Shown: positions 1 through 64,000 of the stretch, in pieces
How positions within the stretch are numbered: position 1 is the first letter of the stretch
How the letters are laid out: the number at the start of each line of letters is the position of its first letter
Assembly: GCA_027484685.1 (NCBI GenBank)
Contig: JAIXSO010000026.1
Location: forward strand, 18,406 to 82,405
Reading direction: 5' to 3'
Length of the DNA: 64,000 bases
Origin: Bacteroidota bacterium
GTDB lineage: Bacteria > Bacteroidota > Bacteroidia > UKL13-3
Position numbers and translations under genes: made by a program
The notes under the pieces: model-generated
What the model was told of the DNA's origin: nothing
The model's input: the letters and a program-made list of their open reading frames with translations, nothing else
Databases searched by the model: none

Positions 1-1
1 A

Positions 2-523
2 GTTTTTGAATACCTTGGAATTGAATTTATAGAACCTAAAATGATGACAGGTATTTCACTTGGCGCAGGACCAAATACGGCCAATCCCAATTTTTTAATT
101 TACTATAATAATGAAATTGTGGTCCCACAAAAATCGGTTATCATTTCAGCTACTTTTTGGGGTAATTATATTTTAACAAATAAGGGTAAAATTAAGCCTT
201 ATATTGGCGGAGGTGTTTCCATTTTTGATTGGCAACATGTTACACCTAAAATTAATGGGAAATCAGAAACATTATCAATTTTTGGAGGACAAATTTATCC
301 TGAATTGGGTTTTTTAATAGGTAAAAAACCAAATTACTGGCTCAAAATACATGGTTCATATAGGTATACTGGATATACAGCAGATTATTGGGGTGATAGC
401 TGGGATAACGATTCTACCTTTGGCCACAATATAAAAACCAATGATATTAGAATTGGAGTTACTATATTGATTAATCTATTACCTGAGTTTAAGCATAAAG
501 GAAGAATAATTGGGTTAAACTAA
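2..523 (+). CDS. C-terminal part of a secreted/outer-membrane beta-barrel-like protein (5' end outside the window)
   Basis: Open frame from the window edge. Alternating hydrophobic/aromatic beta-strand pattern rich in G/Y/W. No recognisable enzymatic motif. Confidence 0.4.
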   Translation, partial: VFEYLGIEFIEPKMMTGISLGAGPNTANPNFLIYYNNEIVVPQKSVIISATFWGNYILTNKGKIKPYIGGGVSIFDWQHVTPKINGKSETLSIFGGQIYPELGFLIGKKPNYWLKIHGSYRYTGYTADYWGDSWDNDSTFGHNIKTNDIRIGVTILINLLPEFKHKGRIIGLN

Positions 524-607
524 TATTACTATTTATTACACCAAACATATCATTGAAATTCAATTCTTTTAATTATAATTGACTATTTATTTTTAGTCAA
601 ATTATAA

Positions 608-1978
608 ATGAATAAAAAACTCAATTTATTAGATAGCATCATGCTGATTATGGGCAGTATGATTGGCTCAGGCATTTTTATAGTTTCGGCTGGCATGCTG
701 CGCGAGTTAGGAAGCCCAACTATGCTCATTTTAGCTTGGTTAGTTACAGCGGCTTTAACGCTAATGGCAGCTTTAAGCTATGGCGAATTAGCAGCTTTAA
801 TGCCCAAAGCAGGCGGTCAATATGTTTATTTAAAAGAGGCGTATTCGCCTTTATTTGGTTTTTTGTATGGCTGGACTTTATTTACCATTATTCAAACCGG
901 AACTATTGCCGCAGTGGCTGTTGGTTTTGCTAAATTTACTGGAGTTATTTTTCCTGTTTTTAGTGAAAAAAATATTTTATTCTCCTTACAATTTACGAGC
1001 AATTATACTTTGAATATCAGTGCTGCGCAATTATTGGGAATTGGGTTAATTGCTTTATTGACAGTATTTAACTTTGGTAAAGTAAAAAATGCAGCTTTGC
1101 TTCAAAATATTTTTACTATTGGTAAAATTGGCTCCTTGTTGTTCATTATTTTTGCTGGTTTGTATTTTATTTTAACCAATCAAACCCCAACAAACTTATC
1201 AACTCAATTAACTCCATCAACACAATCAACCATACCAAACCTTGGAATTTTTGCAGCAGCTTTAGTAGGTTCTATATTTAGTGCCGATGCTTGGAACAAT
1301 ATTACTTTTACTGCGGGCGAAATGGAAAATCCTAAACGTAACTTGCCATTATCGTTATTAATTGGAACAGGAAGTGTGTTGTTTTTATATGTATTGATTA
1401 ATTTTATTTATGTCAATGCACTTTCAATTAGCGAGATACAAAATGCGCAACAAGATAGAGTTGGAACACTTTTATTACAAAAAGTATTTGGAACCAATGG
1501 TGCAATTATAATGGCGGCATTAATTATGGTAAGTACTTTTGGTTGTGTTAATGGAATTATATTAAGTGGTTCAAGGGTTTATAAAGTAATGGCTGAAGAA
1601 GGATTATTTTTTAAACAAGCTGCGCAATTAAACAAACACCAATCACCTCAAAAATCGTTAACCTATCAGGCTATTTGGTCTAGTTTATTGGTACTTTCGG
1701 GTTCTTATGGCGATTTATTAGATTATGTGGTTTTTGCTGTTTTAATCTTTTATATTTTAACAGTGGGTGCTGTTTTTATTTTACGTAAAAAACAACCCAA
1801 TGTCGATAGGCCATACAAAGTAATTGCCTATCCATTTTTACCTGTTTTGTACATACTTATGGCATTAATTATTTGTATTAGTTTACTTATGTTTAAAACC
1901 GCTTTTGCCTTTACTGGCTTGTGTTTGGTTTTACTTGGCGTGCCCATTTATTATTTAGTAAAACCTAAAAATGCATAA
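608..1978 (+). CDS. APC-superfamily amino acid permease
   Basis: 456 aa with about 12 predicted TM helices. N-terminal 'GSGIF' signature typical of amino-acid/polyamine/organocation transporters. Confidence 0.85.
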   Translation: MNKKLNLLDSIMLIMGSMIGSGIFIVSAGMLRELGSPTMLILAWLVTAALTLMAALSYGELAALMPKAGGQYVYLKEAYSPLFGFLYGWTLFTIIQTGTIAAVAVGFAKFTGVIFPVFSEKNILFSLQFTSNYTLNISAAQLLGIGLIALLTVFNFGKVKNAALLQNIFTIGKIGSLLFIIFAGLYFILTNQTPTNLSTQLTPSTQSTIPNLGIFAAALVGSIFSADAWNNITFTAGEMENPKRNLPLSLLIGTGSVLFLYVLINFIYVNALSISEIQNAQQDRVGTLLLQKVFGTNGAIIMAALIMVSTFGCVNGIILSGSRVYKVMAEEGLFFKQAAQLNKHQSPQKSLTYQAIWSSLLVLSGSYGDLLDYVVFAVLIFYILTVGAVFILRKKQPNVDRPYKVIAYPFLPVLYILMALIICISLLMFKTAFAFTGLCLVLLGVPIYYLVKPKNA

Positions 1979-3110
1979 GTTATTATTTGCAATCATATTG
2001 TTTTTTTTAGTTGGCTATGCAAAAGCCAATAACGATAGTTTGTTGTACAAACGAACCAGTTATTTTTTACGCGCAAGTTTGCATAACGGTTCCATTTTTG
2101 CTCATTCTAAGCGAGTTGATTATTCAGCCAATGCGCCTGTTTTGGGTTTTGAAATTGAATTAATACGGCAACGATTAGACAATTTAGATGCCCATTATAA
2201 CCAAAAAGGTTTTGTATCTGGATTTGGACTTAATTTTTTCTATATCAATAACACTGTTATAAAAAATAATGTAAACGCGTTTTATACCCTTGAATCAAAT
2301 GTTTTAAAAACACAAAAATTAAACTTAGCAGTTAAAGCTTGTGCAGGTTTAAACTTTATTTCAAGTCCTTACGATTCGGTAAACAATCAAATCAATTGGT
2401 CGTACAGCAGTTATGTAAATGCTTTTTTAGCGTTGGGTTTAGTAGCTAATTTTCAACTCAATAATAATCAATCAATTGGTGCAAGATTGGCTTTTAATCA
2501 TTTTTCTAATGGGGCTATTAAAGATCCTAATTTAGGAGTTAATTTTTTTACAGGGGCATTGAGTTATCAATTTAAAATAGCTGATAATGTGAAACGTCCT
2601 TTAAATTTAAAACGAAGACTTAAACGATTTGAAGGAAGACCAAATTTACAGTTTACGGCTTTTGCTACTTATAAATCATCAACCGTTAATACCGAAAAGT
2701 TTTATTTAATAAATGGATTTGCTGCAAGTTATAATTTGCCATTTGGTGTAAAAAAAGGCCATAGTTTAGCAATAGGAGTAGAGTGGTTAGAAGATAGAGC
2801 CATTTCAGAATTATTTAATCATGCAAAAAGAACAAATGCAAATAATCAACGAGTGGGAATTACCGTTGGGCATGAGTTTTTGTTTCATCAGTTTACTTGG
2901 GGACAATATTTGGGTTATTATATTTTTAAAGATATTCCTGAAATGGATAATATTTATCACAGACACACCATAGCTTATAAACTAACCAAAAGTTGGAGCA
3001 TTGGTATATCGTTATTGGCTAATAACCAAAAAGCTAATTTTACCGATTTGCGGTTAACCTATAAATTAGTAAATAGAAAAAAGCCAGCTTGTATGTTGCC
3101 TGATTTTTAA
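1971..3110 (+). CDS. PagL-like lipid A deacylase / acyloxyacyl hydrolase domain protein
   Basis: Signal peptide and beta-barrel-like composition. 'NHFSNGA' matches the PagL catalytic H-x-S-N motif. Has a C-terminal extension relative to canonical PagL. Confidence 0.5.
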   Translation: MHKLLFAIILFFLVGYAKANNDSLLYKRTSYFLRASLHNGSIFAHSKRVDYSANAPVLGFEIELIRQRLDNLDAHYNQKGFVSGFGLNFFYINNTVIKNNVNAFYTLESNVLKTQKLNLAVKACAGLNFISSPYDSVNNQINWSYSSYVNAFLALGLVANFQLNNNQSIGARLAFNHFSNGAIKDPNLGVNFFTGALSYQFKIADNVKRPLNLKRRLKRFEGRPNLQFTAFATYKSSTVNTEKFYLINGFAASYNLPFGVKKGHSLAIGVEWLEDRAISELFNHAKRTNANNQRVGITVGHEFLFHQFTWGQYLGYYIFKDIPEMDNIYHRHTIAYKLTKSWSIGISLLANNQKANFTDLRLTYKLVNRKKPACMLPDF

Positions 3111-3210
3111 GAGTTTTTATTTAAATAAATTTTCAAAAACACTTTTTCGTACCTAGGCTGGGTTGTTTAAATCAATTTACAAGCTTATTATCGCGAGTTA
3201 AAATATTTTT

Positions 3211-3924
3211 ATGGCAAAACTATCTATTATAATTCCTGCTTATAACGAAGAAGCAACTATTCATAAAATACTTGAAAAAGTACATCAGGTAAAATTAATT
3301 GATAATATTGAAAAGGAAGTAATTATAGTTAACGATTGCTCAAAAGATAATACTGCAGCTAAAATTATTGCCCTTAAAAACGAAAAGTACGAATACATAA
3401 AATTTGTAGAGCATACTGTAAATAAAGGAAAAGGCGCTGCTATTCATACTGGGATTAAAGAAGCAAGTGGTGATTATATTATAGTGCAAGATGCTGATTT
3501 AGAGTATGATCCAAATGAGTATAATATTTTACTTAAACCAATTGTTGATGGTTTTGCGGATGTAGTTTATGGTTCTCGTTTTATGGGAGGTAAACCTCAT
3601 CGTATTTTATTCTTCTGGCATTCAATTGGAAATGCAGTACTTACGTTTATGAGCAATATGTTTACCAATTTAAATCTTACCGATATGGAAACTTGCTATA
3701 AATTATTTAAGGCAGATATTATTAAAGGTATTCAATTTAAGGAAAACAGATTTGGTTTTGAGCCTGAAGTTACGGCTAAAATTAGCCGAATTGAAAACAT
3801 AAGAATTTACGAAGTTGGTATTTCGTATTATGGTAGAACTTATGCAGAAGGTAAAAAAATAAACTGGAAAGATGGTTTCAGAGCTATTTTTTGTATTTTA
3901 AAATATGGTTTATTTAAAGCCTAA
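3211..3924 (+). CDS. GT2 glycosyltransferase, Dpm1-like soluble polyprenol-phosphate sugar synthase
   Basis: 237 aa. 'IIIPAYNEE...DCSKDNT...[10 protein letters not shown]' GT-A DxD-type motifs. No C-terminal TM segment. Confidence 0.75.
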
Positions 3925-3942
3925 TTTTAATTATTTCTACTT

Positions 3943-5355
3943 ATGTTTAAATCTGTTATTTTCAAAAATTCCTATCATTGGTTAGTTTTAGTACTAATTT
4001 GCTGTGTAGTTGCCTTTAAATGGGAAGCACTTGGTTTGCCTTTTTTTTGGGATGAAGCTTGGGTTTATATGCCTGCCATCAGAACTATGGCGGAACAGGG
4101 TCCTAGTATTATGCCTGCAAGTATTGATCCTGATTTATATACTGGCCATCCGCTATTATTTTATTGTTTAGCTTCAAGTTGGATAAAATTTTTGGGTTAC
4201 AGTTTGTTTAAAGCTCATTTGTTTCCTTTACTAATTTCCATTTCACTTTTAATAAGTATATATATTATAGTTTTTAAATGGACAAATAGTTGGTTTTCAG
4301 CATTTTTATCGGTTTTGTTATTAGCCACTCAACCTATATTTTTAGCCCAAAGCACCTTTTTATTAATTGAAGTTTGGCTGGCCTTATTATTTTTATGGTC
4401 GTTTTATTTTTACTTTAACCGCAATTGGTGGGGTTTTTCTATAACTGTTGTGCTTGCATTATGGAGTAAAGAAAGCGCATTTTGCTTGGTTCCTGCTTTT
4501 ATAATAATTGCTATTATTGAACTATTATACAAAACCATAACGCCTAAAGTTTTTGTAAAAATAGCATTATGTGTAGTTGTATTATTTTCGATTGGTTTTA
4601 GCTTTTTCATTATTCAAAAAGCAAAATTGGGTTGGTTGTTTTTTCCTCGTCATGCCAATTGGATTACCATGGCCGATTTTTTTGATAAAATAGAAGGTTC
4701 AGTTTTAATCATTTTTGTTTCGCAAGGGCGTAATCTTATTTACTTAATAACTTTAGTAGTATCAATTGTAAGTTTTGTTTTTTTTAAAAATAAATTGACT
4801 AAAAACCATCAAATAAAGTTATTGGCATTTTTAGTAATTACTACCGGTTTTATGTTATTTGCCTCCATTAACTTTTTCTCAGCTAGGTATTTATTTGCGG
4901 TTTTCCCATTGTTAATGATTGGCTGCTCTCTTTTGATAACTTCTGTACACAAATCTATTTTTCAATATGTTGTAATTCCTGTGTTTGCTATTATTGGATT
5001 GGTAAATATTAATAATAGTATTGAACATCCATATTTTGCAGATGTAGAAGTAAATTATACACGATTACTTAAAGCTCAAGTTGAATTTTGTAATTACATG
5101 GAGAGTATTCAGCCAAATGAAAGTATTTATGCCCCTTTTTTGGCATATACTAATTTAACCAATCCTTATGCTGGTTTTGTGCAAAAAAGCTTGAAAAATA
5201 TTAACCCTGTTTTGTTAGATACCTCCAATGTTTATTACATCAATACCTCAAACGAAACTTGTAAAGAGTTGGACAGTATGATAGCTAATAAAAATGTTTA
5301 CTTGGTAAAAAGGTTTGAAAATCATCAAGCTAAAGTTGAATTGTTTAAAAGATAA
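3943..5355 (+). CDS. GT-C fold membrane glycosyltransferase (GT39/PMT_2, ArnT-like)
   Basis: 470 aa polytopic membrane protein. 'FWDEAW' DE motif in the first periplasmic loop as in PMT/ArnT. Immediately follows a Dpm1-like GT2. Confidence 0.55.
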   Translation: MFKSVIFKNSYHWLVLVLICCVVAFKWEALGLPFFWDEAWVYMPAIRTMAEQGPSIMPASIDPDLYTGHPLLFYCLASSWIKFLGYSLFKAHLFPLLISISLLISIYIIVFKWTNSWFSAFLSVLLLATQPIFLAQSTFLLIEVWLALLFLWSFYFYFNRNWWGFSITVVLALWSKESAFCLVPAFIIIAIIELLYKTITPKVFVKIALCVVVLFSIGFSFFIIQKAKLGWLFFPRHANWITMADFFDKIEGSVLIIFVSQGRNLIYLITLVVSIVSFVFFKNKLTKNHQIKLLAFLVITTGFMLFASINFFSARYLFAVFPLLMIGCSLLITSVHKSIFQYVVIPVFAIIGLVNINNSIEHPYFADVEVNYTRLLKAQVEFCNYMESIQPNESIYAPFLAYTNLTNPYAGFVQKSLKNINPVLLDTSNVYYINTSNETCKELDSMIANKNVYLVKRFENHQAKVELFKR

Positions 5356-5361
5356 ATTAAT

Positions 5362-6786
5362 ATGAATTTTATTAGGCAAACTTCTTTTTTTTATTACACC
5401 TTAGCCATAATTGCAATTGCTCTGTTAATTATTTGTTTCTTGTTTGATGGCACTGGAGGAGGAGGAGATAGTGTTTATCATTTTCAATATGCAAAATTTG
5501 CAGCCCAGCATCCTGAAAACTTTTTCAATCATTGGGCTAAACCTTTATATACCATTTTTGCTTTTCCCTTTGCACAATTTGGTTTTATTGGAATTAAAGT
5601 ATTCAATGTATTAATGAGCTTGGTCTCGGCCTTTTTTACTTATAAAATCTTACAACATTTTAAAACTGCGAATGCACAGTTTATTGCAGTAGTTTTATTT
5701 TCAATAACACTTTTTGTCAATGTCACAGTTTCAGGTTTAACCGAACCTTTTTCTGCTGCATTATTAATGGTTTCCATTTATTTTTTAGTTAAAGATAAAA
5801 CAAGTTTAGGTCTATTTATTATTTCTTTTTTACCGTTTATTCGTTCCGAGGGCTTAATAATACTTGGAGTAGTTTTTGTTTACTTAATTGCCTCAAAAAA
5901 GCTCAAATGGAGTCCGTGGTTAATTTCAGGTCATTTAGTAATGTCGGTAATTGGTAGTTTTTATTACCATGATTTACTGTGGGTGTTTAACAAAATTCCA
6001 TACGCACATGTAAGCAGTGTTTATGGCATTGGTACATGGACTCATTTTATAGTTCAGCTATATTTTCAAATTGGGTTAATAGAATATGTTCTCTTTATTG
6101 TAGGTTGTATAGCAATGGTAATTACATTAATAAAATTAAAAGGTAACATGCCTTTTGTTAATGAAAAATTGTGGTTGATATACGGCTGTTTTTTTGCTTT
6201 TTTTACGGCTCATACTAGTTTTTGGGCGCTGGGTATTTTTAACTCAATGGGCTTGTCTCGAGTTTTTGTGAGTGTTATGCCACTTTTAGCAATTATTGTA
6301 ATTGATGGTTTAAACTATATTGAAAACCTGATACTTTTAGCAAATAAAAAATTAGCAATTACTGTTAAGTATGCGTTGATTACCATGTTGACCGTATTTC
6401 CTTTTTTACCAACACCAACTTCTTATAAACTTCCAGATGATTTTGAACTTGAACCTTCACAAGTTTTAATAAAAAATAGTTTAGTACCATATTTAAACAC
6501 TTATAAACCTAACAAAACAATAGTAATTGCTGATATTTCCGTTCCATTATTTAGTAATTTGGATCCTTTTGATAAGTCAAAAGTAAAAATGATTTATGAT
6601 GTAAAAGATTTTAATTCATTGGATTCAAACACTATACTGGTTTGGGATACTTGGCTTTCTGTTATGGAATTTGGTTTAACATTAGAAAAGTTAAATCAAT
6701 GTAATAACATAAAAATGGATACCATATTTCATATTCAAAGCAAGCAAGGCCGGGTAACTGAGTATGCTGTTTTTAGTAAAAAGTAA
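5362..6786 (+). CDS. GT-C fold membrane glycosyltransferase (PMT_2/ArnT-like), second copy
   Basis: 474 aa polytopic membrane protein with a first-loop 'GGGGDSVYHF' acidic motif. 6-bp gap to the preceding GT-C gene. Confidence 0.5.
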   Translation: MNFIRQTSFFYYTLAIIAIALLIICFLFDGTGGGGDSVYHFQYAKFAAQHPENFFNHWAKPLYTIFAFPFAQFGFIGIKVFNVLMSLVSAFFTYKILQHFKTANAQFIAVVLFSITLFVNVTVSGLTEPFSAALLMVSIYFLVKDKTSLGLFIISFLPFIRSEGLIILGVVFVYLIASKKLKWSPWLISGHLVMSVIGSFYYHDLLWVFNKIPYAHVSSVYGIGTWTHFIVQLYFQIGLIEYVLFIVGCIAMVITLIKLKGNMPFVNEKLWLIYGCFFAFFTAHTSFWALGIFNSMGLSRVFVSVMPLLAIIVIDGLNYIENLILLANKKLAITVKYALITMLTVFPFLPTPTSYKLPDDFELEPSQVLIKNSLVPYLNTYKPNKTIVIADISVPLFSNLDPFDKSKVKMIYDVKDFNSLDSNTILVWDTWLSVMEFGLTLEKLNQCNNIKMDTIFHIQSKQGRVTEYAVFSKK

Positions 6787-6789
6787 ATA

Positions 6790-7539
6790 CTATTTTTTAT
6801 TAAAAATTACCATTAATGAAACACCAAATGGTAATTTAATTCTTGGTTTAAGTAAAGCATTTTCCGCAATAAAAATTCCATACAATACTTTATTTAAAAA
6901 ACCTAATTCAAACATGCTATGGTCAGATCCACTGCCATCGCGTTTGAATAAATTGGGAAATTTGTTACTTAGCCACCTAACAGCGTAAATGGGTATAAAC
7001 AATATGGTGTTAAAGTACGAATGATAGGAAATGTGGCCTTTGTCTTTATCAAAAAGAGGTAGTAATGTTTTGTTGGTATAGCGTTTAAAATGATAATTTA
7101 TTTCATCGTGTTTGCTCCATAAATCCATAAAAGCCGGAACCGTAACAAATACTACACCTGCATTTTTACAAACCCTGACCATTTCATTTATTGCCAATTG
7201 GTCGTTTTCTACATGTTCTACCACATCAAAAGCACAAACTAAATCGAAAGAAGCATCAGCAAATTGTAAATCTAAAATACTACCTTGTTCTATATCAATG
7301 TTCAACTTTTGTTTAACAAAGTTATAGCAAACTTCATCGTACTCTATCGATTTTACCTTGCCAAATTGCTCCAACATAATGGAGGTTGCACCTGTAGCCA
7401 CACCAATATTTAAAATATTTAAATCGTTTCTATTATTAAATGTATTTTTTATTTGAGTTTTAAGTATTTCTAAACGCGCTGTAAACCACCAATTACTGCG
7501 TTCTAGTTCATAATATTCTTTGTAGTATTCTGGGGTCAT
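6790..7539 (-). CDS. Class I SAM-dependent methyltransferase
   Basis: 'LNIGVATGATS' glycine-rich motif I and 'DLVCAFDVVEHV' motif of the Methyltransf_11/23 family. Confidence 0.75.
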   Translation of the reverse strand: MTPEYYKEYYELERSNWWFTARLEILKTQIKNTFNNRNDLNILNIGVATGATSIMLEQFGKVKSIEYDEVCYNFVKQKLNIDIEQGSILDLQFADASFDLVCAFDVVEHVENDQLAINEMVRVCKNAGVVFVTVPAFMDLWSKHDEINYHFKRYTNKTLLPLFDKDKGHISYHSYFNTILFIPIYAVRWLSNKFPNLFKRDGSGSDHSMFELGFLNKVLYGIFIAENALLKPRIKLPFGVSLMVIFNKK

Positions 7540-7585
7540 GGCTTTATAATTTACTTAAATTAGTTTATACTTACTAAACTAATTT

Positions 7586-8740
7586 TTAGGTGTAATAAAA
7601 CTCAAAAATGGTTTTGGTAATCAAAATTAAATCTTCGTTGGTTAACTCGTAATACATAGGTAACCTCAAAAGATTATCACTGTAAAAGTCTGAATTTGGC
7701 AGTTCTCTGCCATCGTGTTTACTCAAATAATATGGCGATTTATGAAGCGATAAGTAATGAAAAACCGATAAAACATTATTCTTTTTCAGGGCGTTAATCA
7801 AGCCTTGTCTTTCGTATAAATTTTTGCAAATAATGTAAAACATATGGGCATTGTTACTAGCAAAAGCAGGCAAATAAGGTAATTTTAAATATCCTTTTTC
7901 TTCTAAACTTTTTAAAACTTTATAATAATAATTCCAAATTTCTTTGCGTTTGTTTTGTATATTTTCTAGGTTCTCTAATTGCGCAAAAAGAAATGCTGCA
8001 ATGATATCGGAAGGTAAAAACGAACTGCCCATATCTACCCAACCATATTTGTCAATTTCACCCCTAAAAAAAGCAGAACGATTGGTTCCTTTTTCTCGAA
8101 TAATTTCTGCTCTTGCCATAAATTGTTCATCATTTATTACCAACATACCTCCTTCACCAGCCATAATATTTTTGGTTTCATGAAACGAAAAAGCTGATAA
8201 ATGACCAATGCTTCCCAAAGGTTTGGTATTGCCGTTTTTGTCGGTATAATAACTATCAATGGCTTGAGCAGCATCTTCAATAACAAATAAATTGTATTTG
8301 TTAGCTAGTTCCATTATTGCATCCATATTGCAAGCTATTCCTGCATAATGAACAGGTACAATAGCTTTTGTTTTATTAGTTATTAAACTTTCTAATTTTG
8401 TAACATCCAAGTTAGGATTTAGAGCATTACTGTCGGCAAAAACAATTTTGGCACCTCTTAGTACAAAAGCGTTAGATGTAGAAACAAAAGTATACGAAGG
8501 CATAATAACTTCATCGCCAGCTTCAATATTAATAAGGATGGCAGCCATTTCCAATGCATCGGTGCACGAAGTTGTTAATAAGCATTTTTTGAATCCAAAT
8601 TTTTTCTGGAAAAATTCATGACATTGTTTGGTAAAGTTTCCATCACCTGAAATTTTACCTGAAGCTACTGCTTGATAAATATAATGATTTTCCTTGCCAG
8701 TAAGGTAAGGCTTATTAAAAGGAATATGTTTTACTTCCAT
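7586..8740 (-). CDS. DegT/DnrJ/EryC1/StrS family PLP-dependent sugar aminotransferase (WecE/ArnB-like)
   Basis: 384 aa. Conserved fold-type I sugar aminotransferase motifs including 'SFHETKN' with the PLP-binding lysine. Confidence 0.85.
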   Translation of the reverse strand: MEVKHIPFNKPYLTGKENHYIYQAVASGKISGDGNFTKQCHEFFQKKFGFKKCLLTTSCTDALEMAAILINIEAGDEVIMPSYTFVSTSNAFVLRGAKIVFADSNALNPNLDVTKLESLITNKTKAIVPVHYAGIACNMDAIMELANKYNLFVIEDAAQAIDSYYTDKNGNTKPLGSIGHLSAFSFHETKNIMAGEGGMLVINDEQFMARAEIIREKGTNRSAFFRGEIDKYGWVDMGSSFLPSDIIAAFLFAQLENLENIQNKRKEIWNYYYKVLKSLEEKGYLKLPYLPAFASNNAHMFYIICKNLYERQGLINALKKNNVLSVFHYLSLHKSPYYLSKHDGRELPNSDFYSDNLLRLPMYYELTNEDLILITKTIFEFYYT

Positions 8741-9423
8741 AAATGATAAATGTAAGTGGTTTTATTTATTGAAAAGCCATTATTTATATAAAATTTAAGA
8801 GCCCCTTGATTTTGTTTTTGAGTGGTAACGGTTACAGTATCTATTTTCTTTGAAATTGCATAATTTAATACATATGCTAATAGTTGTTTTCCAATTTTTA
8901 AACTTCTATATGCTTCATCTACTGCAATTAAACCAATATCATAAGCATTGTTTTTTAAGCCAATTGTTACGAAACCTACAACTTCATTATTGACTAAAAA
9001 TCCAATTACTTTTTCGGCATTTTTATGTGTTATTGATTGTTCAATCCAAGCAGCATATAGTTTTTCAAACTCGTTGTTTTTAAAGTTTGGGTCAATTTTA
9101 AACCTAGAAAGATGCCCACTTTGATAAGTTAAATTCAATAAGTTATTGTCAAGCTCAGTTAATTCAACAATGTTTTTATTCTGAAACCCATTAAAATTAA
9201 TCTTAGAAACTTGTAAACTTAAATCAATTTTTTCATCAGCTAAAAAAAGGTTGTTTTTTTTAACTATATCATCCGGTATAGCTTCATTACTAAAAAGATA
9301 TAATAACTTATAATCGTTTTTTGTCAATAAATCATAGTCTATTGAAATACTGTTAATCAATACTTTGCCTATTTTGTATCCAAAAAAATCAGTGTCCCAG
9401 TTTAATGTGTTAATTTCCATCAA
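8731..9423 (-). CDS. GNAT N-acetyltransferase (WecD/TDP-fucosamine acetyltransferase-like)
   Basis: 230 aa. C-terminal GNAT core 'VGFVTIG...IGLIAVDEAYRSLKIGKQLL'. Overlaps the aminotransferase gene. Confidence 0.6.
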   Translation of the reverse strand: MMEINTLNWDTDFFGYKIGKVLINSISIDYDLLTKNDYKLLYLFSNEAIPDDIVKKNNLFLADEKIDLSLQVSKINFNGFQNKNIVELTELDNNLLNLTYQSGHLSRFKIDPNFKNNEFEKLYAAWIEQSITHKNAEKVIGFLVNNEVVGFVTIGLKNNAYDIGLIAVDEAYRSLKIGKQLLAYVLNYAISKKIDTVTVTTQKQNQGALKFYINNGFSINKTTYIYHLWK

Positions 9424-10337
9424 AATGTTTTCTCGTCAATTAAATAAAGAGGCCTTTGTTTCATGCCTTCAAATGTTTTTCCAATATAAAGTCCAACAAT
9501 TCCTAGAATAAAAATAATCAGTCCTGAAAGAAACCAAATAGAAATAATAATGCTAGCATATCCAGTTACAGTAATAATGCCTGTAAGGTAAGCAAATACA
9601 TTATAAATAGCATATAAAAGCGAAATAATAGTAATTGAAAAACCAAGTTTAATGGCCATTTTCAAAGGTTTATCCGAATAAGCTATGGCAATATCTAAAG
9701 CCAAGTTTATTAATTTGCCCCAGCTGTAAGAGGTTTTTCCTTCAAATCTTTCTGCATGGGTTACATCTAAAGCTGATTTTTTAAATCCAACCCAACGCGC
9801 CATTGGCGAAAACGCACGCATTGATTCTCGCATGGAGTTAATTGAATTAATTACTTTCCGGCTATAAATTCCAAAGTTAGCTATAGTTCCATCTTGTTCA
9901 ATCCCCGATAAATAGGTAAAACCCTTATAAAACAATCTGGAAGTAAACGTTTTAATAAACTTATCTTGACGTTCCACCCTTCTAGCAAAAACAATATCAA
10001 ATCCTTTTTGTGCCTCATTGTATAAATTAGGAATTTCCTCAGGCCTATCTTGCAAATCGCAATCCATTACCACTATCCAATCGCCCTTGCTAGCATCTAA
10101 ACCCGCAGTAATAGCGTGGTGTTGACCAAAGTTTCTACTTAATTTAATTCCCTTTACTCTTTCATCATTTAAAGTCTCTGTTTTTACTTTTCCCCACGAG
10201 TTATCACCACCACAATCTTCTACTAAAATGATCTCAAAATCTTGTGTAATTTTAGATAACTCTACCTTTAATCTACTTACTAATTCAGGTACAATATTTT
10301 CAGCCTTATATACAGGACTAACTACAGAAATATGCAT
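9420..10337 (-). CDS. GT2 polyprenol-phosphate glycosyltransferase with C-terminal TM helices (ArnC/GtrB-like)
   Basis: 305 aa. GT-A motifs 'VEDCGGDNS', 'VVMDCDLQD'. Two C-terminal TM helices as in ArnC/GtrB. Confidence 0.75.
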   Translation of the reverse strand: MHISVVSPVYKAENIVPELVSRLKVELSKITQDFEIILVEDCGGDNSWGKVKTETLNDERVKGIKLSRNFGQHHAITAGLDASKGDWIVVMDCDLQDRPEEIPNLYNEAQKGFDIVFARRVERQDKFIKTFTSRLFYKGFTYLSGIEQDGTIANFGIYSRKVINSINSMRESMRAFSPMARWVGFKKSALDVTHAERFEGKTSYSWGKLINLALDIAIAYSDKPLKMAIKLGFSITIISLLYAIYNVFAYLTGIITVTGYASIIISIWFLSGLIIFILGIVGLYIGKTFEGMKQRPLYLIDEKTF

Positions 10338-10342
10338 AAAAA

Positions 10343-11635
10343 TTAATATTGTTTGTGGCTAAATGATGAATGATTTATTCTTGATAAAATAACAATGGAA
10401 ATTACCAAAGGAACCCAATTTAAGTAATCATATGGAACCATTATAAATGCATAAAAAATGGTGAGCATAAACTTCAAGGTTAATAATGAAAATAGGTTTG
10501 TACCAACTGTTTTTCTAATTTTTGATTGTAATAAAATGATTGTAAAACTTGATAAAATACTGAATAAAAAAAGTGCGTTTTTATTTAGCTCAATTCTTTC
10601 TAAAAGTGAACCTGAACCAAATTGATAAAACCAACTTGCTAAACCAAATCCTTGAAATAATTGAAATGGTCTATCTGTGGGCGCTTGCCAACTTTGACCT
10701 TTCCATTCACCTAAAATGGAAGTAGTATAGTTAGCATTAAATGTTTTTAGCATTTCAGGTATTGGCAATACAAATGGAATCACAAAAAACAATAAAATCA
10801 TTGCACCAAAAACTACTGAAACTAAGAGGAATTTTTTGAAATTGTTTCTTAATAAATTGTAAAAGTAAACTGGTAACCAAAACAGAAAGGAATACCTCGA
10901 TAAAAAAGGAAGAATTAATCCTATTGATTTAAAAACAACATTGGTTGAAAACAATAAAGTTGCTAAAATCAAATAGTATCCCATAATCATTATTTCAATA
11001 CACTGAACTGCTGTTTTGCCATTTTTAAAATAAATAGTAAATAGCAAAACAAATGGCAAAGCACAGTTTATTAATAACCACTTTTTTTGTTGAATATTTT
11101 TAAGTAAAACCAATGTGTAAACAGTAGCAGCCAATAAAAAAACTATCACCACCATCCATTGATAATTGATGTTTAAATACTTGCTAATAACAAATGGAAA
11201 CCAATGTAAAGGTAAATATCCAGGAGTAAATGTTCCATAATTAAATCCAGTATAAGGTGCATAAATCACCTCGTTGTTTATAAATCGTTTTACAAAAATT
11301 TCATCTATAAATGGAATAATATCCGATTCATTTACATTGATAGGATATTTATTTATTTTATAATTTACTATAAAAATGGTTACTACTGTAAGAGTCAAAA
11401 ATAAGGCCAATATTGTTTTTAAATTGACGTTGGAAACAGGAGCATTTGAAGTGTTTTCTTCTAAAAAACTTTCTTTATTTTCACGTAGTAAGAAATAAGG
11501 AAATATAGCCAAAAATGTCCCCGAACCAATTATAATAAGAGGGCTAACTATAAACTCAAAAACATTTTTCACATAAAAAATGAATAATATTTCCAATAAA
11601 AAGGCTATGTACAAATACAAAATTTTTTTATTCAT
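10343..11635 (-). CDS. Polytopic inner-membrane protein, possible GT-C glycosyltransferase
   Basis: 430 aa with about 10 TM helices. Immediately downstream of an ArnC-like GT2. No soluble domain. Confidence 0.45.
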   Translation of the reverse strand: MNKKILYLYIAFLLEILFIFYVKNVFEFIVSPLIIIGSGTFLAIFPYFLLRENKESFLEENTSNAPVSNVNLKTILALFLTLTVVTIFIVNYKINKYPINVNESDIIPFIDEIFVKRFINNEVIYAPYTGFNYGTFTPGYLPLHWFPFVISKYLNINYQWMVVIVFLLAATVYTLVLLKNIQQKKWLLINCALPFVLLFTIYFKNGKTAVQCIEIMIMGYYLILATLLFSTNVVFKSIGLILPFLSRYSFLFWLPVYFYNLLRNNFKKFLLVSVVFGAMILLFFVIPFVLPIPEMLKTFNANYTTSILGEWKGQSWQAPTDRPFQLFQGFGLASWFYQFGSGSLLERIELNKNALFLFSILSSFTIILLQSKIRKTVGTNLFSLLTLKFMLTIFYAFIMVPYDYLNWVPLVISIVILSRINHSSFSHKQY

Positions 11636-11638
11636 ATG

Positions 11639-13723
11639 CTATTCCTCATCAGCTTGGTTAGGGGTTTCTAAAATACCTGTTTCATCAATAATAATGCTAT
11701 CGCTAATAATAGAATCATTTTTAATAATATAAGTTTTAGCCGGGCCTGTAATATTTATTTTATAAGTTAAGCCAATGGTATCTTCAGGTAAAATGAGGCT
11801 TCGCGCCACCATTTTATTGGTAATAAACTTAAACGAACGTTCCATGTAAGCGCGCATGCTACCATCTTTTTCAAATTTATACATAAATCCTTTAGGACTA
11901 GGCACAATGCTTGCCAAATAAAGTGCCTCGTTTAGGTTTAATTCTGCAGGTGTTTTTTGGAAATAAAACCTTGAAGCTTCACCAATTCCATATACGTTTG
12001 GTCCCCATTCTATTAGGTTTAAGTATACTTCAAACATACGCTCTTTCGAAACGATGTAATTGTTCTCTAACATATAAACCAATAAAATTTCTTCTAACTT
12101 ACGAGCCATGGTTTTTTCGCGTGTAAGAAACACGTTTTTAATCAATTGCATGCTAATGGTGCTTGCTCCTCTGGCAAATTTTCCAGTTCTAATATTTTTA
12201 GCAATTGATTGGCGGAAAGCTTCATTTACAAAACCCCTGTGATACATAAACGAAGGATCTTCGGTGGTTAAAATGGCCTTTTTTACAAATGGCGAAATGT
12301 TTTCGTAGCTAACAAAATTAGGGTTTTCGGGCCCAACTATAAATGAGCGCATAGCTCTTCCTTTTTCATAAGGCGTGTGCATAAAACTTTCGTTTAGTTT
12401 AGCTAAATTAGCTGCACCATATCTAGTTATATGCAAGTTGTCTTTATCAATATTGCTTTCAAAAACCATTTCATCGGGCTTATGAATATCCAAGTTAAAG
12501 TCTAATCTATAAGTAAAACTTCCGCTTGCTTCCATACCTTGAATATGGCTAAATAAAGCGGCTGGCAATGAGTTTATAAAATCTTGAGCAGGCGTTTTAT
12601 CAGTTTGCACGCTCATGGTAACAATGTATTTGTTAAAGAATTTATAAAAACTATTGTCTTTATTACGAGGAGCACGTTTTTCTGTGTTTTGTTCTTCGCT
12701 GCGTTCGCTTAACCTAAAATAAGGGTGAAACTTAGTTTGGTTAAATGTAACCACGGTAGAGCTATCAAGTGATATAAAATTGGGTCCAAATAAAAATTTA
12801 TACTTGGCATCGGCATGGTTAATTATTACATCGGTTTTAGCTATACGTGCATGGTTTAACATAAAACTATCAATGGAAGCGGCCCCAGTAATATTTAACA
12901 TGTCATCATCAAAATCAAAGCCATCCAACTGAAATCTGATAGAGTTAAATCCAGTTTTTAAACCAATTTTTTCGTAGAGATAAGGAATTTGAACAGTTTC
13001 AGAATCGGTGCGAGTAAAGTTTAAATCAGCTTGGCGTTTTTTAGGGTTAGCAGTTCCATTAATTTGCCATTGCTGAATGGCATTATTGCTATTTACGGTA
13101 ATATAACTATCAAAAATCTGTTTGTTTAGCGAAAGTTTGGTTAAGTTAAACGATACATTTTTATCATCATCTTTTATGCGTAAGTCAAAGTTTTCAATTA
13201 ACACTTCGCTGGGCACTTGTGCAAACAACCTCGACATTAGTTTATAAACCACTTTGGCGTAGTTTATATCTGTTTTTGGTTTTTCAATTTGCTCTATTGT
13301 GTCTTGTAAAGTACTGTCTTGTTTACTTAAAAAATCTTGAAAATTTTTATAATCGCCTTGTTTTACCAATTGAATATAACCTTGTTTTAAACCAATATCC
13401 TTTATCCTTACATCGGCTATAAGTAAATACCAAAACCTAACACTGGCAGTAAAATAATCAATGCTTACCAAAGTATCTCCACTTTGCGGCACCAAGGTTA
13501 TTTTCGATAATTCAATACCGCTAATGCCTTTAAACGATGCATTATCAATTTTTAAATCAGCATTGTATTCGGTTTTAAATTTAGCCGAAACCTTATTGAT
13601 GGCTTTGTTTAAGAAATAACCACGTAATAAAAAAAATGCCACTATTACAATTAAAAGTAATGAACCAACTATTTTAAAAAATGGTTTTAGAAATGCTTTT
13701 ATATTTATGTTTTTTACTTGCAC
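11639..13723 (-). CDS. Membrane-anchored protein with C-terminal GT51 peptidoglycan transglycosylase domain
   Basis: 694 aa with an N-terminal TM helix. C-terminal motifs 'EDPSFMYHRG', 'GASTISMQL', 'RKLEE' and 'YLNLIEWG' match GT51 motifs 1-4. No transpeptidase domain. About 450 aa of N-terminal region unassigned. Confidence 0.7.
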   Translation of the reverse strand: MQVKNINIKAFLKPFFKIVGSLLLIVIVAFFLLRGYFLNKAINKVSAKFKTEYNADLKIDNASFKGISGIELSKITLVPQSGDTLVSIDYFTASVRFWYLLIADVRIKDIGLKQGYIQLVKQGDYKNFQDFLSKQDSTLQDTIEQIEKPKTDINYAKVVYKLMSRLFAQVPSEVLIENFDLRIKDDDKNVSFNLTKLSLNKQIFDSYITVNSNNAIQQWQINGTANPKKRQADLNFTRTDSETVQIPYLYEKIGLKTGFNSIRFQLDGFDFDDDMLNITGAASIDSFMLNHARIAKTDVIINHADAKYKFLFGPNFISLDSSTVVTFNQTKFHPYFRLSERSEEQNTEKRAPRNKDNSFYKFFNKYIVTMSVQTDKTPAQDFINSLPAALFSHIQGMEASGSFTYRLDFNLDIHKPDEMVFESNIDKDNLHITRYGAANLAKLNESFMHTPYEKGRAMRSFIVGPENPNFVSYENISPFVKKAILTTEDPSFMYHRGFVNEAFRQSIAKNIRTGKFARGASTISMQLIKNVFLTREKTMARKLEEILLVYMLENNYIVSKERMFEVYLNLIEWGPNVYGIGEASRFYFQKTPAELNLNEALYLASIVPSPKGFMYKFEKDGSMRAYMERSFKFITNKMVARSLILPEDTIGLTYKINITGPAKTYIIKNDSIISDSIIIDETGILETPNQADEE

Positions 13724-13819
13724 TTGGAGATGGTATTGTAAAAGGCTAAAATGAAAAATAGCAATGATTCTAAGTATTTTGAATCATTGCTAAATAAAAA
13801 TAAGGTATAAAAACTATTA

Positions 13820-14386
13820 TTAAACGTGCATAATTTCAGCTTCTTTAATAGCTAAAAGCTCGTCAATTTTTTTGATATAAGCATCAGTGGTTTTTTGTAC
13901 ACTTGCTTCAGCAGTTTTTGCTTCATCTTCAGGTAATCCATCTTTTTGTAATTTTTTGATGGTTTCGTTGGTTTCTTTTCTAATATTTCTAACAGCTACT
14001 TTAGCATTTTCCGATTCGGCTTTAGCTTTTTTAGCAATTTCTTTTCTTCTTTCTTCGGTTAATGGCGGTAAAGTTATGCGAATGATAGTTCCATCGTTAG
14101 TTGGATTGAAGCCTAAATTCGAAATAATAATACCTTTTTCAATGGCTTGGAACATGTTTTTTTCCCAAGGTTGAATGGTAATGGTTTTAGCATCAGGGGT
14201 GCTAATATTTGCTACTTGGCTTACAGGCACTAACGAGCCATAATACTCCACTTTTACGGCATCTATCATACTTGGATGCGATTTTCCTGCACGAATCTTT
14301 GTAAACTCGCTTGTTGCATGGTCAATTGCAGCATCCATCATTTGCTTTAAATTATCTAATACTGGTTTTAAACGTGGGTCGCTCAT
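13820..14386 (-). CDS. frr: Ribosome recycling factor
   Basis: 188 aa with full-length similarity to RRF ('ITIQPWEKNM...LPPLTEERRKE'). Confidence 0.92.
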   Translation of the reverse strand: MSDPRLKPVLDNLKQMMDAAIDHATSEFTKIRAGKSHPSMIDAVKVEYYGSLVPVSQVANISTPDAKTITIQPWEKNMFQAIEKGIIISNLGFNPTNDGTIIRITLPPLTEERRKEIAKKAKAESENAKVAVRNIRKETNETIKKLQKDGLPEDEAKTAEASVQKTTDAYIKKIDELLAIKEAEIMHV

Positions 14387-14461
14387 ATTATTATTTTATA
14401 ATTATTTTTATTGAAAAATTGTGTTTCTAAAATCAGCCGCAAAATAACATTTTAAAACAAT

Positions 14462-15397
14462 TTAAAAATTTACTTTATGCGCAATTATGTAATCAGGCCT
14501 GCCTTTTACTTCATCAAAAATATTGGCAATATATTGCGCAACTAAACCAATGGTTAACAATTGAATACCTCCAAAAAATATAACAATGGTAAGTGTACTA
14601 GCCCAACCTGCTACGGCTTTATTACTAAAAAAATATCCGTAAAGAATGTAAATTAACAATCCTAAAGCAATTATGGTACTTATAAAACCAATTTGAATCG
14701 CCAATTTCAGAGGTTTTTTTGAAAAATACATAATGCCATTTAAGGCAAAACGAATCATTTTTTTCAAAGGATATTTAGTTTCACCCTCTTGACGTAAATC
14801 TCGCTCGTAATAAAATGGAATTTGCACAAAACCAATCCAACTAATCAAACCTCTTACAAACTTATTTTTTTCACCTAATTTTTTAAACTCCTTAATGATG
14901 TTTTTATCAATTAACCTAAAGTCGCCTGTATCAAGTGGAATTGGCACTTCGCTTAATTTATCCATTAATTTATAAAAATATTTAGCTGTGATTTTTTTGA
15001 AAAAAGTTTCACCTTTTCTAGTTTTTCTAACACAATAAATAGCGTTGCAATTGGATGAATTATACAAATCTAACATTTCGCCAAATAGTTCAGGTGGATC
15101 TTGCAAATCGGCATCAATTATGATTGCCAAATCTGTTTCAGTATTATTTATACCCGCAGTTACCGCAGCCTGATGACCAAAATTTCTTGAAAAATGAATT
15201 ACTTTTACGTTTGAATTTTGACTTGCAATAATATTTAGTTTTTCAGCACTTTTATCTTTACTTCCGTCATTTATAAAAATTATATTCGATTCATAATTTG
15301 GCAGCTTTTCGAGCACATCATTAACCCTTTGATAGGTTTTTTCTATCAATAATTCTTCGTTATAGCAAGGAATAATTATGGTTAATGTTTGTGGCAT
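14462..15397 (-). CDS. GT2 polyprenol-phosphate glycosyltransferase with C-terminal TM helices (ArnC/GtrB-like), second copy
   Basis: 311 aa. 'IIIPCYNEE', 'INDGSKDKS', 'IIIDADLQDPP'. Two C-terminal TM helices. Confidence 0.75.
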   Translation of the reverse strand: MPQTLTIIIPCYNEELLIEKTYQRVNDVLEKLPNYESNIIFINDGSKDKSAEKLNIIASQNSNVKVIHFSRNFGHQAAVTAGINNTETDLAIIIDADLQDPPELFGEMLDLYNSSNCNAIYCVRKTRKGETFFKKITAKYFYKLMDKLSEVPIPLDTGDFRLIDKNIIKEFKKLGEKNKFVRGLISWIGFVQIPFYYERDLRQEGETKYPLKKMIRFALNGIMYFSKKPLKLAIQIGFISTIIALGLLIYILYGYFFSNKAVAGWASTLTIVIFFGGIQLLTIGLVAQYIANIFDEVKGRPDYIIAHKVNF

Positions 15398-15514
15398 GAA
15401 TTTCGGGTTAAGAATTACGAATTACGAATTTATTGCTGCTGAGCGAAGCCAAAACTATAAACTGACAACTATGTACTAAATCACGCAAGGCGTGAAAGTG
15501 CTAAGAACTGTTTG

Positions 15515-16009
15515 CTACTTTTTCAATTCAAGTTTTTTCCAAGTATCGGTTCTACCAAACATACTAACACCAATAAATCCTCTAATTTCCATTGTGTTTT
15601 TATCTGCTAAGTTTATTTTACACTTATAAGTTTTGCCACTTTCTGGGTCATAAATGGTTCCTTCGTCCCATAAATTATCGCCTTTGTATTCAAAACCACC
15701 AACTAGTTGCAGGCCTAAAATAGGTTTAGTTTGTTTTGCAGGATCTTCATTGTTTACATCTAGTTTTGGTTTTCCTTCTGCATTTAATGGCTCTTTTAAC
15801 CATACAATTCTTCCAAAATAAAAGTTGCCAACTTTAGTGATTTTTACTCTTGCTTTACCATTTCCAGTTTCCCAAACCCCAATAATATCGTCCGCATTTT
15901 GTTGAGCATTACAATTGTATAAAATTGATAATAAGCTAAATAATGTAATTAAAATTTTTTTCATGTTTTTGTATTTTATTAAGTGCAATAAGCAAAAATT
16001 TTGAAACAA
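15515..16009 (-). CDS. DUF2147-family secreted protein
   Basis: Signal peptide followed by the 'IIGVWETGNGKARVKI...FYFGRIVWL' pattern typical of DUF2147. Confidence 0.6.
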   Translation of the reverse strand: MFQNFCLLHLIKYKNMKKILITLFSLLSILYNCNAQQNADDIIGVWETGNGKARVKITKVGNFYFGRIVWLKEPLNAEGKPKLDVNNEDPAKQTKPILGLQLVGGFEYKGDNLWDEGTIYDPESGKTYKCKINLADKNTMEIRGFIGVSMFGRTDTWKKLELKK

Positions 16010-16027
16010 AAAAAAGTAGTTTTTTAT

Positions 16028-16066
16028 AAAAAAAAGCCCTTTTGACAGAAGTCAAAAGGGCTTTGT
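16028..16066 (-). terminator. Rho-independent terminator for the 16083..18740 gene
   Basis: Perfect 14-bp inverted repeat 'aaagcccttttgac'/'gtcaaaagggcttt' with a 4-nt loop. T-run follows on the minus strand. Confidence 0.7.
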
Positions 16067-16082
16067 ATAAATTGATAATTAA

Positions 16083-18740
16083 TTATTTACCAGAAACCAT
16101 AAATTTAACAGTTTGCATACCATTGGTATTGCTAATGTTTAAGAAATAAACGCCATTGTTTAATTGGCTAATATTTATTTGCTCGTTAAAGTTTTTAGTA
16201 TTAATGGTTTGTTTTACTACCTCTCTACCTAACATATCAACTATTACTAATTGTGCAGGTAATTGATTGATATTTTCAATGCTAACATTTAACTCAGCAT
16301 AAGCAGGTGAAGGATAAACCTTAACGCTGCTGCTAATAGCATTTACATTATTAACACCAGTATTTTTAACTACTACTATAGTTCTTACTGCAGACGCTGT
16401 ATTATTAGCTAAATCAGATACACTGTAAGTAATAGTATAAGTTCCCAATTTACTTGAATCTAAAGTACTAACTTTAGTTATTTTATTGGTAATGTTTCCA
16501 TCAATATTGTCTAGAGCGGTAGCACCTGCATCTACATACGATTTTCCTTGCATCAAAGTATCCTGAATTTTACCTAAAATAGTAATAACTGGTTTGGTAA
16601 TATCTGGTACAACAACATTGACAATTCTAGTAACTGAATCCATATTGCCTGCTTTATCATTAACTGCGTAAGATATAACATAGGTACCAACTATTGCAGT
16701 ATTTACTGTGCCACTTGTTCTAATATTTGCGGTAATATTACCATCTTTATCATCAGTTGCTGTAGCACCTAAATCAGTGTATACGCTGTCTTTTTTTATA
16801 TTGATTGGATTTGCTCCAACAATTGTAATTACAGGTTTAATAGTATCAATATTACTAAAGTCTGCATCATTTGCATCGCGAGGAATCAATTTGAAGTTTG
16901 CGTTAGCAAAATACATAGGTCCTTGAATAAAGCCCATTTTCATGCCAACGTAAACCAAGTTATTGTAGTTTTTAAAATTTGTATTGTAATCATCTATTCT
17001 CAAAGATAAATTTCCTTTTCCTTTAACAGCAAATTCGCCAAAGCTACCTGTTGGTGCATCAGGATTTTTGCTTGAAACCTCAACACTATCAAAACGCATT
17101 AAAACGGCTTCCCATTTACGGCAATAGTTAATATTTCCTAATGCAAATGAATCTAATGACAAAGTGGTTTCTGGGGTTGGTAATGGATTACCTGTTGATA
17201 TTACCGAACTTAAAATATTATTTAACGTAGTAATGTTAAATGATTCTCTTACTGTTGCTCTTGTAATTAAAACTGAATCACCCACATTCCATTTTGCAGT
17301 GCTATCTGCTCCTGAGTTTCTCGCTACAAAAATTGCCGAGTTAGGGCCTTTTCCATCTTGAACAGTAATTAAACCGCCAAAACCTTTTCCAGTAACAATA
17401 CCACGAACATTTATATTTAGCAATGAATCACCATTCCAAATACTTGTTCCGTTAGGCACTACACTTGTTTGTAATGCCCTAATATTATTCACACCGTTTG
17501 GTCCAGTAATGTAATATTTATTACCAAATGCGAATGGATCAGGAATTAAAGTAGTTCTATTTCTGTTATCGGTTGCTCCAACCCAGTAAGTCATTACACA
17601 TTCTGTATTTGTTGGAGGAACTGTTGCTAGAAAATTATTAGTTGTTGGAATTTGAGTCATTGTTACAGAATCTAAAATATTAGTTACAGAATTCTTGTAA
17701 TACAATTTGCTGATTTTAACAGTTGTGTCCTCTACAGTAATTTCGAATGTTAATTTAGTGCTATCTGTTGATTTTACAATAGAAGGAGTTCTTTCAATAA
17801 ATTTAATTGAAGGTTTACAGCCAGTACAAACTTTAAAGTCGTTTGGGTAAATTGGAGCAATACCATATCTAGCTCTTCCACCAACTTGATATTCTGTAAC
17901 AACTCCTTGTAAATAACTTAAGCGTGCACCAATTGGAGGAGCAACAAATCTATTGGGATCAACAGCATTTAATCCAGTTGAATCTCCAAAAGCATCTCTT
18001 CTGTAATAAGAAGAAAAATCTCTAATTTCAATTACATTTCCAAAATCATCAATAACACTCCATGCAGTTCTATTTGTGTTTGTACCAATTGTATTTACCA
18101 CATCGTAAACAGTAACATCTTTTATTCTAACTAATGTGCCTTCATATTGCTCTCCAGTTAGTTTTTGTGGATCACGAGTTGAAGAATTAGGATTACCTAA
18201 CATTAATTGACTAGCTGTGATATCTGTATATACCAATGTGTCAGGAGTTAAACTGATTTGCTCAACACCATTTTCCCAATTGGTGTTACTTCTAATTAAA
18301 TTAATTTGAGTTTCTCCTTGAAAATCTCTTATTACACCAGTTACTCTAACTTTATAACCTACCACGAAATTATCGTAGAATTTTGTTTCTGCTAACAAGT
18401 TGGCAAGGGTGGTTCCCGTTCCTGAAGGCTCGCACATTACCAATACTCCACTCCAAGGTCCTCCTCCTTTACGTTGGATATAAGCACCTTTTCTACTCGC
18501 AGATAAACCATAGGCTTTAGGGTTGCTTATAACTATTCCTTCAAAACGAACGGTATCTCTGTAAATTGTGTCTTTAAAGCTAGGATTTACATAATCAGGT
18601 AAAGTGTTGCCAGTTGGATTGCTTAACTTGGGAGTGTTTACAAAAGTTATGGAATCAATTGGTAAAATTGGATAAGGATTTTGCGCATTGGCAATTAATC
18701 CTCCCAATATGGTAGTGATAAGTAAAATTGTCTTTTTCAT
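16083..18740 (-). CDS. T9SS-secreted large surface protein with two DUF5011 Ig-like domains and a type-A C-terminal sorting domain
   Basis: Signal peptide. Two 'KPVITI(V/L)G...DGNIT...GTY.I.Y.V.D.AGN' repeats. C-terminal 'VYPSPA...GVYFLNI...VKFMV' T9SS CTD. Confidence 0.7.
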   Translation of the reverse strand: MKKTILLITTILGGLIANAQNPYPILPIDSITFVNTPKLSNPTGNTLPDYVNPSFKDTIYRDTVRFEGIVISNPKAYGLSASRKGAYIQRKGGGPWSGVLVMCEPSGTGTTLANLLAETKFYDNFVVGYKVRVTGVIRDFQGETQINLIRSNTNWENGVEQISLTPDTLVYTDITASQLMLGNPNSSTRDPQKLTGEQYEGTLVRIKDVTVYDVVNTIGTNTNRTAWSVIDDFGNVIEIRDFSSYYRRDAFGDSTGLNAVDPNRFVAPPIGARLSYLQGVVTEYQVGGRARYGIAPIYPNDFKVCTGCKPSIKFIERTPSIVKSTDSTKLTFEITVEDTTVKISKLYYKNSVTNILDSVTMTQIPTTNNFLATVPPTNTECVMTYWVGATDNRNRTTLIPDPFAFGNKYYITGPNGVNNIRALQTSVVPNGTSIWNGDSLLNINVRGIVTGKGFGGLITVQDGKGPNSAIFVARNSGADSTAKWNVGDSVLITRATVRESFNITTLNNILSSVISTGNPLPTPETTLSLDSFALGNINYCRKWEAVLMRFDSVEVSSKNPDAPTGSFGEFAVKGKGNLSLRIDDYNTNFKNYNNLVYVGMKMGFIQGPMYFANANFKLIPRDANDADFSNIDTIKPVITIVGANPINIKKDSVYTDLGATATDDKDGNITANIRTSGTVNTAIVGTYVISYAVNDKAGNMDSVTRIVNVVVPDITKPVITILGKIQDTLMQGKSYVDAGATALDNIDGNITNKITKVSTLDSSKLGTYTITYSVSDLANNTASAVRTIVVVKNTGVNNVNAISSSVKVYPSPAYAELNVSIENINQLPAQLVIVDMLGREVVKQTINTKNFNEQINISQLNNGVYFLNISNTNGMQTVKFMVSGK

Positions 18741-18814
18741 TTTATTTGTTTATTTAGTTTATAGTTTATTAATTTTTGGTTACTGAGCTTGTCCGATAGC
18801 TATCGGACGAAGTA

Positions 18815-20935
18815 TTATTTAATTACTGCAAAATTACCCGTTTGCACAATACCACTTTGTAAATCTTTTACGCTGTACATGTATATTCCTTGGGTAATTT
18901 GATTTTTGGAGTCGCTTAGTAAATCCCAAGCATGTTCGCCTCCTGTCATTACTAATTTTTCTCTATCACTTAAGCGTTCAAACCATGCATTTCCTTCGCC
19001 ACTATATGTATTTGCATCGTGTTTAAAATTAGCGATTACATCACCACTAGTGGTATAAATAGTTATTTCACAGCTTTGTGGTAAATTATAAAAATACAGT
19101 TTTTTAGTCCTCGAGGTTGTTCCATCCCAAGCTGCGCTGGTACTGTATGGATTAGGGTAAATACCTACTTTGGTATTTTGGTCTTCTTTGGTAAAATTAT
19201 TTATATTGCTACCGCTAAAAACTCTAAAATCATTGCCACTAAACGATGATTCTAATGGTTCTAAATTTAAGTTTTTATTTCCTCTATCAAAGGCTGTAAC
19301 AATAAATAAATATTGCCATCCATTACTCAAATTATTCATGGTGTAAGCATAATGGTATTTGTTGGTATCACCTTCAAAAGTTTTTGGTTGTGCTAATCTT
19401 ATTAAGTCAAAACCATTATTAAAACCTACATCGTTTCCGGTGCTATCCCATTGTCCAATTAAATTGCGTGCATCGGTAAAATTTGGTTTTAAATCATCAC
19501 CAATTTTACTTGAATAAATCTTATAACCCTCAAAATCTTTTTCTCTGGTAATTGGGTCAATAGATGATTCGGCATTATTGCTCCAATAAATGGTTGCTTT
19601 TTTATCACCTGCTACTATTTTCACTTTAGGATCTTCAGGTGGTTCAGGCAATACAAAACGATCTAGTTTACCATTATTGTTGATGTCTTTTTCAGGAGTG
19701 TAAACGCCATTCTCTTCATTATCTTCACCTAAATAAGTTGCTTTAGCTCTTGTAAAATGGTCTCTTAATTCTTTTTGCGAAGCTTCAGTACTTAAAATAG
19801 TTAATGATTGGTTTTGGGTAAATTCTCTCAATTGTTTGCCGCACACAAAAGCCATAGTATAAGTCATGCTAGAGTCGGGTTCTAATGAGCGAAATGGACC
19901 TACACTCATTAACTGTAACCAATTAGATGCTGGTCCGTAAGTGGGTCCTGATGAAGAATTTAAATCGTTTGAATCAATACCAACAGCCAGTTTGCTATAC
20001 CTGGTTTGTTCATCATCAGGTCTAATGTATGGAGGAGTAACAGAGCCAAAAGTCCAAAAATTGGTATTAAAAGTTGGTGCTGTAAATCCTTTACTAGTAA
20101 ATATTTCAGGTTTTGCAGGATTAAAAAATAATCCATTCCAATCTGCACCCAAAAACTGCATGCCTCCATACGAACTGATAAAGTTAAAATCATCGGCTTG
20201 TTTCGAAGCCATGTAAGCTACAACAGCATTATTCTTATTATCTACAAAATTTCTACCTCTTTGAAAAAATAAAGAGCCTGTTTCTCTTGTAACATTTACA
20301 TTTCTAACTACTAAATCTGCAAAGTTGCCAATATATATAGAATCCCAGCGTTGTTTACTTTTATTGGTAATGGTATAGTTTAAAATTACAAAATAATCAG
20401 CATACGAGTAATTCCAGTTTAAAACCTCTAATTTAACAACTGCTTTTAAAGGATTGTCATGCGAGTTAATTGGTATGGTAGTACCTGGAATAATTACGTT
20501 ACTATCAGTGATGGTCATTACCAAATCTTGATGCGAAATGGCAGAATTAGAATAATTTGGACTTTTTGTTAAACTAGAACGTTCTAAAATTCCAGTAAGA
20601 GGAGTAAATTCAAAATTAGCTGCACCAGTTGAGTATCCAGCGCTGCTTTCTGACGAAGAAGTAGAAACCCTAACTTGTCCGTTAACGTAAGCCCCAATCC
20701 AAATGCCACCTTCAAATAAATGCTCAACACCACTTCCAGTAGGGTATGCCATTGATGGTGGACCACTGGTATTCGTTCTTACATTTGGTCGGCCAATGGT
20801 TCCAGCATTATTAACCGTAAGCCCAAGTCGGGCAGCAGTTGTGTATTTGTTTTCGTTTTTAACTTGTGCTTGTATGTTTTTATTTATTAACAAAAAACAT
20901 AATACAAGTAAATTAGCGCCAATTAGTTTTTGCAT
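18815..20935 (-). CDS. Secreted protein with probable type-B T9SS C-terminal domain
   Basis: Signal peptide. C-terminus 'VGIYPNPYS...WDG...QGIYMYSVKDLQSGIVQTGNFAVIK' resembles the SprB-type (type B) CTD. Confidence 0.5.
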   Translation of the reverse strand: MQKLIGANLLVLCFLLINKNIQAQVKNENKYTTAARLGLTVNNAGTIGRPNVRTNTSGPPSMAYPTGSGVEHLFEGGIWIGAYVNGQVRVSTSSSESSAGYSTGAANFEFTPLTGILERSSLTKSPNYSNSAISHQDLVMTITDSNVIIPGTTIPINSHDNPLKAVVKLEVLNWNYSYADYFVILNYTITNKSKQRWDSIYIGNFADLVVRNVNVTRETGSLFFQRGRNFVDNKNNAVVAYMASKQADDFNFISSYGGMQFLGADWNGLFFNPAKPEIFTSKGFTAPTFNTNFWTFGSVTPPYIRPDDEQTRYSKLAVGIDSNDLNSSSGPTYGPASNWLQLMSVGPFRSLEPDSSMTYTMAFVCGKQLREFTQNQSLTILSTEASQKELRDHFTRAKATYLGEDNEENGVYTPEKDINNNGKLDRFVLPEPPEDPKVKIVAGDKKATIYWSNNAESSIDPITREKDFEGYKIYSSKIGDDLKPNFTDARNLIGQWDSTGNDVGFNNGFDLIRLAQPKTFEGDTNKYHYAYTMNNLSNGWQYLFIVTAFDRGNKNLNLEPLESSFSGNDFRVFSGSNINNFTKEDQNTKVGIYPNPYSTSAAWDGTTSRTKKLYFYNLPQSCEITIYTTSGDVIANFKHDANTYSGEGNAWFERLSDREKLVMTGGEHAWDLLSDSKNQITQGIYMYSVKDLQSGIVQTGNFAVIK

Positions 20936-21187
20936 ATTTTACAGTTTGCAAATATGTGAATTTTAACAATACGTTACTGTTAAATTATTATTTTGCAGTA
21001 ATTAAATTGATAAATATTTTTTTTCAACAGCCTACCAACTCCTAATACATTGTGAATGTTATTTTTAAAAAACTTTCTTAGGCTTATTTTCGATGATAAT
21101 TGTCAATACATAAAATTATTTTTACTAGTATTTGACACCATTGCTATATTGCAACACATTTACACAATAAAAAATAGGATTATACCA

Positions 21188-22333
21188 ATGAAGCATTTGA
21201 AAATTAAAGCATCTTTTGTATTAATGATAGCTATGTTACTTTTTAGTAACTTATCAGTATTCGCGCAAGATATGAACGAGGAAGCAGCAGACGCAGCTCA
21301 ATCAACAGCTAGTAACATTAACTGGTTAATTACTGGCATTGCCATTTTATTAGTTTTTATTATAGGAATGGTTTTCGATATATTATCGAAAGTTGGCGAT
21401 GTTCAAAAGAAACCAGTAATCAACTGGGGTAAAATTAATGCCTATTTAGCATTGGTGTTTTTAGTAGTTGGATTAACTGCAACAGTTTGGGAGTTTATGG
21501 TTCATGGTAAACTAACATTATTTGCATTGCCAGCTGCATCAGCACATGCTGAAGAGTATGACAATATGTTTATGATTACTTTAGCATTAACGGGATTTGT
21601 TTTTGTTATTACTCAAATATTATTGTTTTGGTACACATACAAATACAAAGAAAACTTAAAACGTAAAGCTTTACATTATCCTGATAATCACAAACTTGAG
21701 CTAATTTGGACAATTATTCCAACTTTTGTGCTAACAATTTTAGTGGTTAGGGGTTTAATAGTTTGGAATCATATGACTTCAAGTAAATCAGAAAATGCAA
21801 TGAATATAGAAGTATTTGGCTACCAATTTGCTTGGAATGCCCGCTATAGTGGTGCTGATAATAAATTAGGTAAATACGATTTTCGTCAAATGGGTGTTGT
21901 TAATGCCTTAGGTGTTGATAGTACTAAAGAATTTGCTGGTGATGATATTATAACAAGTGAATTGCATATTCCAGTTAATAGAGATATTTATTTACATTTT
22001 AGAGCGAAAGATGTGATTCACTCAGCATATTTACCTCATTTTAGAGTTCAAATGAATGTGGTGCCAGGTTTGCCAACTAAATTTAGCTTCACACCAACTT
22101 TAACCACCAACGAAATGCGTGTTAAATTAGATAATCCTAATTTTGATTACATATTGTTATGTAACAAAATTTGTGGAAGTGCGCATTACCGTATGAAAAT
22201 GAAAGTTATTGTTGATTCGGAAGAAGAATTTGACAAATGGATTAAACAACAGCCAGCCTTAACAGCAAAAGGAACTGAAACTAACAATGCTTTTTCTTTT
22301 AAAATAAAAAATAGCCCTTTGGCTTCAAATTAA
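21188..22333 (+). CDS. coxB: Cytochrome c oxidase subunit II
   Basis: Signal peptide at the internal Met. CuA centre 'H...CNKICGSAHYRM' (C-x3-C-G-x2-H-x2-M). The ORF track start at 21056 is likely too far upstream. Confidence 0.85.
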   Translation: MKHLKIKASFVLMIAMLLFSNLSVFAQDMNEEAADAAQSTASNINWLITGIAILLVFIIGMVFDILSKVGDVQKKPVINWGKINAYLALVFLVVGLTATVWEFMVHGKLTLFALPAASAHAEEYDNMFMITLALTGFVFVITQILLFWYTYKYKENLKRKALHYPDNHKLELIWTIIPTFVLTILVVRGLIVWNHMTSSKSENAMNIEVFGYQFAWNARYSGADNKLGKYDFRQMGVVNALGVDSTKEFAGDDIITSELHIPVNRDIYLHFRAKDVIHSAYLPHFRVQMNVVPGLPTKFSFTPTLTTNEMRVKLDNPNFDYILLCNKICGSAHYRMKMKVIVDSEEEFDKWIKQQPALTAKGTETNNAFSFKIKNSPLASN

Positions 22334-22367
22334 TTTTTAACATTTAGAAATAAAATAATAGATATAT

Positions 22368-24269
22368 ATGAGCGCAGTTGCAATGCACACCGATGGCCAC
22401 CACCACGATGACCACGGCCATCACAAAGAGACCTTCATTTCGAAGTACATTTTTAGTATGGACCACAAAATGATATCGAAACAGTTTTTAATAACTGGTA
22501 TCATTATGGGTACAATTGGAATGTTAATGTCGTTAGTTTTCCGTTTACAGCTTGCTTATCCTGAAACTAAGTTTCCTATTTTCGAAACTATTTTAGGCGA
22601 GTGGGGTAAAGGTGGAAAATTAGATCCTAATTTCTATTTAGCTTTAATTACTATTCATGGTACCATTATGGTATTCTTTGTATTAACCGCTGGTTTAAGT
22701 GGTACATTTAGTAATTTATTAATTCCATTACAAGTTGGTGCTCGTGATATGGCCTCGCCTTTCATGAACATGTTATCATATTGGTTCTTTTTTACCTCAT
22801 CGGTAATTATGATTTGGTCATTATTTGTGCAAGGTGGACCAGCTTCTGCAGGTTGGACAATTTACCCACCACTATCAGCATTGCCTAAAGCAATTCCTGG
22901 TTCTGGTACTGGTATGACTTTGTGGTTAGTATCAATGATTATGTTCATTGTTTCATCACTATTAGGTGGTATTAACTATGTAGCTACTGTGGTTAACATG
23001 CGTACCAAAGGTATGAAAATGACTAGAATGCCTTTAACAATTTGGGCATTTACATTTACTGCTATTTTAGGTATTTTATCTTTCCCTGTTTTATTTGGTG
23101 GTTCTCTTTTATTAGTATTTGATAGAAGTTTTGGAACATCATTTTACTTAAATGAAATTCCTGCTGATTTAGCTGGTGGAATTGAAAGAGTTGGTGGTTC
23201 ACCTATTTTATTCCAACATTTATTTTGGTTTTTAGGTCACCCTGAGGTGTATATTATTTTATTACCTGCTTTAGGTATTACTTCTGAAGTTATTGCAACT
23301 AATGCTCGTAAACCAATTTTTGGTTACCGTGCAATGATTGGTTCAATTATGGCTATTGCTATTCTTTCATTCATTGTTTGGGGACACCACATGTTTATTA
23401 CAGGTATGAATCCGTTCTTAGGTTCGGTATTTATGTTAGGAACATTAATTATTGCTGTTCCTTCTGCTGTAAAAACATTTAACTATTTAGGTACTTTATG
23501 GCAAGGTAACTTGCGTTTAAATCCTCAAATGATGTTTGCTATTGGTTTAGTATCATTCTTTATTTCGGGTGGTTTAACAGGTATTTTCTTAGGAAATGCT
23601 GCCTTGGATATTAACTTACACGATTCATACTTTGTGGTTGCTCACTTCCATTTAGTAATGGGTAGTGCTGCTATTTTTGGTATGTTATGTGGTATTTACC
23701 ATTGGTATCCTAAGATGTTTGGTAGAACAATGAACGAAAGTTTGGGACATATCCATTTCTGGATGACAATAGTTTCTGCTTATTGTGTGTTCTTCCCTAT
23801 GCACTTTATGGGCTTAGCTGGTGTACCTCGTAGATATTATGCATTTACTGCTTACGATCAGTTTAATGTATTTGTTGATATGAACAAGTTTATTACTTAC
23901 GCTGCATTTATTGGCGGTATTGCTCAATTTATTTTCTTGTTCAATTTCTTCTACAGTATGTTTAAAGGTAAGAAAGCTGTTCAAAATCCTTGGGAAAGTA
24001 ACACCTTAGAGTGGACCACTCCGGTTAAACATTTACATGGCAACTGGCCAGGAGAAATCCCTCATGTATATCGTTGGCCGTATGATTATAGTGTACCAGG
24101 TCACGAAACAGATTTCATTCCTCAAACAACTCCAGATGAAGGTCAGTTAGATCCATTATCTGAACCAAAACATATTCCTGCTCCTGAACGAAAAAAGGTT
24201 ACTACTTTAGAAAAAGAAGAAGCAGTTTTATTTACAGTAGTTAAACGTTGGTTGGGGTTTGCTCAATAA
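22368..24269 (+). CDS. ctaD: Cytochrome c oxidase subunit I
   Basis: 633 aa, 12+ TM helices, conserved heme/CuB histidine ligands ('HHMF', 'WAHHMF'-type region). Confidence 0.92.
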   Translation: MSAVAMHTDGHHHDDHGHHKETFISKYIFSMDHKMISKQFLITGIIMGTIGMLMSLVFRLQLAYPETKFPIFETILGEWGKGGKLDPNFYLALITIHGTIMVFFVLTAGLSGTFSNLLIPLQVGARDMASPFMNMLSYWFFFTSSVIMIWSLFVQGGPASAGWTIYPPLSALPKAIPGSGTGMTLWLVSMIMFIVSSLLGGINYVATVVNMRTKGMKMTRMPLTIWAFTFTAILGILSFPVLFGGSLLLVFDRSFGTSFYLNEIPADLAGGIERVGGSPILFQHLFWFLGHPEVYIILLPALGITSEVIATNARKPIFGYRAMIGSIMAIAILSFIVWGHHMFITGMNPFLGSVFMLGTLIIAVPSAVKTFNYLGTLWQGNLRLNPQMMFAIGLVSFFISGGLTGIFLGNAALDINLHDSYFVVAHFHLVMGSAAIFGMLCGIYHWYPKMFGRTMNESLGHIHFWMTIVSAYCVFFPMHFMGLAGVPRRYYAFTAYDQFNVFVDMNKFITYAAFIGGIAQFIFLFNFFYSMFKGKKAVQNPWESNTLEWTTPVKHLHGNWPGEIPHVYRWPYDYSVPGHETDFIPQTTPDEGQLDPLSEPKHIPAPERKKVTTLEKEEAVLFTVVKRWLGFAQ

Positions 24270-24286
24270 TTTAAACAAATAAAAAT

Positions 24287-24316
24287 AACCACACTTTTAT
24301 GAGTGTGGTTGTTTTA
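24287..24316 (+). terminator. Rho-independent terminator or attenuator after ctaD
   Basis: Hairpin 'aaccacact'/'agtgtggtt' followed by GTTTT. Confidence 0.55.
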
Positions 24317-24345
24317 AAAAGAATGATTTAAAATCATTCAGAATA

Positions 24346-25320
24346 ATGTTAGAAACAAAAAAATACGAAATTAGATTTAGAAGATTTGGAATTGCAACTA
24401 TCATTGCAGTTTTCTTCCTAATTTTTGTAGGAGGTTTAGTAAGAAGTACTGGAAGTGGGATGGGTTGTCCTGATTGGCCAAAATGTTTTGGTCAGTATGT
24501 GCCGCCTACCAATATAAATCAATTACCTGTTGATTATAAAACCAAGTTTGCCGTTCAAGGTAAGCAAATAGCCGATTTCGATGTTTACAAAACTTGGATT
24601 GAATATTTAAATAGGTTAGTTGGTGTTGTAATTGGGTTATTTATATTACTTACTGTAGTTTTTGCATTTCCTTATTTAAAATCAAACCCTAAAATATTTT
24701 GGTTAAGCTTCTTAGCTTTTATTTTAGTTGGTTTTCAAGGTTGGATTGGTTCTAAAGTAGTGTCTACCGATTTAGCTACTTGGATGATAACCATACACAT
24801 GTTAATAGCTTTGGTGATTGTAGCATTGTTAATTTTTACAGTGGCTATTTCCCAAACGTTTAGCATTATTCAATATAAATCGGATAGTTCTTTAAAATGG
24901 TTTATTTACATTTCATTAATTATTAGTTTAATACAAATAGTTAGTGGAACTCAAGTTCGTGAAAAAGTTGACCATGTGGCTAATCTTTTTGGTGAACAAT
25001 ATCGAACTCAATGGCCTAAATTTTTTATGGAAGAGTTAATCTTTAAATTACATAGAAGTTGGTCAATTTTGAGTTTACTTATTTCAACATTATTACTATT
25101 TAAATATAGAAATTTGTTTGAAAGAAGCTCATTAATTTATAAATGTGGATTGGGAATTATTTTACTGTTATGTTCTCAAGCACTTAGTGGAAGTATTTTG
25201 GTAAATTTAGGTTTTCCCAAAGAAGTAACATCCATTCATTTAACAGTAGGAAGTATTATTGCTGGCTTACAAATTTTGGTAGCCATTTTGATTTTTAATA
25301 AAACAAAACTTATTAGCTAA
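24346..25320 (+). CDS. ctaA: Heme A synthase (COX15/CtaA family)
   Basis: 324 aa, 8 TM helices. Conserved His pairs and an N-terminal 'GCPDWPKC' cysteine loop. Confidence 0.8.
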   Translation: MLETKKYEIRFRRFGIATIIAVFFLIFVGGLVRSTGSGMGCPDWPKCFGQYVPPTNINQLPVDYKTKFAVQGKQIADFDVYKTWIEYLNRLVGVVIGLFILLTVVFAFPYLKSNPKIFWLSFLAFILVGFQGWIGSKVVSTDLATWMITIHMLIALVIVALLIFTVAISQTFSIIQYKSDSSLKWFIYISLIISLIQIVSGTQVREKVDHVANLFGEQYRTQWPKFFMEELIFKLHRSWSILSLLISTLLLFKYRNLFERSSLIYKCGLGIILLLCSQALSGSILVNLGFPKEVTSIHLTVGSIIAGLQILVAILIFNKTKLIS

Positions 25321-25348
25321 ACTAGCTTTTAAGTAAAAAAAATATAAA

Positions 25349-26251
25349 TTGGATAGAACAGAACAACATATTGCAATTGAAACAACAAGTTTTTGGAAAC
25401 AAAAATATGGTGATTACATGCAACTTATAAAAATCCGGTTGAGTAGTTTGGTTGTATTCAGTTCCGTTATAACTTATTTAACTGCTGTAAGTGGCACTAT
25501 TAATTGGTTTGAGGTTTTTATTTTAGGCGCTGCTGGCTTATTGGTAACTGGTGCTGCTAATGGAATCAATCAAATAATTGAAAAGGACTACGATAAGTTA
25601 ATGACTAGAACGGCTAACAGACCTGTTTCAACTGGACGAATGAGCGTTTTAGAAGCAGGAATTAGCTCTACCTTAATGGGATTAATTGGAGTTTTCTTAA
25701 TTGGTTTTTATTTAAATCAATTGAGTGGTGTATTAGCATTAATTTCACTTTTAAGCTATGCATTTATATATACACCTTTAAAACGTGTTACACCAATTTC
25801 GGTATTTGTGGGTGCTTTTCCAGGTGCTTTTCCTACTATGTTAGGTTGGGTAGCTTACACTGGAAAAATTGATTTAGCAGCTATTGTTTTATTTACCGTT
25901 CAATTTGTTTGGCAGTTTCCTCATTTTTGGAGTATTGCTTGGCTTTTAGAAGATGATTATAAAAAAGCTGGTTTCAAAATGTTGCCTTTTAACCCGGGAA
26001 GAACCAAGAAAACTGCATTTCAATGTTTATTATTCTCCTTGATTTTAATTCCAATTGGAATTTTACCTACTGTATTTGGAATTTCAGGAGTGGTGGCCGC
26101 TGTTGTTGCAGTTTTTGGTGCCTTATATTTTAGTTTTTACGCCTATAAATTATATAAAAGTTGCGAACTAGCTGATGCTAAAAAGTTAATGTTAGCCGCA
26201 ATTATCTATCTACCCATTGTTCAACTTTTTTACTTGATAGATAAAATTTAA
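25349..26251 (+). CDS. cyoE: Protoheme IX farnesyltransferase (heme O synthase)
   Basis: UbiA-family 300 aa protein with the 'NQIIEKDYDKLMTRTANRP' aspartate-rich motif, in a cox operon. Confidence 0.85.
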   Translation: MDRTEQHIAIETTSFWKQKYGDYMQLIKIRLSSLVVFSSVITYLTAVSGTINWFEVFILGAAGLLVTGAANGINQIIEKDYDKLMTRTANRPVSTGRMSVLEAGISSTLMGLIGVFLIGFYLNQLSGVLALISLLSYAFIYTPLKRVTPISVFVGAFPGAFPTMLGWVAYTGKIDLAAIVLFTVQFVWQFPHFWSIAWLLEDDYKKAGFKMLPFNPGRTKKTAFQCLLFSLILIPIGILPTVFGISGVVAAVVAVFGALYFSFYAYKLYKSCELADAKKLMLAAIIYLPIVQLFYLIDKI

Positions 26252-26253
26252 TA

Positions 26254-26838
26254 ATGATACAAACCGTTAATAAACCGATAATTGATGAGCGCGAACCAGG
26301 TGTAGAGCCTAAAAAGTTTGTACTTTGGTTGTTACTAGTAAGTAGTATAATGCTATTTGCTGGTTTTACAAGTGCTTACATAGTGCGCAGGGGAGAAGGC
26401 GAATGGGTAGTTTTTGAATTACCTATAATGTTTATGCTTAACACTGGAGTAGTGGTATTAAGCAGTGTATTTATGCAATGGGCATATATGTCAGCTAAGA
26501 AAGACGAATTGAATCAAACCAAATTAGGTCTTGCTTTAGCAATTATTTTGGGAACCTTATTTTGCATTATGCAGTATTGGGGTTGGAGCCAAATGGTTTA
26601 TAATTCAATTTATTTTGGATTTGCTAACCCAAGTGGTTCATTTGTGTATGTAATTACTGGCTTGCATTTAGCTCACGTAGTTATTGGTATTTTATATTTA
26701 ATAACTATTTTAATACAAACGTTTAGATTTAAAGTACACAAAAAGGCCATAAGAGGAATTGCAATGTGTAATACTTATTGGCATTTTGTAGGAATACTTT
26801 GGATTTATCTATATGTATTTTTACTTTTGAACAGATAA
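26254..26838 (+). CDS. Cytochrome c oxidase subunit III (first of two cox3-like genes)
   Basis: 194 aa, 5 TM helices, cox3-like composition. Split cox3 is typical of Bacteroidota. Confidence 0.7.
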   Translation: MIQTVNKPIIDEREPGVEPKKFVLWLLLVSSIMLFAGFTSAYIVRRGEGEWVVFELPIMFMLNTGVVVLSSVFMQWAYMSAKKDELNQTKLGLALAIILGTLFCIMQYWGWSQMVYNSIYFGFANPSGSFVYVITGLHLAHVVIGILYLITILIQTFRFKVHKKAIRGIAMCNTYWHFVGILWIYLYVFLLLNR

Positions 26839-26879
26839 AAAATTAAATAAACTAAGAAACAAATAATAATTAATAAATA

Positions 26880-27635
26880 ATGGCAAACTCAGCTACTTTA
26901 ACTACCGACAGCAAACAAACATGGGGTGGAGGAAAATCACCTTTCAGTGTAAGTTATGGTAAATTAATGATGTGGATTTTTCTACTTTCAGATGCATTTA
27001 CTTTTTCATCATTGCTAATTGCGTATGGTTTTGTAAGATTTACTTTTACAGGCTCATTACCGAACTCAGTTGTAAAACCTTTTGCGCACCTTTCGCATAA
27101 CTTTGTTGAAGAAATGCAGAAAGCTGGCATGTTTGTTACTGAACGTTGGCCTTCACCTGAATTGGTATTCAATCATTTTCCTTTCTTACATGGTATTCAC
27201 TTACCATTGATGTTCGTTAGTTTAATGACCTTTATTTTGATTTTCAGTTCTGTTACCATGGTATTAGCTGTAGAAGCTGGTCATAGAATGGCTAAAAAAG
27301 AAGTGGAGAATTATATGATTTTAACTATTATTGGTGGTGCAGCTTTCTTAGGTTGCCAAGCTTGGGAGTGGACAAATTTTATTGGTGAAGGTGCAAGCTT
27401 AAGCAGCAATCCTTTTGGTCCAACAGCTTTTGCTGCTTTGTTCTTTATTGTTACGGGTTTCCACGGTACACACGTACTTTCAGGTGTTATATTAAATATA
27501 GTTATTTACTTAAATGTAGTTAACGGAACTTACGAAAAAAGAGGCCATTACGAAATGGTTGAAAAAGTAGGTTTATACTGGCATTTTGTTGATTTAGTTT
27601 GGGTGTTTGTATTTACATTCTTCTATTTAATATAA
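26880..27635 (+). CDS. ctaE: Cytochrome c oxidase subunit III
   Basis: 251 aa. Conserved C-terminal cox3 'GFHGTHV..G' motif. Confidence 0.8.
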   Translation: MANSATLTTDSKQTWGGGKSPFSVSYGKLMMWIFLLSDAFTFSSLLIAYGFVRFTFTGSLPNSVVKPFAHLSHNFVEEMQKAGMFVTERWPSPELVFNHFPFLHGIHLPLMFVSLMTFILIFSSVTMVLAVEAGHRMAKKEVENYMILTIIGGAAFLGCQAWEWTNFIGEGASLSSNPFGPTAFAALFFIVTGFHGTHVLSGVILNIVIYLNVVNGTYEKRGHYEMVEKVGLYWHFVDLVWVFVFTFFYLI

Positions 27636-27685
27636 TTTCAAAATTCAAAGAGTTTAATAGTTTAACATATTAATAAAAAATTATC

Positions 27686-28015
27686 ATGGATCAAGTAGAA
27701 CATTTAGAACACACAGAATCACCTGCTAATATGAAAAGCCAAATTTGGCGTACATTTTGGGTTTTATTGGCTTTAACATTAGTCGATATCGTTTTATATT
27801 TCGTATTACTTTCAAGTCACTCCATTGCTAAAAATATCTTATTCGTATTTTTAGGAATAGTAAAAGCATTTTATATCGTTTCGGTATTTATGCATATGAA
27901 ATTTGAACGTAAATTCTTAGTTTGGATTATTATTACTCCAATGCTATTTGTGTGTTTCTTAATTTGGTTAGCTTTAACCGAAGCAGGATATACATTTGGA
28001 ATGCGTTTATTTTAA
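27686..28015 (+). CDS. Cytochrome c oxidase subunit IV (small 3-TM subunit)
   Basis: 109 aa, 3 TM helices, located immediately after cox3. Confidence 0.6.
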   Translation: MDQVEHLEHTESPANMKSQIWRTFWVLLALTLVDIVLYFVLLSSHSIAKNILFVFLGIVKAFYIVSVFMHMKFERKFLVWIIITPMLFVCFLIWLALTEAGYTFGMRLF

Positions 28016-28066
28016 AAATCTTTTTCGCAAAAAAACTTTAAGTAAGTTTTTTACTTTATATTATTA

Positions 28067-28714
28067 ATGAAAAGAAAATCATTTTGGGTAGCAATTGGCC
28101 TTTTAGTAGTGCCAGTTGCTCTCTTTTTTTTATTGCGTGCTAGTAAACAAAATTACAAGCATTTGCCTCATTTAGGTTATCACACTGAGCCTAATGGAAA
28201 AGATATTAAGGACACTATCTTTTACCAAGTCCCTGAATTTTCTGTTACCGATCAAAGCGGAAAAGAATTAAACACCAAAATGCTTAGCAATAATATTGTG
28301 ATAGCTAATTTCTTTTTTGCTAGTTGCAAAGATGTTTGCCCAGCTATGAACCACAATTTATCTGCTTTTTACGAAAAAGCTAAAGAATGGAGCGAGGTTA
28401 AGTTGGTTTCATTCACAGTAGATCCTGATAACGATTCTACTAAGGTATTATTTGATTATGCCAATAGATTTAAAGCAGATAAAAATATTTGGCATTTTTG
28501 TAGAACCAATAAAGAAAATTTGTTTAAAATTGGTCAAGGTTTTTTACTACCCGTTTCCATTGAAGACAAAACAGTTGACCATAGCCAACAAGTAATATTA
28601 ATGGATAAATCGCGCTGTATTAGAGGCGTTTATAATGGCCTTGATTTAAACGATATGAAGCGATTAAATGACGAATTAAAAGTACTTTTATATGAATACC
28701 ACGAACCAAAATAG
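28067..28714 (+). CDS. SCO1/SenC copper chaperone
   Basis: TM anchor and thioredoxin fold with the 'CKDVC' CxxxC copper-binding motif. Confidence 0.8.
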   Translation: MKRKSFWVAIGLLVVPVALFFLLRASKQNYKHLPHLGYHTEPNGKDIKDTIFYQVPEFSVTDQSGKELNTKMLSNNIVIANFFFASCKDVCPAMNHNLSAFYEKAKEWSEVKLVSFTVDPDNDSTKVLFDYANRFKADKNIWHFCRTNKENLFKIGQGFLLPVSIEDKTVDHSQQVILMDKSRCIRGVYNGLDLNDMKRLNDELKVLLYEYHEPK

Positions 28715-29243
28715 TCAAGATAAATTAGTTTTTAAAATAGTTACCATTGTTTCAATATTTGTTTTTGTAGCTGTTGTAATTTTAAATCGTAAAATATTAC
28801 CAAGGCCCGAAGTATTGCCAAGTTGGGTAATGTATTTGCCTAAATTAAATGCATTTATTAATGCTACTTGTACAGTTTTGTTATTGCTTTCATTGTATTT
28901 TATTAAACAAAAAAACATTGCTGCACATAAAGCTATTAACTTAACTGCTTTTGGGTTATCGTCTTTATTTTTGGTGAGTTATATTTTGTATCATTGGATG
29001 GCAAACGAAACCACTTTTCCTGAAGATAATTCAATGAGAGGTTTGTATTTAACCATTTTAATCAGTCATATTATTTTAGCTGCATTGGTTTTACCTTTGG
29101 TATTGCTTTCTTTTTATTATGGCTTGCAAATGAATGTAGAAAAACACCGTAAGATTGTACGTTTTACTTATCCAATTTGGTTATATGTAACTACCACAGG
29201 CGTTATAGTATATGCTATGATTAGCCCTTATTACAAATTTTAG
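28692..29243 (+). CDS. DUF420 (CtaM-like) membrane protein associated with oxidase assembly
   Basis: 183 aa, 4 TM helices, terminal gene of the cox operon. Overlaps sco1 by 23 bp. Confidence 0.6.
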   Translation: MNTTNQNSQDKLVFKIVTIVSIFVFVAVVILNRKILPRPEVLPSWVMYLPKLNAFINATCTVLLLLSLYFIKQKNIAAHKAINLTAFGLSSLFLVSYILYHWMANETTFPEDNSMRGLYLTILISHIILAALVLPLVLLSFYYGLQMNVEKHRKIVRFTYPIWLYVTTTGVIVYAMISPYYKF

Positions 29244-30160
29244 TGTTAAAAAGTAAAAATTTAAAAGCCTACTTAGCATTTATTGCGGTAGCAATTTTTT
29301 GGGGTACCACATTCTTAGCCATTCGTATAGGCATTAATTCTGATGGTGTACATCATTTTCCTCCATTTTTATTGGCTGCATTTAGGCATTGTATTGCAGG
29401 GCTTTTAATTTGTTCCTACTTTATTCTTTACAAAAAACAGCCTTTACCTACACTTAAGCAATTTAAGTATTTTAGCATCAATGGTATATTGATGTTGGTA
29501 GGTGGTAATGGCATAATAAGTTGGGGAATGCAATACGTGGATAGTGGTTTGGCTGCTATTTTATGTGCACTTACGCCACTTTGGATAGTATTTATAAACC
29601 TGGCAATGGGTAGTAACGAAAAGGTTACCAAGGTAATGTGGGCAGGTTTTATAATTTGTTTACTAGCGCAATACCTTATTTTTTACGATAAAATAAATAT
29701 ACTCTCGGATAAAAATTACATTTATGGTTTAATAGCCATTATAGTTTCAAATATTTGTTGGGCATTTGGAACAGTTTTTTCTAAATCAAGCACTTCTCCT
29801 TTTCCTGCCTTGTATAATGCAGGCTTGCAAATGATTCCTGGAGGAGTTATTCTCTTAATTTTTTCAACTTTAACAGGCGATTGGAACAATTTTAACCCTA
29901 GTAGCAATTCTATTTGGGCTTTGGTTTATTTAATTTTATTTGGTTCTTTATTGGCTTACGGATGTTTTATGTACATAATAAAAGCGTTACCTGCAGCTTT
30001 GGTATCAACTTATGCATATATTAACACCATTGTGGCTGTCATATTAGGCGTGGTGTATTTAAAAGAAGAAATTAATGCCAAAGTAGTAGTGGCTATGTTG
30101 CTAACCATTCTTGGAGTTTACTTAGTTGGCAAAAAAGCTAAAGTAAAAGAAGCGAAATAG
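29243..30160 (+). CDS. EamA/DMT-family transporter
   Basis: 305 aa, 10 TM helices, two EamA repeats. Confidence 0.8.
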   Translation: MLKSKNLKAYLAFIAVAIFWGTTFLAIRIGINSDGVHHFPPFLLAAFRHCIAGLLICSYFILYKKQPLPTLKQFKYFSINGILMLVGGNGIISWGMQYVDSGLAAILCALTPLWIVFINLAMGSNEKVTKVMWAGFIICLLAQYLIFYDKINILSDKNYIYGLIAIIVSNICWAFGTVFSKSSTSPFPALYNAGLQMIPGGVILLIFSTLTGDWNNFNPSSNSIWALVYLILFGSLLAYGCFMYIIKALPAALVSTYAYINTIVAVILGVVYLKEEINAKVVVAMLLTILGVYLVGKKAKVKEAK

Positions 30161-30189
30161 CATTTGATTTTCTGTTTGATTTGATTTGG

Positions 30190-30558
30190 AAGTTTGCCTT
30201 TGGCTTCTAGCTGATTGGATTTTGTACTTGACGGATGCGATTTTGGAGTTTTCTTTTTGCGTTTTGGATTTTGCTGATTGGATTTTGCTTTTTGCTGGTG
30301 GCATTTTGGAGTTTTTTTCTAGCGTTTTGAAGTTTGCTGCTGGCGTTTTGGACTTTTCTTCTGACGTTTTGGAGTTGTCGGGTGCGATTTTACTTTTTGC
30401 TGGTGGCATTTTGGAGTTTTCTTCTAGCGTTTTGAAGTTTGCTGGTGGCGTTTTGGACTTTTCTTCTGGCGTTTTGGAGTTGTCGGGTGCGATTTTGCTT
30501 TTTGCTGGTGGCATTTTGGAGTTTTCTTCTAACGTTTTAAAGTTTGCTGGTGGCGTTT
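30190..30558. repeat. Tandem array of ~105-bp G/T-rich repeats (~3.5 copies) with ~21-bp internal sub-periodicity
   Basis: Direct reading shows 'gcgattttgctttttgctggtggcattttggagttttcttct(a/g)gcgttttgaagtttgctggtggcgttttggacttttcttctggcgttttggagttgtcgggt' repeated. Both strands give low-complexity repetitive ORFs. Confidence 0.8.
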
Positions 30559-30650
30559 AGGAGACTGTCCAAAAAAGTGTGTAAACGGATAAATTTAGAA
30601 CCCTATGCACAAAGCAAAAACATTTCTATTAAAAACAATTAAAATTTAAC

Positions 30651-33600
30651 TTGGTGGTAAATGATGAATTATTAAATTTGAATGTCAAAAATACAAATTC
30701 AATGATTAAATCAATTAAAAGTTTATCAAATCAATATTTCTTAGATTTAAAAAGTAAAAAAGTAAAAACAACCACATTCTTTAGAATATTTCTTTTGTTT
30801 GGTTTATTGTTTAGTTTACAATGTGTAATTGCACAACCCACCATTACTTCTTTTGCCCCATTAAGTGGAAAGGTTGGCGACACCATAACCATTTTAGGTA
30901 ATAGTTTTAATACTACTGCGGCTAACAATATCGTATTTTTTGGTGCAACTCGAGCAACAGTTTCGACAGCAACCTCAACAAGTTTAACGGTAACAGTACC
31001 AATAGGAGCGACCTTTGCACCTATTACTTTATTAAACACAGCCACGGGTTTAGCAACTTATAGTACTCAATTTTTCAACCCAGTATTTAGCCCTAGTAAA
31101 GGAAGTATAACATTGAATGATATTTCGCCAAAGGTTAACTTCACCGTAGGTTGGGCTCCAAAAACAGTATCCATTGGCGATATAGATGGGGATGGTAAAC
31201 CTGATTTGGCAATAGCTAATGAATATGACAATACTATTTCAGTATTACGCAATACTGGCAATAATGGTACTGTTAGTTTTGCACTAAAAGTGGATTTTGC
31301 AACAGGTTCAAATCCTAAAATTGTTGCCATTGGCGATATAAATGGTGACGGTAAACCTGATTTGGTAACAAATAATGTATCAAACAATTCTGTTTCGGTA
31401 TTGCGCAATACTAGCAGCAGTGGTACGATTAGTTTTGCAACAAAAGTAGATTTTACAACAGGTGGCAATCCTCAATCAGTTACCATAGGTGATTTAGATG
31501 GAGATGGTAAACCAGATTTGGCAATAGCTAGTTGGAGCAGCAATACCATTTCTGTATTACGCAATACTGGAAGTAGCGGCACCATTAGTTTTGCAACTAG
31601 GGTAAATTTCACTACAGGTTCAGGTCCTTATTCCTTAACCATTGGCGATATAGATGGTGATGGAAAACCTGATTTGGCAGTTGTTAATAGAGACAACAAT
31701 ACTATTTCTGTATTGCGTAACACTAGCAGCAGTGGTATAATGAACTTTGCCACAAAGGTAGATTTTACAACAGGTTCATCTCCTTATCAATTAGCAATAG
31801 GCGATATAGATGGGGATGGCAAGTTGGATTTAACAACTGCGAATATTGACAGCGATAGCGTTTCTGTATTGCGCAATACTAGCAGCAGCGGTACAGTTAG
31901 TTTTGCAACAAAAGTAGATTTTACAACAGGTACAAATTCAGAACCTTTTGCATTAGCGATAGGCGATATAGATGGAGATGGAAAACCTGATTTGGCAGTT
32001 GCTACCAGTGGATACAATACAATTGCTGTATTACGCAATATTAGTAGTAGTGGTACGGTTAGTTTTGGAGCAAAGGTAGATTTTGGAACAAGCCTATCTC
32101 CTTCTTTTATATCCATTGGCGATATAGATGGGGACAGTAAACCGGATTTGCTAATTACGAATAATGGAATTAATGGCACTGTTTCTGTATTGCGTAATAA
32201 CCCCCAACCTCCTCCTTCACCTCCCACCATCACCTCCTTTGCACCCTCTAGCTGTGCAATAGGTGCTACATTTTCAATAACAGGAACTGGTTTTAATACT
32301 ACACCTGCTAATAATGTGGTATTTTTTGGTGCTACACGTGCTACAGTAATTACAGCATCTGCTACTAGTTTAACTGTAATTGTGCCAATAGGTGCTAACT
32401 TTGCTCCTATTACAGTGTTAAACACGTTAACCGCTTTAGTTGCCTATAGTACTCAATTTTTTAAACCAATATTTAGCCCCACTAAAGGTAGTATTACCTC
32501 TACCGATTTAGCCGCAAAAGTTGATTTTGCAACAAATTCAGCAACTAAATCAGTAGCAGTTGGAGATATAGATGGAGATGGGAAAACTGATTTGGCAATT
32601 GTTAATGGAGGCAACAATACTGTTTCTGTATTACGAAACACTGGAAGCAGTGGTTTAGTTAATTTTGCAACAAAAGTAGATTTTACAACTGGTATAAATC
32701 CATGGTCAGTGGCTATTGGCGATATAGATGGAGATTCAAAACCTGATATGGTAATAGCTAATTATAACAGCAATACTGTTTCAATTCTACGCAATACTGC
32801 TAGTATCGGTGTACTTAGTTTTGCATTAAAAGTAGATTTTACATCAGGCATCCATCCTAAATCAGTAACTATTGGTGATATAGATGGAGATGGTAAACCA
32901 GATTTAGTAATAGCTAATGATAGCAGCAATAGTGTTTCTGTTTTGCGTAATACAGGCAGCAGTGGTTTCATTAATTTTGCACCAAAAGTAGATTTTGCAA
33001 CAGGCTCTTTTCCTAGTTCTGTAGCCATTGGCGATATAGATGGAGATGAAAAGCCTGATTTGGCAATACCTAATGATAGCAGTAATACTGTTTCTGTTTT
33101 GCGAAATATAAGTATCAGTGGTACCGTTAGTTTTGCAATTAAGGTAGATTTTGGAACCGGCACTCAGCCTACTTCTTTAGCTCTAGGCGATATAAATGGG
33201 GATGGGAGGCTTGATTTGGCAATAGCTAATAGAAGCAGCAATACTATATCTGTATTGCGTAATATAAGCACTAGTGGTGTGCTTAGTTTTGCACCAAAAG
33301 TAGATTTTGCAACTGGTTCAAGTCCTCGATTTGTAGCCATTGGCGATATGGATGGAGATGGTAAGTCGGATTTGGCAATAACAAATCAAGGGAGCAATAC
33401 TATTTCAATATTACGTAATACAAGCAATAATGCTACAGTTAGTTTTACAACAAAAGTAGATTTTATAACAAACACACAACCAAATACATTAGCCATTGGC
33501 GATATTGATGGAGATGGTAAACCTGATTTGGCGATAGAAAATGGAGGTAATACTGTTTCTTTATATCGTAATAACCCTCAAATATTTCCACCCAGCATTA

Positions 33601-36600
33601 CATCCTTTGCTCCTTTAAGCGGTACAGTAGGTTCTTCCGTAACTATTATAGGTTCTGGTTTTAACACTACACCTGCCAATAATATTATATTTTTTGGAGC
33701 AACACGTGCAACTGTAACTACCTCAACCACAAATAGTTTAACAGTAACAGTGCCAACAGGTGCCACTTTTGCACCAATAACATTAATAGATACAGGAGTT
33801 AATTTTACTGTACACAGTCCCCAGTTTTTCAATCCAATATTTAGCCCTAGTAAAGCTATTATTACCACTTCAGATATTGCGGCAAAATTAGATTTTTCGA
33901 CCGGTACAAGTCCTCGATCAATAGCCATTGGCGATATTGATGGAGATGGCAAATCTGATTTGGCAATCGCTAATACAAACAGTAAAACTGTTTCAATTTA
34001 TCGTAATACTGGCAAAATTGATACGGTAAATTTTGCAACAAAGGTAGATTTTACTACACTTTGGAGTCCTCTATCGGTTGCTATTGGAGACATAGATGGA
34101 GATGGAAAAGCTGATTTGGTAATTGCAAATGCAGGTAGTGATATTGTTTCTATATTTCGAAATACAAGTAGTAGTGGCATTATTAATTTTGCATCAAAGG
34201 TTGATTTTATTACAGGGTCGCTTCCTTATTCAGTAGTAATTGGAGATATAAATGGAGACGGTAAACCAGATTTGGCATTAACTAATTATAATAGCAATAC
34301 TGTTTCAGTGTTACGCAATACGGGCTTAAAAGGTTCAATAAGTTTTGCCACCAAAGTAGATTTTGCAACAGGATCAAATCCTTGTTCGGTAGCTATTGGA
34401 GATATAGATGGGGATGGTAAACCTGATTTGGCGATTGCTAACACAGGCAATATCTATACTGTTTCTGTATTACGTAATACAGGTAGTAATAATTCGGTTA
34501 ATTTTGCCACAAAGACAGATTTCACTACGGGTTCAAATTCAAAGTCCATAGAAATAGGCGATATAGATGGAGATGGAAAACCCGATTTGGCTATAGGCAG
34601 TAATTCTGTTTCTATTTTACGCAATACGAGTAGTAGTGGTTCGATTAGTTTTGCAACAAGAGTAGATTTTGCATCAGTATCAACTCCTTATTCATTAAAA
34701 ATTGGTGATATAAATGGAGATGGCAAACCTGATTTGGCAATAATTAATCAAAGCAGCAATAAACTTTCTATATTACGTAATACAAGTATCAGTGGTACAG
34801 TAGATTTTGCAACAAAGGTAGATTTTGCCTCAGGTACAAATCCTCTTTCAATAGCCATTGGCGATATTGATGGGGATGGCAAATCTGATTTGGCGATAGC
34901 AAACGAAAACAATAATTCTGTCTCTATTTTAAGAAATTATCCTCAACCACCGCCTCCTACCATTAATTCATTCACTCCAACCAGCGCAGTTGTAGGTGCT
35001 TCAATTTCCATAACTGGTGTAGGTTTTAACACGGTACCTACAAAAAATATAGTGTTTTTTGGTGCAACTAAAGCAATTGTAACAGCAGCAACTGACACCA
35101 GTTTAATGGTATTGGTACCTATAGGTGCCTCTTTTGCACCAATAACTATATTAAATACTGCTAACACTTTATCAGCTTATAGTACACAATTTTTCAACCC
35201 AATATATAGTCCTAGTAAAGGAAGTATAACCACAAATGATATAACAACAAAGCAAGATTTTACAACTGGGCCGCAATCCAGAGCTGTAGCTATTGGAGAT
35301 TTGGATGGTGATGGCAAACCCGATTTGGCTGTAGTTAATAATGTTGGTGCTACTGTTTCCATATTAAGAAATACAGGAAGCATTGGTTCGGTTAGTTTTG
35401 CAACCAAGGTTGATTTTTCTACGGGTACAGATCCTGAGTCAATATCTATTGGAGATATAAACGGAGATGGTAAACCTGATTTAGTTGTGACAAATTTTGG
35501 AAGCAGCACTGTTTCAGTTTTTCGCAATATAAGCATGAATGGAGCAATTAGTTTTGCTACAAAAATCGATTTTGCAACAGGTACAAATCCCAGTTCAGTG
35601 GCCATTGGCGATATTGATAAAGATGGCAAACCAGATTTGATAGTAACTAATTATAATAATGGCTTTAACTCTATTTCTGTCTTTCGTAATACCAGTAACA
35701 GTGGTACAATTAGCTTTGATTTAAAGGTAGATTTTGAAACAGGAGGTAATCCGGCCTCAGTAGCTATTGGCGATATTGATGGAGATAATAAACCCGATTT
35801 AGCAATAGCCAATCAAATGAGCAATACTGTTTCAATACTACGGAATACAAGTATTTATGGAACAGTTAGTTTTGCAACAAAGTTAGATATTACAATGATT
35901 TCTGAGCCTTTTTCAATTGCCATTGCTGACTTAGATGGCGATGGAAAATCTGATTTAGCAATAGCAAATGTTAGCAGTATTGGAAAATCAGTTTCTGTCT
36001 TAAGGAATACCAGTAGCATTGGTTCAGTGAGTTTTGCATCAAGGGTAAATTTTTCGGCAAATGGAGATCCTTATTCAGTATCCGCTGGCGATCTAGATGG
36101 AGATGGAAAGCCTGATTTGGCAATCGCTAGTTTTAGCAGTTCAGTTTCAGTATTGCGAAATACAAGTGTGAGCGGTACTATTAATTTTGCTACTAGGGTT
36201 CCTTTTACAACAGGCTCATTTCCACGATCAGTAGCATTGGGTGATATAGATTGTGACGGCAAACTTGATTTGGTGGCATCTAACAGTAACAGCCAAACTG
36301 TTTCCGTATTGCGTAATAACCCACAATTTCCTCCCACAATTTCCACAATAGGTAATTTAACACCATTTATTTCTTGTACTGGCAGTGCTTCAGCACAGCA
36401 AACATTTACAGTAACTGGAACTAATTTAATAGCAAATTTAATGGTAATACCACCAATAGGCTTTGAGATAAGTACTACTTCTGGTTCAGGTTTTGGAAAC
36501 AGTGTTAGTTTATCTCCTTCCTCAGGCACAATAAACGCAATCTTATATATACGTTTAACCAATTCGGTAACAGGTTCGCCAAGTGGAAATATAGTTTGTG

Positions 36601-37787
36601 CCTCAACAATTGCTGATACACAAAATGTAGCTGTATATGGTTTAGTAAAAGCAACATCAACTAGTACTACAAATATTTCAGTCTGCTCAAGTACATTACC
36701 TTTTACTTGGAATAGTAGAGCATATAATTCAAGTAGAACAGATACTGTTTATTTAACCAATTTCGTTGGTTGTGATAGTATTACCATTTTAAAATTAACA
36801 GTTAAACCTACAAGTTCATCAACTTCTAATATAAGCATTTGCCCTAGTGCATTGCCTTATACTTGGAATGGAAGAACATATAATTCCAATAGCATAGATA
36901 CGGTTTATTTAACCAATTCCGTGGGTTGCGATAGTATTACTATTTTAAAATTAACTGTAAAACCTACAAGTTCATCAACTTCTAATATAAGCATTTGTCC
37001 TTCAGCACTGCCTTATACTTGGAATGGAAGAACATATAATTCCAATAGCATAGATACTGTTTATTTAACTAATTCAGTAGGTTGCGATAGTATTACCATT
37101 TTAAAACTAACAATAAAACCAATTAGTACTTCAACAAATAACATAAGTATTTGTCCGAGCGCATTGCCTTATACATGGAATGGATTAATCTTTAACGAAT
37201 CAGGAACGCAGACCAAAACAGGTTTAACTAATTCGGTTGGATGTGATAGTTCAGCAACTTTAAATTTATCGGTAAATCCAATTCCAGCAACTTCCAATAT
37301 TACAGGCTTTACCAATGTAGCAAGGTTAGATACAGCTACTTATTCGGTAATAGGAACAAGTGGTTCAGTTTTTAATTGGGCAACTACAAAAGGATTGGTT
37401 CAAACAGGCGCGGGTACAAATCAAATAAAAGTAAAATGGAATACAGCCGGAATGGATACTTTAAAAGTTACTGAAACTTCTAATCAAGGTTGTGTTGGTT
37501 CACAAAAAACACTATTGGTTAATATTGGTCCTGCTACCGGAATGAATGAAATCAATGCAAGTAATAATATACTGGTTTATCCAAATCCATTTAACGAAAC
37601 CATATTTATTTCATTGCTTAATAATTCAGGTTTGAACAAAGCTATTTTATATGATTTATTAGGTAAAGAGGTTTTAACTACCCATAAAAGTGAAATAGAT
37701 GTGAAAGAGTTAAAATCTGGCGTTTATTTGATAATGGTGATTGATAATAATGGCAATAGTTATAGCCAAAAATTGATTAAAAATTAG
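30651..37787 (+). CDS. Giant T9SS-secreted protein with 4 x [IPT/TIG domain + 7 FG-GAP repeats] plus C-terminal Cys-containing repeats and a type-A CTD
   Basis: 2378 aa with signal peptide. Twenty-eight 'IGD(I/L)(D/N)GDGKPDL' FG-GAP calcium-binding motifs in four sets of seven. Each set is preceded by 'P(T/S)ITSFAP..G....I.G.GFNTT' IPT-like domains. Four ~57-aa 'ISICPSALPYTWNG...VGCDSITILKLTVKP' repeats. C-terminal 'VYPNPF...GVYLIMVIDNNG' T9SS CTD. Antisense ORFs inside the gene are repeat artefacts. Confidence 0.85.
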   Translation: MVVNDELLNLNVKNTNSMIKSIKSLSNQYFLDLKSKKVKTTTFFRIFLLFGLLFSLQCVIAQPTITSFAPLSGKVGDTITILGNSFNTTAANNIVFFGATRATVSTATSTSLTVTVPIGATFAPITLLNTATGLATYSTQFFNPVFSPSKGSITLNDISPKVNFTVGWAPKTVSIGDIDGDGKPDLAIANEYDNTISVLRNTGNNGTVSFALKVDFATGSNPKIVAIGDINGDGKPDLVTNNVSNNSVSVLRNTSSSGTISFATKVDFTTGGNPQSVTIGDLDGDGKPDLAIASWSSNTISVLRNTGSSGTISFATRVNFTTGSGPYSLTIGDIDGDGKPDLAVVNRDNNTISVLRNTSSSGIMNFATKVDFTTGSSPYQLAIGDIDGDGKLDLTTANIDSDSVSVLRNTSSSGTVSFATKVDFTTGTNSEPFALAIGDIDGDGKPDLAVATSGYNTIAVLRNISSSGTVSFGAKVDFGTSLSPSFISIGDIDGDSKPDLLITNNGINGTVSVLRNNPQPPPSPPTITSFAPSSCAIGATFSITGTGFNTTPANNVVFFGATRATVITASATSLTVIVPIGANFAPITVLNTLTALVAYSTQFFKPIFSPTKGSITSTDLAAKVDFATNSATKSVAVGDIDGDGKTDLAIVNGGNNTVSVLRNTGSSGLVNFATKVDFTTGINPWSVAIGDIDGDSKPDMVIANYNSNTVSILRNTASIGVLSFALKVDFTSGIHPKSVTIGDIDGDGKPDLVIANDSSNSVSVLRNTGSSGFINFAPKVDFATGSFPSSVAIGDIDGDEKPDLAIPNDSSNTVSVLRNISISGTVSFAIKVDFGTGTQPTSLALGDINGDGRLDLAIANRSSNTISVLRNISTSGVLSFAPKVDFATGSSPRFVAIGDMDGDGKSDLAITNQGSNTISILRNTSNNATVSFTTKVDFITNTQPNTLAIGDIDGDGKPDLAIENGGNTVSLYRNNPQIFPPSITSFAPLSGTVGSSVTIIGSGFNTTPANNIIFFGATRATVTTSTTNSLTVTVPTGATFAPITLIDTGVNFTVHSPQFFNPIFSPSKAIITTSDIAAKLDFSTGTSPRSIAIGDIDGDGKSDLAIANTNSKTVSIYRNTGKIDTVNFATKVDFTTLWSPLSVAIGDIDGDGKADLVIANAGSDIVSIFRNTSSSGIINFASKVDFITGSLPYSVVIGDINGDGKPDLALTNYNSNTVSVLRNTGLKGSISFATKVDFATGSNPCSVAIGDIDGDGKPDLAIANTGNIYTVSVLRNTGSNNSVNFATKTDFTTGSNSKSIEIGDIDGDGKPDLAIGSNSVSILRNTSSSGSISFATRVDFASVSTPYSLKIGDINGDGKPDLAIINQSSNKLSILRNTSISGTVDFATKVDFASGTNPLSIAIGDIDGDGKSDLAIANENNNSVSILRNYPQPPPPTINSFTPTSAVVGASISITGVGFNTVPTKNIVFFGATKAIVTAATDTSLMVLVPIGASFAPITILNTANTLSAYSTQFFNPIYSPSKGSITTNDITTKQDFTTGPQSRAVAIGDLDGDGKPDLAVVNNVGATVSILRNTGSIGSVSFATKVDFSTGTDPESISIGDINGDGKPDLVVTNFGSSTVSVFRNISMNGAISFATKIDFATGTNPSSVAIGDIDKDGKPDLIVTNYNNGFNSISVFRNTSNSGTISFDLKVDFETGGNPASVAIGDIDGDNKPDLAIANQMSNTVSILRNTSIYGTVSFATKLDITMISEPFSIAIADLDGDGKSDLAIANVSSIGKSVSVLRNTSSIGSVSFASRVNFSANGDPYSVSAGDLDGDGKPDLAIASFSSSVSVLRNTSVSGTINFATRVPFTTGSFPRSVALGDIDCDGKLDLVASNSNSQTVSVLRNNPQFPPTISTIGNLTPFISCTGSASAQQTFTVTGTNLIANLMVIPPIGFEISTTSGSGFGNSVSLSPSSGTINAILYIRLTNSVTGSPSGNIVCASTIADTQNVAVYGLVKATSTSTTNISVCSSTLPFTWNSRAYNSSRTDTVYLTNFVGCDSITILKLTVKPTSSSTSNISICPSALPYTWNGRTYNSNSIDTVYLTNSVGCDSITILKLTVKPTSSSTSNISICPSALPYTWNGRTYNSNSIDTVYLTNSVGCDSITILKLTIKPISTSTNNISICPSALPYTWNGLIFNESGTQTKTGLTNSVGCDSSATLNLSVNPIPATSNITGFTNVARLDTATYSVIGTSGSVFNWATTKGLVQTGAGTNQIKVKWNTAGMDTLKVTETSNQGCVGSQKTLLVNIGPATGMNEINASNNILVYPNPFNETIFISLLNNSGLNKAILYDLLGKEVLTTHKSEIDVKELKSGVYLIMVIDNNGNSYSQKLIKN
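36640..37260 (+). repeat. Intragenic ~171-bp tandem repeats (4 copies; the two central copies almost identical at nucleotide level)
   Basis: Near-identical DNA blocks at ~36781-36950 and ~36951-37120 encode the Cys-containing 57-aa modules. Confidence 0.75.
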
Positions 37788-37873
37788 GTAATTATGGTGT
37801 AGTTATTTTATGTTCATGGTTGGTGTCCTAGCAATCATTCCAAATCGATTGGTGAGGACACTAGCCGAGGACT

Positions 37874-37969
37874 AAAGAAGAAATTAATGCCAAAGTTGTA
37901 GTAGCTATGCTTTTAACCATTGCCGGAGTTTGGCTAGTTGGGCGTAAAGGAAAAATAGCCAAGCAATAA
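37874..37969 (+). pseudogene. Orphan diverged copy of the 3' end of the EamA transporter gene
   Basis: Translates to 'KEEINAKVVVAMLLTIAGVWLVGRKGKIAKQ*' versus EamA C-terminus 'KEEINAKVVVAMLLTILGVYLVGKKAKVKEAK*'. About 80% nucleotide identity over the first ~70 nt. An upstream in-frame TAG and no start codon. Confidence 0.7.
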
Positions 37970-38021
37970 TTTTACAAAACATTTTTAGTTTAGTTTTGCT
38001 TTAATTTATAAACTTACTACT

Positions 38022-39356
38022 ATGAAAAAAATTTATATTTTGTTCTGTTTTATTTTATTGAACGTTAACGTATTTTCTCAAAATGGATTATATGGTATTG
38101 TAAGAAAAAATTATTATTCAATTGTTAGAAATCCTACAGATACTAATCAAACATTCGAACAATTTGATTCTGCAACAATTCGATTAGGGTTTTTAAATCC
38201 GTCATCAGGACAAGTTAGTAATATAGGCAGCAATTTATACAATCAAACAATTAACCTAACTGGAGCTGCTTTAAACCCTTACGACAGCACGTTTATTTAT
38301 ATTGGAGCAGATAAAATTAATACAATTGATTTAAATACGGGTGTAATTATTAATAGTATTCCTTTGTCAAATCCTATACAAAGTAGTTACTTTGATAACT
38401 TTAGGTTTAATAATTCGGATAGTACCATGTATGGTTTAGCGCGAAGAAGTTATTTGGATCCAATTACTAACACCTTAGTTGGTGAAGTTTACATGGCTAA
38501 AGCAAATACCAATACAGGCGTAATAACGCAAATTTCTCCAAGTTCTGTTGGAAATGGATATGCATTATTGGGCAGTTCAATTGATCCTTATCAAATGGTT
38601 TATTATTATTCAGATGGAACACATATTATTGGATTAGATATTTATACTGGCTTGGTTTACAGTAAGGTGGTAATTAACAATGTGTTTGGAACAACGTTTG
38701 GAAACTTTACTTACAATTGTAATGATAATAAAATATATGGGCTAATTGGAAAGAACTATTTTAGAACTGTAACTGATTCACTTGGTACTTATGAAATACT
38801 GGATTCAAATACACAAACTTTGGGCACTATCAATCCTAATTCTGGAATTGTAACTCAAGTTTCGGCCAATACATTAAGTAAAGTTGGATATACAATAAAT
38901 GGAGGTTCTACAATTGACCCTAATACCAACACTTATTATTTTAATATAGGTACCAAAGTAATTGGTGTATCAATTTTTGATGGAACTATAGTTAGCGATC
39001 CTAGTTTTATTTTTTCTGATGGACAGTATTTTGATTTAATAAGAAACTTACAAAGCTGCTATTCGGCTTATTCATTGAGAAAAAAACCAACAAATGTTGC
39101 CTCTGTTAATTCTCAAAAAAATAATATACAAGTTTATCCTAATCCGTTTAAAAATACGGTAAGTGTAAATGGAGGTAATCAACAAATAGGAACAGTGGAG
39201 ATTTACTCTATATCAGGTAGTTTAATAAAGAAACAAAACATAACTGAAAATGGCCAAGAAATTGAACTTTCAGAATTAAAAAGTGGAATTTATTTTTTAA
39301 AAATAAATACTCCAGAAAACGAAAGTACCTTTATAAAAATTTGCAAATCGGAGTAA
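38022..39356 (+). CDS. T9SS-secreted protein with type-A C-terminal sorting domain
   Basis: Signal peptide. C-terminal 'VYPNPFKNTVSV...GIYFLKINT' CTD. Confidence 0.7.
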   Translation: MKKIYILFCFILLNVNVFSQNGLYGIVRKNYYSIVRNPTDTNQTFEQFDSATIRLGFLNPSSGQVSNIGSNLYNQTINLTGAALNPYDSTFIYIGADKINTIDLNTGVIINSIPLSNPIQSSYFDNFRFNNSDSTMYGLARRSYLDPITNTLVGEVYMAKANTNTGVITQISPSSVGNGYALLGSSIDPYQMVYYYSDGTHIIGLDIYTGLVYSKVVINNVFGTTFGNFTYNCNDNKIYGLIGKNYFRTVTDSLGTYEILDSNTQTLGTINPNSGIVTQVSANTLSKVGYTINGGSTIDPNTNTYYFNIGTKVIGVSIFDGTIVSDPSFIFSDGQYFDLIRNLQSCYSAYSLRKKPTNVASVNSQKNNIQVYPNPFKNTVSVNGGNQQIGTVEIYSISGSLIKKQNITENGQEIELSELKSGIYFLKINTPENESTFIKICKSE

Positions 39357-39388
39357 AACTGATTAATCGTAATAAAACAATCACATTC

Positions 39389-39422
39389 AAATCCCGAAGC
39401 GAAAGCAGAGGGATTTTTTTGT
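39389..39422 (+). terminator. Rho-independent terminator
   Basis: 'aaatccc'...'gggattt' stem followed by a T7 run. Confidence 0.6.
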
Positions 39423-39473
39423 TAATAATTAATTTTAACAAATTAATTCAAACTATTCAATAAAATAATAAGT

Positions 39474-42400
39474 TTGAAATTGTTACAAACAAGCATAATG
39501 AATAAAGAAACCCATATTCAAAATTATTTTAAAACGGTTAAAGCTGCTTCAAATGAACTTTCTAAAAAGGAAGCTTTTAAAGATTTATTGAATAGAATAT
39601 ATGCTAATGAGGAGTCTTATACAAAACTGATTGATAGAATGACCTTAGGTTCTGAAAAAGCCATTTTTAATATTCCAAAAGGTGATAAAAATAAAACAGG
39701 AAGGGCTGATACCAAATACAATCAAGTAATTATTGAATTTGAAAAAGACTTACGTAAAACTGGAGAACATGCCAAAGAACAATTAGCTGAATACTTTTTT
39801 GGAACTTATAAAAGTGGAGGAGATTATAACCTAACCTTAATTGCTACCGATTGCATAACTTGGAAAATATTTGTACCAAGTTTTGAAACCTTTGAAAACA
39901 TAAGCTCAATAAAGCTACGCGAAGTAAAATTGGAAGAGTTAAAAGGTGGAACTTTTGTTTTAAGCGAAAATAATGGCAATGATTTCTTTTATTTTATCGA
40001 CCGTTATTTGTTTAGAACGGAAGCTCAAAAAGCTACTTTAGAATATATTGAACAAGATTTTGGTTTACAATCTGCTGTATTCATCAACTCATTTAAACAA
40101 CTAAAAGAACATTTTAATGATGTAAAAAAATATGGTGAAGTGCAAGTAAGCTTTGAACAATGGCGTAAGTTTTTGTTTATAGCTTATGGTATAGAAGAAT
40201 TACCAGAAAATATATTTTTAGTACATACTTATTTAAGTGTTTTTGCTAAGATGCTTGCCTATACTGTTCTTACTGATGATGATTTTATTGACGACCAAGA
40301 GCTAGAGCAAATTATTAATGGAAGTATTTTTGAAACATTAAATGTAAAAAATTTAACTGACAATGACTTTTTTCATTGGGTAAAATCTGAACGAAGTTTT
40401 AGAGAACTAAAATCTGCTTTTAGGCAAATAGCCCTGGAGTTAAGTAATTATAGTTTTAAAAATGTAGATGAAGATGTTTTGAAAGGGGTGTATCAAAACT
40501 TAATTGATATTGATACTCGTCACGCTTTGGGTGAATACTACACACCCGATTGGCTTTGTGAAATGGTGGTAAGAGAAATGCCAATAAAAACAGATAGTAA
40601 AACATTAGACCCTAGTTGTGGAAGTGGTTCGTTTTTAAGAACAGTTATAGATAAACTTAAAAATGAAAATAAAACAATAACAGCAAATGAATTGGCAAAT
40701 AATGTTTATGGCATAGATATTCATCCATTAAGTGTGCAAATAGCTAAAACTACCTTACTTGTTGCTATTGGAAAAGATTTAATTCGAAAATCGAAAAAAC
40801 CAGTTAGTTTAAACGTATTTTTATCAAATACCATATTGATTCCTGATGGTGTAAAAAACCTATTTGGTGGTGATTTTACCTTAACTATTGATAGAGAAAA
40901 ATATAAACTAAATACCCAAGTTTTAGAAGATGATAAACTATTCGATGAAGCATTAAATGTAGCAGATGCTTTGGCAGAGTTAACCTTGGGTAAAAAGGCT
41001 GTTGACCAAACTACTTTTATTAATAATTTAAAGAAAAGTTATCCTTATGCACCTATTCCTGTATTAAACGATAGCTTGTATAAAATATATTTAGGTTTGA
41101 AAAGAACCAAAGAAAGCGGTAGAGATAGTATTTGGAAGTTTATACTTCAAAATATGTACAAGCCATATTTTTTAAAAGAAAGATTCGATTTTATAGTGGG
41201 TAATCCGCCTTGGTTTACTTGGAGTAGCGTTAAAAAAGAGGATTACCAAGATGAACTTAAAACACTTGCAGAAAGCTACTAAGTAATGCCTGAACGCAAA
41301 GCCAATTTTCCACACTTGGAAATCGCAGCCATTTTTTTAGCGCATTGCAGCAATTATTTTTTAAAAGAAAATGGTCAATTAGCATTTGTATTACCAAGAA
41401 GCTTTATGAGTGCTGACCAACATGAAAATACACGAAATGGCAAAGCCAAAGGATTTACCTTAACACAAATTTGGGATTTGGATGCTGTTACTAATTTATT
41501 TAGGGTGCCTAGTTGTGTTTTATTTTCCGAAAAGAAATTAAAAACTTCAGTAAGCCAATACCACAAAGGTATAAATGGAATAAGCTTTAAGGGGCGAATA
41601 AAAAAACATAATTGTAGTATAAAGGAAGTAGAAGATGCTGGAGTATTAACTCAAACCGAAAATACATTTTACTATACTACATTGGGAAAAAGCAGTGCTT
41701 TTAGTGTTTCTAAGCAATCAAAAAAAGGAAGTCAAAATAAAACGAGTTATTACAAAACTTCGTTTAAACAGGGAGCTACATTAGTGCCTCGAAATTTTTA
41801 TTTTGTAGAGCTAACACAAGAAGAGCCCGAAGATTGGGACGATAGGTTGATAAATATAAAAACCAGTTCTGAAAGCATGAAACAAGCCAAAAAACCTTGG
41901 AATGAAATAGACATGCACGGACAAATAGATAGCCAATATTTTTTTAGAACAGCTATTTCTAAAAATGTTTTGCCTTTTGTTTTGTATAATCCCGAATTGG
42001 TAATACTTCCTATAAAAATAAACCAAGAAAATAAACAAATAACCATGCAAACGCATGAGGAAATTTTGAAGGACGGTTACTATATCACAGCGCAATGGTT
42101 TAAGAATGTAGAAAATGTTTGGAATATTCTTAAAACTGAAAAAAATGAAAAAATTTCAAGCGGAAATTATTTGAATTGGCAAAACAAATTAACCGATCAA
42201 GATTTAAATAAAAAGTACATGGTACTTTATACTGCAAGTGCAAAAAATGCAAATAGCTGTGTGGTAAAACGGGAAGATTTAAAATTGGAATTTATAGTAG
42301 AAAGTACAACTTATGTATTTTTTTCAAACAATAAAAATGAAGCTTATTATGTTTCTGCTTTACTAAATTCAAGTGTTCCAAATGAATTAATGAAAGACTT

Positions 42401-42671
42401 TCAAGCAAAGGGATTATTTGGAGAACGCCATGTACATAAAAAAATATTAGACATTCCTTTTCCACAATTTAACGAAATGAATCAAGCTCATATTGATTTG
42501 GCTTTACTATCAGAAAGCTGCCATACCAAAGCTGCCAAATGGATGAGAGAAAACAATATTCCTGATAATTTAGACCCAATAAAACTAGGCAAAGTTAGGG
42601 TTCAAATAAAAGCTTATTTGAATGAGGAGATGAAAAAGATAGATAAGTTGGTGAAGGGGGTGATAAAATGA
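39474..42671 (+). pseudogene. MmeI-like single-chain (type IIG/IIL-like) N6-adenine DNA methyltransferase/RM gene interrupted by one in-frame TAA (41280-41282)
   Basis: ORFs 39474-41282 and 41286-42671 share a frame. Motif I 'LDPSCGSGSFL', 'GEYYTP', motif IV 'GNPPWF' lie before the stop. Conserved post-catalytic 'LAFVLP' plus ~350 aa TRD-sized tail lie after it. N-terminal 'D...IIEFEKDL' segment is reminiscent of a PD-(D/E)xK nuclease head. Confidence 0.7.
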
Positions 42672-42678
42672 TAGGTTA

Positions 42679-43830
42679 ATGTTTAAAGTTTTACATTGGA
42701 AAAAAATTATTTTTAATATTATTCGAGTTGTCATCATGAAAAAAGAATCATTGTTTTATAACCCAACATTTAGTGTTTTTATCCAAGCTTTTATTGTAGT
42801 TTGTTTAGGTTTATGCACTATTCCAATAATTGGTTTTGTATTTTCTTCAATATTTAAAATAGCTCCAAATAATTTAGGAGATACAATAGGAGGAACAATG
42901 GGGCCATTCGTTGCTTTATTTGCTGCCTTGTTAACTTTCTTGGCTTTTTATGTTCAATATCAAGCAAATCAGTCGCAGAGGAACGACATAAAAAGAGAAA
43001 GATTTGAAACACAATATTATGAAATAATTAAATTGCACAGAGAAAATGTTTCGGAAATAAAAATAAGAAGTGATAATGGTTCTATTGAAAGTAGATATGC
43101 ATTTGTAACAATGTTCAATGAATTTAAATTTATTTATCGTTTTTGTTATGACACGTATTTTAGAATGGTGGAAAGAGGAAAAATTGAGATATTAGATAAT
43201 GAAGAGTTGATTGTTAAAGAAAAAATTCTCAATATGTCTTACATTCTATTTTTTATAGGTGTAGGTCCAAATTCATTTGATTTAAGTTTTGCTTCTGCTT
43301 CTGAAAAATCTAAAAAATTACACAAAGAATGTTATGAAGAATTAGAAAAATTGAAGTTAAAACATGTTGATAATAACTATTTTTCAAAATTTAATTTTGA
43401 AAAATTAGGAATAGAAATGGTACTTCAATTAAAATACAAACCTTTTGGAGGGCATATGTCGAGATTAGGACATTACTACAGGAATTTATATATGGCAATA
43501 AAATATGTAGATTCACAAGACTTTTTAAGTGAAAATGAAAAATATAGTTACATTAAAATAATTAGGGCTCAATTGTCAAATCATGAACAAGCCCTAATAT
43601 ACTACAACGTAATTTCTGGTTTTGGTTGGCGTTGGATAGAAAAAGAGAAAAACTATTTAGTAAAATATCGACTCATTCATAATGTACCTACAACATTATT
43701 AGAATTTGCAATTAAACCAAGAGACCATAAAATAATTGGTGAACAAATAAAAGAGTGGGAAGAAGTCAAGAATAAAAATCACAAAGAAGACTTAAATGGA
43801 TGGACACCTTTTTTTGAATGGGAAGAATAA
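42679..43830 (+). CDS. Two-TM membrane-anchored protein, possible abortive-infection-like protein
   Basis: Two N-terminal TM helices then a ~290-aa cytoplasmic domain. Architecture resembles the 'putative phage abortive infection protein' family. Likely true start at 42736 (MKKESL). Confidence 0.4.
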   Translation: MFKVLHWKKIIFNIIRVVIMKKESLFYNPTFSVFIQAFIVVCLGLCTIPIIGFVFSSIFKIAPNNLGDTIGGTMGPFVALFAALLTFLAFYVQYQANQSQRNDIKRERFETQYYEIIKLHRENVSEIKIRSDNGSIESRYAFVTMFNEFKFIYRFCYDTYFRMVERGKIEILDNEELIVKEKILNMSYILFFIGVGPNSFDLSFASASEKSKKLHKECYEELEKLKLKHVDNNYFSKFNFEKLGIEMVLQLKYKPFGGHMSRLGHYYRNLYMAIKYVDSQDFLSENEKYSYIKIIRAQLSNHEQALIYYNVISGFGWRWIEKEKNYLVKYRLIHNVPTTLLEFAIKPRDHKIIGEQIKEWEEVKNKNHKEDLNGWTPFFEWEE

Positions 43831-43842
43831 AAAAATTATAAA

Positions 43843-44802
43843 ATGGAAAAGAAATATTCAGTCTTTGTAAGTTCAACTTATGAAGATTTAAAAGAACATA
43901 GAGAAAAAGTAATATATAGTTTAGTTGAAAATAATTATTTTCCTGTTGCTATGGAATTTTTCCAAGCTTCAAGCGATAATAAATGGGAGCGAATAAAAAA
44001 GTTAATTAAAGATTGTGATTATTTTATTTTGATAGCTGGCGGTAGGTATGGAGAAATTCAATACGATGATAAAAGTTTTATTGAGTTGGAGTATGATTTT
44101 GCATTAGAAAATAATATTCCTGTAAATGTTTTTGTTGTAAATTCAATTGACGAACTTAGAAGTAAAGATGTTGATCATGGAGAAAAAAGAGAAAGTTTAA
44201 ATAGGTTTATCAGGAAAATTCAGGATGATAAAATATCAAAATCATACAAAAATGTTGATGATTTAAAAGCTGTAGTAGTTAATTCATTAAATCGATTAAT
44301 TATAGATAGTCCAAGAGTTGGTTGGATAAGGGGTACTACCTATAAAATTAAAGAAACTTTAAATGAGAGAATTGATTTCGAAATAGACATTACTGAAATT
44401 ACCAAATGGATAAATACTGAAAATATTACAATAGAATATAACCCAATTGGTAAAGATTATTCCATATTTTCTTTTGAAAATTTTTCTTCCGAATCTCTTG
44501 CTTTAAGTGTAAAAGAAGTTTGGGATATACTTCGATTAAAATGTTTGCAAGAACTTCCTGAAACGGAAATAGGAAAGAGTTTAAATTTGCTCATCGACAG
44601 AAAAATAAAGGTTAGTATAAAAGATAAATTTTCATTTAATGACACCAATATTTTTAAAGATTCATTTGATAATGTAATAAGAGTTTTTGTTGATAGAGGT
44701 TTAATTGAACCTTCTTTAAAAAGTAAATTAAGTATTAAAAATCAAAAAGATTGCTATTGGAAGTTATCTTCATTGGGAGAAGTTATCAATAGTGGAAAGT
44801 AA
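43843..44802 (+). CDS. DUF4062 domain protein with uncharacterised C-terminal domain
   Basis: N-terminus 'YSVFVSSTYEDLKEHREKV...FPVAMEFF...DCDYFILIAGGRYGEI...ELEYDFA' matches the DUF4062 consensus. Confidence 0.7.
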   Translation: MEKKYSVFVSSTYEDLKEHREKVIYSLVENNYFPVAMEFFQASSDNKWERIKKLIKDCDYFILIAGGRYGEIQYDDKSFIELEYDFALENNIPVNVFVVNSIDELRSKDVDHGEKRESLNRFIRKIQDDKISKSYKNVDDLKAVVVNSLNRLIIDSPRVGWIRGTTYKIKETLNERIDFEIDITEITKWINTENITIEYNPIGKDYSIFSFENFSSESLALSVKEVWDILRLKCLQELPETEIGKSLNLLIDRKIKVSIKDKFSFNDTNIFKDSFDNVIRVFVDRGLIEPSLKSKLSIKNQKDCYWKLSSLGEVINSGK

Positions 44803-44825
44803 AAATAACTTTAATAATTATTTTT

Positions 44826-45923
44826 ATGGATAAACTCATTCCAACATTTACTGATATCAGTAAATGGAACATAAACGTATATACTAATACGGGAGGTACA
44901 CGTAGCAAGCAAATTGCGGTGCATCCTGAAACTGATAAGGAATATTTTTTTAAAGGTTCTAAAGTAATTAAAGATACCAATGAAATACGTTATCCTACTG
45001 AATTTTGGTCTGAAATAGTTTCGTCAAAAATAGGTCAATATTTAGGTTTCGATATGCTTGATTATAATATTGGATTTAACCAAAATAATCAATTGCAAAA
45101 AATTGGTTGTCTTTCGAAATCAATGATTGAAAACTCTGAAAATAGATTAACAGAAGGAAAAATGTATTTGATGGGTTTTAATTCAAATTACAATCCAAAT
45201 TTGAAGGAACATCAGAGTTTATATACTTTTCAATTCATAAGTGAATCTCTTATAAGTTTTGATTTTGAACTATTTATCAATAAGGTAATAGAAGTTATAA
45301 TCTTTGATAGTATAATTGGCAATTCTGATAGGCATCAAGAAAATTGGGGAATAATTACTAACTATAACCACACCATAAGGGGTATAGATGCACATTTAGA
45401 AACTGAAGTTAAGAATTTTTTTACAAAACAAAAATTTCGTGTAGCTAAATGGTATTTAAAGCTAATTTCTAAAGCACAGATTAATATGAAAAAAATTCCA
45501 AAATCAATTTTATCTCAGCAATCATCATTTGCTCCAAATTTATTTGCTCCAATATATGATAGCGGTTGTTGCTTAGGGAGAGAAATTGAAGAGGAAAGAT
45601 TAAATAAAATGTTGCTAGATAATAATATGTTAGAAGCTTACGTTAGAAAAGGTGAATCAGAAATTCATTGGGATGGGTTTGAGAAAAAAAAGAAGCATTT
45701 TGAGTTAATTAATTTGGTTAAAGAAATACATAAATACCAAGTTTGTGAAGTTATTGATAGGGTAGTGAATAAATTCAAGAATGAAGATATACAAACAATA
45801 ATATTTAATATTGACAGAAATATTCCTCCTCATTTAAGCCAATATAAATTAGCAGATAATAGAAAAGAGTTAATGAATAAAATTATAAATTTGCGCATTG
45901 AAAAGTTGAAAGAGATAAGATGA
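44826..45923 (+). CDS. HipA/HipT-like serine/threonine kinase (toxin-type kinase core lacking the HipA N-subdomain)
   Basis: Catalytic-loop-like 'IIGNSDRHQENWGII' and 'FAPIYDSGC' correspond to HipA '(I)GNTD.H.KN(F/W)' and 'AP.YD' motifs. 365 aa. Confidence 0.6.
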   Translation: MDKLIPTFTDISKWNINVYTNTGGTRSKQIAVHPETDKEYFFKGSKVIKDTNEIRYPTEFWSEIVSSKIGQYLGFDMLDYNIGFNQNNQLQKIGCLSKSMIENSENRLTEGKMYLMGFNSNYNPNLKEHQSLYTFQFISESLISFDFELFINKVIEVIIFDSIIGNSDRHQENWGIITNYNHTIRGIDAHLETEVKNFFTKQKFRVAKWYLKLISKAQINMKKIPKSILSQQSSFAPNLFAPIYDSGCCLGREIEEERLNKMLLDNNMLEAYVRKGESEIHWDGFEKKKKHFELINLVKEIHKYQVCEVIDRVVNKFKNEDIQTIIFNIDRNIPPHLSQYKLADNRKELMNKIINLRIEKLKEIR

Positions 45924-46573
45924 AAGAGATAGGAAACATACATTTGTGTTGGCGTCAAGCAAAAGGATCCAATAGGATTCCCATAGGTACTATTAAACAT
46001 AGTGTTACAGGTGGAGTACGTTTCTCTTATAATCAGAATGAAGTAGCAAAAGCAAGAAAATTAGGTTTTCAGCATTACGAAGGATTTCCAGATATAACAA
46101 AGGTGTATGATGAAAATGTGCTAGAAATATTTGGACAGAGGTTAATTAAAAGTGAACGTTCTGACACAAGTGCCTTTTATGAATTTTGGGGAATAGATGC
46201 CCAATATAAAGATAACGATTTCTATATGCTTGCTTATACTCAAGGACTTTTACCAACCGATAACTATGAGTTTTTGGCAGACTTTCACCCAATGCCTAAT
46301 CTATCGTTTGTTTCTGAAATTACAGGTTTAACTGAAGCTAAGTTAGAAGCTGATTTGTTAAAAGTTGGAGATAAATTGACTTATAAACGAGAGCCAAATA
46401 ATGTCTTTGATAATAAAGCAATAGGTCTATACTTAGGAGAATTGTATTTAGGCCATGTTAAATTAATTCATAGTAGAGTGTTTTATAAAACAAATACCTT
46501 ATTAAAAGTTAGTGTTCATAATATTGAAAAGAATGGTTTCTTGAAAAGGGTATTTATTAAGATAAATAGTTAG
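45920..46573 (+). CDS. HIRAN-domain protein
   Basis: C-terminal 'LKVGDKLTYKREPNNVFDNKAIGLYL..LGHV' fits the HIRAN consensus (REP.NPYD.NAI.V....LG(Y/H)V). Start overlaps the kinase stop (ATGA). Confidence 0.65.
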   Translation: MKEIGNIHLCWRQAKGSNRIPIGTIKHSVTGGVRFSYNQNEVAKARKLGFQHYEGFPDITKVYDENVLEIFGQRLIKSERSDTSAFYEFWGIDAQYKDNDFYMLAYTQGLLPTDNYEFLADFHPMPNLSFVSEITGLTEAKLEADLLKVGDKLTYKREPNNVFDNKAIGLYLGELYLGHVKLIHSRVFYKTNTLLKVSVHNIEKNGFLKRVFIKINS

Positions 46574-46723
46574 AATTAAATAATTACCAAACTTTCTTAA
46601 ATCTCTATAAACGTTAAAAAATTGCGCTTTTTACTTTTGAAAGCTCAATTAATCATTGAAACTGAATCAAACTTTTTTTTGGCTAAGCTATCACCTAAGT
46701 TTGTGTGTAATATGGTTGTTTGT

Positions 46724-47585
46724 ATGAAAAAAATGAACTTGTTGGGGCTGATGGTTTTATGGTCTGTGTTTTCAACTGCTCAAATTATTCCTAATGGTGG
46801 TTTTGAAAATTGGACCACAACTGGCAATTATGCTAATCCTGATGGATGGTTTACTTTTAACGCTACGTTTTCTACCATTAATGTTTTTACTGTTGAAAAA
46901 GGAACACCGGGCGCTACTGGCAATAGTTATGCAAAAATTACTTCAAAAAATATTGGCGATAATTTGTTTCCTGGAGCTTTATTAATGGGTTCATTGGTAA
47001 ACAATGAAGTAATTCCTGGTATGGCCATTAATACTAAACCAGCATTTTTACTTGGAAAATACCAATCTAAAATTGGTAAAGACGATACTGCTTTGGTAAT
47101 AGTGCAGTTTACCAAATGGAATAATTTAACCAATACAAGAGAATTAGAAGGGATTGGTATTTTAGATTTTATAGACCTAAATACCGACACTTGGACTGAA
47201 TTTATAGTGAGCATGGATTATTTTGGAAACATTACTCCCGATTCGTGTTCCATAACAATTACCTTAGGCAATTCACCTCCAGCCTCAGATAACTTTTTTG
47301 CTGTTGATGATCTAATTTTTTCAAACACATTGAATTCTGTAAATGAAATAAATAAAATTACAACGCAAGTTTATCCCAATCCTAACGATGGTAAGTTTCT
47401 ATTAACTCAACAGCAAATATGAGCTATATTCAAATAACCAATATTTTAGGTGAAGTAGTTTTTTCTGAAAATATAAATGGTAATTCTGTTCCAATTACTT
47501 TAAATAATTTGGCAGCTGGATTGTATTTTTATTCCATTACTACTGAAAATAATAAGGTTATAAAAGGAATGATTACTATTAATTG
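46724..47585 (+). pseudogene. T9SS cargo gene with its C-terminal sorting domain in a different frame (frameshift or sequence error near 47400-47420)
   Basis: Main ORF ends '...QVYPNPNDGKFLLTQQQI*'. The continuation 'SYIQITNILGEVVF...GLYFYSITTENNKVIKGMITIN*' (47408-47585) completes a type-A CTD in the -1 frame. Confidence 0.5.
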
Positions 47586-47780
47586 ATTTTCGAATTTTAG
47601 TTTCATTTCTTTGTCCGAAATGTTTTTTTTATCAATTTAACAGAAAATAATCACTTGGAAAACCTAATATTGGCCGCAGGTAATGGAAAACAATTAGGTA
47701 AAGCCAAGGAGATGCTTGCAGCATGACTATTGAAGTTTTTTTTTGCCTATCAACTATATCAATTGTCACTATCCAAACAA

Positions 47781-47824
47781 AAAAACTCCTCACACTTTTA
47801 AAAAGTATGGGGAGTTTTTTTATG
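47781..47824. terminator. Bidirectional hairpin between convergent genes
   Basis: 'aaaaactcc'...'ggagttttt' stem with internal palindrome. A/T runs on both sides. Confidence 0.4.
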
Positions 47825-47946
47825 TTCTATTATAACTGGTTAACAATTTCCTTTAAACAAGGAAGGTGATTATAGCATGACTTTTGAATGGTTCTGTTTT
47901 TTAGCTCCAACTCAAAAATCATACAACAAAAATCACCAATCGGTTA

Positions 47947-50550
47947 TTATTTATTTTCGAATACAAATTGTTGACGGTCGTCTAGGCTAATAAGTATGTT
48001 TGAGTCTTTTTTAACTTTTCCTGCTAATATTTCTTTAGAAAGTTCGTTTAAAATTCTGCGTTGCATTACTCGTTTTAAAGGTCTTGCACCATATTGAGGG
48101 TCATAACCTAATTGGGCTAACCAATCTAAAGCTTCATCGGTAATATTTAGTTCAATTTGTTGGTGCAATAAAGTTCCTTTTAAGCTTTCAAACTGTAGGT
48201 TTACTATTTGTCTTACGTTTTCGCGGTTAAGCGGAGTAAACATAATAATATCGTCTATTCGGTTTAAAAACTCAGGACGAATTTGCCTGCGTAAAAGTTC
48301 CATTACATTGTTTTTAGCTTTGGCGGCTATGGCTTCTTTGTCTGCATCTATATCGTCCATTTGCTCAAAACTTTCTTGAATCAGGTGTGAGCCAATATTA
48401 GAAGTCATGATAACAATGGTATTTTTAAAATTAGCTGTTCTACCTTTGTTATCGGTTAAGCGGCCATCGTCCAACACTTGTAACAAAATATTAAATACAT
48501 CAGGATGTGCTTTTTCTATTTCATCTAATAACACAACTGAATACGGTCTTCTTCGAATGGCTTCGGTTAACTGTCCACTTTCTTCGTAACCTACATATCC
48601 TGGAGGCGCTCCAATTAAACGGCTTACCGTATGTTTTTCTTGGTATTCGCTCATGTCAATTCTTACCAAAGCACTTTCTTGGTTAAATAAAAACTCGGCT
48701 AAGGCTTTGGCTAATTCAGTTTTACCTACACCTGTAGTTCCTAAGAAAATAAATGAACCAATTGGTTTTTTAGGATCACTTAATCCAGCTCTACTTCTGC
48801 GTATGGAGTCACTAATAGCTGCAATGGCCTCTTCTTGTCCAACCACACGTTTGTGTAACTCTTCCTCTAAGTGCAATAATTTTTCACGTTCGCTTTGTAG
48901 CATCCTAGTAACCGGAATGCCTGTCCATCGAGCTACTACATCGGCTATATCGTCAGCAGTAACTTCTTCCTTTACCATTGGCGAATGGTTTTGAGCTTCG
49001 TCTAGTTTTGCTTTAAAAACATCCAAACGTTTTTCAGCTTCCTTAATTTTTCCGTAACGTATTTCTGCTACTTTAGCAAAATCGCCATTTCTTTCAAATT
49101 GGTCAGCTTGGTATTTTAAGTTTTCAATTTCTTTTTTGGTTGATTGAATACCTTCTACCACAACCTTTTCGCTTTGCCATTTGGCTTTTAGCTCGTTTCT
49201 ATCTTCTTGTAAATTGGCTATTTCTTCGGCCAATTTTTTTACTTTTTCATCATCGCCTTCGCGTTTAATAGCTTCTCTTTCAATTTCCAATTGCATAATT
49301 CTTCTATCCAATTGGTCTAATTCTTCAGGAACTGAATCTATTTCTAAGCGCAATTTTGCAGCAGCTTCGTCCATTAAATCAATGGCTTTATCTGGCAAAA
49401 ATCTGTCAGAAATATAACGTTGCGAAAGCTCCACCGCGGCTATAATTGCATCGTCTTTTATGCGCACTTTATGATGCACTTCGTAACGTTCTTTTAAACC
49501 ACGTAAAATAGAAATGGCATCTTCGGTATCAGGTTCTTCTACATATACTTTTTGAAAACGTCTTTCTAAAGCTTTGTCTTTTTCAATATAGCGTTGGTAT
49601 TCAGCTAACGTAGTTGCACCAATGCTGCGCAATTCGCCACGAGCCAAGGCAGGTTTTAAAATATTGGCAGCATCCATAGCACCTTCGCCTCCGCCTCCTG
49701 CGCCTACCAAGGTATGAATTTCATCTATAAATAAAATAATTTCACCATCGGCACTAATTACCTCCTTTACAACTGCTTTTAAACGCTCTTCAAACTCGCC
49801 TTTAAATTTTGCCCCAGCAATTAATGAACCCATATCTAATGAGTAGATCTTTTTTGTTTTTAAATTTTCGGGTACATCGCCATTCACTATTCTGTGCGCT
49901 AAGCCTTCGGCAATGGCAGTTTTACCTACACCAGGTTCGCCAATTAGCACAGGATTATTTTTGGTTCTGCGGCTTAAAATTTGTAAAACCCTGCGTATTT
50001 CTTCATCGCGACCAATTACAGGATCAAGCTTGCCTTTTTGTGCTAATTCGTTTAAGTTTTTAGCATATTTATTAAGCGAGTTGTATTGATTTTCGGCTGT
50101 TTGTGAGGTTACTTTTTGCCCACCACGCAATTCGTTAATGGCAGTTTTTAAGTCTTTTTCGGTTACACCAACATCTTTCAGCAAGGTTGCCACCGTGTTT
50201 TTTCCATCTAACAAAGCTAAAAAAATGTGTTCTACCGACACAAATTCATCGCCAAACTCCGTCAAATAACTTTGCGCTTTTAGTAAAGTTTGGTTACTAT
50301 CATTAGATAAGTATTGGCTTTGACCTTCTACCTTTGGGTAACTTTTTATAACAGCATCTAGGGTAGATTCAATTCTGCTTTGGTTAATGTTTAATTTTTT
50401 AAGTAAATAGGAGATAACATTTTCATCGGTTTGAATCAACGCTTTTAAAATATGCGCAGGTTCAATGGCTTGTTGACCATTTTTTAAAGCAATTTGAACT
50501 GCTTCCTGAACGGCTTCTTGCGATTTGATTGTGAAATTATTTAAATTCAT
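47947..50550 (-). CDS. clpB: ATP-dependent chaperone ClpB
   Basis: 867 aa. Two AAA+ modules with Walker A 'GEPGVGKT' and 'GTTGVGKT'. Coiled-coil middle domain. Confidence 0.95.
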   Translation of the reverse strand: MNLNNFTIKSQEAVQEAVQIALKNGQQAIEPAHILKALIQTDENVISYLLKKLNINQSRIESTLDAVIKSYPKVEGQSQYLSNDSNQTLLKAQSYLTEFGDEFVSVEHIFLALLDGKNTVATLLKDVGVTEKDLKTAINELRGGQKVTSQTAENQYNSLNKYAKNLNELAQKGKLDPVIGRDEEIRRVLQILSRRTKNNPVLIGEPGVGKTAIAEGLAHRIVNGDVPENLKTKKIYSLDMGSLIAGAKFKGEFEERLKAVVKEVISADGEIILFIDEIHTLVGAGGGGEGAMDAANILKPALARGELRSIGATTLAEYQRYIEKDKALERRFQKVYVEEPDTEDAISILRGLKERYEVHHKVRIKDDAIIAAVELSQRYISDRFLPDKAIDLMDEAAAKLRLEIDSVPEELDQLDRRIMQLEIEREAIKREGDDEKVKKLAEEIANLQEDRNELKAKWQSEKVVVEGIQSTKKEIENLKYQADQFERNGDFAKVAEIRYGKIKEAEKRLDVFKAKLDEAQNHSPMVKEEVTADDIADVVARWTGIPVTRMLQSEREKLLHLEEELHKRVVGQEEAIAAISDSIRRSRAGLSDPKKPIGSFIFLGTTGVGKTELAKALAEFLFNQESALVRIDMSEYQEKHTVSRLIGAPPGYVGYEESGQLTEAIRRRPYSVVLLDEIEKAHPDVFNILLQVLDDGRLTDNKGRTANFKNTIVIMTSNIGSHLIQESFEQMDDIDADKEAIAAKAKNNVMELLRRQIRPEFLNRIDDIIMFTPLNRENVRQIVNLQFESLKGTLLHQQIELNITDEALDWLAQLGYDPQYGARPLKRVMQRRILNELSKEILAGKVKKDSNILISLDDRQQFVFENK

Positions 50551-50720
50551 GGTTAGTTTTTTCTATAAGTCGTCAAAATTTACTCCAACGGGAAAATAAA
50601 GTATTATTGACACACTTAATAAAAAAACAAGCATACTTGACTTAAATAATGGTTTTAGGAATACATTTTAGATTTCAAATTCAGCCAAAAAGTCTTTATT
50701 GATAAAGGTTTTGAAAGATT

Positions 50721-51620
50721 TTAAGGATTAAATTTATAGGTATAACCAAAATAAGGAATCAAAATAGGATAAAGTCCAAACAAATTGTAGTTTGCCCCTA
50801 TAAAGCCAAAATCATATTGATGTGATAATGTAGCAATGTTTAAGGTTGCTATAAATAAATCTTTTTGTAACCTGTCGCCCAAAAACCAATATTGGGTAGA
50901 AAAGCCTAATTTTTCATAAATTTTAGAATATAAATGAGTGGAGAAAATAGTCATTCTATTGGGGTTGGTATTTACTCCATAACCAAAAGAGATATAATTT
51001 TTTTGACTTCCTAATGTTATATCGCTATAAATAACACTTAAATTACCAAAATTGAAATCTCCAGAATAAGAAAGTTTTACAAAATAGTAACCCGCTCCTA
51101 AAGCTATATTGGGTAGTAAGTTAAATTTTATGCGTGGAGCAATAAAAAAGTTGGGCTTGCCTTCAAAAATATTTACGAGTTCTAATCCGCCATTAATTGA
51201 AATATTATTGGTAAATGCATATCCACCTGAATTAACAAAGATGAAGTTGTTTTTATAATAACCTTGGTTGGCAGATAAGTTTGTAGCAAGTCCAGTTGTG
51301 GTAAAATCTAATTTCTCTTTCTTTTTAATTCTTTCCGTTAATGAAATAGGTTCAATTTTATCGAAAATTGGTGGGTAAACTATTTTCTCTATTTTGCTTT
51401 TACTAATTTTAGTAGGCTGCTTATAGTTATTAGCAAAAAATGTAATGGTGCTATCATTTTGAAATAGAATGGTTCCTTTTAGCACAAAACCAGTTTTAAA
51501 AGTAATGGTTACATTTTTGTAAATAGTTGAATCGACATTGTTAATATTATTTTGAGCAAACAAATGTACACTCATAAAATGGAGTATTAGCAATATAGTT
51601 AATTTAAACACCTGCTTCAT
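50721..51620 (-). CDS. Secreted hypothetical protein (possible OM beta-barrel)
   Basis: Signal peptide and beta-rich C-terminal half. Confidence 0.45.
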   Translation of the reverse strand: MKQVFKLTILLILHFMSVHLFAQNNINNVDSTIYKNVTITFKTGFVLKGTILFQNDSTITFFANNYKQPTKISKSKIEKIVYPPIFDKIEPISLTERIKKKEKLDFTTTGLATNLSANQGYYKNNFIFVNSGGYAFTNNISINGGLELVNIFEGKPNFFIAPRIKFNLLPNIALGAGYYFVKLSYSGDFNFGNLSVIYSDITLGSQKNYISFGYGVNTNPNRMTIFSTHLYSKIYEKLGFSTQYWFLGDRLQKDLFIATLNIATLSHQYDFGFIGANYNLFGLYPILIPYFGYTYKFNP

Positions 51621-51667
51621 GAGGTGGTAAATTAAAAGAAAATATGGTTTTGCGCGTTTATTTTAGT

Positions 51668-52273
51668 TTACCTAAAATTTCCTAAACAAATTTTGAATGC
51701 AAAATTATTGGTTGATAATGTTTTACCTAAGTCAGAAAAAGTATTGTTGTTTATTAAAACAATTCCAAAACCGCCCCACGAGTTATGTATAATTACATCT
51801 AATTGGGGAGTTAATGAAACACCAGAAAAAGGAGTTTCAATATAATCAATATTACCTATACTGATGTTAAACCAACCAGAACGACTAGAGGTGCTGGGAG
51901 CCAGTTTATCAGTTCTATACATTCCAAAAGTTTGCCCAAAACCAATTGATGGTATAATTTTTAGGTGATTACTTTTTATAGGAATTTTATAACCATAACT
52001 TATTTTAGTAGTATTACTCTGTTGTACCTTATTTGGAGTTTCATCAGCAAAAATAATTCCACCTTCTTCCAACTCTCCATATTGGTATATTTCGAAACCT
52101 AAAATATGATTGGATGCAACTTGATAATTTATGCCATACACATATTTTGTTTGCCATAAAAGTTTGGTAAAACCCACGCTGCCCCAATAAATAGGTTTTT
52201 GAGTTACAGTTTGACTAAATAGATTTAAATAACAATTGCACAGCAAAAAAGGTATTAGCATGGTTTTTTTCAT
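51668..52273 (-). CDS. Secreted hypothetical protein (possible small OM beta-barrel)
   Basis: Signal peptide and alternating aromatic/glycine beta-strand pattern. Confidence 0.45.
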   Translation of the reverse strand: MKKTMLIPFLLCNCYLNLFSQTVTQKPIYWGSVGFTKLLWQTKYVYGINYQVASNHILGFEIYQYGELEEGGIIFADETPNKVQQSNTTKISYGYKIPIKSNHLKIIPSIGFGQTFGMYRTDKLAPSTSSRSGWFNISIGNIDYIETPFSGVSLTPQLDVIIHNSWGGFGIVLINNNTFSDLGKTLSTNNFAFKICLGNFR

Positions 52274-52300
52274 GGTGCTAGCATTTAATTTTAATAAAAA

Positions 52301-53410
52301 CTATAATTTTGAATTATAACCAAACGATACACCAATCCTAAAGCCATCGCTATTTGGAATAGTAGCCCAAGCATTAATTGGAATATTTAACCGGCCGCTT
52401 TTAATGGTTTTGCCAAATGCTACTACCATAGCTCCAGTTAGTTTTAAATCTCCTCTGCTATCTAATCTTTCTTCAAGTTTATAGCCAGTTATATTCATAG
52501 CGTCTAAATCTTTTTTGCTGTAAAATTTCCCATTAAAATCGGCCCCTTCCATTTTACTAACAATTCCTGCAGTTGGGCCAAAAGCTATTTCCCAACCATT
52601 TTTATTATTTCTAAAACCATTTAAAAAGGTTAGGCTTGGAATAATTAATTGTTGGTCTACACCAGTAATCATTGGTAAAAATTCAAATAAAGCTTGGTAA
52701 TTACCTTCATTTAAATATTGTTTTTCAAACTGATATCCAAATTGAAACATGGCAGGGCTTGCGTTATAGCCACCATTTTCTTTGCTTTTTTTCAATACTT
52801 CGTTTTCTTTTCCTACCAAGTAAGTATAGCCAAAACGAGGTCCTTCAAGGTTAATTCTATTTTTATTTGGATTGTTTAGGGTGTTTTCATAATCAAAACG
52901 TTTGGTTAGTTTGGCTACCACCTCTTCATTATTGGTTAGTCCAAACATTTTTCTTGCAGTAATTTTTATCATCGATTGAACTTCGTTGGGCAAGTTATTA
53001 AACTCTTCAATGGTTGTTTTCTCAATGCTTTGTTTTTGAATATTGATAAGCCTTAAAGTTAACAATATATTTTGGTTAATAAGCTCTACACTTCCAGTTA
53101 TCATGTAATCGGTTTGAATAACTTTTGCTACCTCAAGCAAACACATTTTTCCATAACAATTATTTACATTGAGTTTATTTTTTTCAATTAAATAATTTAC
53201 ATCGTAGCGATCGGTGACGTCAAAAGTATCTAGTTTTTCAATTTCTGTTCTTAGTATATTTCCCAGTTGCTGCGCATCTGTTTCAAGCCCTTTGCTATCT
53301 ATATTTAATATGGTAACTGTTGGCTTAATTTTTTGTGCATTTGCTATCATTACATTGCCAATTAATAAAAATAGAAGTGCTAATTTGTTTAAGTTAATAA
53401 AGTGTTTCAT
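52301..53410 (-). CDS. Secreted protein with CsgG/LpoB/TolB-N-like periplasmic module
   Basis: Signal peptide. 'VTILNIDSKGLETD..LGNILRTEIEKLDTFDVTDRYDV..LIEK...KVIQTDYMITGSV...LTLRLINI' matches the CsgG-type N-domain pattern. Confidence 0.45.
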   Translation of the reverse strand: MKHFINLNKLALLFLLIGNVMIANAQKIKPTVTILNIDSKGLETDAQQLGNILRTEIEKLDTFDVTDRYDVNYLIEKNKLNVNNCYGKMCLLEVAKVIQTDYMITGSVELINQNILLTLRLINIQKQSIEKTTIEEFNNLPNEVQSMIKITARKMFGLTNNEEVVAKLTKRFDYENTLNNPNKNRINLEGPRFGYTYLVGKENEVLKKSKENGGYNASPAMFQFGYQFEKQYLNEGNYQALFEFLPMITGVDQQLIIPSLTFLNGFRNNKNGWEIAFGPTAGIVSKMEGADFNGKFYSKKDLDAMNITGYKLEERLDSRGDLKLTGAMVVAFGKTIKSGRLNIPINAWATIPNSDGFRIGVSFGYNSKL

Positions 53411-53599
53411 AATAGTTTTTGTGTTAATTTATGGTACAAAACACTTATTATTTTCATTTTAAAAATAATTGATAACTTGGGCTTAAAATGAAATTGGAAG
53501 TATAAAATCCTAAAATTTAGATTTTAGCGGGTTTTTGCACATTTTTTAGTAAATTCTGCAATAAAAAATTTAAGTATTTGCATATTTTGCAAAAAAATA

Positions 53600-54631
53600 A
53601 TGGCTAAAAATGCTGTTTTAACTAAAAAAATAATGGGTAAAGAAGGAACTAATTCAATTCAAGAACAATTTATAAGCAAACTAAAAACGGCTATTCCTGC
53701 AAACGAAAATTTGGTTCAAAGCATTGCCGATACTTTAAACCTTAGCTTAGATAGCGCTTACAGACGTATTAGATGCGAAAAATTGTTCGATATTGACGAA
53801 GTAGCTATTTTATGCAAAACCTATAAAGTTAGGTTTGATGATGAGGTAAATACACTAGCCAATGGAGCAAACTTTAATTTTAACTTATTAGAAAACAGTA
53901 AAGAAAAATTTAGACAATGGTTACAAAGCATTTTAGAAAACTTAAAACAAATTAGTTCACGCCCAGAAAATACCATTATTTACTCAGCCGATGATGTTCC
54001 AATTTGGCACCACTTTAACGATGATTATTTAATTAAATTCAAAATATTTTATTGGCTAAAAACCATTTTGGCTGACCCTGATTTTGTGGATAAAACATTT
54101 GATGAAAAGTTAATTCCTAACGATTTGGTGCAAATGGCTAAAGATGTGGCTCATTATTATAATCAAACTACATCTATCGAAATTTGGACTGAAGACACTT
54201 TTAATTCTACTCTTAAACAAGTAGAATATTTTTGGGGCAGTGGATTTTTTAAAACCAAAGAAGATGCAGTTAAAGTATGTAACTCCATTTACCATGAATT
54301 AAATATTTTGCAAAGAATGTGTGCCAGTAGTAGTAAATCAGAAAATGGAAAACCTAATTTTACCATGTACCATAGCGAGGTAATGGTGGGAAATAATAGT
54401 ATTGTGGCTACCATTGGTCAAACCAAAATTTCGTATGTAAGTTATAATACATTTAATATGATGACTACCACAAACGATAAGTTTGTTAACGAAGCAGAGC
54501 AATGGCTTAAAAATTTAATCAAAAAGTCAATATTAATAAGTGGAGTAGGAGAGAAGCAGCGTAATCAATTTTTTAGAAAATTAACCCAACGCCTCGATAA
54601 ATTAAAGCAAGAAATAGAAGCTGAAATGTAA
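53600..54631 (+). CDS. Hypothetical protein with N-terminal helix-turn-helix-like segment
   Basis: 'LVQSIADTLNLSLDSAYRRIRCEK' HTH-like stretch. Remainder unassigned. Confidence 0.4.
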   Translation: MAKNAVLTKKIMGKEGTNSIQEQFISKLKTAIPANENLVQSIADTLNLSLDSAYRRIRCEKLFDIDEVAILCKTYKVRFDDEVNTLANGANFNFNLLENSKEKFRQWLQSILENLKQISSRPENTIIYSADDVPIWHHFNDDYLIKFKIFYWLKTILADPDFVDKTFDEKLIPNDLVQMAKDVAHYYNQTTSIEIWTEDTFNSTLKQVEYFWGSGFFKTKEDAVKVCNSIYHELNILQRMCASSSKSENGKPNFTMYHSEVMVGNNSIVATIGQTKISYVSYNTFNMMTTTNDKFVNEAEQWLKNLIKKSILISGVGEKQRNQFFRKLTQRLDKLKQEIEAEM

Positions 54632-54757
54632 ATCTGAAACCTATTACATACATTTAAAATACATTTATGCATCAGAATTATACAGTTTTACATAATTGGG
54701 ATAAAAAAAATTTAATAATTACTTGACATTGCAAGCATAAAGACTAATTTCGTTAAT

Positions 54758-55657
54758 ATGAATTTGAGTAGTTCGATAGTACAATATTTGCAGTATGTGG
54801 AGTTCGAAAAAAAACAAGCCAAACATACACTTACAAACTATCGTGTTGATTTAACTCAATTCGAAAATTACATAACTCAAATTTATCAAATAACGCAAAT
54901 TGAACAAATAAACCATTATCACATAAAAAGTTGGTTGGTTCATCAAATAAACGAAGGTTTAAAAAATCGTTCAGTAGCCAGAAAAATATCAACTTTAAAG
55001 TCGTTTTACAATTTTTTATTGCGTGAGCAATTGGTTACTATTAATCCGCTTAATAAAGTGCAAGCACCAAAAGTTGAAAAGCGCTTACCTGAGTTTGTGG
55101 AGCAAAATGCCATGGAAAATTTATTTGATGGCAATTTAACTGAAAAGCATTTTGAAAATACTTTTGAAGGTTTAAGGGATAAATTAATGGTTAATTTGTT
55201 TTATGCTACAGGTATTCGTTTGTCTGAGTTGCAAAATATTGAAAATCATAGCGTTGATTTTTATAAAAAACAAATAAAAGTTCTAGGAAAAAGAAATAAA
55301 GAACGCATTATACCCATAACTGACGAAGTAATTGAATTAATAAAACAATACAATAATCAAAAATCAGAAAATGGTTTTGCAAGCAATTATTTGTTGTTAA
55401 CAAATAAAGGCGAGCATTTGTACGCTAAATTAATTTACAATACAGTAAAAAAATATTTAAGTAAAGTAACTACCTTGTCTAAAAGAAGTCCGCATGTATT
55501 AAGGCATACCTATGCTACTCACTTATTAAACCAAGGTGCCGATTTAAACGCAATAAAAGAACTATTAGGCCACTCAAGTTTAGCGGCCACTCAAGTTTAT
55601 ACCCATAATAGTATCCAACAATTAAAAGAAGTGTATAAAAAACACCCTAGAAAATAG
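54758..55657 (+). CDS. xerD: Tyrosine site-specific recombinase XerC/XerD family
   Basis: 299 aa. C-terminal 'LRHTYATHLLNQGADLNAIKELLGHSSLAATQVYTH' with catalytic R/H/Y context. Confidence 0.85.
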   Translation: MNLSSSIVQYLQYVEFEKKQAKHTLTNYRVDLTQFENYITQIYQITQIEQINHYHIKSWLVHQINEGLKNRSVARKISTLKSFYNFLLREQLVTINPLNKVQAPKVEKRLPEFVEQNAMENLFDGNLTEKHFENTFEGLRDKLMVNLFYATGIRLSELQNIENHSVDFYKKQIKVLGKRNKERIIPITDEVIELIKQYNNQKSENGFASNYLLLTNKGEHLYAKLIYNTVKKYLSKVTTLSKRSPHVLRHTYATHLLNQGADLNAIKELLGHSSLAATQVYTHNSIQQLKEVYKKHPRK

Positions 55658-55695
55658 ATAAAATAAATTGTAACAATTAAAAAACAATCTAAATT

Positions 55696-55998
55696 ATGAA
55701 AGTTAACATTCAATCAATCCACTTTGACGCAGACATTAAACTACTTGATTTTATTACCAAAAAAGTAGAAAAAGCCAAAACTTTTTACGAGGGTATAGAT
55801 AATGCAATGGTATATTTAAGGTTAGAAAAAGACGCACATGGCGAAAACAAAGTAGTGGAGGTAAAATTAAATATGGCCGGTCATGAAGTATTTGCAAAAG
55901 AACACAGCAGCACTTTTGAGTCGGCAGTTGATTTGGTAATAGATAAAATAAAAGCGCAAGTTAAAAAGCATAAAGAAAAACTTCAAGATAAAGTATAA
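55696..55998 (+). CDS. hpf: Ribosome hibernation promoting factor (RaiA/HPF, short form)
   Basis: 100 aa with full-length similarity to the S30EA family. Confidence 0.85.
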   Translation: MKVNIQSIHFDADIKLLDFITKKVEKAKTFYEGIDNAMVYLRLEKDAHGENKVVEVKLNMAGHEVFAKEHSSTFESAVDLVIDKIKAQVKKHKEKLQDKV

Positions 55999-56028
55999 GA
56001 TAATAAGCTAGATAGAAAAAAAAATGAA

Positions 56029-56060
56029 ACCAGCACCTAAAAATGCTGGTTTTTTTATAT
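56029..56060 (+). terminator. Rho-independent terminator after hpf
   Basis: 'aaaccagca'...'tgctggttt' hairpin plus a T7 run. Confidence 0.75.
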
Positions 56061-56291
56061 AATAAATATATCTTGCGCTCGCAAAAAAAAAGGAAAAAGA
56101 ACTATTGAAAAACAAATTAGCTTGTAATTCAATACTTGCTGAGAAAAAATAAAAATAATTTTAAAAATAATTTGCATTTCTCATTAATACCACTACTTTT
56201 GCAGTCCGAAAAATTTAAGTCGGAGTTCTAAAATTATAAGTAATATTTGTATCAAAAAGTAAAATAAACCATTGTTTTATTTAAAGTATAA

Positions 56292-56367
56292 GCCACTTTA
56301 GCTCAGCTGGTAGAGCAACTGATTTGTAATCAGTAGGTCGCTGGTTCGATTCCGGCAAGTGGCTCCA
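56292..56367 (+). tRNA. tRNA-Thr (anticodon TGT)
   Basis: Cloverleaf drawn by hand. Acceptor GCCACTT/AAGTGGC, anticodon loop TTTGTAA, encoded CCA. Confidence 0.85.
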
Positions 56368-56393
56368 TTGTTATTGTAGCAATACAGTAATAA

Positions 56394-56474
56394 GGGGAGA
56401 TACCAGAGCGGCCAAATGGGACGGACTGTAAATCCGTTGAGAAATCTACGAAGGTTCGAATCCTTCTCTCCCCA
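56394..56474 (+). tRNA. tRNA-Tyr (anticodon GTA), class II with long variable arm
   Basis: Acceptor GGGGAGA/TCTCCCC, anticodon loop CTGTAAA, long variable arm, T-loop TTCGAAT. Confidence 0.85.
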
Positions 56475-56486
56475 CAAATATTACAA

Positions 56487-56559
56487 GCGAGAGTAGCTCA
56501 GTTGGTAGAGCGACAGCCTTCCAAGCTGTAGGTCGCGGGTTCGAGCCTCGTCTCTCGCT
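56487..56559 (+). tRNA. tRNA-Gly (anticodon TCC)
   Basis: Acceptor GCGAGAG/CTCTCGC, anticodon loop CTTCCAA, T-loop TTCGAGC. Confidence 0.85.
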
Positions 56560-56756
56560 CAGAATAAAAAAATTGTTTTGCCGAATGATATCGATAAGTA
56601 AAACAATTTTTTTTCATTTATTGGCAGTTATAAATGCTGTAAATGTAAAATTGTTAAAGTAGCTGTTAAAGTTATTTTATATGTTAAATAGAGAGTTAAA
56701 ATGAGTTTGACCGAAAGGTTAAATAAATATAGAACTACAACATAATAACAAAACAA

Positions 56757-56828
<72 letters not shown>

Positions 56829-56897
56829 CAAAAAAATAATAGCTCCCTAGGGGGCTTTTGGTGTATTTAAAAACAATAAAAATTAATAAATAAAAAA

Positions 56898-58085
56898 ATG
56901 GCTAAAGAAAAATTTGACCGCAGTAAACCCCATGTAAATATTGGAACTATTGGTCACGTAGATCACGGTAAAACAACATTAACTGCAGCAATTACAAAAG
57001 TATTATCTGATGCAGGTTTATCAGAAGCTCGCTCTTTCGATTCAATCGATTCAGCTCCAGAAGAAAAAGAACGTGGTATTACAATTAATACCGCTCACGT
57101 TGAATATTCAACAGCTAACCGTCACTACGCTCACGTAGATTGTCCAGGTCACGCGGATTATGTTAAGAACATGGTTACGGGTGCTGCTCAAATGGATGGT
57201 GCTATCCTTGTGGTTGCATCAACTGATGGTCCTATGCCTCAAACTCGTGAGCACATTTTATTAGCTCGTCAGGTAGGTGTGCCTCGTATCGTTGTATTCA
57301 TGAATAAAGTGGATATGGTTGATGATGCTGAATTATTAGAAATCGTTGAAATGGAAATCCGTGATTTGTTAGATAAGTACGAATTCCCAGGCCAAGAAAT
57401 TCCAGTTATCCAAGGTTCTGCATTAGGTGGTTTAAATGGTGACGCTAAATGGGTTGCTAAAATCATGGAATTAATGGATGCTGTTGATTCATATATTCCA
57501 GTTCCTCCACGTTTAACTGAATTACCTTTCTTAATGCCAGTTGAAGACGTATTCTCAATTACAGGTCGTGGTACAGTTGCTACAGGTCGTATTGAGCGTG
57601 GTATCATTAACTCAAGTGAAGGTGTTGAAATTATCGGTTTAGGTGCTGAAAAATTAACTTCAACTGTTACAGGTGTTGAAATGTTCCGTAAAATATTAGA
57701 TAGAGGTGAAGCTGGTGATAACGTAGGTTTATTATTACGTGGTGTTGAAAAAGAAGCTATCCGTAGAGGTATGGTTATTTGCAAGCCAGGTTCAGTAACT
57801 CCACACACTGAGTTCAAAGCTGAAATTTACGTATTATCAAAAGACGAAGGTGGACGTCACACTCCATTCTTTAACAAATACCGTCCTCAATTCTACTTCC
57901 GTACAACAGACGTTACAGGTGAAGTAGTATTACCAGAAGGAACTGAAATGATTATGCCAGGCGATAATGTTACTATCACTGTAAAATTAATCAATCCAAT
58001 TGCTATGGAGAAAAATTTACGTTTCGCTATCCGTGAAGGTGGTAGAACAGTAGGTGCTGGTCAGGTAACTGAAATTTTAAAATAA
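56898..58085 (+). CDS. tuf: Elongation factor Tu
   Basis: 395 aa. 'GHVDHGKTT', 'DCPGHADY', 'NKVD' GTPase motifs. Confidence 0.97.
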
Positions 58086-58151
58086 TTTAAAATACCAAAT
58101 AGATACTAAATGTTGGTTAAGGCAACTTAGCCAACATTTAGTGTCTAAAAT

Positions 58152-58225
58152 AGGAGTGTAGTTCAAGGGTAGAATGTCGGTCTCCAAAACCGCTGATGGG
58201 AGTTCGAATCTCTCCACTCCTGCCA
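58152..58225 (+). tRNA. tRNA-Trp (anticodon CCA)
   Basis: Acceptor AGGAGTG/CACTCCT, anticodon loop CTCCAAA. Canonical position between tuf and secE. Confidence 0.85.
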
Positions 58226-58269
58226 AAAAATAAGAGTGTAACAAGCTAACTTGTAAAACACATCAAACT

Positions 58270-58464
58270 ATGAATAAAATTAAAGAATACGTAAAATTAT
58301 CATACGATGAATTAATGAATAAGGTAACTTGGCCTACTTGGGGCGAGTTGCAAGAAAGTACTATCATAGTTATGATTGCTGCCTTATTAATTGCATTTAT
58401 AATATTCATTATGGATTTAATTAGCAATGGTGGGTTAGGATTTTTTTACCAAATATTTAAGTAA
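58270..58464 (+). CDS. secE: Preprotein translocase subunit SecE
   Basis: 64 aa single-TM protein located between tRNA-Trp and nusG. Confidence 0.85.
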   Translation: MNKIKEYVKLSYDELMNKVTWPTWGELQESTIIVMIAALLIAFIIFIMDLISNGGLGFFYQIFK

Positions 58465-58477
58465 TTAAATCGAGAAA

Positions 58478-59020
58478 ATGATACAAGAACAATTTAAGTG
58501 GTATGTGGCTAGAGCAATTACCGGACAAGAAAAAAAGGTAAAAGCACAAATTGAAGTTGAGCTTGAAAGAGCAGGTTTGAGTGTTCATGTACCTCAAATT
58601 TTAATACCTACTGAAAAAGTTTATACTGTAAAAAATGGTAAAAAAATAGCAAAAGAGAAAGCTTATTTACCTGGTTATATATTAATTCAAGCAGAATTAG
58701 TAGGTGAAGTTGGTCATACCATTGATTCTGTTAATGGTATTGTAGGCTTTTTAGGTGGTAAATCTACACCAGTACCTCTGCGCCAATCAGAAGTTGCACG
58801 TATATTAGGTAATGTAGATGCAATTGGTGAGCAGGGTGAAGTAATGGATGAACCATTTATAGTTGGTGAAACCGTTAAGGTAATTGATGGTCCTTTTAGT
58901 GGATTTGATGGGTTGATTGAAGAAGTAAGTGAAGAGAAGAAAAAACTAAAGGTGATGGTAAAAATATTTGGCAGAAGAACTCCTTTAGAGTTAAATTTTG
59001 TTCAAGTAGAAAAAGAATAA
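58478..59020 (+). CDS. nusG: Transcription termination/antitermination factor NusG
   Basis: 180 aa. NGN domain plus C-terminal KOW ('GETVKVIDGPFSGFDGLIEEV'). Confidence 0.92.
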   Translation: MIQEQFKWYVARAITGQEKKVKAQIEVELERAGLSVHVPQILIPTEKVYTVKNGKKIAKEKAYLPGYILIQAELVGEVGHTIDSVNGIVGFLGGKSTPVPLRQSEVARILGNVDAIGEQGEVMDEPFIVGETVKVIDGPFSGFDGLIEEVSEEKKKLKVMVKIFGRRTPLELNFVQVEKE

Positions 59021-59116
59021 AAAGAATAATTATATTTAATTTTTATAGTATTTAATGCTGCTTTCCACTGATTAAATATTTAAGGATTGGATAGATATTA
59101 TATATAAATAAATAAA

Positions 59117-59560
59117 ATGGCTAAAGAATTAACAGGATTTGTAAAATTGCAGGTAAAAGGCGGTAGCGCTAACCCTGCACCACCAATTGGACCAGCTTTA
59201 GGTTCGAAAGGTATAAATATCATGGAGTTTTGCAAGCAATTTAATGCTCGTACCCAAGATAAAGCTGGTAAAATATTACCAGTAGTAATTTCAGTATACA
59301 GTGACAAGTCATTCGACTTCATTATTAAAACACCACCAGTAGCCTCTCAACTGCTGGAAGCTGCAAAAATCAAGGCTGGTTCAGCTGAATCTAACCGTAA
59401 GAAAGTTGGTTCAGTAACTTGGGACCAAGTTCGCGATATTGCAACTGATAAAATGCAAGATATGAACTGCTTTAAAGTAGAATCAGCCATGAAAATGGTA
59501 GCAGGTTCAGCTCGCTCTATGGGTATTACTGTTACGGGTGATAGTCCATTTCAAAATTAA
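59117..59560 (+). CDS. rplK: 50S ribosomal protein L11
   Basis: 147 aa with full-length L11 similarity ('PPIGPALG'). Confidence 0.95.
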
Positions 59561-59578
59561 TTTTTAGATTGTAAAACA

Positions 59579-60277
59579 ATGGCAAGGATCAGCAAAAAAA
59601 GAAAAGAAGTACTCAAGAAAATTGAGGCAAACAAAAACTACACTTTGTCTGATGCATCTAAATTGGTGAAAGAAATTTCTTACACTAAGTTTGATTCATC
59701 GGTTGATATTGATGTACGCTTGGGAGTTGACCCTAAAAAAGCCAATCAAATGGTTCGTGGTGTGGTAAGTTTACCACATGGTACCGGTAAAGATGTTCGT
59801 GTTTTAGCATTAGTTACTCCTGATAAGGAAGCTGAAGCTCGCGAAGCTGGTGCAGACCATGTAGGTTTGGATGAATTTATCCAAAAGATTGAGCAAGGAT
59901 GGGTTGACATTGATATCATTGTAACAATGCCTGCGGTAATGGCTAAATTAGGTAAATTAGGTAAAATTTTAGGACCTCGTAACTTAATGCCAAACCCTAA
60001 ATCAGGAACAGTTACTATGGAAATTGGTAAAACTGTAAGAGAAGTAAAAGCTGGTAAAATTGATTTTAAAGTAGATAAAGAAGGAGCAATCCATACATCT
60101 ATTGGTAAAACCTCAATGGAACCGCAAAAACTATTCGAAAATGCAGTTGAATTAATTCAAACTATTAATAAACTAAAACCATCAGCAGCAAAAGGTACAT
60201 ACTTAAAAGGCGTAAGCTTAAGTAGTACAATGAGCCCTGGTATTTCAGTAGATACAAAATCAATTCCTGGCATTTAA
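59579..60277 (+). CDS. rplA: 50S ribosomal protein L1
   Basis: 232 aa with full-length L1 similarity. Confidence 0.95.
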
Positions 60278-60297
60278 AATTTAATAAAACAACAGTT

Positions 60298-60822
60298 ATG
60301 ACAAAACACGAAAAAAATGAAGTGATAGATAACTTGGCTGGTTTATTTAACGAGTACAAGAATGTTTATGTAACTAATGTAGCCAGTTTAAATGCAAAAC
60401 AAACTAGCTTACTACGTGGAGAGCTTTTCAAAGCAGGTATTACCATGCAAATGGCAAAAAATACTTTAATTGAAAAAGCTATGGAACGTAGTGGAAGAGA
60501 TTTTGGTAATTTAGGTGAAACTTTAGTAGGAAATACAGCATTAATGTTCTGTCACGATATGAAAGAACCTGCAAAGGCTATCAAATCGTTCCGTAAAAAG
60601 ACAGAAATACCTTACTTAAAAGGTGCTGCTATTGATGCTGATATATTTATTGGCGATAACCAATTAGATACTTTAATGGCTCTTAAAACTAAAAATGAGC
60701 TTATTGGAGAAATCATTGGAATGTTACAAAGCCCAGCTCAAAATGTTATTAGTGCATTACAAGCTTCAGGTGGAGGTAAAATTGCAGGCTTAGTAAAAAC
60801 GTTATCTGAGCGTCCTGAATAA
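60298..60822 (+). CDS. rplJ: 50S ribosomal protein L10
   Basis: 174 aa with L10 similarity. Confidence 0.92.
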   Translation: MTKHEKNEVIDNLAGLFNEYKNVYVTNVASLNAKQTSLLRGELFKAGITMQMAKNTLIEKAMERSGRDFGNLGETLVGNTALMFCHDMKEPAKAIKSFRKKTEIPYLKGAAIDADIFIGDNQLDTLMALKTKNELIGEIIGMLQSPAQNVISALQASGGGKIAGLVKTLSERPE

Positions 60823-60875
60823 TTCAGATAAAACAAATTCATTAATTTAAAAAAACAAAAATAAAAAATACAATC

Positions 60876-61247
60876 ATGGCAGATTTAAAAGCGTTCGCAG
60901 AACAATTAGTTAACCTTACAGTAAAAGACGTTAACGAATTAGCAAAAATTTTAAAAGACGAGTACGGCATTGAGCCTGCTGCTGCAGCTGTTGCTGTTGC
61001 TGCTGCTCCTGCTGCTGCTGAAGCAGCTGCTGAACAAACATCTTTCAACGTTATATTGAAAAGTGCTGGTGCAGCTAAATTAAACGTAGTTAAAGTTGTT
61101 AAAGACTTAACTGGTTTAGGTTTAAAAGAAGCTAAAGAATTAGTTGATGGTGCACCTAAAGCAATTAAAGAAGGTGTAGACAAAACTGAAGCTGAAAGCT
61201 TAAAAGCTAAGCTTGAAGAAGCTGGTGCTGAAGTTGAAGTAAAATAA
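60876..61247 (+). CDS. rplL: 50S ribosomal protein L7/L12
   Basis: 123 aa. Alanine-rich hinge and C-terminal '[23 protein letters not shown]'. Confidence 0.95.
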
Positions 61248-61267
61248 TTGCTTATAGCAAAATAAGC

Positions 61268-61300
61268 AGGCTTGACCCCGGCAATTTGCCGCGGGTCAAT
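61268..61300 (+). terminator. Hairpin (partial terminator/attenuator) between rplL and rpoB
   Basis: 'ttgaccccggcaa'/'ttgccgcgggtcaa' imperfect stem. Weak downstream U-tract, consistent with the known rplL-rpoB attenuator. Confidence 0.5.
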
Positions 61301-61433
61301 TCTGCATTATAAAAAAGCTACTTTTTTAGTTTTTTTATTGTCGTGATGAACGATTTTTTTTTGGTTTTATTCAACCTTAAAATGAATAACACAGTAAATT
61401 GATAGCATTTTCAATTTAAAACCAAATATTACA

Positions 61434-64000
61434 TTGACTAACAGAACTATAACACCCGAAGGCAGAATCACTTTCGCCAAGGTAAAACCGGTTATTGATT
61501 ATCCAGATTTTTTGGATGTTCAATTAGAATCTTTTAGAGAATTTTTTCAATTAGATACTACTTCTGAAAGTAGAGCTAATGAAGGACTTTTCAAAGTGTT
61601 TCAGGAGAACTTTCCTATCAGCGATACAAGAAACATTTTTACTTTAGAATTTTTAGATTATTTTGTTGATCCTCCACGCTATTCTATTGAAGAGTGTATT
61701 GAAAGAGGACTGACTTATAGTGTTCCATTAAAAGCCAAGTTAAAACTAAGCTGTAATGATCCCGAGCACGAAGATTTCCAAACTATAGTTCAAGATGTGT
61801 ACTTAGGAACAATTCCTTACATGACTCCGAGTGGTACTTTCTGTATCAACGGTGCTGAGCGTGTTATTGTTTCTCAATTACACCGTTCTCCAGGTGTGTT
61901 CTTTGGACAATCATACCACACTAATGGAACTAAATTATACTCAGCTCGTGTTATTCCTTTTAAAGGTAGCTGGATTGAGTTTGCTACTGACGTAAATAAC
62001 GTTATGTATGCATACATTGATAGAAAAAAGAAGTTTCCAGTAACTACGTTATTACGTGCTATTGGATTCGAATCTGATAAAGATATATTAAACTTGTTTG
62101 ACTTAGCTGAAGAAATTAAGGTAAGCAAAGCAGGTTTGAAAAAGGTATTAGGTCGCAAATTAGCAGCTCGTGTTTTGAGAACGTGGGTTGAAGATTTTGT
62201 AGACGAGGATACCGGTGAGGTTGTATCAATTGAACGTAACGAAGTTATTATTGAACGCGATACTACTATTGAAGATAGCCATATTGATTTGATTTTAGAA
62301 GCTGATGTTAAAAACATCATTCTTCATAAAAATGAAAACAACCACAATGAGTTTGCTACTATTTTAAATACTTTACAAAAAGATACTTCAAATAGTGCTA
62401 AAGAGGCTCACGAACATATTTACCGTCAATTACGTAACGCAGATCCACCTGATGAAGAAACAGCTCGTGGTGTTATTGAGAAATTATTCTTCTCTGACAA
62501 GCGTTATGATTTAGGTGAAGTTGGTCGTTACCGTATCAATAGAAAATTAAACAAAAACGAATCTTTAGATAATCGTGTATTATCGAAAGACGATATTGTT
62601 TCAATCATAAAATACTTAATTGAGTTATCGAATTCACGTGCTGATGTGGATGATATTGACCATTTAAGTAATAGACGTGTTAGAACTGTAGGTGAGCAAT
62701 TATATTCACAATTTGGTGTTGGTTTGGCTCGTATGAGCAGAACTATTCGCGAGAGAATGAATATACGCGATAACGAGGTGTTTACTCCTCAAGATTTGAT
62801 CAATGCTAAAACATTATCATCTGTTATCAACTCATTCTTTGGAACTAATCAATTATCTCAGTTTATGGATCAAACCAATCCATTGGCAGAGATTACTCAC
62901 AAAAGAAGAATGTCGGCCCTAGGTCCAGGTGGTCTTTCTCGCGAAAGAGCTGGTTTTGAGGTTCGTGACGTACATTACACCCACTATGGTCGTTTGTGTA
63001 CTATTGAAACTCCAGAGGGACCAAACATTGGATTGATTTCATCATTATGTGTTCATGCTAAAATTAACAGCATGGGCTTTATTGAAACGCCATATTTAAA
63101 AGTAGAAAACGGAACTGTTGCTGTTGGAAAACCTGTTACTTATTTAAGTGCAGAGGATGAAGAAGGAATGGTTATTGCGCAATCGGATGCTAAATATAAC
63201 GAAACTACAGGTGAGTTTAACGATCCTAAAGTAAAAGCTCGTTACGAAGGCGATTTCCCGATGGTGGAACCTGAAAAACTACAATTTATGGATATTGCTC
63301 CTAATCAAATTGTATCGATTGCTGCTAGTATGATTCCTTTCTTGGAGCATAATGATGCGAATCGTGCATTGATGGGTTCAAACATGCAACGTCAAGCAGT
63401 TCCTTTATTACGTCCTGAAGCTCCAGTTGTTGGAACAGGATTAGAAGGTAAAATTGCCAGAGATAGTAGAAACTTATTATTGGCAGAAGGTACTGGTGTA
63501 GTTGAGTATGTGGATGGTAATGAAATTAGAATTCGTTATGAACAAACCGAATCTGATAAATTAGTTAGCTTTGGAACAGATACTAAAACTTATAAATTAA
63601 CTAAGTTTTTACGCACTAACCAAAATACTTGTATTAACTTAAGACCGATTGTTAAAAAAGGTCAAAAAGTTACTAAAGGTAATGTTTTATGTGAAGGTTA
63701 TGCAACACAAGGTGGCGAATTAGCAATTGGAAGAAACTTAAAAGTAGCTTTCATGCCTTGGCAAGGAAATAACTTCGAGGATGCGATTGTAATTAGCGAA
63801 CGCGTTACCAAAGAAGATATTTTTACTTCAATTCACATTACTGAATACGAATTAGAAGTTCGTGATACAAAACGTGGTGAAGAAGAGTTAACCAATGATA
63901 TTCCAAATGTAAGTGAAGATGCTACTCGCAACTTAGATGAAAATGGATTAATTAGAGTTGGTTGCGAAGTATTTGATGGTGATATTTTAATTGGTAAAAT
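61434..64000 (+). CDS. rpoB: DNA-directed RNA polymerase subunit beta (N-terminal ~855 aa; continues past window end)
   Basis: Open frame to the window edge translating '[34 protein letters not shown]...'. Probable TTG start after an in-frame TAA at 61395. The ORF track misses it because it is not ATG-initiated and not closed. Confidence 0.9.

What the first reader, a model, noticed from the sequence alone, without database searches (positions are those of the whole stretch)
30063..37969. ~7.7-kb segment bracketed by a diverged direct repeat of the EamA gene 3' end
The last ~95 nt of the EamA gene (30063-30160) reappear at 37874-37969 with matching reading frame, about 80% identity in the first ~70 nt and a more diverged tail. 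The sequence between them holds a tandem-repeat array and the giant T9SS gene. This looks like an old integration at the 3' end of EamA that regenerated the gene terminus, as tRNA-targeting islands do. It could alternatively be a remnant of a lost EamA paralogue.
Basis: seen in the sequence. Interest (0 to 1): 0.6.

Follow-up and report, generated by a model that had tools for sequence, protein, structure and literature searches.

The report
Orphan EamA tail marks cassette insertion
A 7.8-kb block carrying a giant secreted surface-protein gene was added just behind a transporter gene in a freshwater Bacteroidota genome, bringing its own copy of the transporter's last 32 codons and leaving the old ones stranded downstream; this is a clean scar of gene-cassette turnover at an integrase-free hot spot, which is a known kind of event.

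Summary
The repeat is real. EamA's last 99 nt (30062-30160) recur in frame at 37874-37969: 23 nt identical, 84% over 68 nt, BLAST E 3e-15.

Three relatives (L002, L003, L022) carry the predicted empty site, with EamA running straight into the homologue of the 38022 gene. Their EamA ends match the orphan copy ("B" tail), not the end now completing the window's gene ("A" tail).

A related giant gene in another metagenome (L046) loses homology to the window at 37875, which fixes the cargo's right edge at the orphan's first base.

The insert holds an A tail, a non-coding 21-nt array, one 2,361-2,378-aa T9SS protein gene and a terminator-like hairpin. It has no integrase, transposase, tRNA or inverted repeats.

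Close relatives show at least 10 different contents directly 3' of EamA, including none. A and B tails occur on otherwise identical EamA proteins, and no relative has a second EamA or another orphan tail.

The most likely history is cassette gain at a recombination hot spot: homologous pairing in EamA on the left and an illegitimate 2-3-nt-microhomology join on the right. The analogy to tRNA-type site-specific integration, and the description "old", are not supported.

The parts
29243..30160 (+). EamA/DMT-family transporter gene (305 aa). It is the last gene of a conserved cytochrome-oxidase/SCO1/DUF420 block and the left border of a hypervariable region.
   Evidence: Pfam EamA 9.8e-41. Nearest NCBIfam model is YedA, below its cut-off. 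Upstream synteny is kept in L001-L012 and L049-L056.
30062..30160 (+). Repeat copy 1: the last 32 codons plus stop of the intact EamA gene.
30062..30084 (+). 23-nt stretch identical in both copies (AAAGAAGAAATTAATGCCAAAGT). It is the only perfect homology between them.
   Evidence: 2 matches against 0.01 expected.
30098..30165 (+). 'A'-type allele-specific EamA tail (...LGVYLVGKKAKVKEAK*) plus 5 nt after the stop. The same allele occurs in L001, L004, L023, L049 and L050 with other cargos. Homology to L004/L023 ends at 30165.
   Evidence: Sliding identity drops from about 0.9 to 0.4-0.67 between A and B alleles from gene nt 856 = window 30098.
30166..30564 (.). G/T-rich tandem array: 19 units of 21 nt in perfect register. 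The last 15 units form three 105-nt higher-order copies (91% matches). It is probably non-coding, its function is unknown, and it is unique to this strain among all loci fetched.
   Evidence: D6. Open frames exist on both strands, but substitutions are not biased to codon position 3 (5 of 14). No Pfam hit, no Rfam hit, no homologue in any locus.
30651..37787 (+). Giant T9SS cargo gene. The ORF has 2,378 codons and the likely start is ATG 30702 (2,361 aa), just before a signal-peptide-like stretch. It has four modules of IPT/TIG plus 6-7 FG-GAP blades, three to four 52-aa 'GCDS' repeats, and a type-A T9SS sorting domain.
   Evidence: Pfam, NCBIfam TIGR04183, translation. A TAAATTTG box matching the Bacteroidetes -7 motif lies just upstream, at about 30675-30682 (read from the sequence; inference).
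37807..37876 (+). Strong hairpin forming the 3' flank of the giant gene. It contains a short motif (TTGGTGAGGACACnnnCCGAGGAC) that also follows the stop codons of unrelated genes in relatives, so it is probably a terminator-like element. The cargo ends here.
   Evidence: Fold -33.9 kcal/mol, z = -5.4. Motif also at L006 1153-1176, L005 14907-14930(-) and L046 4359-4382.
37873..37876 (+). Right junction. Cargo ...CCGAGGACT(AA) joins orphan AAAGAAG.... Homology to the L046 cargo flank ends at 37875 and homology to the empty-site alleles begins at 37874. TAA/AA is shared by the cargo flank and by EamA upstream of 30062, giving 2-3 nt of microhomology.
37874..37969 (+). Repeat copy 2: orphan 'B'-type EamA 3' end (31 codons plus stop). 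It has no start codon or promoter of its own and is still contiguous with its ancestral neighbour.
   Evidence: 89.7% aa identity to the EamA ends of L002, L003 and L022 over 29 residues. Collinear with them from 37874 to 39424. pN/pS about 0.12 against intact B tails.
38022..39356 (+). 444-aa T9SS cargo protein. In the empty-site genomes it is the gene that directly follows EamA.
   Evidence: Por_Secre_tail 2.4e-14. 85% aa identity to L002, L003 and L022.
39474..46573 (+). Context: the rest of the variable region. It holds a type IIG restriction-modification enzyme in two ORFs, an AbiC-like protein, DUF4062 and others, shared in part (up to 99%) only with L022.
   Evidence: PADLOC, Pfam, synteny.

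Best explanation
The stretch directly 3' of EamA is an integrase-free hot spot where gene cassettes are gained, lost and swapped within a freshwater Bacteroidota population.

In the window's lineage the resident arrangement was EamA with a B-type 3' end, followed directly by the 444-aa T9SS gene. DNA from a closely related strain then came in. It carried an A-type EamA 3' end, the 21-nt array, and a complete giant T9SS surface-protein transcription unit ending at its terminator hairpin.

The incoming DNA paired homologously with the resident EamA on the left. On the right it was joined illegitimately, at 2-3 nt of microhomology (TAA), to a point 99 nt before the resident stop codon. This could be homology-facilitated illegitimate recombination, or equivalently a single Campbell-type crossover of a circularised fragment.

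The result is that EamA is completed by the imported tail, and the resident tail survives as a non-expressed 96-nt orphan attached to its old neighbour.

Shown: the duplication, the empty sites, both cargo edges, the absence of mobility genes, the hot-spot behaviour and the allelic tails. Inferred: the direction of the event (cargo came in) and the recombination pathway. The two 84%-similar direct repeats could in principle delete the cassette again by homologous recombination; this is inference only.
For: (1) Empty-site alleles exist. In L002, L003 and L022, window 29243-30108 and window 37874-39424 align to overlapping parts of one continuous sequence.
(2) The orphan is of the same tail allele as those genomes. 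It is 89.7% aa identical to them, against 81-87% to A-tail genomes.
(3) The right cargo edge is exact. The L046 orthologue of the giant gene (86% nt) is homologous up to 37875 and unrelated beyond.
(4) No recombinase was found. The insert holds one gene plus an array, and Pfam shows no integrase or transposase among the 37 window ORFs tested or in the larger cargo ORFs of L001, L002, L004, L005, L007 and L012 and the called genes of L049-L056. The nearest tRNA is 18 kb away.
(5) Hot-spot behaviour. At least 10 different contents follow EamA in relatives with at least 71% aa EamA identity. These include zero-cargo alleles: L051/L053/L054 run into DUF4403 after 28 nt, and L008 runs into ParB.
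(6) A and B tails sit on otherwise identical proteins (P0121 vs P0251). They also co-occur in one MAG as an assembly fork inside EamA, with 125-nt identical overlaps among L013, L022 and L023.
(7) The duplicated core is not extra-conserved. Identity to L002 is 0.80 at 30053-30082 against about 0.90 for the gene body. Divergence is mostly synonymous and rises toward the border, as reported for replacement flexible islands exchanged by homologous recombination (PMC4033161).
(8) GC3 of the giant gene is 0.196, within the host range, so the donor was probably a related lineage.
Against: No donor configuration (EamA-A tail, array, giant gene, followed by something other than the orphan) was found. 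The giant gene occurs next to EamA only in this strain. The only close orthologue, L046, is a 4.5-kb contig that stops before its left flank.

The tail duplication is unique among the sampled relatives, so recurrence cannot be assessed. Only 10 kb of flank was available per relative.

The structure (a gene 3' end regenerated, the displaced end at the far side, identity starting at a sharp left edge) is also what a site-specific integrase acting in trans would leave.

Both copies share V283, where every relative has I. This needs either a donor from the same unsampled sub-lineage or later gene conversion.

Two or three nucleotides of microhomology in a 31%-GC genome is weak evidence on its own.
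Confidence: 0.6

Rival explanations
1. Same hot-spot mechanism, opposite direction. The lineage already had EamA (A tail), the array and the giant gene. The incoming piece was the block that begins inside a donor's B-type EamA (codon 274) and continues into the 444-aa T9SS gene and beyond. It was anchored by homology on the right and joined illegitimately behind the giant gene's terminator.
For: The A tail of the window is as close to that of the nearest relative L001 as the gene body is (pS 0.21 vs 0.33), so the A tail could be resident. Parts of the downstream defence block are 98.8-99.5% identical to L022 while core genes are about 90% identical. That shows recent exchange on that side. L046 shows a giant-gene orthologue whose hairpin is followed by something else.
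Against: The orphan plus the 444-aa gene differ from L002, L003 and L022 at core-like levels (84-87% nt, pS about 0.46-0.50). They are not at the 99% level of the recently exchanged part. The orphan carries the window lineage's own KEEINAK and V283 states. The giant gene and array are absent from every relative's EamA locus, whereas EamA followed by the 444-aa gene is seen three times.
Confidence: 0.17
2. Site-specific integration of a non-autonomous island, mobilised by an integrase encoded elsewhere. It would target a core inside the EamA 3' end and carry a replacement terminus, as e14 does in icd and as tRNA-targeting islands do.
For: The anatomy fits: direct repeats bracket the insert, the gene end is regenerated, the displaced end lies at the far side, and there is a 23-nt perfect core, empty sites and a sharp common left edge. 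In e14 the prophage supplies the icd 3' end and leaves a 163-bp pseudo-icd' (PMC6379469).
Against: No integrase was found in the insert, in the tested window ORFs, or in any alternative cargo at this site. None of the other cargos left a displaced tail within the flanks available. The A tail is shared by unrelated cargos and its allelic boundary (30098) differs from the duplication boundary (30062). The putative core varies freely at synonymous sites among relatives. The L046 orthologue carries no EamA-like sequence after its hairpin.
Confidence: 0.12
3. Remnant of a lost second EamA paralogue that once stood between the giant gene and the 444-aa gene, with its 5' 820 nt later deleted.
For: The fragment keeps an intact reading frame and evolved under purifying selection, as a once-functional gene would.
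Against: No relative has two EamA genes within 10 kb. In three genomes the B-tailed EamA is the only copy, and it sits in the conserved position after DUF420. The deletion would have had to end within 2 nt of the natural end of the cargo's 3' flank as defined by L046.
Confidence: 0.03
4. Assembly chimera of co-occurring A-tail and B-tail strains.
For: Such strain mixtures exist and break assemblies inside EamA (L013, L022 and L023 in one MAG).
Against: There is no shared k-mer between the giant gene's 3' flank and EamA that could mis-join them. Both junctions are reproduced at 100% identity in separately assembled contigs from two runs.
Confidence: 0.03

Closest known systems
Homology-facilitated illegitimate recombination and 'C-terminal displacement' scars (orphan 3' ends at Rhs, CDI and V. 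cholerae T6SS effector loci; PMC5361080 and the references it cites to de Vries & Wackernagel 2002, Prudhomme et al. 2002, Jackson et al. 2009)
   Same: A conserved 5' part serves as the homologous anchor. The incoming module brings a new 3' end plus downstream cargo. The old 3' end is pushed downstream and kept as an orphan. No mobility genes are involved, and many alternative modules occur in the population.
   Different: The gene here is an ordinary DMT/EamA transporter, not a polymorphic toxin, so there is no obvious selection on the tail itself. Only one orphan is present, not a string. The cargo is a giant T9SS surface protein, not an effector-immunity pair. The pathway is inferred, not demonstrated.
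Replacement/additive flexible genomic islands of aquatic bacteria (Lopez-Perez et al. 2014, PMC4033161)
   Same: Population-level variation of genes for exposed cell structures and defence lies between conserved flanks. Exchange is by homologous recombination in flanking core genes. Divergence at the island border is raised and mostly synonymous.
   Different: Those islands normally leave no duplicated gene fragment. Here an illegitimate join left a datable scar.
e14 / phage 21 integration into icd, and tRNA-targeting genomic islands (PMC6379469, citing Hill et al. 1989)
   Same: The element supplies a replacement 3' end for the target gene. A displaced pseudo-3' end lies at the other side. 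The copies differ mainly by silent changes, and empty sites exist.
   Different: Those elements encode their own integrase and excisionase and have a defined att core used repeatedly. None of this is found here.

Membership tests
Site-specific integrative island (e14/icd-type or tRNA-type) | Integrase (tyrosine or serine recombinase) encoded in the element, usually next to one att site | tested here: not met
   The insert contains only the array and the giant FG-GAP/TIG gene. Pfam shows no recombinase there or among the 37 ORFs tested across the window.
Site-specific integrative island (e14/icd-type or tRNA-type) | Direct repeats (attL/attR) bracketing the element, with the target gene's 3' end regenerated | tested here: met
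   30062-30160 vs 37874-37969, with a 23-nt perfect core and an intact EamA frame.
Site-specific integrative island (e14/icd-type or tRNA-type) | Unoccupied attB in related genomes | tested here: met
   L002, L003 and L022.
Site-specific integrative island (e14/icd-type or tRNA-type) | The same core is used repeatedly by related elements and is conserved as a recognition site | tested here: not met
   No other orphan tail occurs in 20+ related loci with other cargos. The core varies at synonymous sites, and identity to L002 is 0.80 there against about 0.90 for the gene body.
Site-specific integrative island (e14/icd-type or tRNA-type) | Excision to a circular form and restoration of attB | not testable with these tools
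   This needs read-level data. The predicted excision-product protein is absent from the 15-billion-protein collection, but that is a weak negative.
Homology-facilitated illegitimate recombination / C-terminal displacement scar | Extended homology on one side of the insert | tested here: met
   EamA and 8+ kb upstream are 76-92% nt / 80-99% aa identical across L001-L012.
Homology-facilitated illegitimate recombination / C-terminal displacement scar | Non-homologous junction with no or few-nt microhomology on the other side | tested here: met
   The cargo flank ends at 37873-37875 by comparison with L046. The orphan starts at 37874 by comparison with L002. Only TAA/AA is shared.
Homology-facilitated illegitimate recombination / C-terminal displacement scar | Displaced resident 3' end retained downstream of the new module | tested here: met
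   The orphan B tail is collinear with its ancestral neighbour. pN/pS of about 0.12 shows it was recently functional.
Homology-facilitated illegitimate recombination / C-terminal displacement scar | DNA uptake and RecA-dependent anchor recombination demonstrated | not testable with these tools
   The organism is an uncultured MAG lineage. The pathway is inferred.
Flexible genomic island / HGT hot spot | Many alternative gene contents between the same conserved flanks in close relatives | tested here: met
   At least 10 configurations occur 3' of EamA. Within the L002/3/4/22/23/51 group the same right flank (DUF4403-IRK-CorA) follows cargos of 0, 1, 3 or about 7 genes.
Decayed paralogue | An intact or decaying second copy at the same position in relatives | tested here: not met
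Integron-type cassette (attC hairpin at the cassette 3' end) | IntI integrase or attI, an array of attC sites, and a GTTRRRY core at the boundary | tested here: not met
   No integrase was found. The boundary reads GAGGACT|AAAGAAG. The hairpin motif also follows ordinary genes in L005 and L006. No attC covariance model was available, so the hairpin itself was not scored.

The most novel reading that the evidence does not exclude
The EamA 3' end might be the docking point of an undescribed, integrase-free or trans-acting cassette system. In it, each cargo module would travel with its own version of the last ~20-32 EamA codons, and the short conserved stretch (AAAGAAGAAATTAATGCCAAAGT...GCTATG) would serve as the crossover site. 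The window would then have caught the normally transient intermediate in which the old tail has not yet been deleted. The 21-nt, two-helical-turn array at the cassette's left end could belong to such a system, as a protein-binding or iteron-like array, rather than being inert.
Probability: 0.08. Interest if true: 0.6.

Novelty: new member of a known kind. Interest (0 to 1): 0.35.

Why it matters
Most turnover at integrase-free hot spots leaves no trace, so its mechanism is usually inferred only from SNP patterns. Here one event left a dated scar with both edges defined to within a few bases, the empty site available, and the alternative tail alleles segregating in the same populations. That makes this locus a usable natural example of how streamlined freshwater Bacteroidota acquire large surface-protein genes without mobile-element machinery. 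It also yields a directly testable prediction about reversible loss through the 84%-similar direct repeats. It does not reveal a new kind of element.

Tried and rejected
- Search for the donor. A metagenome-contig scan with the giant protein's C-terminal 489 aa found nothing above 38% identity. A protein search gave one close orthologue only (P0011 on L046, 87%), on a short contig lacking the left flank.
- Recurrence. All EamA tails were searched against the flanks of 20+ related loci, and no second orphan was found.
- Excision product. The exact predicted protein (EamA body plus orphan tail, with V or M start) is not in the 15-billion-protein collection. This is uninformative as a negative.
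GC3 is host-like, and I attribute the tetranucleotide deviation to the gene's internal repeats, so there is no signal of foreign origin.
- RNA families. Rfam found nothing in 29900-38300 at E<=1 and nothing meaningful in the L046 flank.
- Array as a gene. ORFs exist on both strands (124 and 130 aa), but there is no Pfam hit and no third-position bias of substitutions. I treat it as non-coding.
- Simple promoter/terminator scans around both junctions gave nothing above shuffled expectation.
- Integron attC reading of the terminal hairpin was rejected. There is no integrase, the boundary sequence is wrong, and the motif follows ordinary genes elsewhere.
- The unknown GC-richer sequence following the hairpin in L046 has no match in the window or loci and no coding frame.
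- Literature search for EamA as a known island integration site found nothing relevant.

Full report
**1. The observation**

The repeat exists. EamA occupies 29243-30160 (Pfam EamA 9.8e-41). Its last 99 nt (30062-30160) recur at 37874-37969.
- The repeat finder reports 84 nt at 79% identity with spacing 7812, a multiple of 3.
- blastn gives 68 nt at 83.8%, E 3e-15.
- The first 23 nt are identical. That 23-mer occurs exactly twice in the window at up to 3 mismatches, against 0.01 expected.
- The peptides are KEEINAKVVVAMLLTILGVYLVGKKAKVKEAK* and KEEINAKVVVAMLLTIAGVWLVGRKGKIAKQ*. The first 16 codons are identical in protein through 5 synonymous differences.

The region between the copies holds a 21-nt/105-nt tandem array (30166-30564) and one 2,378-codon ORF (30651-37787). 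That ORF has 25 FG-GAP repeats, 4 IPT/TIG domains and a type-A T9SS sorting domain.

Two Logan contigs from different runs reproduce the left junction (28575-30310) and the right junction (37766-41239) at 100% identity. I therefore do not consider this an assembly artefact.

**2. Related genomes: the empty site exists**

A genome-contig scan with EamA returned 36 loci, nearly all from uncultured freshwater Bacteroidota MAGs. In L001-L012 the upstream block is syntenic with the window at 74-99% aa identity. That block comprises the cytochrome oxidase genes, CtaA, UbiA-like, SCO1 and DUF420.

In L002, L003 and L022, EamA is followed about 60 nt later by the homologue of the 38022 gene (85% aa). 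At the DNA level, window 29243-30108 aligns to L002 10001-10866, and window 37874-39424 aligns to L002 10820-12371. The two window segments therefore map to overlapping parts of one continuous sequence. Relative to these genomes the window carries 7,812 extra bases.

The EamA ends of these three genomes are of the orphan's type, which I call the B tail (...AGVWLVGRKGKI..). They are 89.7% aa identical to the orphan. The window's working gene ends in a different allele, the A tail (...LGVYLVGKKAKVK..).

**3. The edges of the extra segment**

A protein search with the C-terminal part of the giant protein found one close orthologue (P0011, 87%). It lies on a 4.5-kb Logan contig, L046. L046 3336-4385 aligns to window 36822-37875 at 86%, and homology then stops. 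L046 reads ...CCGAGGACTAA|CAAGATTCC.... The window reads ...CCGAGGACT|AAAGAAGAAATT....

So the cargo's own 3' flank ends within 2 nt of the first base of the orphan. EamA upstream of 30062 reads ...GTATTTA|AAAGAAG, which means only TAA/AA is shared at the join.

The last ~70 nt of the cargo fold into a strong hairpin (-33.9 kcal/mol, z -5.4). It contains a motif that also lies directly after the stop codons of unrelated genes in L006 and L005. The motif is therefore most likely a terminator-like 3' element.

On the left, homology between the window and other A-tail genomes (L004, L023) runs to 30165, 5 nt past the stop. The array starts immediately after that.

**4. What the site is**

The stretch 3' of EamA is hypervariable. 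Contents seen in relatives:
- Nothing: L051, L053 and L054 reach the convergent DUF4403 gene after 28 nt, and L008 reaches ParB.
- The 444-aa T9SS gene alone: L002 and L003.
- That gene plus a type IIG restriction enzyme, DUF4062 and others: L022.
- Three genes including a trypsin-like protease: L004 and L023.
- DnaB_C-fragment ORFs and unknowns: L049 and L050.
- A periplasmic-binding protein plus an FAD oxidase: L055 and L056.
- DUF3037 plus a HipA-like kinase: L007 and L010.
- Two large secreted proteins plus a TPR-LuxR regulator: L001.
- MutS2: L012.
- Further variants.

None of these cargos contains an integrase or transposase. None was found among the 37 window ORFs I tested, and the nearest tRNA is at 56.3 kb.

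The A and B tails are common alleles. They occur on proteins whose remaining sequence is identical (P0121 vs P0251). In one MAG the assembly forks inside EamA into an A-tail path and a B-tail path with different cargos. L013's last 125 nt equal the first 125 nt of both L022 and L023.

Allelic divergence begins at window 30098, which is 36 nt to the right of the duplication's left edge. The B tail is always followed by the 444-aa gene. The A tail is followed by at least three unrelated cargos.

**5. Timing and origin**

Against the intact B tails of L002 and L022 the orphan shows pS 0.46-0.50 and pN 0.059. It has no stop or frameshift. Almost all of its divergence therefore accumulated while it was part of a functional gene, so the displacement is recent relative to the split of these lineages, not old.

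Its synonymous divergence is similar to that of the EamA body (pS 0.40 for window vs L002). This fits the orphan and the 444-aa gene being resident DNA.

Both copies carry KEEINAK, which is shared only with L001 and P0241. Both also carry V283, where every relative has I. The partner in the exchange therefore belonged to the window's own sub-lineage, or the copies were later partly homogenised by gene conversion.

GC3 of the giant gene is 0.196, against a host range of 0.16-0.29. Its higher GC is at codon position 2, and I attribute its k-mer deviation to its internal repeats.

**6. Mechanism**

The best-supported reading is cassette gain at an integrase-free recombination hot spot. Homologous pairing in EamA occurred on the left, and an illegitimate, microhomology-level join occurred on the right. 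This is homology-facilitated illegitimate recombination, or formally the same product from a single crossover of a circularised fragment.

This pathway has been proposed for loci where a new module with its own 3' end displaces the old 3' end and leaves orphans, namely V. cholerae T6SS and the Rhs 'C-terminal displacement' (PMC5361080). The mostly synonymous divergence rising toward the border matches what is described for flexible islands exchanged by homologous recombination in aquatic bacteria (PMC4033161).

The structural facts are shown. The direction of the event and the pathway are inferred.

The main rivals are as follows.
- The same mechanism in the opposite direction, with the orphan block as the incoming piece.
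- A non-autonomous island moved by an integrase in trans. The anatomy resembles e14 in icd (PMC6379469). Against it: no integrase, no recurrence, and no conserved core.
- A decayed paralogue. No relative has two copies, and the edge coincides with the cargo's natural end.
- An assembly chimera. The junctions were assembled independently.

**7. Function of the parts**

By its domain content, the cargo gene encodes a very large T9SS-exported, presumably cell-surface, beta-propeller/Ig-like repeat protein; this functional reading is inference. This is the kind of exposed structure typical of flexible islands (PMC4033161).

The array is most likely non-coding. Its 21-nt register is perfect, but substitutions show no codon-position bias and neither ORF has any family match. 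Its role is unknown.

The orphan has no start codon or promoter of its own, so I consider it inert.

**8. Verdict**

The analogy to tRNA-type site-specific integration and the word 'old' are not supported.

This is a clear new example of a known kind of event and of moderate interest. It would be useful for population-genomic work on freshwater Bacteroidota.

Noticed in passing
window 30166-30564: A G/T-rich array of 19 x 21-nt units sits in perfect register, with T runs twice per unit. The last 15 units form three 105-nt higher-order copies. Frames are open on both strands but there is no coding signature. It lies between the EamA stop and the giant gene's promoter region and has no counterpart in any fetched locus. 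Function unknown; candidates are curved DNA, a protein-binding array or an iteron-like array.
   Followed up: partly
window 37849-37872; L006 1153-1176; L005 14907-14930 (-); L046 4359-4382: A short dispersed hairpin motif (TTGGTGAGGACACnnnCCGAGGAC) lies directly after the stop codons of unrelated genes in different genomes: the giant gene, cox1 and an AIR-synthase-like gene. The window lacks it at the position equivalent to L006 (24270-24345). It has no Rfam match. It may be a lineage-specific terminator-like or REP-like element.
   Followed up: partly
window 39389-39439; L004 10926-10974; L023 432-468; L006 7068-7125; L049/L050 just after EamA: A second hairpin family (AATCCC-AAGCGAAAGC-GAGGGATTTTTT), a classical terminator shape, follows the 444-aa gene in the window. 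In several relatives it lies directly after EamA, in either orientation.
   Followed up: no
window 39474-42671 vs L022 1917-5111: The type IIG restriction-modification enzyme is encoded as two adjacent ORFs in both genomes. The N-terminal nuclease-methylase part is 99.5% aa identical to L022, but the C-terminal part is only 85% identical. This suggests the target-recognition part was swapped.
   Followed up: no
window 42679-43830: An AbiC-like (PF16872) gene has no counterpart in L022, which is otherwise 98.8-99% identical on both sides (43823-46586). This is another small insertion or replacement inside the defence block. Homology to L022 ends again at 46586, and the window then continues to ClpB instead of DUF4403.
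   Followed up: no
L013, L022, L023 (MAG JAAFJM01): Three contigs of one MAG meet inside EamA with identical 125-nt overlaps and then diverge into an A-tail and a B-tail haplotype with different cargos. This is direct evidence of co-occurring cassette variants in one population.
   Followed up: yes
L051, L053, L054 (EamA P0241): This is a zero-cargo allele. EamA, with a third tail variant ...KKAKEVKY, is followed after 28 nt by the convergent DUF4403 gene. That gene forms the right flank in L002, L003, L004, L022 and L023.
   Followed up: yes
L047 1-17081: An ENA metagenome contig carries three giant FG-GAP/TIG T9SS genes in tandem. The first is apparently broken, since the gene caller called only small minus-strand ORFs across it. 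The gene family is thus expanded in some relatives.
   Followed up: no
L001, L005, L011, L012, L019 record titles: Contigs syntenic with this Bacteroidota locus are deposited under unlikely names (uncultured Bifidobacterium sp., Candidatus Methylacidiphilales, Chitinophaga pinensis). The MAG taxonomy labels are probably wrong.
   Followed up: no
L001 18634-20402; L007, L008, L010: In several relatives the conserved right flank of the hot spot is ParB/ParA. The hot spot may therefore lie near the chromosome partition/origin region in those genomes. ParAB did not turn up in the comparisons made with the 64-kb window.
   Followed up: no

Follow-up and report, generated by a model that had tools for sequence, protein, structure and literature searches.

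A putative surface-displayed binding protein with four tandem TIG and seven-bladed FG-GAP propeller modules in an uncultured Bacteroidia bacterium

Within a 64,000-nucleotide stretch of Bacteroidota DNA (hereafter, the window), we analyzed a gene of an uncultured Bacteroidia bacterium whose product combines, in this order, a putative Sec signal peptide, four consecutive modules each made up of an IPT/TIG domain and seven FG-GAP blades, a domain without family assignment (domain X), four Cys repeats, a PKD_6 domain and a C-terminal sorting domain (CTD). By its ClpB the organism is placed no more precisely than that, and a scan of GTDB representatives for the protein gave no 100% match, the best being 58%, in a MAG labelled Bifidobacterium. 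The ligand of this four-propeller protein is most likely extracellular, and the protein, with a probability that we put at about 60%, is a T9SS-exported, multivalent, Ca2+-dependent binding protein (an adhesin or a lectin) with an N-terminal propeller head on a disulfide-containing stalk. Attachment of Bacteroidota to particles, polymers and other cells, and feeding on them, is governed by T9SS cargo, and giant cargo is mostly without an assigned role. The protein is a member of a large, already annotated family and is not rare; the results add one member to that family and leave current understanding unchanged. The gene, clean and intact, exemplifies one of the commonest giant T9SS cargo architectures and offers a testable picture, with four individually conserved Ca2+-propellers as the head, a short disulfide-containing stalk and variation on one propeller face. 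The features are as follows (positions in the window, all on the plus strand).

30673..30680, +, candidate -7 promoter element TAAATTTG, fitted by eye to TAnnTTTG, 22 nt upstream of ATG 30702
30702..37787, +, whole gene, from the ORF translation (other upstream starts, TTG 30651 and GTG 30654)
30702..30836, +, predicted Sec signal peptide, aa 1-45, read by eye: an extended basic n-region, FFRIFLLFGLLFSL as the hydrophobic core and a predicted cut by signal peptidase I between VIA and QPTITSF
30837..32222, +, module 1, IPT/TIG and seven-bladed FG-GAP propeller, aa 46-507 (Pfam, Ca-loop motifs)
32223..33590, +, module 2, IPT/TIG and seven-bladed propeller, aa 508-963 (the module modelled with AlphaFold2)
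33591..34955, +, module 3, IPT/TIG and seven-bladed propeller, aa 964-1418 (Pfam, Ca-loop motifs)
34956..36335, +, module 4, IPT/TIG and seven-bladed propeller, aa 1419-1878 (Pfam, Ca-loop motifs)
36336..36653, +, domain X, 106 aa, beta-rich, conserved and without family assignment, aa 1879-1984
36654..37277, +, four tandem 52-aa two-Cys repeats, the proposed stalk, aa 1985-2192 (Tandem Repeats Finder, AlphaFold2, Foldseek)
37278..37535, +, PKD-like domain PKD_6, aa 2193-2278 (Pfam PF19408, E 2.3e-5, 25.1 bits against a cutoff of 25)
37536..37784, +, T9SS type A CTD (Por_Secre_tail PF18962 match at aa 2292-2359)

The gene is a single open reading frame, 30651/30702..37787, without internal stops. 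Counted from TTG 30651, it spans 2378 codons in the ORF list and translation, and an NCBI-derived copy (P0001), 100% identical over its full length, has 2377 aa, which implies a start at GTG 30654; the likely start codon is ATG 30702, giving a protein of 2361 aa plus stop, with a mass of about 230 kDa. The sequence-only reading had named disruption of the frame on resequencing as grounds for abandoning its proposal; in the window, the frame is intact. The Bacteroidetes -7 promoter consensus is TAnnTTTG, and TAAATTTG might tentatively be taken as such an element of the propeller gene. A promoter and terminator scan, which used a sigma-70 consensus unsuited to Bacteroidetes, gave no enrichment, and an Rfam search of the region upstream of the gene gave no match.

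The propeller head is the best defined part of the protein. A regular expression for the calcium loop produced exactly 28 matches, all in the reading frame of this gene, whereas the five remaining frames of the window had none. Neighbouring loops lie 49-54 aa apart, most often 52, and form four sets of seven with gaps of 144-148 aa between the sets; a DxDxDGxxD loop that agrees with Dx[DN]xDGxxD lies between strands 1 and 2 in 28/28 blades. Pfam searches detected 28 stretches of FG-GAP (PF01839, E 1.5e-182, 590 bits, cutoff 22.1), 27 of FG-GAP_3 (PF13517, E 1.6e-234, 759 bits, cutoff 26.9) and four of TIG (PF01833, E 4.5e-31, 107 bits, cutoff 20.9). The sequence-only reading had proposed 28 near-perfect FG-GAP blades in four groups of seven, each group preceded by an IPT/TIG-like domain and a Pro-rich linker. 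The blade count, the grouping and the TIG domains are all borne out by these searches, and Pro-rich junctions are indeed present in four variants (RNNPQPPPSPP, RNNPQIFPP, RNYPQPPPP and RNNPQFPP) at the ends of the four modules, with RNNPQPPPSPP closing module 1. 'Near-perfect' is apt for the calcium loop, which is nearly invariant, but not for whole blades, which are about 57-61% identical among themselves.

Structure prediction, which had been proposed as a check alongside the domain searches, agrees with this assignment. The AlphaFold2 model of module 2, run with a 27-row alignment, reached a pLDDT of 94.4 and a pTM of 0.92; in this model, residues 1-85 form the all-beta TIG beta-sandwich, followed by a closed seven-bladed propeller of 28 strands in which the N-terminal strand appears to complete blade 7. 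Foldseek comparisons were made with this model for the propeller and with a C-terminal model for the stalk. The nearest solved folds of module 2 are FG-GAP propellers or binding proteins, namely ITFG2 (E 1.5e-10, TM 0.58), CRTAC1 (E 6.2e-10), the fucose lectin PLL, integrin alpha-V (E 2.9e-7) and the Bacteroides IPT and propeller proteins BT_3476 and BACOVA_00264. The same search also returned the YesX rhamnogalacturonan lyase (2zuy) and aldos-2-ulose dehydratase (4a7k), and in NCBIfam the fusidic acid esterase FusH was matched below threshold (153 bits, cutoff 999), so that catalytic propellers that break down polysaccharides, like PL11 lyases or aldos-2-ulose dehydratase, whose Ca-blade propellers are related, have to be weighed. 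We consider an enzyme very improbable: FG-GAP propellers without catalytic function rank ahead of 2zuy and 4a7k, whose TM-scores are low, the propellers of PL11 have eight blades and catalytic inserts of their own, no curated Pfam or NCBIfam cutoff is passed by a CAZyme or hydrolase domain, no PUL or SusC/D genes lie nearby in the window, and four near-consensus propellers without a conserved blade-specific active-site asymmetry fit a scaffold better. A PL11 rhamnogalacturonan lyase as such was rejected on the count of seven rather than eight blades, the rank of the YesX match (38; E 2e-7, TM 0.40) and the lack of any Pfam or NCBIfam lyase family.

Per-position entropy over the blades is maximal in the 4-1 and 2-3 loops and minimal in the calcium loop. 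By canonical propeller topology, the variable loops would make up the top face, which is the ligand-binding face of integrins and propeller lectins. Because variation is concentrated in these loops whereas calcium loops and strands are near constant, each propeller probably has a surface of its own. Under the binding-protein reading, the N-terminal 1830 residues would form a head of four beads, each an IPT/TIG beta-sandwich with a closed seven-bladed FG-GAP propeller, and the four propeller surfaces would act together as a multivalent binder (adhesin or lectin) of a polysaccharide or protein ligand. With 28 predicted Ca2+ sites, one per blade, the folding and rigidity of the head should depend on extracellular Ca2+.

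The likeness of the blades among themselves raises the possibility of a recently amplified repeat array, or of an assembly artefact in the MAG, without stable function. Tandem Repeats Finder reports 156-nt and 312-nt periodic arrays along the gene, highly repetitive VCBS/FG-GAP propellers have been read as recently amplified (PMC9218822), and Cys repeats 2 and 3 share 91% nucleotide identity while an orthologue lacks one copy. Against this, modules 1-4 are only 68-72% identical to one another in nucleotides, and fourfold-degenerate sites match between blades at 0.42-0.48, near the 0.36 expected from codon usage (0.72 for the orthologue), so the blades are old. The orthologue (P0002), 77% identical and from an independent metagenome assembly, has four modules in the identical order; colinear orthologous modules are 77-87% identical, compared with 59-65% between paralogous modules, and the orthologue has one Cys repeat fewer (3 vs 4). 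Pairwise NG86 estimates of dN/dS for the gene against P0002 are below 1, and indeed below 0.5, in all regions, and the gene is accordingly under purifying selection: 0.13 in the calcium loop, 0.24 in the remaining propeller and 0.49 in the top-face loops, which are merely less constrained, with no demonstrable positive selection. Since synonymous sites between blades are nearly saturated, their likeness is due to selection rather than recent duplication. For the propellers, the old synonymous divergence and the colinear orthologue largely refute recent amplification or an artefact, which we regard as scarcely credible for the gene overall. Strong internal propeller symmetry can thus be old and maintained by selection, and is not necessarily a sign of recent amplification. 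Beyond this closest orthologue, any module is 49-67% identical to any other, which gives no positional pairing of blades or modules.

Downstream of the propellers, domain X gave no Pfam match even at E<=10 and its AlphaFold2 model is poor (pLDDT 41-63), but besides the query, 11 of the 120 homologues retrieved conserve it. The four Cys repeats that follow share the consensus C..LPYxWNG..Y..........N..GCDS..TL.LTV and were delineated by Tandem Repeats Finder with a period of 156 nt (3.2 copies, 86% matches). AlphaFold2 models them as small beta domains (pLDDT per 10-residue block 53-92, mostly 76-92), and also gives PKD_6 a pLDDT of about 90 and the CTD one of 76-92. Cys-containing repeats followed by a T9SS CTD had been noted from the sequence alone, and both are supported, with PKD_6 lying between them. 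A search with domain X and the Cys repeats matched 14,901 cluster representatives; neither Pfam nor NCBIfam has a model dedicated to this 52-aa two-Cys repeat, although it is very abundant (about 14,900 cluster representatives). The top eight Foldseek matches of the C-terminal model are all fragments of the T9SS adhesin GhpA (E 4.5e-13 to 8.5e-8), its Ig-like stem being the best match of the repeats. PDB sequence searches with the Cys repeats and with an Aureispira relative gave no matches, so the resemblance to GhpA is at the fold level only. Of the 11 D[ST][AILVMT] O-glycosylation sequons, eight are in the Cys repeats and PKD domain. The C-proximal PKD_6, the four two-Cys beta domains and domain X would form the stalk near the cell.

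Both ends of the protein suggest export. The Gln at +1 after VIA of the putative signal peptide agrees with the Q-rule of Bacteroidetes (PMC5837995). The CTD was detected by PF18962 (E 1.7e-11, 44.7 bits, cutoff 27, in the full protein; E 1.9e-13 on the isolated segment) and by the type A sorting domain model TIGR04183 (44.5 bits, cutoff 23). The signal peptide would bring the protein to the periplasm, being cut between VIA and Q; the type A CTD would direct it through the T9SS translocon; and the CTD would then be cleaved off and the protein either bound to anionic LPS or released. Two further CTD-bearing genes are found in the window and none of the T9SS machinery genes, so we infer the secretion capacity of the host only from the CTDs. 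A gene for a DUF420 protein lies upstream, and the neighborhood comprises cytochrome oxidase assembly genes, an EamA gene, one for a CTD protein and RM/defence genes (a defence island), which give no hint on the function of the propeller protein.

Among the type A CTD proteins of environmental Bacteroidota, many are released and not anchored. The protein could accordingly be a soluble, secreted Ca-binding or matrix protein, released after CTD removal and serving as a biofilm or matrix component or, through its 28 DxDxDG sites, as an extracellular Ca2+ sink or acquisition factor. The complete calcium loop of every blade and the acidic mature form (pI 4.63) are compatible with this, and the Cytophaga hutchinsonii T9SS is reported to be needed for Ca2+ acquisition (PMC7906972). 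We nevertheless consider a soluble calcium protein unlikely, because the Ca sites of known FG-GAP propellers have a structural role and are always filled (PMC3192720), ill-suited to reversible capture, because displayed proteins such as GhpA typically have an Ig-like/PKD stalk adjoining the CTD, and because four individually conserved propeller surfaces would be needless for mere ion binding. A displayed protein could also be a gliding-motility or track-borne adhesin like SprB or RemA, carried over the cell surface and exerting traction on substrata. The protein's size, its repeats and its stalk of small beta domains, as in the T9SS cargo proteins GhpA and SprB, would suit this role, and many homologues with TIG and propeller modules carry a type B CTD (PF13585) and the JGI name 'gliding motility-associated-like protein'. 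However, the CTD here is type A, Pfam detects no SprB repeats (PF13573), no PorP/SprF-like or PorE-like partner gene adjoins the gene and no gld/spr genes occur in the window, which makes a gliding adhesin quite unlikely.

Modules of one TIG and seven blades, in 2-8 copies, are present in all of the top 120 homologues, which are spread across Bacteroidota and are named "FG-GAP-like repeat-containing protein" by NCBI; 5,298 of the 8,000 scored candidates match at E<=1e-20. Comparing propeller number among orthologues had been suggested as a further check: the 77%-identical orthologue keeps four, within the range of 2-8 in the top 120. In one related locus (L001), three paralogous genes lie side by side. 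The claim that such proteins are rarely characterised thus stands in that no functional study of the family was found in the searched literature (FG-GAP with T9SS, Bacteroidetes or Flavobacterium; VCBS with T9SS), but the architecture itself is not rare. The propeller consensus is about 60% identical over thousands of modules, with the top-face loops, the number of modules (2-8) and the Cys repeats (2-9) varying. One may speculate that the TIG and seven-Ca-blade arrays of Bacteroidota are a 'constant scaffold, variable loop' recognition system with each propeller a separate specificity unit; we regard this wider proposal as doubtful. If true, a major class of multivalent lectins or adhesins displayed through the T9SS has gone unrecognised in these arrays, and it would decide to which particles, algae or cells a given strain of Bacteroidota can hold on.

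The closest known proteins are the 'FG-GAP-like repeat-containing' and 'IPT/TIG domain-containing' proteins of Pedobacter glucosidilyticus, Hymenobacter canadensis, Flavobacterium restrictum and Mucilaginibacter spp., which have the same TIG and seven-Ca-blade unit in tandem, usually with a T9SS CTD at the end; members of this family are 34-77% identical to the query. A subfamily of the Bacteroidota homologues also shares the tail of domain X, Cys repeats, PKD_6 and CTD, whereas others differ in the numbers of modules and Cys repeats, and many end in a type B CTD or other C-terminal domains. Similar blades, about 60% identical, with one Ca site per blade and in tandem sets of seven, characterize the VCBS/FG-GAP propellers of Pereira and Lupas 2022 (PMC9218822) and the bacterial integrin-type propellers of Chouhan et al. 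2011 (PMC3192720). Both studies read high propeller symmetry as recent amplification, and the latter assumed a cytoplasmic location, whereas the query is near synonymous saturation and carries predicted export signals. DxDxDG propellers have been treated mostly as carbohydrate or protein binders (PMC9218822), and flavobacterial FG-GAP proteins as putative adhesion proteins (PMC2668756). Pfam matches to PF12256, BBS and Itfg2 are cross-matches of the FG-GAP-like blades with zero independent stretches, and a Tc-toxin was rejected.

Among eukaryotic proteins, ITFG2 (KICSTOR), CRTAC1 and integrin alpha-V share the seven-bladed FG-GAP fold, their DxDxDG Ca loops also lying in the 1-2 hairpin, and integrin alpha-IIb is matched at the sequence level (E ~4e-4). 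In integrins, no more than 3-4 blades hold a Ca site, the loops are longer and irregular, thigh and calf domains and a transmembrane helix are present, and a beta subunit is obligatory (PMC3192720); in contrast, the query has Ca loops in 28/28 blades and combines four propellers with TIG spacers and a T9SS signal. The 'integrin-alpha-like' arrangement claimed from the sequence alone therefore holds for the propeller fold only. A true integrin alpha subunit was rejected, as Pfam finds no leg domains, the C-terminus is a T9SS CTD rather than a transmembrane helix and there is no beta-subunit partner.

The grappling-hook protein GhpA of Aureispira and SprB-type filamentous adhesins are, like the query, giant T9SS cargo with a stem of small disulfide-containing, probably O-glycosylated Ig-like domains between CTD and distal head. 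There is no sequence-level match to GhpA, and TM-scores are low (~0.2) because the similarity is only domain by domain. GhpA has 52 stem repeats, forms heptamers, lacks propellers and has PorP/PorE-like anchoring partners (bioRxiv 10.1101/2024.01.29.577165). A filamentous adhesin of the SprB/GhpA type was rejected for the query, which has just four stalk repeats and PKD_6, a type A CTD, no SprB repeat and no PorP/PorE-like neighbour.

The Bacteroides 'auxiliary nutrient binding proteins' BT_3476 (3tc9) and BACOVA_00264 (4hw6) likewise place an N-terminal IPT/Ig domain before a beta-propeller at the cell surface (Foldseek E 1.7e-9 to 2.5e-9, with low TM-scores of ~0.4). They are lipoproteins encoded in polysaccharide utilisation loci, and their propeller is of a different type, whereas the query has four FG-GAP propellers and neither lipobox nor PUL context. 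A PUL surface glycan-binding lipoprotein was rejected on the same grounds, since S-L-Q before Cys41 is no lipobox and there are no SusC/SusD neighbours. Finally, the fucose lectin PLL of Photorhabdus (5c9o/8q7u; E 1.7e-8, TM 0.55/0.69, identity 15%) belongs to another blade family with no common Ca-loop consensus, but it is also seven-bladed and of similar size, and provides a precedent for sugar binding between blades.

The gene of the giant T9SS cargo protein is a single uninterrupted open reading frame (ORF) of 2378 codons counted from TTG (30651-37787, plus strand; ORF listing and translation), and its integrity in the window is confirmed. The earliest ATG is at 30702 and would give 2361 amino acids (aa); P0001, an NCBI-derived database copy (100% identical), has 2377 aa, implying GTG 30654 as the start. 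The sequence TAAATTTG at 30673-30680 might match the Bacteroidetes -7 promoter consensus and, if real, this element would favor ATG 30702, from which residues are numbered here. The mature protein was computed to be acidic (pI 4.63) with a mass of ~230 kDa, and roughly every second residue is Ser, Thr, Gly, Asn or Asp. Its layout is as follows:

aa 1-45: predicted signal peptide with a long basic n-region, a hydrophobic core and cleavage between VIA and QPTITSF
aa 46-507: module 1, TIG domain and seven blades
aa 508-963: module 2, TIG domain and seven blades
aa 964-1418: module 3, TIG domain and seven blades
aa 1419-1878: module 4, TIG domain and seven blades
aa 1879-1984: domain X, without family match
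aa 1985-2192: two-Cys repeats, four units of 52 aa
aa 2193-2278: PKD_6 (25.1 bits against a cutoff of 25)
aa 2279-2361: type A C-terminal sorting domain (CTD; Pfam match 2292-2359)

The Gln at position +1 of the predicted cleavage site is consistent with the Bacteroidetes Q-rule as outlined in PMC5837995, and the residues preceding Cys41 form no lipobox. Searching with a calcium-loop regular expression produced 28 matches spaced by 49-54 aa (mostly 52), in four sets of seven with gaps of 144-148 aa between the sets. With the looser DxDxDxxxD pattern, all six frames of the 64-kb window yielded just the identical 28 sites, every one in the frame of the gene, and no second copy of the gene was detected. 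Pfam searches identified FG-GAP (28 stretches, E 1.5e-182), FG-GAP_3 (27 stretches, E 1.6e-234), TIG (4 stretches, E 4.5e-31) and Por_Secre_tail (aa 2292-2359), and the NCBIfam type A sorting domain TIGR04183 was matched as well. The Pfam matches to TcdB_toxin_midN, Itfg2, BBS1/2, PliI and FAM234 are cross-matches to FG-GAP-like blades that cover no independent stretch. These searches bear out the domain order proposed in the sequence-only reading, namely 28 blades with calcium-binding motifs in four groups of seven, an IPT/TIG domain per propeller, Pro-rich linkers (located at aa 498, 956, 1411 and 1871), and Cys-containing repeats followed by a T9SS CTD.

The predicted fold of an individual module agrees with this reading. 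The AlphaFold2 model of module 2, generated from an alignment of the four own modules and 23 modules excised from homologs (mean pLDDT 94.4, pTM 0.92), consists of an all-beta, TIG-like sandwich (residues 1-85) followed by 28 propeller strands. According to the secondary structure listing, the strand series opens with one short strand (100-103) and closes with a three-stranded blade (420-448), which suggests that blade 7 is closed by the N-terminal strand in the usual strand-swap ('velcro') manner. In a Foldseek search of the PDB with this model, FG-GAP propellers and propeller binding proteins ranked highest, including ITFG2 in the KICSTOR complex (E 1.5e-10, TM 0.58), murine CRTAC1 (E 6.2e-10), the Bacteroides IPT+propeller 'auxiliary nutrient binding proteins' BT_3476 and BACOVA_00264 (E ~2e-9, low TM), the Photorhabdus fucose lectin PLL (E 1.7e-8) and integrin alpha-V (E 2.9e-7). 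The only solved relatives found by sequence search were integrin alpha-IIb propellers (E ~4e-4).

The modules are mutually 59-65% identical in protein sequence and 68-72% in DNA, and the blades are 57-61% identical pairwise, whether compared within a module, at equal positions across modules or elsewhere. The description of the blades as 'near-perfect' therefore stands for the calcium loop but not for whole blades: across the blade alignment, per-column entropy almost vanishes in the calcium loop and the strands, and the most variable columns flank the conserved Pro of loop 4-1 or lie in loop 2-3. In the canonical topology of propellers, both loops would be on one ('top') face; in integrins, the top face of the propeller is used for ligands, with the calcium hairpins on the other side (PMC3192720). 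Where two blades share a residue, their agreement at fourfold-degenerate sites is 0.42-0.48, compared with 0.36 predicted by codon usage alone and 0.72 in the comparison with the ortholog, which argues that the similarity of the blades is old. This ortholog, P0002, the closest relative besides the database copy (77% identity, recovered in an independently assembled ENA metagenome), also has four modules, colinear with those of the giant protein, with diagonal identities of 0.87, 0.84, 0.81 and 0.77 and off-diagonal ones of ~0.6. Pairwise NG86 estimates of dN/dS between the two genes (calcium loop 0.13, rest of the propeller 0.24, TIG 0.28, CTD 0.29, stalk 0.30, top-face loops 0.49) indicate purifying selection along the whole gene. 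The four modules are thus long-standing and individually conserved, and their repetition reflects a constrained consensus, neither a recent amplification nor an assembly artifact; a recent or artefactual repeat array is an extremely improbable explanation. The single recent event in the gene involves the Cys repeats of the stalk: DNA identity between repeats 2 and 3 reaches 91%, and there are four repeats here versus three in P0002. In the stalk and CTD, the dS from P0002 (0.71-0.77; 36336-37784) is roughly double that in the propeller head (0.36-0.39; 30837-36335), which suggests a mosaic history, such as exchange of the 3' end with paralogs.

Matches at E<=1e-20 were obtained for 5,298 of the 8,000 scored candidates. 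Parsing of the top 120 homologs with TIG and blade profiles built from the giant protein revealed clean units of one TIG domain and seven blades, 2-8 per protein (2 in P0022, 5 in P0008 and P0014, 6 in P0005 and 8 in P0003). They come from, among others, Pedobacter glucosidilyticus, Hymenobacter canadensis, Flavobacterium restrictum, Mucilaginibacter species and numerous Bacteroidota MAGs, and are named 'FG-GAP-like repeat-containing protein', 'IPT/TIG domain-containing protein' or 'gliding motility-associated-like protein'. This third name, which could hint at a motility adhesin, goes with homologs bearing a type B CTD (PF13585), and we regard such a role of the giant protein as distinctly unlikely. 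The claim that regular tetra-propeller proteins are rarely characterized holds for function, as our literature search found no paper testing a TIG+FG-GAP T9SS protein and none joining FG-GAP with T9SS, but not for the architecture, which occurs commonly in Bacteroidota and has annotations there already. Highly repetitive VCBS/FG-GAP propellers have been catalogued (PMC9218822), integrin-type propellers have been described in bacteria (PMC3192720), the 'calcium blade' has been analyzed (PMC3123361), and FG-GAP proteins of marine flavobacteria have been mentioned in passing as possible adhesins (PMC2668756).

Members of the subfamily that shares the tail of the giant protein (domain X, Cys repeats, PKD_6 and CTD) carry either two or four propellers, with the number of Cys repeats ranging from 2 to 9. 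In the locus of P0002 (L001, ENA ERZ27272710 k141_12882, 1-15460), a paralogous TIG+FG-GAP+PKD_6+CTD gene lies on each side, forming a three-gene tandem cluster. In relatives other than P0002, every module is 49-67% identical to every module of the giant protein, so that deeper orthology is untraceable. ClpB (47947-50550, minus strand), which is 99% identical to proteins labelled 'MAG: Bacteroidia bacterium' and 81% identical to the protein of Bacteroidetes bacterium UKL13-3, has homologs at 97-99% identity that fall into at least 16 protein clusters of diverse metagenomic origin, whereas the giant protein has one 100% copy and its next relative is already at 77%; this reflects either strong variation of the gene among closely related strains or poor metagenomic assembly of genes rich in repeats. 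The best relative of the C-terminal region in the genome collection (58% identity) resides on two CAYTWI01 contigs (L002 and L005) of a MAG titled 'uncultured Bifidobacterium sp.', which is probably mislabelled or contaminated because a T9SS CTD protein is unfitting for an actinobacterium.

The same-strand genes upstream have respiratory functions and encode cytochrome c oxidase subunits II and I, CtaA, a UbiA-family prenyltransferase, two COX3-family proteins, SCO1 and DUF420; next comes an EamA transporter gene. Directly upstream of the giant gene is an intergenic tandem repeat (30241-30563; 105-nt unit, 3.1 copies, 91% matches) composed of a 21-nt sub-period (x15), without a match in Rfam; a minus-strand ORF (30122-30514) would give a Lys/Pro/Ser-rich repeat peptide (MPPAKSKIAPDNSKTPEEKSKTPPANFKTLEENSK, three times). 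Two other cargo genes and a defense island of low GC (39474-46573; 0.27-0.31), located after the second of them, were delineated:

16083-18740 (minus strand): T9SS type A cargo gene, 884 aa, two Bact_surface_Ig-like domains, HYR and CTD
38022-39356: T9SS type A cargo gene, 444 aa, 235 nt downstream of the giant gene, CTD the only recognizable domain
39474-41282 and 41286-42671: Type IIG restriction-modification enzyme split in two ORFs
42679-43830: putAbiC protein
43843-44802: DUF4062/TIR-like protein
44826-45923 and 45920-46573: PDC-M03 A/B candidate system

The window contains no T9SS machinery genes and no PorP/PorE-like anchor gene. Release of the protein as a Ca2+-binding or matrix component is conceivable but rather unlikely. 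Neither a SusC/D pair nor a glycan-degrading enzyme is encoded in the window, and we consider it very unlikely that the giant protein is an enzyme.

Collectively, the best-supported account, to which we assign a probability of roughly 0.6, is that of a T9SS-exported, Ca2+-stabilized, multivalent binding protein with a stalk and a four-bead head, and the initial interpretation as a large T9SS surface adhesin appears sound. Support is far stronger for the architecture and export route than for a role in binding. Export would be directed by the CTD, the PKD, Cys-repeat and X domains would form the stalk, and the four TIG+propeller beads would constitute a distal head whose variable top faces may touch the ligand.

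The Cys repeats of the putative stalk have the consensus C..LPYxWNG..Y...N..GCDS..TL.LTV (36654-37277, aa 1985-2192). For a query comprising domain X and the Cys repeats, the number of matching cluster representatives was 14,901 at E<=1e-3 and 2,957 at E<=1e-30, the longest matching protein having 6,310 aa, and neither Pfam nor NCBIfam has a dedicated model for the 52-aa repeat; its sole match there, Glyco_hydro_79C (35 bits), is an unrelated model. The D[ST][AILVMT] sequons of the giant protein, 8 of 11 of which are in the Cys repeats and the PKD domain, include the C-D-S that is invariant across the family in each Cys repeat, and their placement would fit a glycosylated stalk. Together with the hydrophobic residue after it, C-D-S corresponds to the O-glycosylation sequon of Bacteroidetes.

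An AlphaFold2 model of aa 1879-2361, based on an 18-row alignment, has a mean pLDDT of 76; by ten-residue block, the values are mostly 76-92 in the Cys repeats, each modeled as a small beta domain, ~90 in PKD_6 and 76-92 in the CTD, with domain X poorly modeled (41-63). The best eight Foldseek matches of this model are all fragments of GhpA (E 4.5e-13 to 8.5e-8, TM ~0.2), the grappling-hook protein of Aureispira, a T9SS substrate with a stem of 52 Ig-like repeats that is disulfide-stabilized and likely carries O-glycans (bioRxiv 10.1101/2024.01.29.577165). Sequence search with the Cys repeats matched no PDB chain, and the Aureispira relative of the repeat is a protein other than GhpA. The stem of GhpA therefore resembles the Cys repeats at the level of the fold only, a likeness of kind and not of family.

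Follow-up and report, generated by a model that had tools for sequence, protein, structure and literature searches.

Four separately known defence modules, one of them broken by a stop codon, lie head to tail in a Bacteroidota chromosome

The window analysed here, a stretch of 64,000 nucleotides from a Bacteroidota bacterium, contains a string of six open reading frames (ORFs) on the forward strand, separated by 3, 7, 12 and 23 bp and finally overlapping by 4 bp (Table 1). The initial annotation had given the same spacing except for the first gap, which it put at 4 bp, and its genes and domain calls, all of the defence type, proved real by ORF and profile matches. The T9SS genes and the terminator that it placed at the flanks were also recovered. 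The upstream T9SS cargo gene is followed at its 3' side by a hairpin with a U-run, which delimits the island on the left and was missed by a consensus terminator scan because its loop is long. The T9SS cargo gene on the right lies outside the defence string and is split by a frameshift; this region is 100% identical in the independent Logan contig L168, where the frameshift is reproduced.

Table 1. Coordinates of the genes, motifs and signals of the defence string and its flanks
Feature	Position	Strand	Basis or detail
Upstream T9SS cargo gene	38022-39356		Por_Secre_tail domain (Pfam)
Terminator-like hairpin and U-run	39389-39421	+	7-bp stem; -11.1 kcal/mol; z -2.65
Bacteroidetes-type -7 promoter-like box TAAGTTTG	39469-39476	+	Motif scan; 29 nt before RM ATG 39498
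Interrupted type IIG single-chain restriction-methylase (RM) gene	39474-42671	+	PADLOC REase_MTase_IIG; Pfam N6_Mtase, Eco57I
RM gene, two ORFs	39474-41282, 41286-42671	+	
RM motif I (DPSCGSGSF)	40608-40634	+	
RM motif IV (NPPW)	41202-41213	+	
In-frame TAA nonsense codon	41280-41282	+	CAA (Gln) in relatives L002 and L083
AbiC-like membrane protein	42679-43830	+	putAbiC PF16872, 2.9e-22, residues 259-338
DUF4062 TIR-like protein with stalk and auxiliary (AUX) region	43843-44802	+	PF13271, 5.6e-25
DUF4062 catalytic-position Glu83	44089-44091	+	Glu conserved
HipI-type short HipA-fold Ser/Thr kinase	44826-45923	+	PADLOC PDC-M03A, 2.8e-58
HipI Gly-rich loop	44886-44909	+	
HipI catalytic loop (GNSDRHQENW)	45318-45347	+	
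HipI Mg-binding YDSG	within 45546-45572	+	
HipN, HipS-like/HIRAN protein	45920-46573	+	PADLOC PDC-M03B, 1.5e-23; 4-bp overlap with hipI
HipN NxxDxxA motif	within 46391-46432	+	
Right-flank T9SS cargo gene	46724-47586	+	Pfam; frameshift near 47419 gives 232-aa and 55-aa Por_Secre_tail pieces

A scan for the promoter-like box TAnnTTTG covered 120 nt before each gene start. The sole box at promoter distance from any gene of the string is the one ahead of the RM gene, and none was found within this distance of AbiC, DUF4062 or HipI. The box is weak evidence because the motif has a background rate of 7.5% per 100 nt. A further TAnnTTTG box lies at -34 from HipN, inside hipI. The whole string could plausibly be transcribed from the box before the RM gene, and the co-expression proposed initially is consistent with the packing and this box, but the single functional unit proposed along with it found no support.

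The first two ORFs are the pieces of one type IIG gene, whose real start is likely the ATG at 39498. They match positions 56-636 (6e-59) and 652-1088 (4e-14) of the PADLOC REase_MTase_IIG model, and Pfam matches N6_Mtase (3.6e-12) and Eco57I (1.3e-9). Both share one frame, with the TAA and a single sense codon between them. The stop context reads AGCTACTAAGTAATG in the window and AGCTACCAAGTAATG in the relatives L002 and L083, whose genes are intact (1065 and 1058 aa), and the lesion is, judged from these relatives, a single C>T nonsense mutation just past methylase motif IV. The target-recognition part is C-terminal, 3' of the TAA, so the mutation separates the target-recognition half from the nuclease/methylase half. 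No canonical D...ExK nuclease motif was evident in GRADTKYNQVIIEFEK of the gene. Of the broken MmeI-like RM gene called at first, the broken N6-adenine methyltransferase stands, whereas MmeI_Mtase scores only 27.5 bits against a cutoff of 27.

The AbiC-like protein also matches phrog_8999 (8e-23), and its hydropathy profile shows hydrophobic stretches at residues 28-63 and 69-96; it matched none of the PADLOC models. Comparison with relatives indicates that the gene occupies a swapped slot, which holds an unrelated 278-aa DpnII/MboI-like gene in L002 and a different two-gene set in L083.

The DUF4062 family profile matches the solved KpSwz over its full length (E 1.4e-96), and the window protein matches it over residues 2-177 (PDB 10wc, 1.1e-33). 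The AUX region aligns with the family AUX at an hhalign probability of 92.9%, and, searched as a single sequence against 1.84 billion representatives, the AUX of the subclade to which the window protein belongs matched nothing beyond its own cluster. At position 47 the window protein has Lys where the Q/W/E motif has a near-invariant Gln. By homology, this is a predicted single-gene NADase of the Swarozyc/Evangelion type. Swarozyc and Evangelion are DUF4062 single-gene defences that deplete NAD+ (Osinski et al. 2026; Ibarra-Chavez et al. 2026), and KpSwz, which functions as a single gene, is triggered by the phage portal (Osinski et al. 2026).

The motif residues of HipI are invariant across 23 homologues. 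Its AlphaFold model (pLDDT 86) matches CtkA (E 3e-8), HipT and HipA, and its family profile matches CtkA at 1.4e-9, while the model of HipN matches the HIRAN domains of HLTF and Rad5. Of the domains named in the initial annotation, DUF4062 was supported outright by its profile; HipA_C (E 0.016) and HIRAN (20.6 bits, cutoff 24.7) are below threshold in Pfam but were rescued by PDC-M03A, the structural models and the homologues, HIRAN being matched in 39/39 HipN homologues.

On these matches HipI and HipN are identified as the predicted toxin-antitoxin module hipIN, PADLOC candidate PDC-M03. The hipIN module has been described as a HipI kinase with a HipS-HIRAN protein, HipN, and a role in abortive infection by sensing of DNA ends was proposed (Gerdes et al. 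2021, PMC8262856). The PADLOC PDC set comprises 145 untested candidates embedded in RM, BREX and DISARM loci, and its text does not give PDC-M03 by name (Payne et al. 2024). In the literature searched, no experimental test of any hipIN/PDC-M03 member was found.

The two genes are strictly paired or fused. In 78 of 81 loci the gene directly 3' of HipI is HipN, and the two usually overlap by 4 bp; the pair is present in 19 of 20 bicistronic viral loci. A single ORF of about 550 aa matches both profiles in 16 viral contigs, and phrog_26212 spans both proteins. The genes upstream of HipI vary: among 75 loci they were aldehyde dehydrogenase (18), HsdS (11), N6_Mtase, Eco57I, ResIII and HSDR_N (3-4 each) and DUF4062 (1). 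This neighbour is co-directional in 72 of the 75, which suggests that expression of HipI, at least, is often coupled to the upstream gene.

The initial annotation had proposed testing whether DUF4062, kinase and HIRAN protein co-occur in related genomes. We searched the hipIN genome loci 10 kb to either side, together with 36 viral loci and, reciprocally, 80 DUF4062 loci, and the co-occurrence test largely failed, the trio being confined to one lineage. DUF4062 adjoins hipIN only in the narrow lineage of the window, in the identical loci L001 and L168, in L002 (99%) and in L082 (about 68%). The other 79 genome loci and the 36 viral loci all lack it, and neither HipI nor HipN occurs in any of the 80 DUF4062 loci. 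Three of the four closest Logan relatives lack it beside hipIN, and upstream of HipI the closest relatives carry 332-aa and 83-aa genes, T5orf172 or DUF5677. L083, whose kinase and HipN are respectively 75% and 95% identical to those of the window, has a 332-aa LprI-like gene in place of DUF4062. The mosaic identity of the window to L002 and L083 shows cassette shuffling.

We consider it likely that the region is a chromosomal defence island of four independently acting modules, probably co-transcribed. The string consists of separately known modules and not of a new five-gene or three-gene system; the combination once taken as undescribed has parts that are already described, as hipIN/PDC-M03 and as the DUF4062 proteins Swarozyc and Evangelion. 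By homology, the DUF4062 protein would be a TIR-like NADase, kept inactive by auto-inhibition until a phage component contacts its auxiliary region, whereupon NAD+ depletion would abort the infection. [quoted passage not shown] Binding of the HIRAN domain to free DNA 3' ends of incoming or replicating phage DNA could relieve the inhibition, and the freed kinase may then phosphorylate an essential factor of translation, in the way that HipA and HipT modify aminoacyl-tRNA synthetases, and arrest growth of the infected cell.

A single obligate system of all five or six genes, the reading of the initial annotation, is highly improbable. The tight co-directional spacing and the one promoter-like box before the first gene speak for it, but the RM gene is broken in the window and intact in relatives, unrelated genes fill the AbiC slot in L002 and L083, every module is found alone elsewhere, and five-gene synteny conserved across lineages was not seen in the comparative loci. 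It is very unlikely, too, that DUF4062, HipI and HipN make up a three-component system in the lineage of the window, in which DNA ends sensed by HIRAN would act through the kinase on the NADase, or in which the divergent AUX would dock on HipI or HipN. In its favour, DUF4062 and HipI are 23 bp apart with no promoter-like box between them. Window and L002 share the trio at 97-100% identity, and in L082, at 68-69% identity, DUF4062 still neighbours HipI. The three members known of the DUF4062 subclade all lie just upstream of HipI, and their AUX has the isolated position given above. Apart from the AUX, these points also count against four independent modules, as do the lack of an internal box before AbiC and the shared direction of HipI and its upstream neighbour in most loci. 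The instances are, however, just two or three and non-independent, an 83-aa ORF intervenes in L082, and the substitution in L083 and the census in both directions argue against such a system, as do the profile-level homology of the AUX to that of stand-alone Swarozyc and the action of KpSwz as a single gene.

Decay could be another reading, in which the island would be largely non-functional in this genome. The nonsense codon, the frameshift in the adjoining T9SS cargo gene and Lys47 are in line with it, but the ORFs of AbiC, DUF4062, HipI and HipN are intact, catalytic residues are conserved, and the trio, so close to that of L002, is 100% identical in two Logan contigs. Lys47 is shared by the 68%-identical P0122 and is thus a lineage trait, not a fresh lesion. 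We regard decay as quite unlikely. Rather unlikely is that hipIN serves mainly as an addiction module stabilising the island or mobile DNA, not as a phage sensor. This would fit the architecture of the Hip toxin-antitoxin family, the first description of hipIN as a predicted toxin-antitoxin module, and its occurrence as the last member of variable gene strings and on contigs of viruses or prophages. Retention of HIRAN in 39 of 39 homologues and in the fused form speaks for sensing of DNA on top of simple neutralisation, and hipIN recurs beside RM genes and belongs to a candidate class defined by embedding in RM, BREX and DISARM loci; the two roles are also not mutually exclusive.

The RM gene resembles type IIG/MmeI-like enzymes in that its relatives are single polypeptides of 1058-1065 aa, in which a gamma-class N6-adenine methylase (motifs I and IV) lies between an N-terminal region and a C-terminal recognition region; it differs by the TAA, and MmeI_Mtase is the only MmeI-specific Pfam model to score. 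The AbiC-like protein shares with AbiC a C-terminal putAbiC domain and N-terminal membrane-spanning stretches. Like Swarozyc (KpSwz) and Evangelion (Eva01), the DUF4062 protein has an N-terminal TIR-like core with a catalytic Glu-Tyr (E83-Y84) and an N-terminal aromatic motif, a stalk and C-terminal auxiliary region, and a single-gene architecture of about 320 aa within a defence island. It differs in the Lys of the Q/W/E motif and in its strongly diverged auxiliary region, detectable at profile level only, and the phage-portal trigger of KpSwz cannot be transferred to it by assumption.

HipI and HipN agree with hipIN of Hip kinase clade XI (PMC8262856) in the short kinase without N-subdomain-1, the Gly-rich loop near its N terminus, the order kinase to HipN, the HipS-like and HIRAN domains of the latter and the lack of an HTH antitoxin. 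The window kinase is, however, longer (365 aa against 279-321 aa reported for the short-kinase group), with a helical insert around residues 178-235 that is poorly conserved, and its host is one of the Bacteroidota, which are not among the phyla listed in the paper (Actinobacteria, Firmicutes, Proteobacteria and Cyanobacteria). Among solved structures CtkA is nearest to it, ahead of HipT and HipA, and the likeness to the clade is one of architecture. Both PDC-M03 models are strongly matched and relatives often adjoin type I RM genes, but in the loci examined hipIN usually stands last in an RM or defence string, followed by housekeeping genes, and not between RM genes. As in HipBST of E. coli O127 and Legionella, kinase and HipS-like domain are on separate polypeptides, and the fused kinase-HipS-HIRAN form of the viral contigs, related to the window family, recalls HipL; the window module differs from both in having no HipB-like DNA-binding gene and in carrying HIRAN appended to the HipS-like domain.

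The six ORFs of the gene string all run in one direction, on the + strand, and are predicted to form a defence island composed of a dead type IIG restriction-modification (RM) gene, an AbiC-like gene, a DUF4062 NADase of the Swarozyc/Evangelion type and the hipIN pair, which corresponds to the PADLOC candidate system PDC-M03. The defence character that the initial annotation had ascribed to the string is borne out by these RM, AbiC-like, Swarozyc/Evangelion-type and hipIN genes, and its spacing was read correctly, with gaps of 7, 12 and 23 bp followed by a 4-bp overlap. The new operon of DUF4062, kinase and HIRAN genes claimed there gives way to two modules already described, standing side by side, the kinase-HIRAN pair being one and DUF4062 the other.

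Features of the gene string and its surroundings, in coordinates of the window
Feature	Position	Remark
Direct repeat, 36 bp	30062-30097 and 37874-37909	copies 94% identical
Segment of 7.7 kb	30108-37873	flanked by the direct repeat
Tandem copies	30281-30558	period ~105 bp, ~96% identical, immediately before the giant T9SS gene
Giant T9SS gene	30651-37787	2378 aa, FG-GAP/TIG/Por_Secre_tail
T9SS cargo gene, left flank		carries Por_Secre_tail (Pfam)
Hairpin and U-run	39389-39421	after the left-flank T9SS gene; folding -11.1 kcal/mol, z -2.65
Gene string	39474-46573	six ORFs
RM gene, first piece	39474-41282	ATG at 39498
Nonsense codon TAA	41280-41282	CAA in relatives
GTA ATG after the TAA	41283-41288	possible restart
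RM gene, second piece	41286-42671	same frame as the first
RM recognition region	42070-42369	divergent from close relative
AbiC-like gene		variable slot
DUF4062 gene	43843-44802	
Codon of Lys47	43981-43983	Gln near-invariant in the family
HipI kinase gene	44826-45923	
Centre of HipI	45066-45545	residues ~81-240
HipN gene	45920-46573	HipS-like and HIRAN
T9SS cargo gene, right flank	46724-47586	divided by a frameshift near 47419 (Pfam)
tRNA cluster	56.3-58.2 kb	395-aa ORF beside it

The surroundings of the island look like chromosomal context, with no recognisable prophage. Next beyond the right-flank T9SS gene lies clpB on the opposite strand, and the 395-aa ORF beside the tRNA cluster is taken to be tuf, judged by position and size. 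A prophage or integrative element was considered as carrier and rejected: the edges of the island are without tRNA, and the nearest tRNAs, at 56.3 kb, lie in an apparent core region. In the right-flank T9SS gene the sorting domain begins in one frame (VYPNPNDGKF...) and resumes in another, as a Por_Secre_tail ORF of 55 aa; the frameshifted sequence recurs at 100% identity in L168 (SRR16126889), an independent Logan contig. The 7.7-kb segment holding the giant T9SS gene is an insertion or deletion polymorphism adjoining the island; it is absent from the 99% relative L002 (JAAFJM010000046.1), where the two repeat copies are joined.

The two RM pieces share one frame and are divided by the TAA and one sense codon. 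Together they cover the PADLOC type IIG profile of 1100 positions from end to end, spanning positions 56-636 (6e-59) and 652-1088 (4e-14), and N6_Mtase and Eco57I of Pfam also match. Motif I (DPSCGSGSF) and motif IV (NPPW) both lie within the first piece. The gene is thus predicted to encode a type IIG single chain, with gamma-class N6-adenine methylase motifs and a recognition region. The label 'MmeI-like' given to it in the initial annotation is weakly supported: MmeI_Mtase matches at threshold (27.5 against a cutoff of 27), whereas none of the MmeI N-terminal, helical, TRD and C-terminal Pfam models matches at E<=0.01. A PDB sequence search retrieved type I M subunits only. Relatives possess the gene intact: its single ORF spans 1065 aa in L002 and 1058 aa in the close Logan relative L083. 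Both have CAA at the break codon; the window therefore carries a C>T nonsense mutation, and the RM gene is probably dead in this genome. Exact-sequence look-ups with the C-terminal piece, and with the AbiC-like protein from two start codons, gave no match, and the nonsense codon is therefore without confirmation from an independent assembly. An ATG stands two codons past the TAA (TAA GTA ATG), and translation could in principle restart there to give the C-terminal recognition half as a separate polypeptide.

The product of the AbiC-like gene matches PF16872 (putAbiC; 2.9e-22, 79.4 bits, cutoff 22) and has hydrophobic stretches at residues 28-63 and 69-96, pointing to a putAbiC protein anchored in the membrane at its N terminus; no PADLOC model matches it. 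The slot occupied by this gene is variable among relatives. In L002 an unrelated 278-aa DpnII/MboI-like gene exactly fills the interval from the RM stop to the DUF4062 start, and in L083 the slot is filled by a 332-aa LprI-like gene and an 83-aa ORF.

The kinase is missed when Pfam is used alone (HipA_C, E 0.016, under threshold), and NCBIfam was of no help with five of the string's six proteins. PADLOC models PDC-M03A (kinase) and PDC-M03B (partner) match at 2.8e-58 and 1.5e-23, respectively. HipI contains the motifs NTGGTRSK, GNSDRHQENW (catalytic loop) and YDSG (Mg-binding), the key residues of which are invariant in 23 homologues. Its AlphaFold model (pLDDT 86) is matched best by CtkA in Foldseek (E 3e-8), followed by Legionella and E. 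coli HipT and then HipA, and a profile of the HipI family matches CtkA at 1.4e-9. Motifs and model together point to a HipA-fold kinase with a Gly-rich loop (residues 21-28), a D-x-H-x-x-N catalytic loop and a Mg-binding Asp. It is a short kinase lacking the HipA N-subdomain-1; the HipS/N-subdomain fold sits in the next gene, hipN. Pfam HIRAN matches all 39 HipN homologues.

Relatives of HipI were collected from 80 genome loci, at 36-99% identity and all from Bacteroidota. HipN directly follows HipI in 78 of 81 loci; two of the three exceptions end at contig ends and one is a partial kinase match. On 36 viral contigs the pair was found in 19/20 bicistronic loci, while in the remaining 16 loci a single ORF of ~550 aa matches both the HipI and the HipN profile. 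The latter contigs (L189-L204, IMG/VR) are viral or prophage contigs with a fused kinase-HipS-HIRAN form that is HipL-like. The family phrog_26212 likewise spans both proteins. HipI and HipN are a conserved two-gene unit, kinase then partner. hipIN is widespread in public sequence data, with about 1000 relatives detected. The genes found upstream of HipI include aldehyde dehydrogenase (18 loci), HsdS (11) and other RM subunits (3-4 each); those downstream of hipIN are housekeeping genes. Many Flavobacterium genomes have the aldehyde dehydrogenase before HipI and DUF6646 downstream, a setting which suggests a fixed chromosomal site.

The gene before HipI lies on the same strand in 72/75 loci, often 0-90 bp away and regardless of function. 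Across the string, a TAnnTTTG box is placed at promoter distance from a gene start only once, 29 nt before the RM ATG; a further one lies within hipI, at -34 from HipN. Among the relatives, only 15/79 loci have such a box in the 100 nt before HipI, at scattered positions. A scan for sigma-70 promoters gave 57 sites where 58 are expected and was uninformative. Given the box before the RM gene and the co-directional upstream neighbour, co-transcription of the string is plausible, though weakly so. Co-transcription does not imply a single system.

PF13271 matches the DUF4062 protein over its cutoff (5.6e-25), and PADLOC yields a weak ThsB match only (4e-4). Two 2026 preprints describe proteins with a DUF4062 domain and an auxiliary region (AUX) as single-gene anti-phage systems acting by NAD+ depletion, Swarozyc (Osinski et al. 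2026) and Evangelion (Ibarra-Chavez et al. 2026). The Swarozyc protein KpSwz is activated by the phage portal and has E97 as catalytic residue; for the Evangelion protein Eva01, F11, E87-Y88 and a Q/W/E motif are reported. Residues 2-177 of the window protein match residues 3-179 of KpSwz as a single sequence (E 1.1e-33); when 27 full-length relatives are combined into a profile, the match extends over the whole of the solved KpSwz chain (E 1.4e-96). E83-Y84 is invariant across the family alignment. In the deposited KpSwz chain the residue aligned to Glu83 is Ala; we take it as the E97A position because the solved constructs are described as E97A. The catalytic Glu, counterpart of KpSwz E97 and of E87-Y88 in Eva01, thus appears to be kept. 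Of the Q/W/E motif, Trp48 and Glu49 are present, and the near-invariant Gln47 is Lys both here and in P0122, a protein 68% identical to that of the window. Using a family AUX alignment built without these two proteins, hhalign aligned residues 170-319 with a probability of 92.9% (E 3.6e-7), and phrog_15411 spans residues 1-313. An exhaustive phmmer search with residues 170-319 against 1.84 billion representatives recovered the protein's own cluster only; the auxiliary region is therefore divergent. By sequence, the protein is probably a Swarozyc/Evangelion-type NADase with a diverged auxiliary region.

Conserved co-occurrence of DUF4062, kinase and HIRAN across independent lineages, which would be expected of the functional unit proposed in the initial annotation, was not found. 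Pfam and the family HMM placed DUF4062 beside hipIN in L002 alone among the 80 genome loci, and in the Logan contig L001, which is 100% identical to the window. The other 79 genome loci, the 36 viral loci and the close Logan relatives L083, L084 and L087 lack it there. The adjacency is confined to the window's own clade (L001, L168, L002 and L082). Among the four closest kinases (68-75% identity) only that of L082 is preceded by DUF4062, an extra 83-aa ORF lying between the two; the other three follow a 332-aa gene and an 83-aa gene, T5orf172 or DUF5677. The 83-aa ORF lies directly upstream of HipI in L082 (3031-3282) and L083 (4496-4747), the copies being 73% identical; it is absent from the window, and the L083 copy has no Pfam match. 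Reciprocally, 0/80 metagenome loci with DUF4062-AUX relatives carry HipI or HipN within 6 kb. A rare DUF4062 subclade of three sequences, always beside hipIN and with a uniquely diverged AUX, might nevertheless be functionally tied to the pair. If so, it would be a three-gene system coupling HIRAN DNA-end sensing, kinase signalling and NAD+ depletion in a narrow Bacteroidota lineage, but we regard this as very improbable.

The flanking T9SS gene shares 81-89% identity with its L002 counterpart; for the RM gene the figure is 94-99% over the first two-thirds and 68% in the recognition region. The slot gene of L002 is unrelated, and the DUF4062-hipIN block is 97-100% identical. The drop in the recognition region would fit swapping of target-recognition regions. 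In the comparison with L083, the kinase is 88-100% identical at residues 1-80 and 241-365 and only 33-65% at residues 81-240, and HipN is 95% identical. The centre of HipI, which includes a poorly conserved helical insert, is hypervariable or recombined and may be a specificity determinant. Such a mosaic is what a defence island exchanging cassettes and specificity regions by recombination would leave, and this exchange accounts for the trio resembling a block in two close relatives. The shuffling acts at the level of the island, as RM recognition region, slot gene and kinase centre vary between near-identical backbones.

As an example of hipIN (PDC-M03) from Bacteroidota, the window is clean and well annotated, and the comparative data support kinase and HipN as one unit, which could guide work on the signal sensed by HIRAN and on the substrate of the kinase. 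A short HipI kinase with HipN (HipS-like and HIRAN) was described as hipIN, untested, by Gerdes et al. 2021 (PMC8262856), who proposed DNA-end-triggered abortive infection. The pair in the window has the same architecture and is likened to hipIN on that ground. The PADLOC PDC systems (Payne et al. 2024) comprise 145 candidates, untested and recognised by their embedding in RM, BREX and DISARM loci; PDC-M03 is not named there, and we found no experimental test of hipIN, HipL or HIRAN-kinase defence in the literature searched. In Swarozyc and Evangelion the C-terminal auxiliary region is needed for defence, and the DUF4062 protein of the window has a homologous, diverged counterpart.

Follow-up and report, generated by a model that had tools for sequence, protein, structure and literature searches.

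A premature ochre codon divides a putative single-chain Type IIG-like restriction-modification gene in a Bacteroidota defence island

MmeI, a Type IIL enzyme of 919 aa, carries a VD70-X9-E80MK82 nuclease motif together with the methyltransferase (MTase) motifs X (G312AHYTS), I (FFDPACGCGNFL) and IV (GNPPF) (PMC2582602). The Type IIG enzymes DrdV (7LO5) and BpuSI (3S1S) combine an N-terminal extra domain, a gamma-class N6-adenine MTase and a C-terminal TRD in one chain, and the BREX PglX/BrxX proteins (8C45, 9EWZ) are also large single-chain gamma-MTase and TRD proteins located in defence islands. Phase variation conventionally operates through a mutable simple-sequence repeat. A Type IIG restriction-modification (RM) enzyme of Campylobacter jejuni NCTC11168 is described as phase-variable (PMC4889913).

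The window, the whole 64,000-nucleotide stretch of DNA analysed here, comes from the low-GC (32%) chromosome of a Bacteroidota host and contains a gene of this general type within a variable defence island. Positions 41277-41288 read TAC TAA GTA ATG, and the TAA at 41280-41282 divides a same-frame ORF pair, 39498-41282 and 41286-42671 (Table 1). The upstream ORF is also listed from an alternative TTG start at 39474 (39474..41282), but the ATG at 39498 aligns with the N-termini of the homologues and is likely the true start. A first-pass annotation of the sequence had placed the stop correctly, with ORFs 39474..41282 and 41286..42671 in one frame, and had read it as a single in-frame TAA dividing a single-chain MTase/TRD gene between motif IV and the remaining MTase and TRD, as we also find. 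It located the LAFVLP segment after the stop, where it lies within LAFVLPRSF at 41379-41405, and the NPPW motif upstream of it; the distance between the tryptophan and the stop is 22 codons, not the 20 given there.

Table 1. Features of the divided gene and its downstream neighbourhood (window coordinates).
Feature	Position	Strand	Detail
N-terminal fragment ORF	39498..41282	+	594 codons + TAA
N-terminal fragment contents	39498..41282	+	candidate nuclease domain, helical connector, first half of gamma-class N6-adenine MTase (motifs X, I, IV)
Candidate nuclease motif	39705..39746	+	A-D71-X8-E80-F-E82
MTase motif X	40530..40553	+	GEYYTPDW, residue 345
MTase motif I	40605..40634	+	LDPSCGSGSF, residue 370
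MTase motif IV, catalytic	41199..41213	+	GNPPW, residue 568
Premature ochre TAA	41280..41282	+	codon 595
ATG (Met597), 3 nt past stop	41286..41288	+	pre-existing internal Met of subclade (VMPERK)
C-terminal fragment ORF	41286..42671	+	461 codons; remaining MTase core (HLEIAAIF, LAFVLPRSF) + TRD
Hypervariable TRD sub-block	42074..42473	+	nt divergence 20-38% from L005, L006, L001
Downstream defence-island context as a whole	42679..46573	+	
AbiC-like gene	42679-43830	+	
DUF4062/TIR-like gene	43843-44802	+	
PDC-M03A/B candidate pair	44826-45923 and 45920-46573	+	

Both halves fall collinearly on a single 1,100-position PADLOC profile, PDLC03630 (REase_MTase_IIG), the first covering positions 56-636 (4.6e-59) and the second 652-1088 (4.2e-14). 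Taken together they match intact proteins of 1,053-1,064 aa over the full length, with up to 94% identity overall and 98-99% in the N-terminal half. This arrangement is not the chance juxtaposition of two genes. Apart from the TAA, the 1,057 codons contain neither a further stop nor a frameshift, and the C-terminal ORF itself is fully intact. Of the remaining same-frame adjacent ORF pairs scanned in the 64-kb window, some are plainly separate genes (L11 and L1) and the others showed nothing to suggest a split gene; the window thus shows no sign of poor assembly.

The encoded domain order is an N-terminal candidate nuclease, a helical connector, a gamma-class N6-adenine MTase and a C-terminal TRD. 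Pfam matches to the N-terminal fragment were N6_Mtase (3.5e-12) and Eco57I (1.4e-9), and MTase motifs X, I and IV occur in that order and are invariant in 120 homologues. The acidic residues D71, E80 and E82 are likewise invariant in the 120; position 83 is N in 115 of them, and K (K83) occurs only in the subclade of the window protein. The N-terminal domain was modelled with a pLDDT of 80.6 as alternating helices and strands, a pattern that would fit a PD-(D/E)XK-type core. Modelled alone, this domain had no Foldseek match at E <= 0.001, its weak top matches being bunyavirus cap-snatching endonucleases (0.03-0.3) and DrdV (0.25), and no Pfam match even at E <= 10. An AF2 model of a 94%-identical intact orthologue (pLDDT 86, pTM 0.80) gave Foldseek matches to the MTase and TRD proteins CamA, M.BseCI, MmeI and DrdV, and locates the break in the loop that follows helix 582-594 and precedes helices 602-622 and strand 623-634. 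Searches of PDB sequences, run with one sequence and also as a profile, found nothing beyond generic matches to the MTase cores of Type I M-subunits and BrxX, and a search of NCBIfam returned only sub-threshold MTase-core matches to MAD2 and BREX PglX.

Intact homologues are single ORFs with the TRD fused C-terminally, and they have neither a conserved neighbouring gene nor a separate S or M gene. The family comprises at least 1,933 matches from different phyla, and its TRD block varies combinatorially. On these sequence features the gene appears to encode a stand-alone, single-chain Type IIG-like RM protein of ~1,057 aa that belongs to an abundant uncharacterised family (PADLOC PDLC03630), with the nuclease as a candidate. 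We favour "RM" over "MTase only" on account of the PADLOC/REBASE-derived name of the model, the invariant acidic triad and the defence-island setting.

Comparison with relatives points to the origin of the stop. Each of the four closest loci has a sense codon there, CAA (Gln) in L005, L006 and L001 and CTA in L002, and L003 has GAG; the lesion is therefore a single C>T transition at 41280. Across the family this column is variable, with E in 30, N in 29, D in 24, Q in 11 and H in 7 of the 120 homologues. These 120, the best-scoring ones, are all single chains of 1,050-1,101 aa at 99-100% query coverage, so that both the closest relatives (91-81% nucleotide identity) and the distant ones are fused. 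The first-pass annotation had looked to orthologous loci for an intact ORF of ~1065 aa; such loci exist, with ORFs of ~1,057 aa. It had also considered that homologues might be two-gene systems ending at the same point. Homologues are not of this kind, and C-terminal fragments from other loci vary in length between 340 and 805 aa. Ten C-terminal fragments of 460-479 aa had raised the idea of a conserved two-gene split, which we rejected: fragment lengths run continuously from 340 to 805 aa, short contigs are the source of many of them, and in L015, the one case looked at, the cause is a frameshift in a different codon. L015 and L016 carry an independent frameshift, a 4-nt duplication 8 codons upstream of the equivalent site. 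Disrupted copies are common in the family, some of them on long contigs, and their break positions are scattered; a naturally split, two-gene MTase arrangement is conserved in no relative compared.

The gene bears the marks of purifying selection. In the N-terminal half dN/dS is 0.016-0.03, and changes private to the window copy upstream of the stop number 22 synonymous to 1 non-synonymous. Downstream of it, with the TRD block left out, the count is 21 to 7, all seven being conservative, and the intact comparators show the same pattern (11:4 in L005 and 21:5 in L001). The C-terminal dN/dS is raised, at 0.10-0.17. Relaxed selection after the stop was rejected as the cause, as the excess is confined to a block of ~130 codons that varies between intact relatives too and in which the states of the window copy are common among intact members. 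Of the 38 C-terminal residues private to the window copy, 24 recur often among intact members that are distant, and only 4 have no precedent there. Outside the TRD sub-block the gene differs from L005, L006 and L001 by at most 12-19% at the nucleotide level, and over the first ~1.1 kb it differs from L005 by 0-4%. The sub-block at 42074-42473 is an alternative TRD allele that is also seen in intact relatives, and not a product of decay. Since the rest of the gene has the substitution pattern of purifying selection, the stop is either very recent or an artefact, due to the consensus or to mixed strains, in a genome that was probably assembled from a metagenome. To call the gene "decaying", as had been done, is an overstatement, for apart from one codon no decay is seen.

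The neighbours of the gene are of mixed kinds. Those upstream encode T9SS-secreted proteins, and those downstream are defence-type genes (AbiC-like, DUF4062 and PDC-M03A/B), which does not bear out an earlier description of the neighbourhood as toxin-like. Window positions 43840-46586 are 99% identical in L005, while the slot at 42679-43830 differs between loci. Among the homologues the neighbours vary, and the RM-type gene stands alone, in defence islands or in islands flanked by integrases.

We propose that a recent nonsense mutation, Gln595 (CAA) to ochre TAA, probably inactivated a one-chain RM-type gene. A single C>T transition would have created the stop, and translation would end after beta4/NPPW and helix 582-594. 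The resulting 594-aa product would lack MTase strands beta5-beta7 and the whole TRD, and would therefore be expected neither to methylate nor to find its target. The candidate nuclease and the MTase share one TRD in one polypeptide, so restriction and modification would be lost together; such a joint loss could be tolerated by the cell because no unprotected restriction would be left. The outcome would be an RM gene that has only just been inactivated, at the very first stage of becoming a pseudogene. Among the three options offered by the first-pass annotation, nonsense inactivation is thus the best supported and a switchable stop is disfavoured, with a sequencing or consensus error holding an intermediate and minor place. 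That error would mean that the T at 41280 arose in sequencing or polishing, or that the consensus of a metagenome-assembled genome took up the allele of a minor strain, and that the true gene is intact with CAA. We consider it unlikely, but several observations speak for it. The gene is flawless apart from one base and looks selected, and an erroneous base call or consensus would equally leave the gene free of secondary lesions. The source has the look of a metagenome-assembled genome, only one NCBI contig, of 105,745 bp and with unnamed proteins, carries the halves found in the window, and the TAA allele occurs in no second assembly, which leaves the T at 41280 a single-assembly observation. 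Exact look-ups of the two halves and of neighbouring proteins were mostly negative. Two Logan contigs of 100% identity were found, from SRR16126889 (window 37766-41239) and SRR16126887 (window 44227-46448), and neither spans the stop; the former, the sole independent contig over the gene, falls short of the TAA by 41 nt. This break in the SRR16126889 contig, at 41239/41240, falls where position 41240 is polymorphic among relatives, which suggests co-existing strains. A scan of JGI metagenomes with a 26-nt pattern allowing either allele gave 0 matches. Against an error, mistaken substitutions in a consensus assembly are rare and stop-creating ones rarer still, C>T (here CAA>TAA) outnumbers all other types of real mutation in AT-rich genomes, and disrupted copies of the family are common elsewhere on long contigs.

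The readings in which the stop is real and the gene remains useful fare worse. In a functional split, translation would terminate at the TAA and re-initiate at the ATG 3 nt on, and parts of 594 and 461 aa would reassemble into an active enzyme. DNA methyltransferases that are naturally two-subunit or have been split experimentally offer a parallel, the break falls between elements of secondary structure, in a surface loop of variable sequence, the C-terminal ORF is whole, and the TAA-GTA-ATG sequence supplies the start codon, Met597 being the sole conceivable re-initiation codon. However, Met597, whose column holds K in 114 of 120 family members, is ancestral in the subclade, being present in the intact L005, L006, L001 and L002, and is therefore not an adaptation to the split. 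The arrangement occurs in no relative compared, fragments elsewhere break at scattered points, the split state has left no time for selection, and the cut passes through the Rossmann-type MTase core between beta4 and beta5. We regard this reading as very improbable, and likewise a gene kept alive either as a freshly born split Type IIG enzyme reassembling across the beta4/beta5 loop or through an activity of the 594-aa N-terminal fragment itself. A regulated stop, in which programmed readthrough, suppression or phase variation toggles the RM system, is scarcely credible. Phase-variable Type IIG enzymes do exist, that of C. jejuni NCTC11168 being one (PMC4889913), and the variability of the residue where the stop falls means that the protein would probably accept whatever amino acid was inserted there. 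Yet neither a homopolymer nor a short tandem repeat lies at the stop or close to it (41268-41300), the local RNA fold is ordinary (z = -1.17; 23 of 200 shuffled sequences fold equally well), none of the five tRNAs in the window was identified as a suppressor, and a point substitution does not revert at useful rates. TAA is moreover the commonest genuine stop here, terminating 27 of 40 long ORFs in the window, which also rules out an alternative genetic code.

The two ORFs are best annotated together, as a single disrupted Type IIG-like RM gene and not as two genes. If the base is real, the strain is expected to have neither the matching m6A motif nor the restriction barrier, and the locus illustrates how a one-polypeptide RM system can be lost in one harmless step. 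The main value of the finding lies in annotation and in what it says about the history of the defence island. Independently of the stop, a large uncharacterised family with a combinatorial TRD block may be of interest to enzyme hunters.

Several described systems resemble the window protein to different degrees. The C. jejuni NCTC11168 enzyme (PMC4889913) is likewise of Type IIG, with a frame reportedly interrupted in some cells and activity thereby abolished. The interruption in the window, in contrast, is a plain base substitution with no repeat, and is therefore not a switch. The BREX PglX/BrxX proteins are among the best full-length fold matches (E ~4e-15) and also give weak sequence-profile matches; the NCBIfam BREX scores of 33-35 bits are far under the 400-900-bit cut-offs, and no brx or pgl genes adjoin the gene in the window or in relatives (BrxA/B/C, PglZ and BrxL tested). 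MmeI shares the domain order, the gamma-class MTase and the fused TRD, and its chain J (5HR4) is matched in fold at E = 6e-13 with a TM-score of 0.54 normalised to the target. The numbering of the acidic motif is near-equal (D71...E80-x-E82 against D70...E80-x-K82), and a TRD with modular alternative residue states is a trait like that of the MmeI family. The window protein is, however, ~140 aa longer, has an ~80-aa insertion between motifs I and IV, and belongs to a family with D71-X8-E80-F-E82 in place of D70-X9-E80-X-K82, the catalytic Lys not being conserved. Pfam MmeI_Mtase was the sole MmeI domain to score, at 27.6 bits against a cut-off of 27.0; MmeI_N, MmeI_hel, MmeI_TRD and MmeI_C gave no matches, those to the N- and C-terminal parts being absent even at E <= 10, and the family profile did not retrieve MmeI (5HR4) from PDB sequences at E <= 1. 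The label "MmeI-like" given earlier thus holds for architecture and fold class but not for family membership. With Type IIG enzymes the identity of the window protein to solved structures is 10-15% and no characterised member was identified; its family has an N-terminal D-X8-E-X-E triad without the canonical Lys, and the window copy is truncated by the stop. The arrangement of domains is nevertheless that of DrdV and BpuSI, and Foldseek assigned a probability of 1.0 to the matches with DrdV, BpuSI, MmeI and LlaBIII.

Read in frame, 39498-42671 encodes a continuous protein-like sequence that is interrupted once, by a stop at codon 595; neither a second stop nor a frameshift was found in this interval by translation or by comparison with relatives. 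GNPPW precedes the stop by 22 codons, with HLEIAAIF and LAFVLPRSF a short way 3' of it; the first-pass annotation had the coordinates and description right, apart from placing NPPW 20 codons away. It had also read the locus as a single-chain restriction-modification (RM) type gene split by a nonsense codon, and this part of its interpretation is borne out. The parts before and after the stop (N-half and C-half) match the PADLOC profile PDLC03630 (REase_MTase_IIG, 1,100 positions) collinearly, at profile 56-636 (E = 4.6e-59) and 652-1088 (E = 4.2e-14), respectively. At E <= 1e-5 the fused sequence retrieved 1,933 proteins; all of the best 120 are 1,050-1,101 aa long, with query coverage of 99-100%. 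The orthologous ORF is uninterrupted, as the annotation had proposed to check, in all four nearest loci, L005 (a Bacteroidetes MAG), L006, L001, and L002; identity is 99% and 98% over the N-half for L005 and L006, and 94% and 86% overall for L001 and L002. The codon at the stop position is CAA in L005, L006, and L001, CTA in L002, and GAG in the related locus L003. Since the homologous codon is CAA in relatives, the lesion comes down to one C>T transition, at position 41280, that turns Gln595 into an ochre codon. The two ORFs are parts of one gene, not two.

The stop-position column is variable across the 120-sequence family alignment (E, N, D, Q, H). An AlphaFold model built for the intact orthologue with 94% identity (pLDDT 86, pTM 0.80) places the position in a loop after helix 582-594, flanked by strand 564-569 and NPPW, then by helices 602-622 and strand 623-634.

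Features of the interrupted gene and its surroundings (window coordinates unless a locus is named)
Feature	Coordinates	Strand	Remark
N-half ORF	39474..41282	+	same frame as 41286..42671
C-half ORF	41286..42671	+	same frame as 39474..41282
TAC TAA GTA ATG	41277-41288	+	window sequence
AbiC-like gene	42679-43830		slot 3' of RM gene
Protein with DpnII/MboI-like REase domain	L005 5111-5947		same slot
HEPN (RiboL-PSP)/LprI protein	L006 3580-4578		same slot; ORF of equal size (332 aa) in L001
DUF4062/TIR-like gene	43843-44802		precedes PDC-M03A/B pair
PDC-M03A (2.8e-58) and PDC-M03B (1.5e-23)	44826-46573		two overlapping genes; PADLOC candidate defence pair
Three-gene block	43840-46586		99% identical in L005
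~7.7-kb segment	30108-37873		missing from L005
2,378-aa T9SS-secreted protein, ORF	30651-37787		25 FG-GAP repeats, TIG domains, TcdB_toxin_midN-like stretch

Comparison with close relatives gives dN/dS values of 0.016-0.03 for the N-half and of 0.10-0.17 for the C-half. The excess is restricted to alignment positions ~850-1020 (window 42074-42473), where intact relatives also differ among themselves and where the window carries the states of distant intact homologues (e.g. P0003, P0004, and P0029), among them NYLNWQNKLT and GLFGERHVHKK; the combination of "NWQ" and "H..K" is present in 26 of 123 sequences. This 400-nt block of the target recognition domain (TRD) is 20-38% diverged from the L005 allele, which is near-identical elsewhere; the difference points to replacement by recombination. 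TRD allele replacement is normal for such enzymes; here it probably changed specificity and is unrelated to the stop. Of 38 window-private C-half residues, 24 are found in at least 10% of 118 more distant members and four are never seen. Outside the TRD block, window-private substitutions comprise 22 synonymous and 1 non-synonymous before the stop, and 21 and 7 (all conservative) after it, a pattern indistinguishable from that of intact comparators (L005 11:4, L001 21:5) and apparently far from the non-synonymous excess expected of neutral sequence. Given this selected-type pattern and the lack of a second lesion, essentially all divergence predates the stop. The stop is either very young or not real, the product of an ordinary, very recent pseudogenisation or of a consensus artefact.

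The window's proteins trace to only one NCBI contig in the protein collection, 105,745 bp long and with no names given to its proteins, suggesting that its source is a metagenome-assembled genome. Logan assemblies of SRR16126889 and SRR16126887 match 37766-41239 and 44227-46448 at 100% identity, and the SRR16126889 contig (L013) stops at 41239/41240, 41 nt short of the stop. Position 41240 is a third-codon position (GAG or GAA), at which L005 shares the window's G, and L001 and L006 have A; the contig end there suggests a strain-level branch in the sample's assembly graph. Exact look-ups and a metagenome scan found the TAA allele in no other assembly. A T at 41280 arising from the consensus or from a minor strain is nevertheless rather unlikely, and a recent real mutation likely, because consensus assemblies seldom contain substitution errors that produce a stop, and C>T is the most frequent type of genuine mutation in AT-rich genomes.

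The annotation had raised a switchable stop, for which the locus offers no support: the break has no homopolymer or short tandem repeat, the stop shows no unusual RNA structure (local fold z = -1.17), all five of the window's tRNAs are ordinary with no suppressor among them, and TAA is a normal stop that ends 27 of the 40 long ORFs. The other same-frame neighbouring ORF pairs scanned in the window showed no signs of a split gene; where domains were found (e.g. L11 and L1), the partners are distinct genes. Re-initiation at ATG 41286 with complementation between fragments is conceivable since the break would lie in a surface loop, and yet we consider a functional split enzyme highly improbable. 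That ATG encodes Met597, which is ancestral to the subclade and present in its intact genes as VMPERK; across the family, 114 of 120 members have K at this position. The enzyme would have to work by accident, with its methyltransferase (MTase) core divided between beta4 and beta5, an arrangement that is seen in no relative.

Under a recent real mutation, an intact enzyme that would recognise its site via the C-terminal TRD, methylate adenine, and probably cleave via the N-terminal domain would be reduced to a 594-aa product. Without beta5-beta7 of its MTase fold or any of the TRD, this product should show neither activity; losing the two together is a harmless way for a single-chain RM system to disappear.

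Elsewhere, disrupted copies of the PDLC03630-type family are common: C-terminal fragments range from 340 to 805 aa, and several lie on contigs of 0.1-6 Mb. An unrelated family member (L015; ENA ERZ25038564 NODE_13, 4940-5060) has overlapping ORFs of 597 and 476 aa; in it and in L016, in two assemblies, a 4-nt CAGA tandem duplication independently shifts the frame, 8 codons before the position that corresponds to the window's stop. About ten matches of ~785-805 aa are without the first ~250 residues. In one, L017 (ENA ERZ25039533 contig_27541, 2938-7418), the family frame is still open upstream of the called 805-aa ORF start, a 227-aa ORF lies further upstream, and an adjacent beta-lactamase gene is likewise in two pieces (230 + 131 aa), suggestive of long-read assembly indel errors rather than a shorter natural isoform.

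No conserved partner gene was found among the loci compared; neighbours are housekeeping genes in L003, a HEPN gene in L006, a DpnII-like gene in L005, and an AbiC-like gene in the window. Alphaproteobacteria (L007 and L008, from Asticcacaulis and a Pseudomonadota MAG) carry intact ~1,056-aa copies at ~50% identity (48-51%), beside tyrosine integrases or an AAA_13 ATPase gene. Together these fit a self-contained, horizontally mobile one-gene RM system and indicate transfer across phyla. The slot directly downstream of the gene, filled differently in each close relative and with flanks that are 90-99% identical, looks like a hotspot for defence-gene swapping. The ~7.7-kb segment is an insertion/deletion polymorphism adjoining the RM gene: in the otherwise collinear L005, window 29748-30108 abuts 37873. 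The L006 contig (CAZGVO010000008.1) is titled "uncultured Bifidobacterium sp.", yet its 12-kb stretch has 31% GC and its copy is 98% identical to the Bacteroidota-type gene; this MAG contig was probably mis-binned or mislabelled.

Motifs X (GEYYTP), I (DPSCGSGSF), and IV (NPPW) occur in gamma-class order, and Pfam N6_Mtase and Eco57I are both matched. The full-length model matches the gamma-MTase plus TRD structural class with probability 1.0 at only 10-15% identity: CamA and M.BseCI (E ~1e-15), PglX/BrxX (4e-15), DrdV (1.6e-13), MmeI (5HR4, 6e-13), and LlaBIII and BpuSI (6e-12), which makes MmeI one of several equally distant relatives. The label "MmeI-like" thus holds for architecture and not for family membership, since none of the domains MmeI_N, hel, TRD, and C of Pfam was found, MmeI_Mtase was matched at threshold only, and the family profile did not retrieve MmeI from PDB sequences. 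The layouts are parallel: MmeI has VD70-X9-E80MK82, motif X at residue 312, motif I at 359, and NPPF at 480 (PMC2582602), and the window protein AD71-X8-E80-F-E82, motif X at 345, motif I at 370, and NPPW at 568. The acidic triad D71/E80/E82 is invariant in 120 homologues, whereas the catalytic Lys is not conserved in this family. The isolated N-terminal domain model (pLDDT 80.6) has no significant structural neighbour, with weak matches to cap-snatching endonucleases and the DrdV N-terminus; for these reasons an endonuclease function is only plausible. In alignment A1 of the homologues, the family TRD shows discrete alternative states that recombine freely among intact members (...NWQNKLT... 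versus ...FQRG.TEQ..., and G.RHVHKK versus G.RDVHK[KT]). These could allow specificity prediction once one family member is characterised, and they resemble the specificity-determining positions exploited in the MmeI family.
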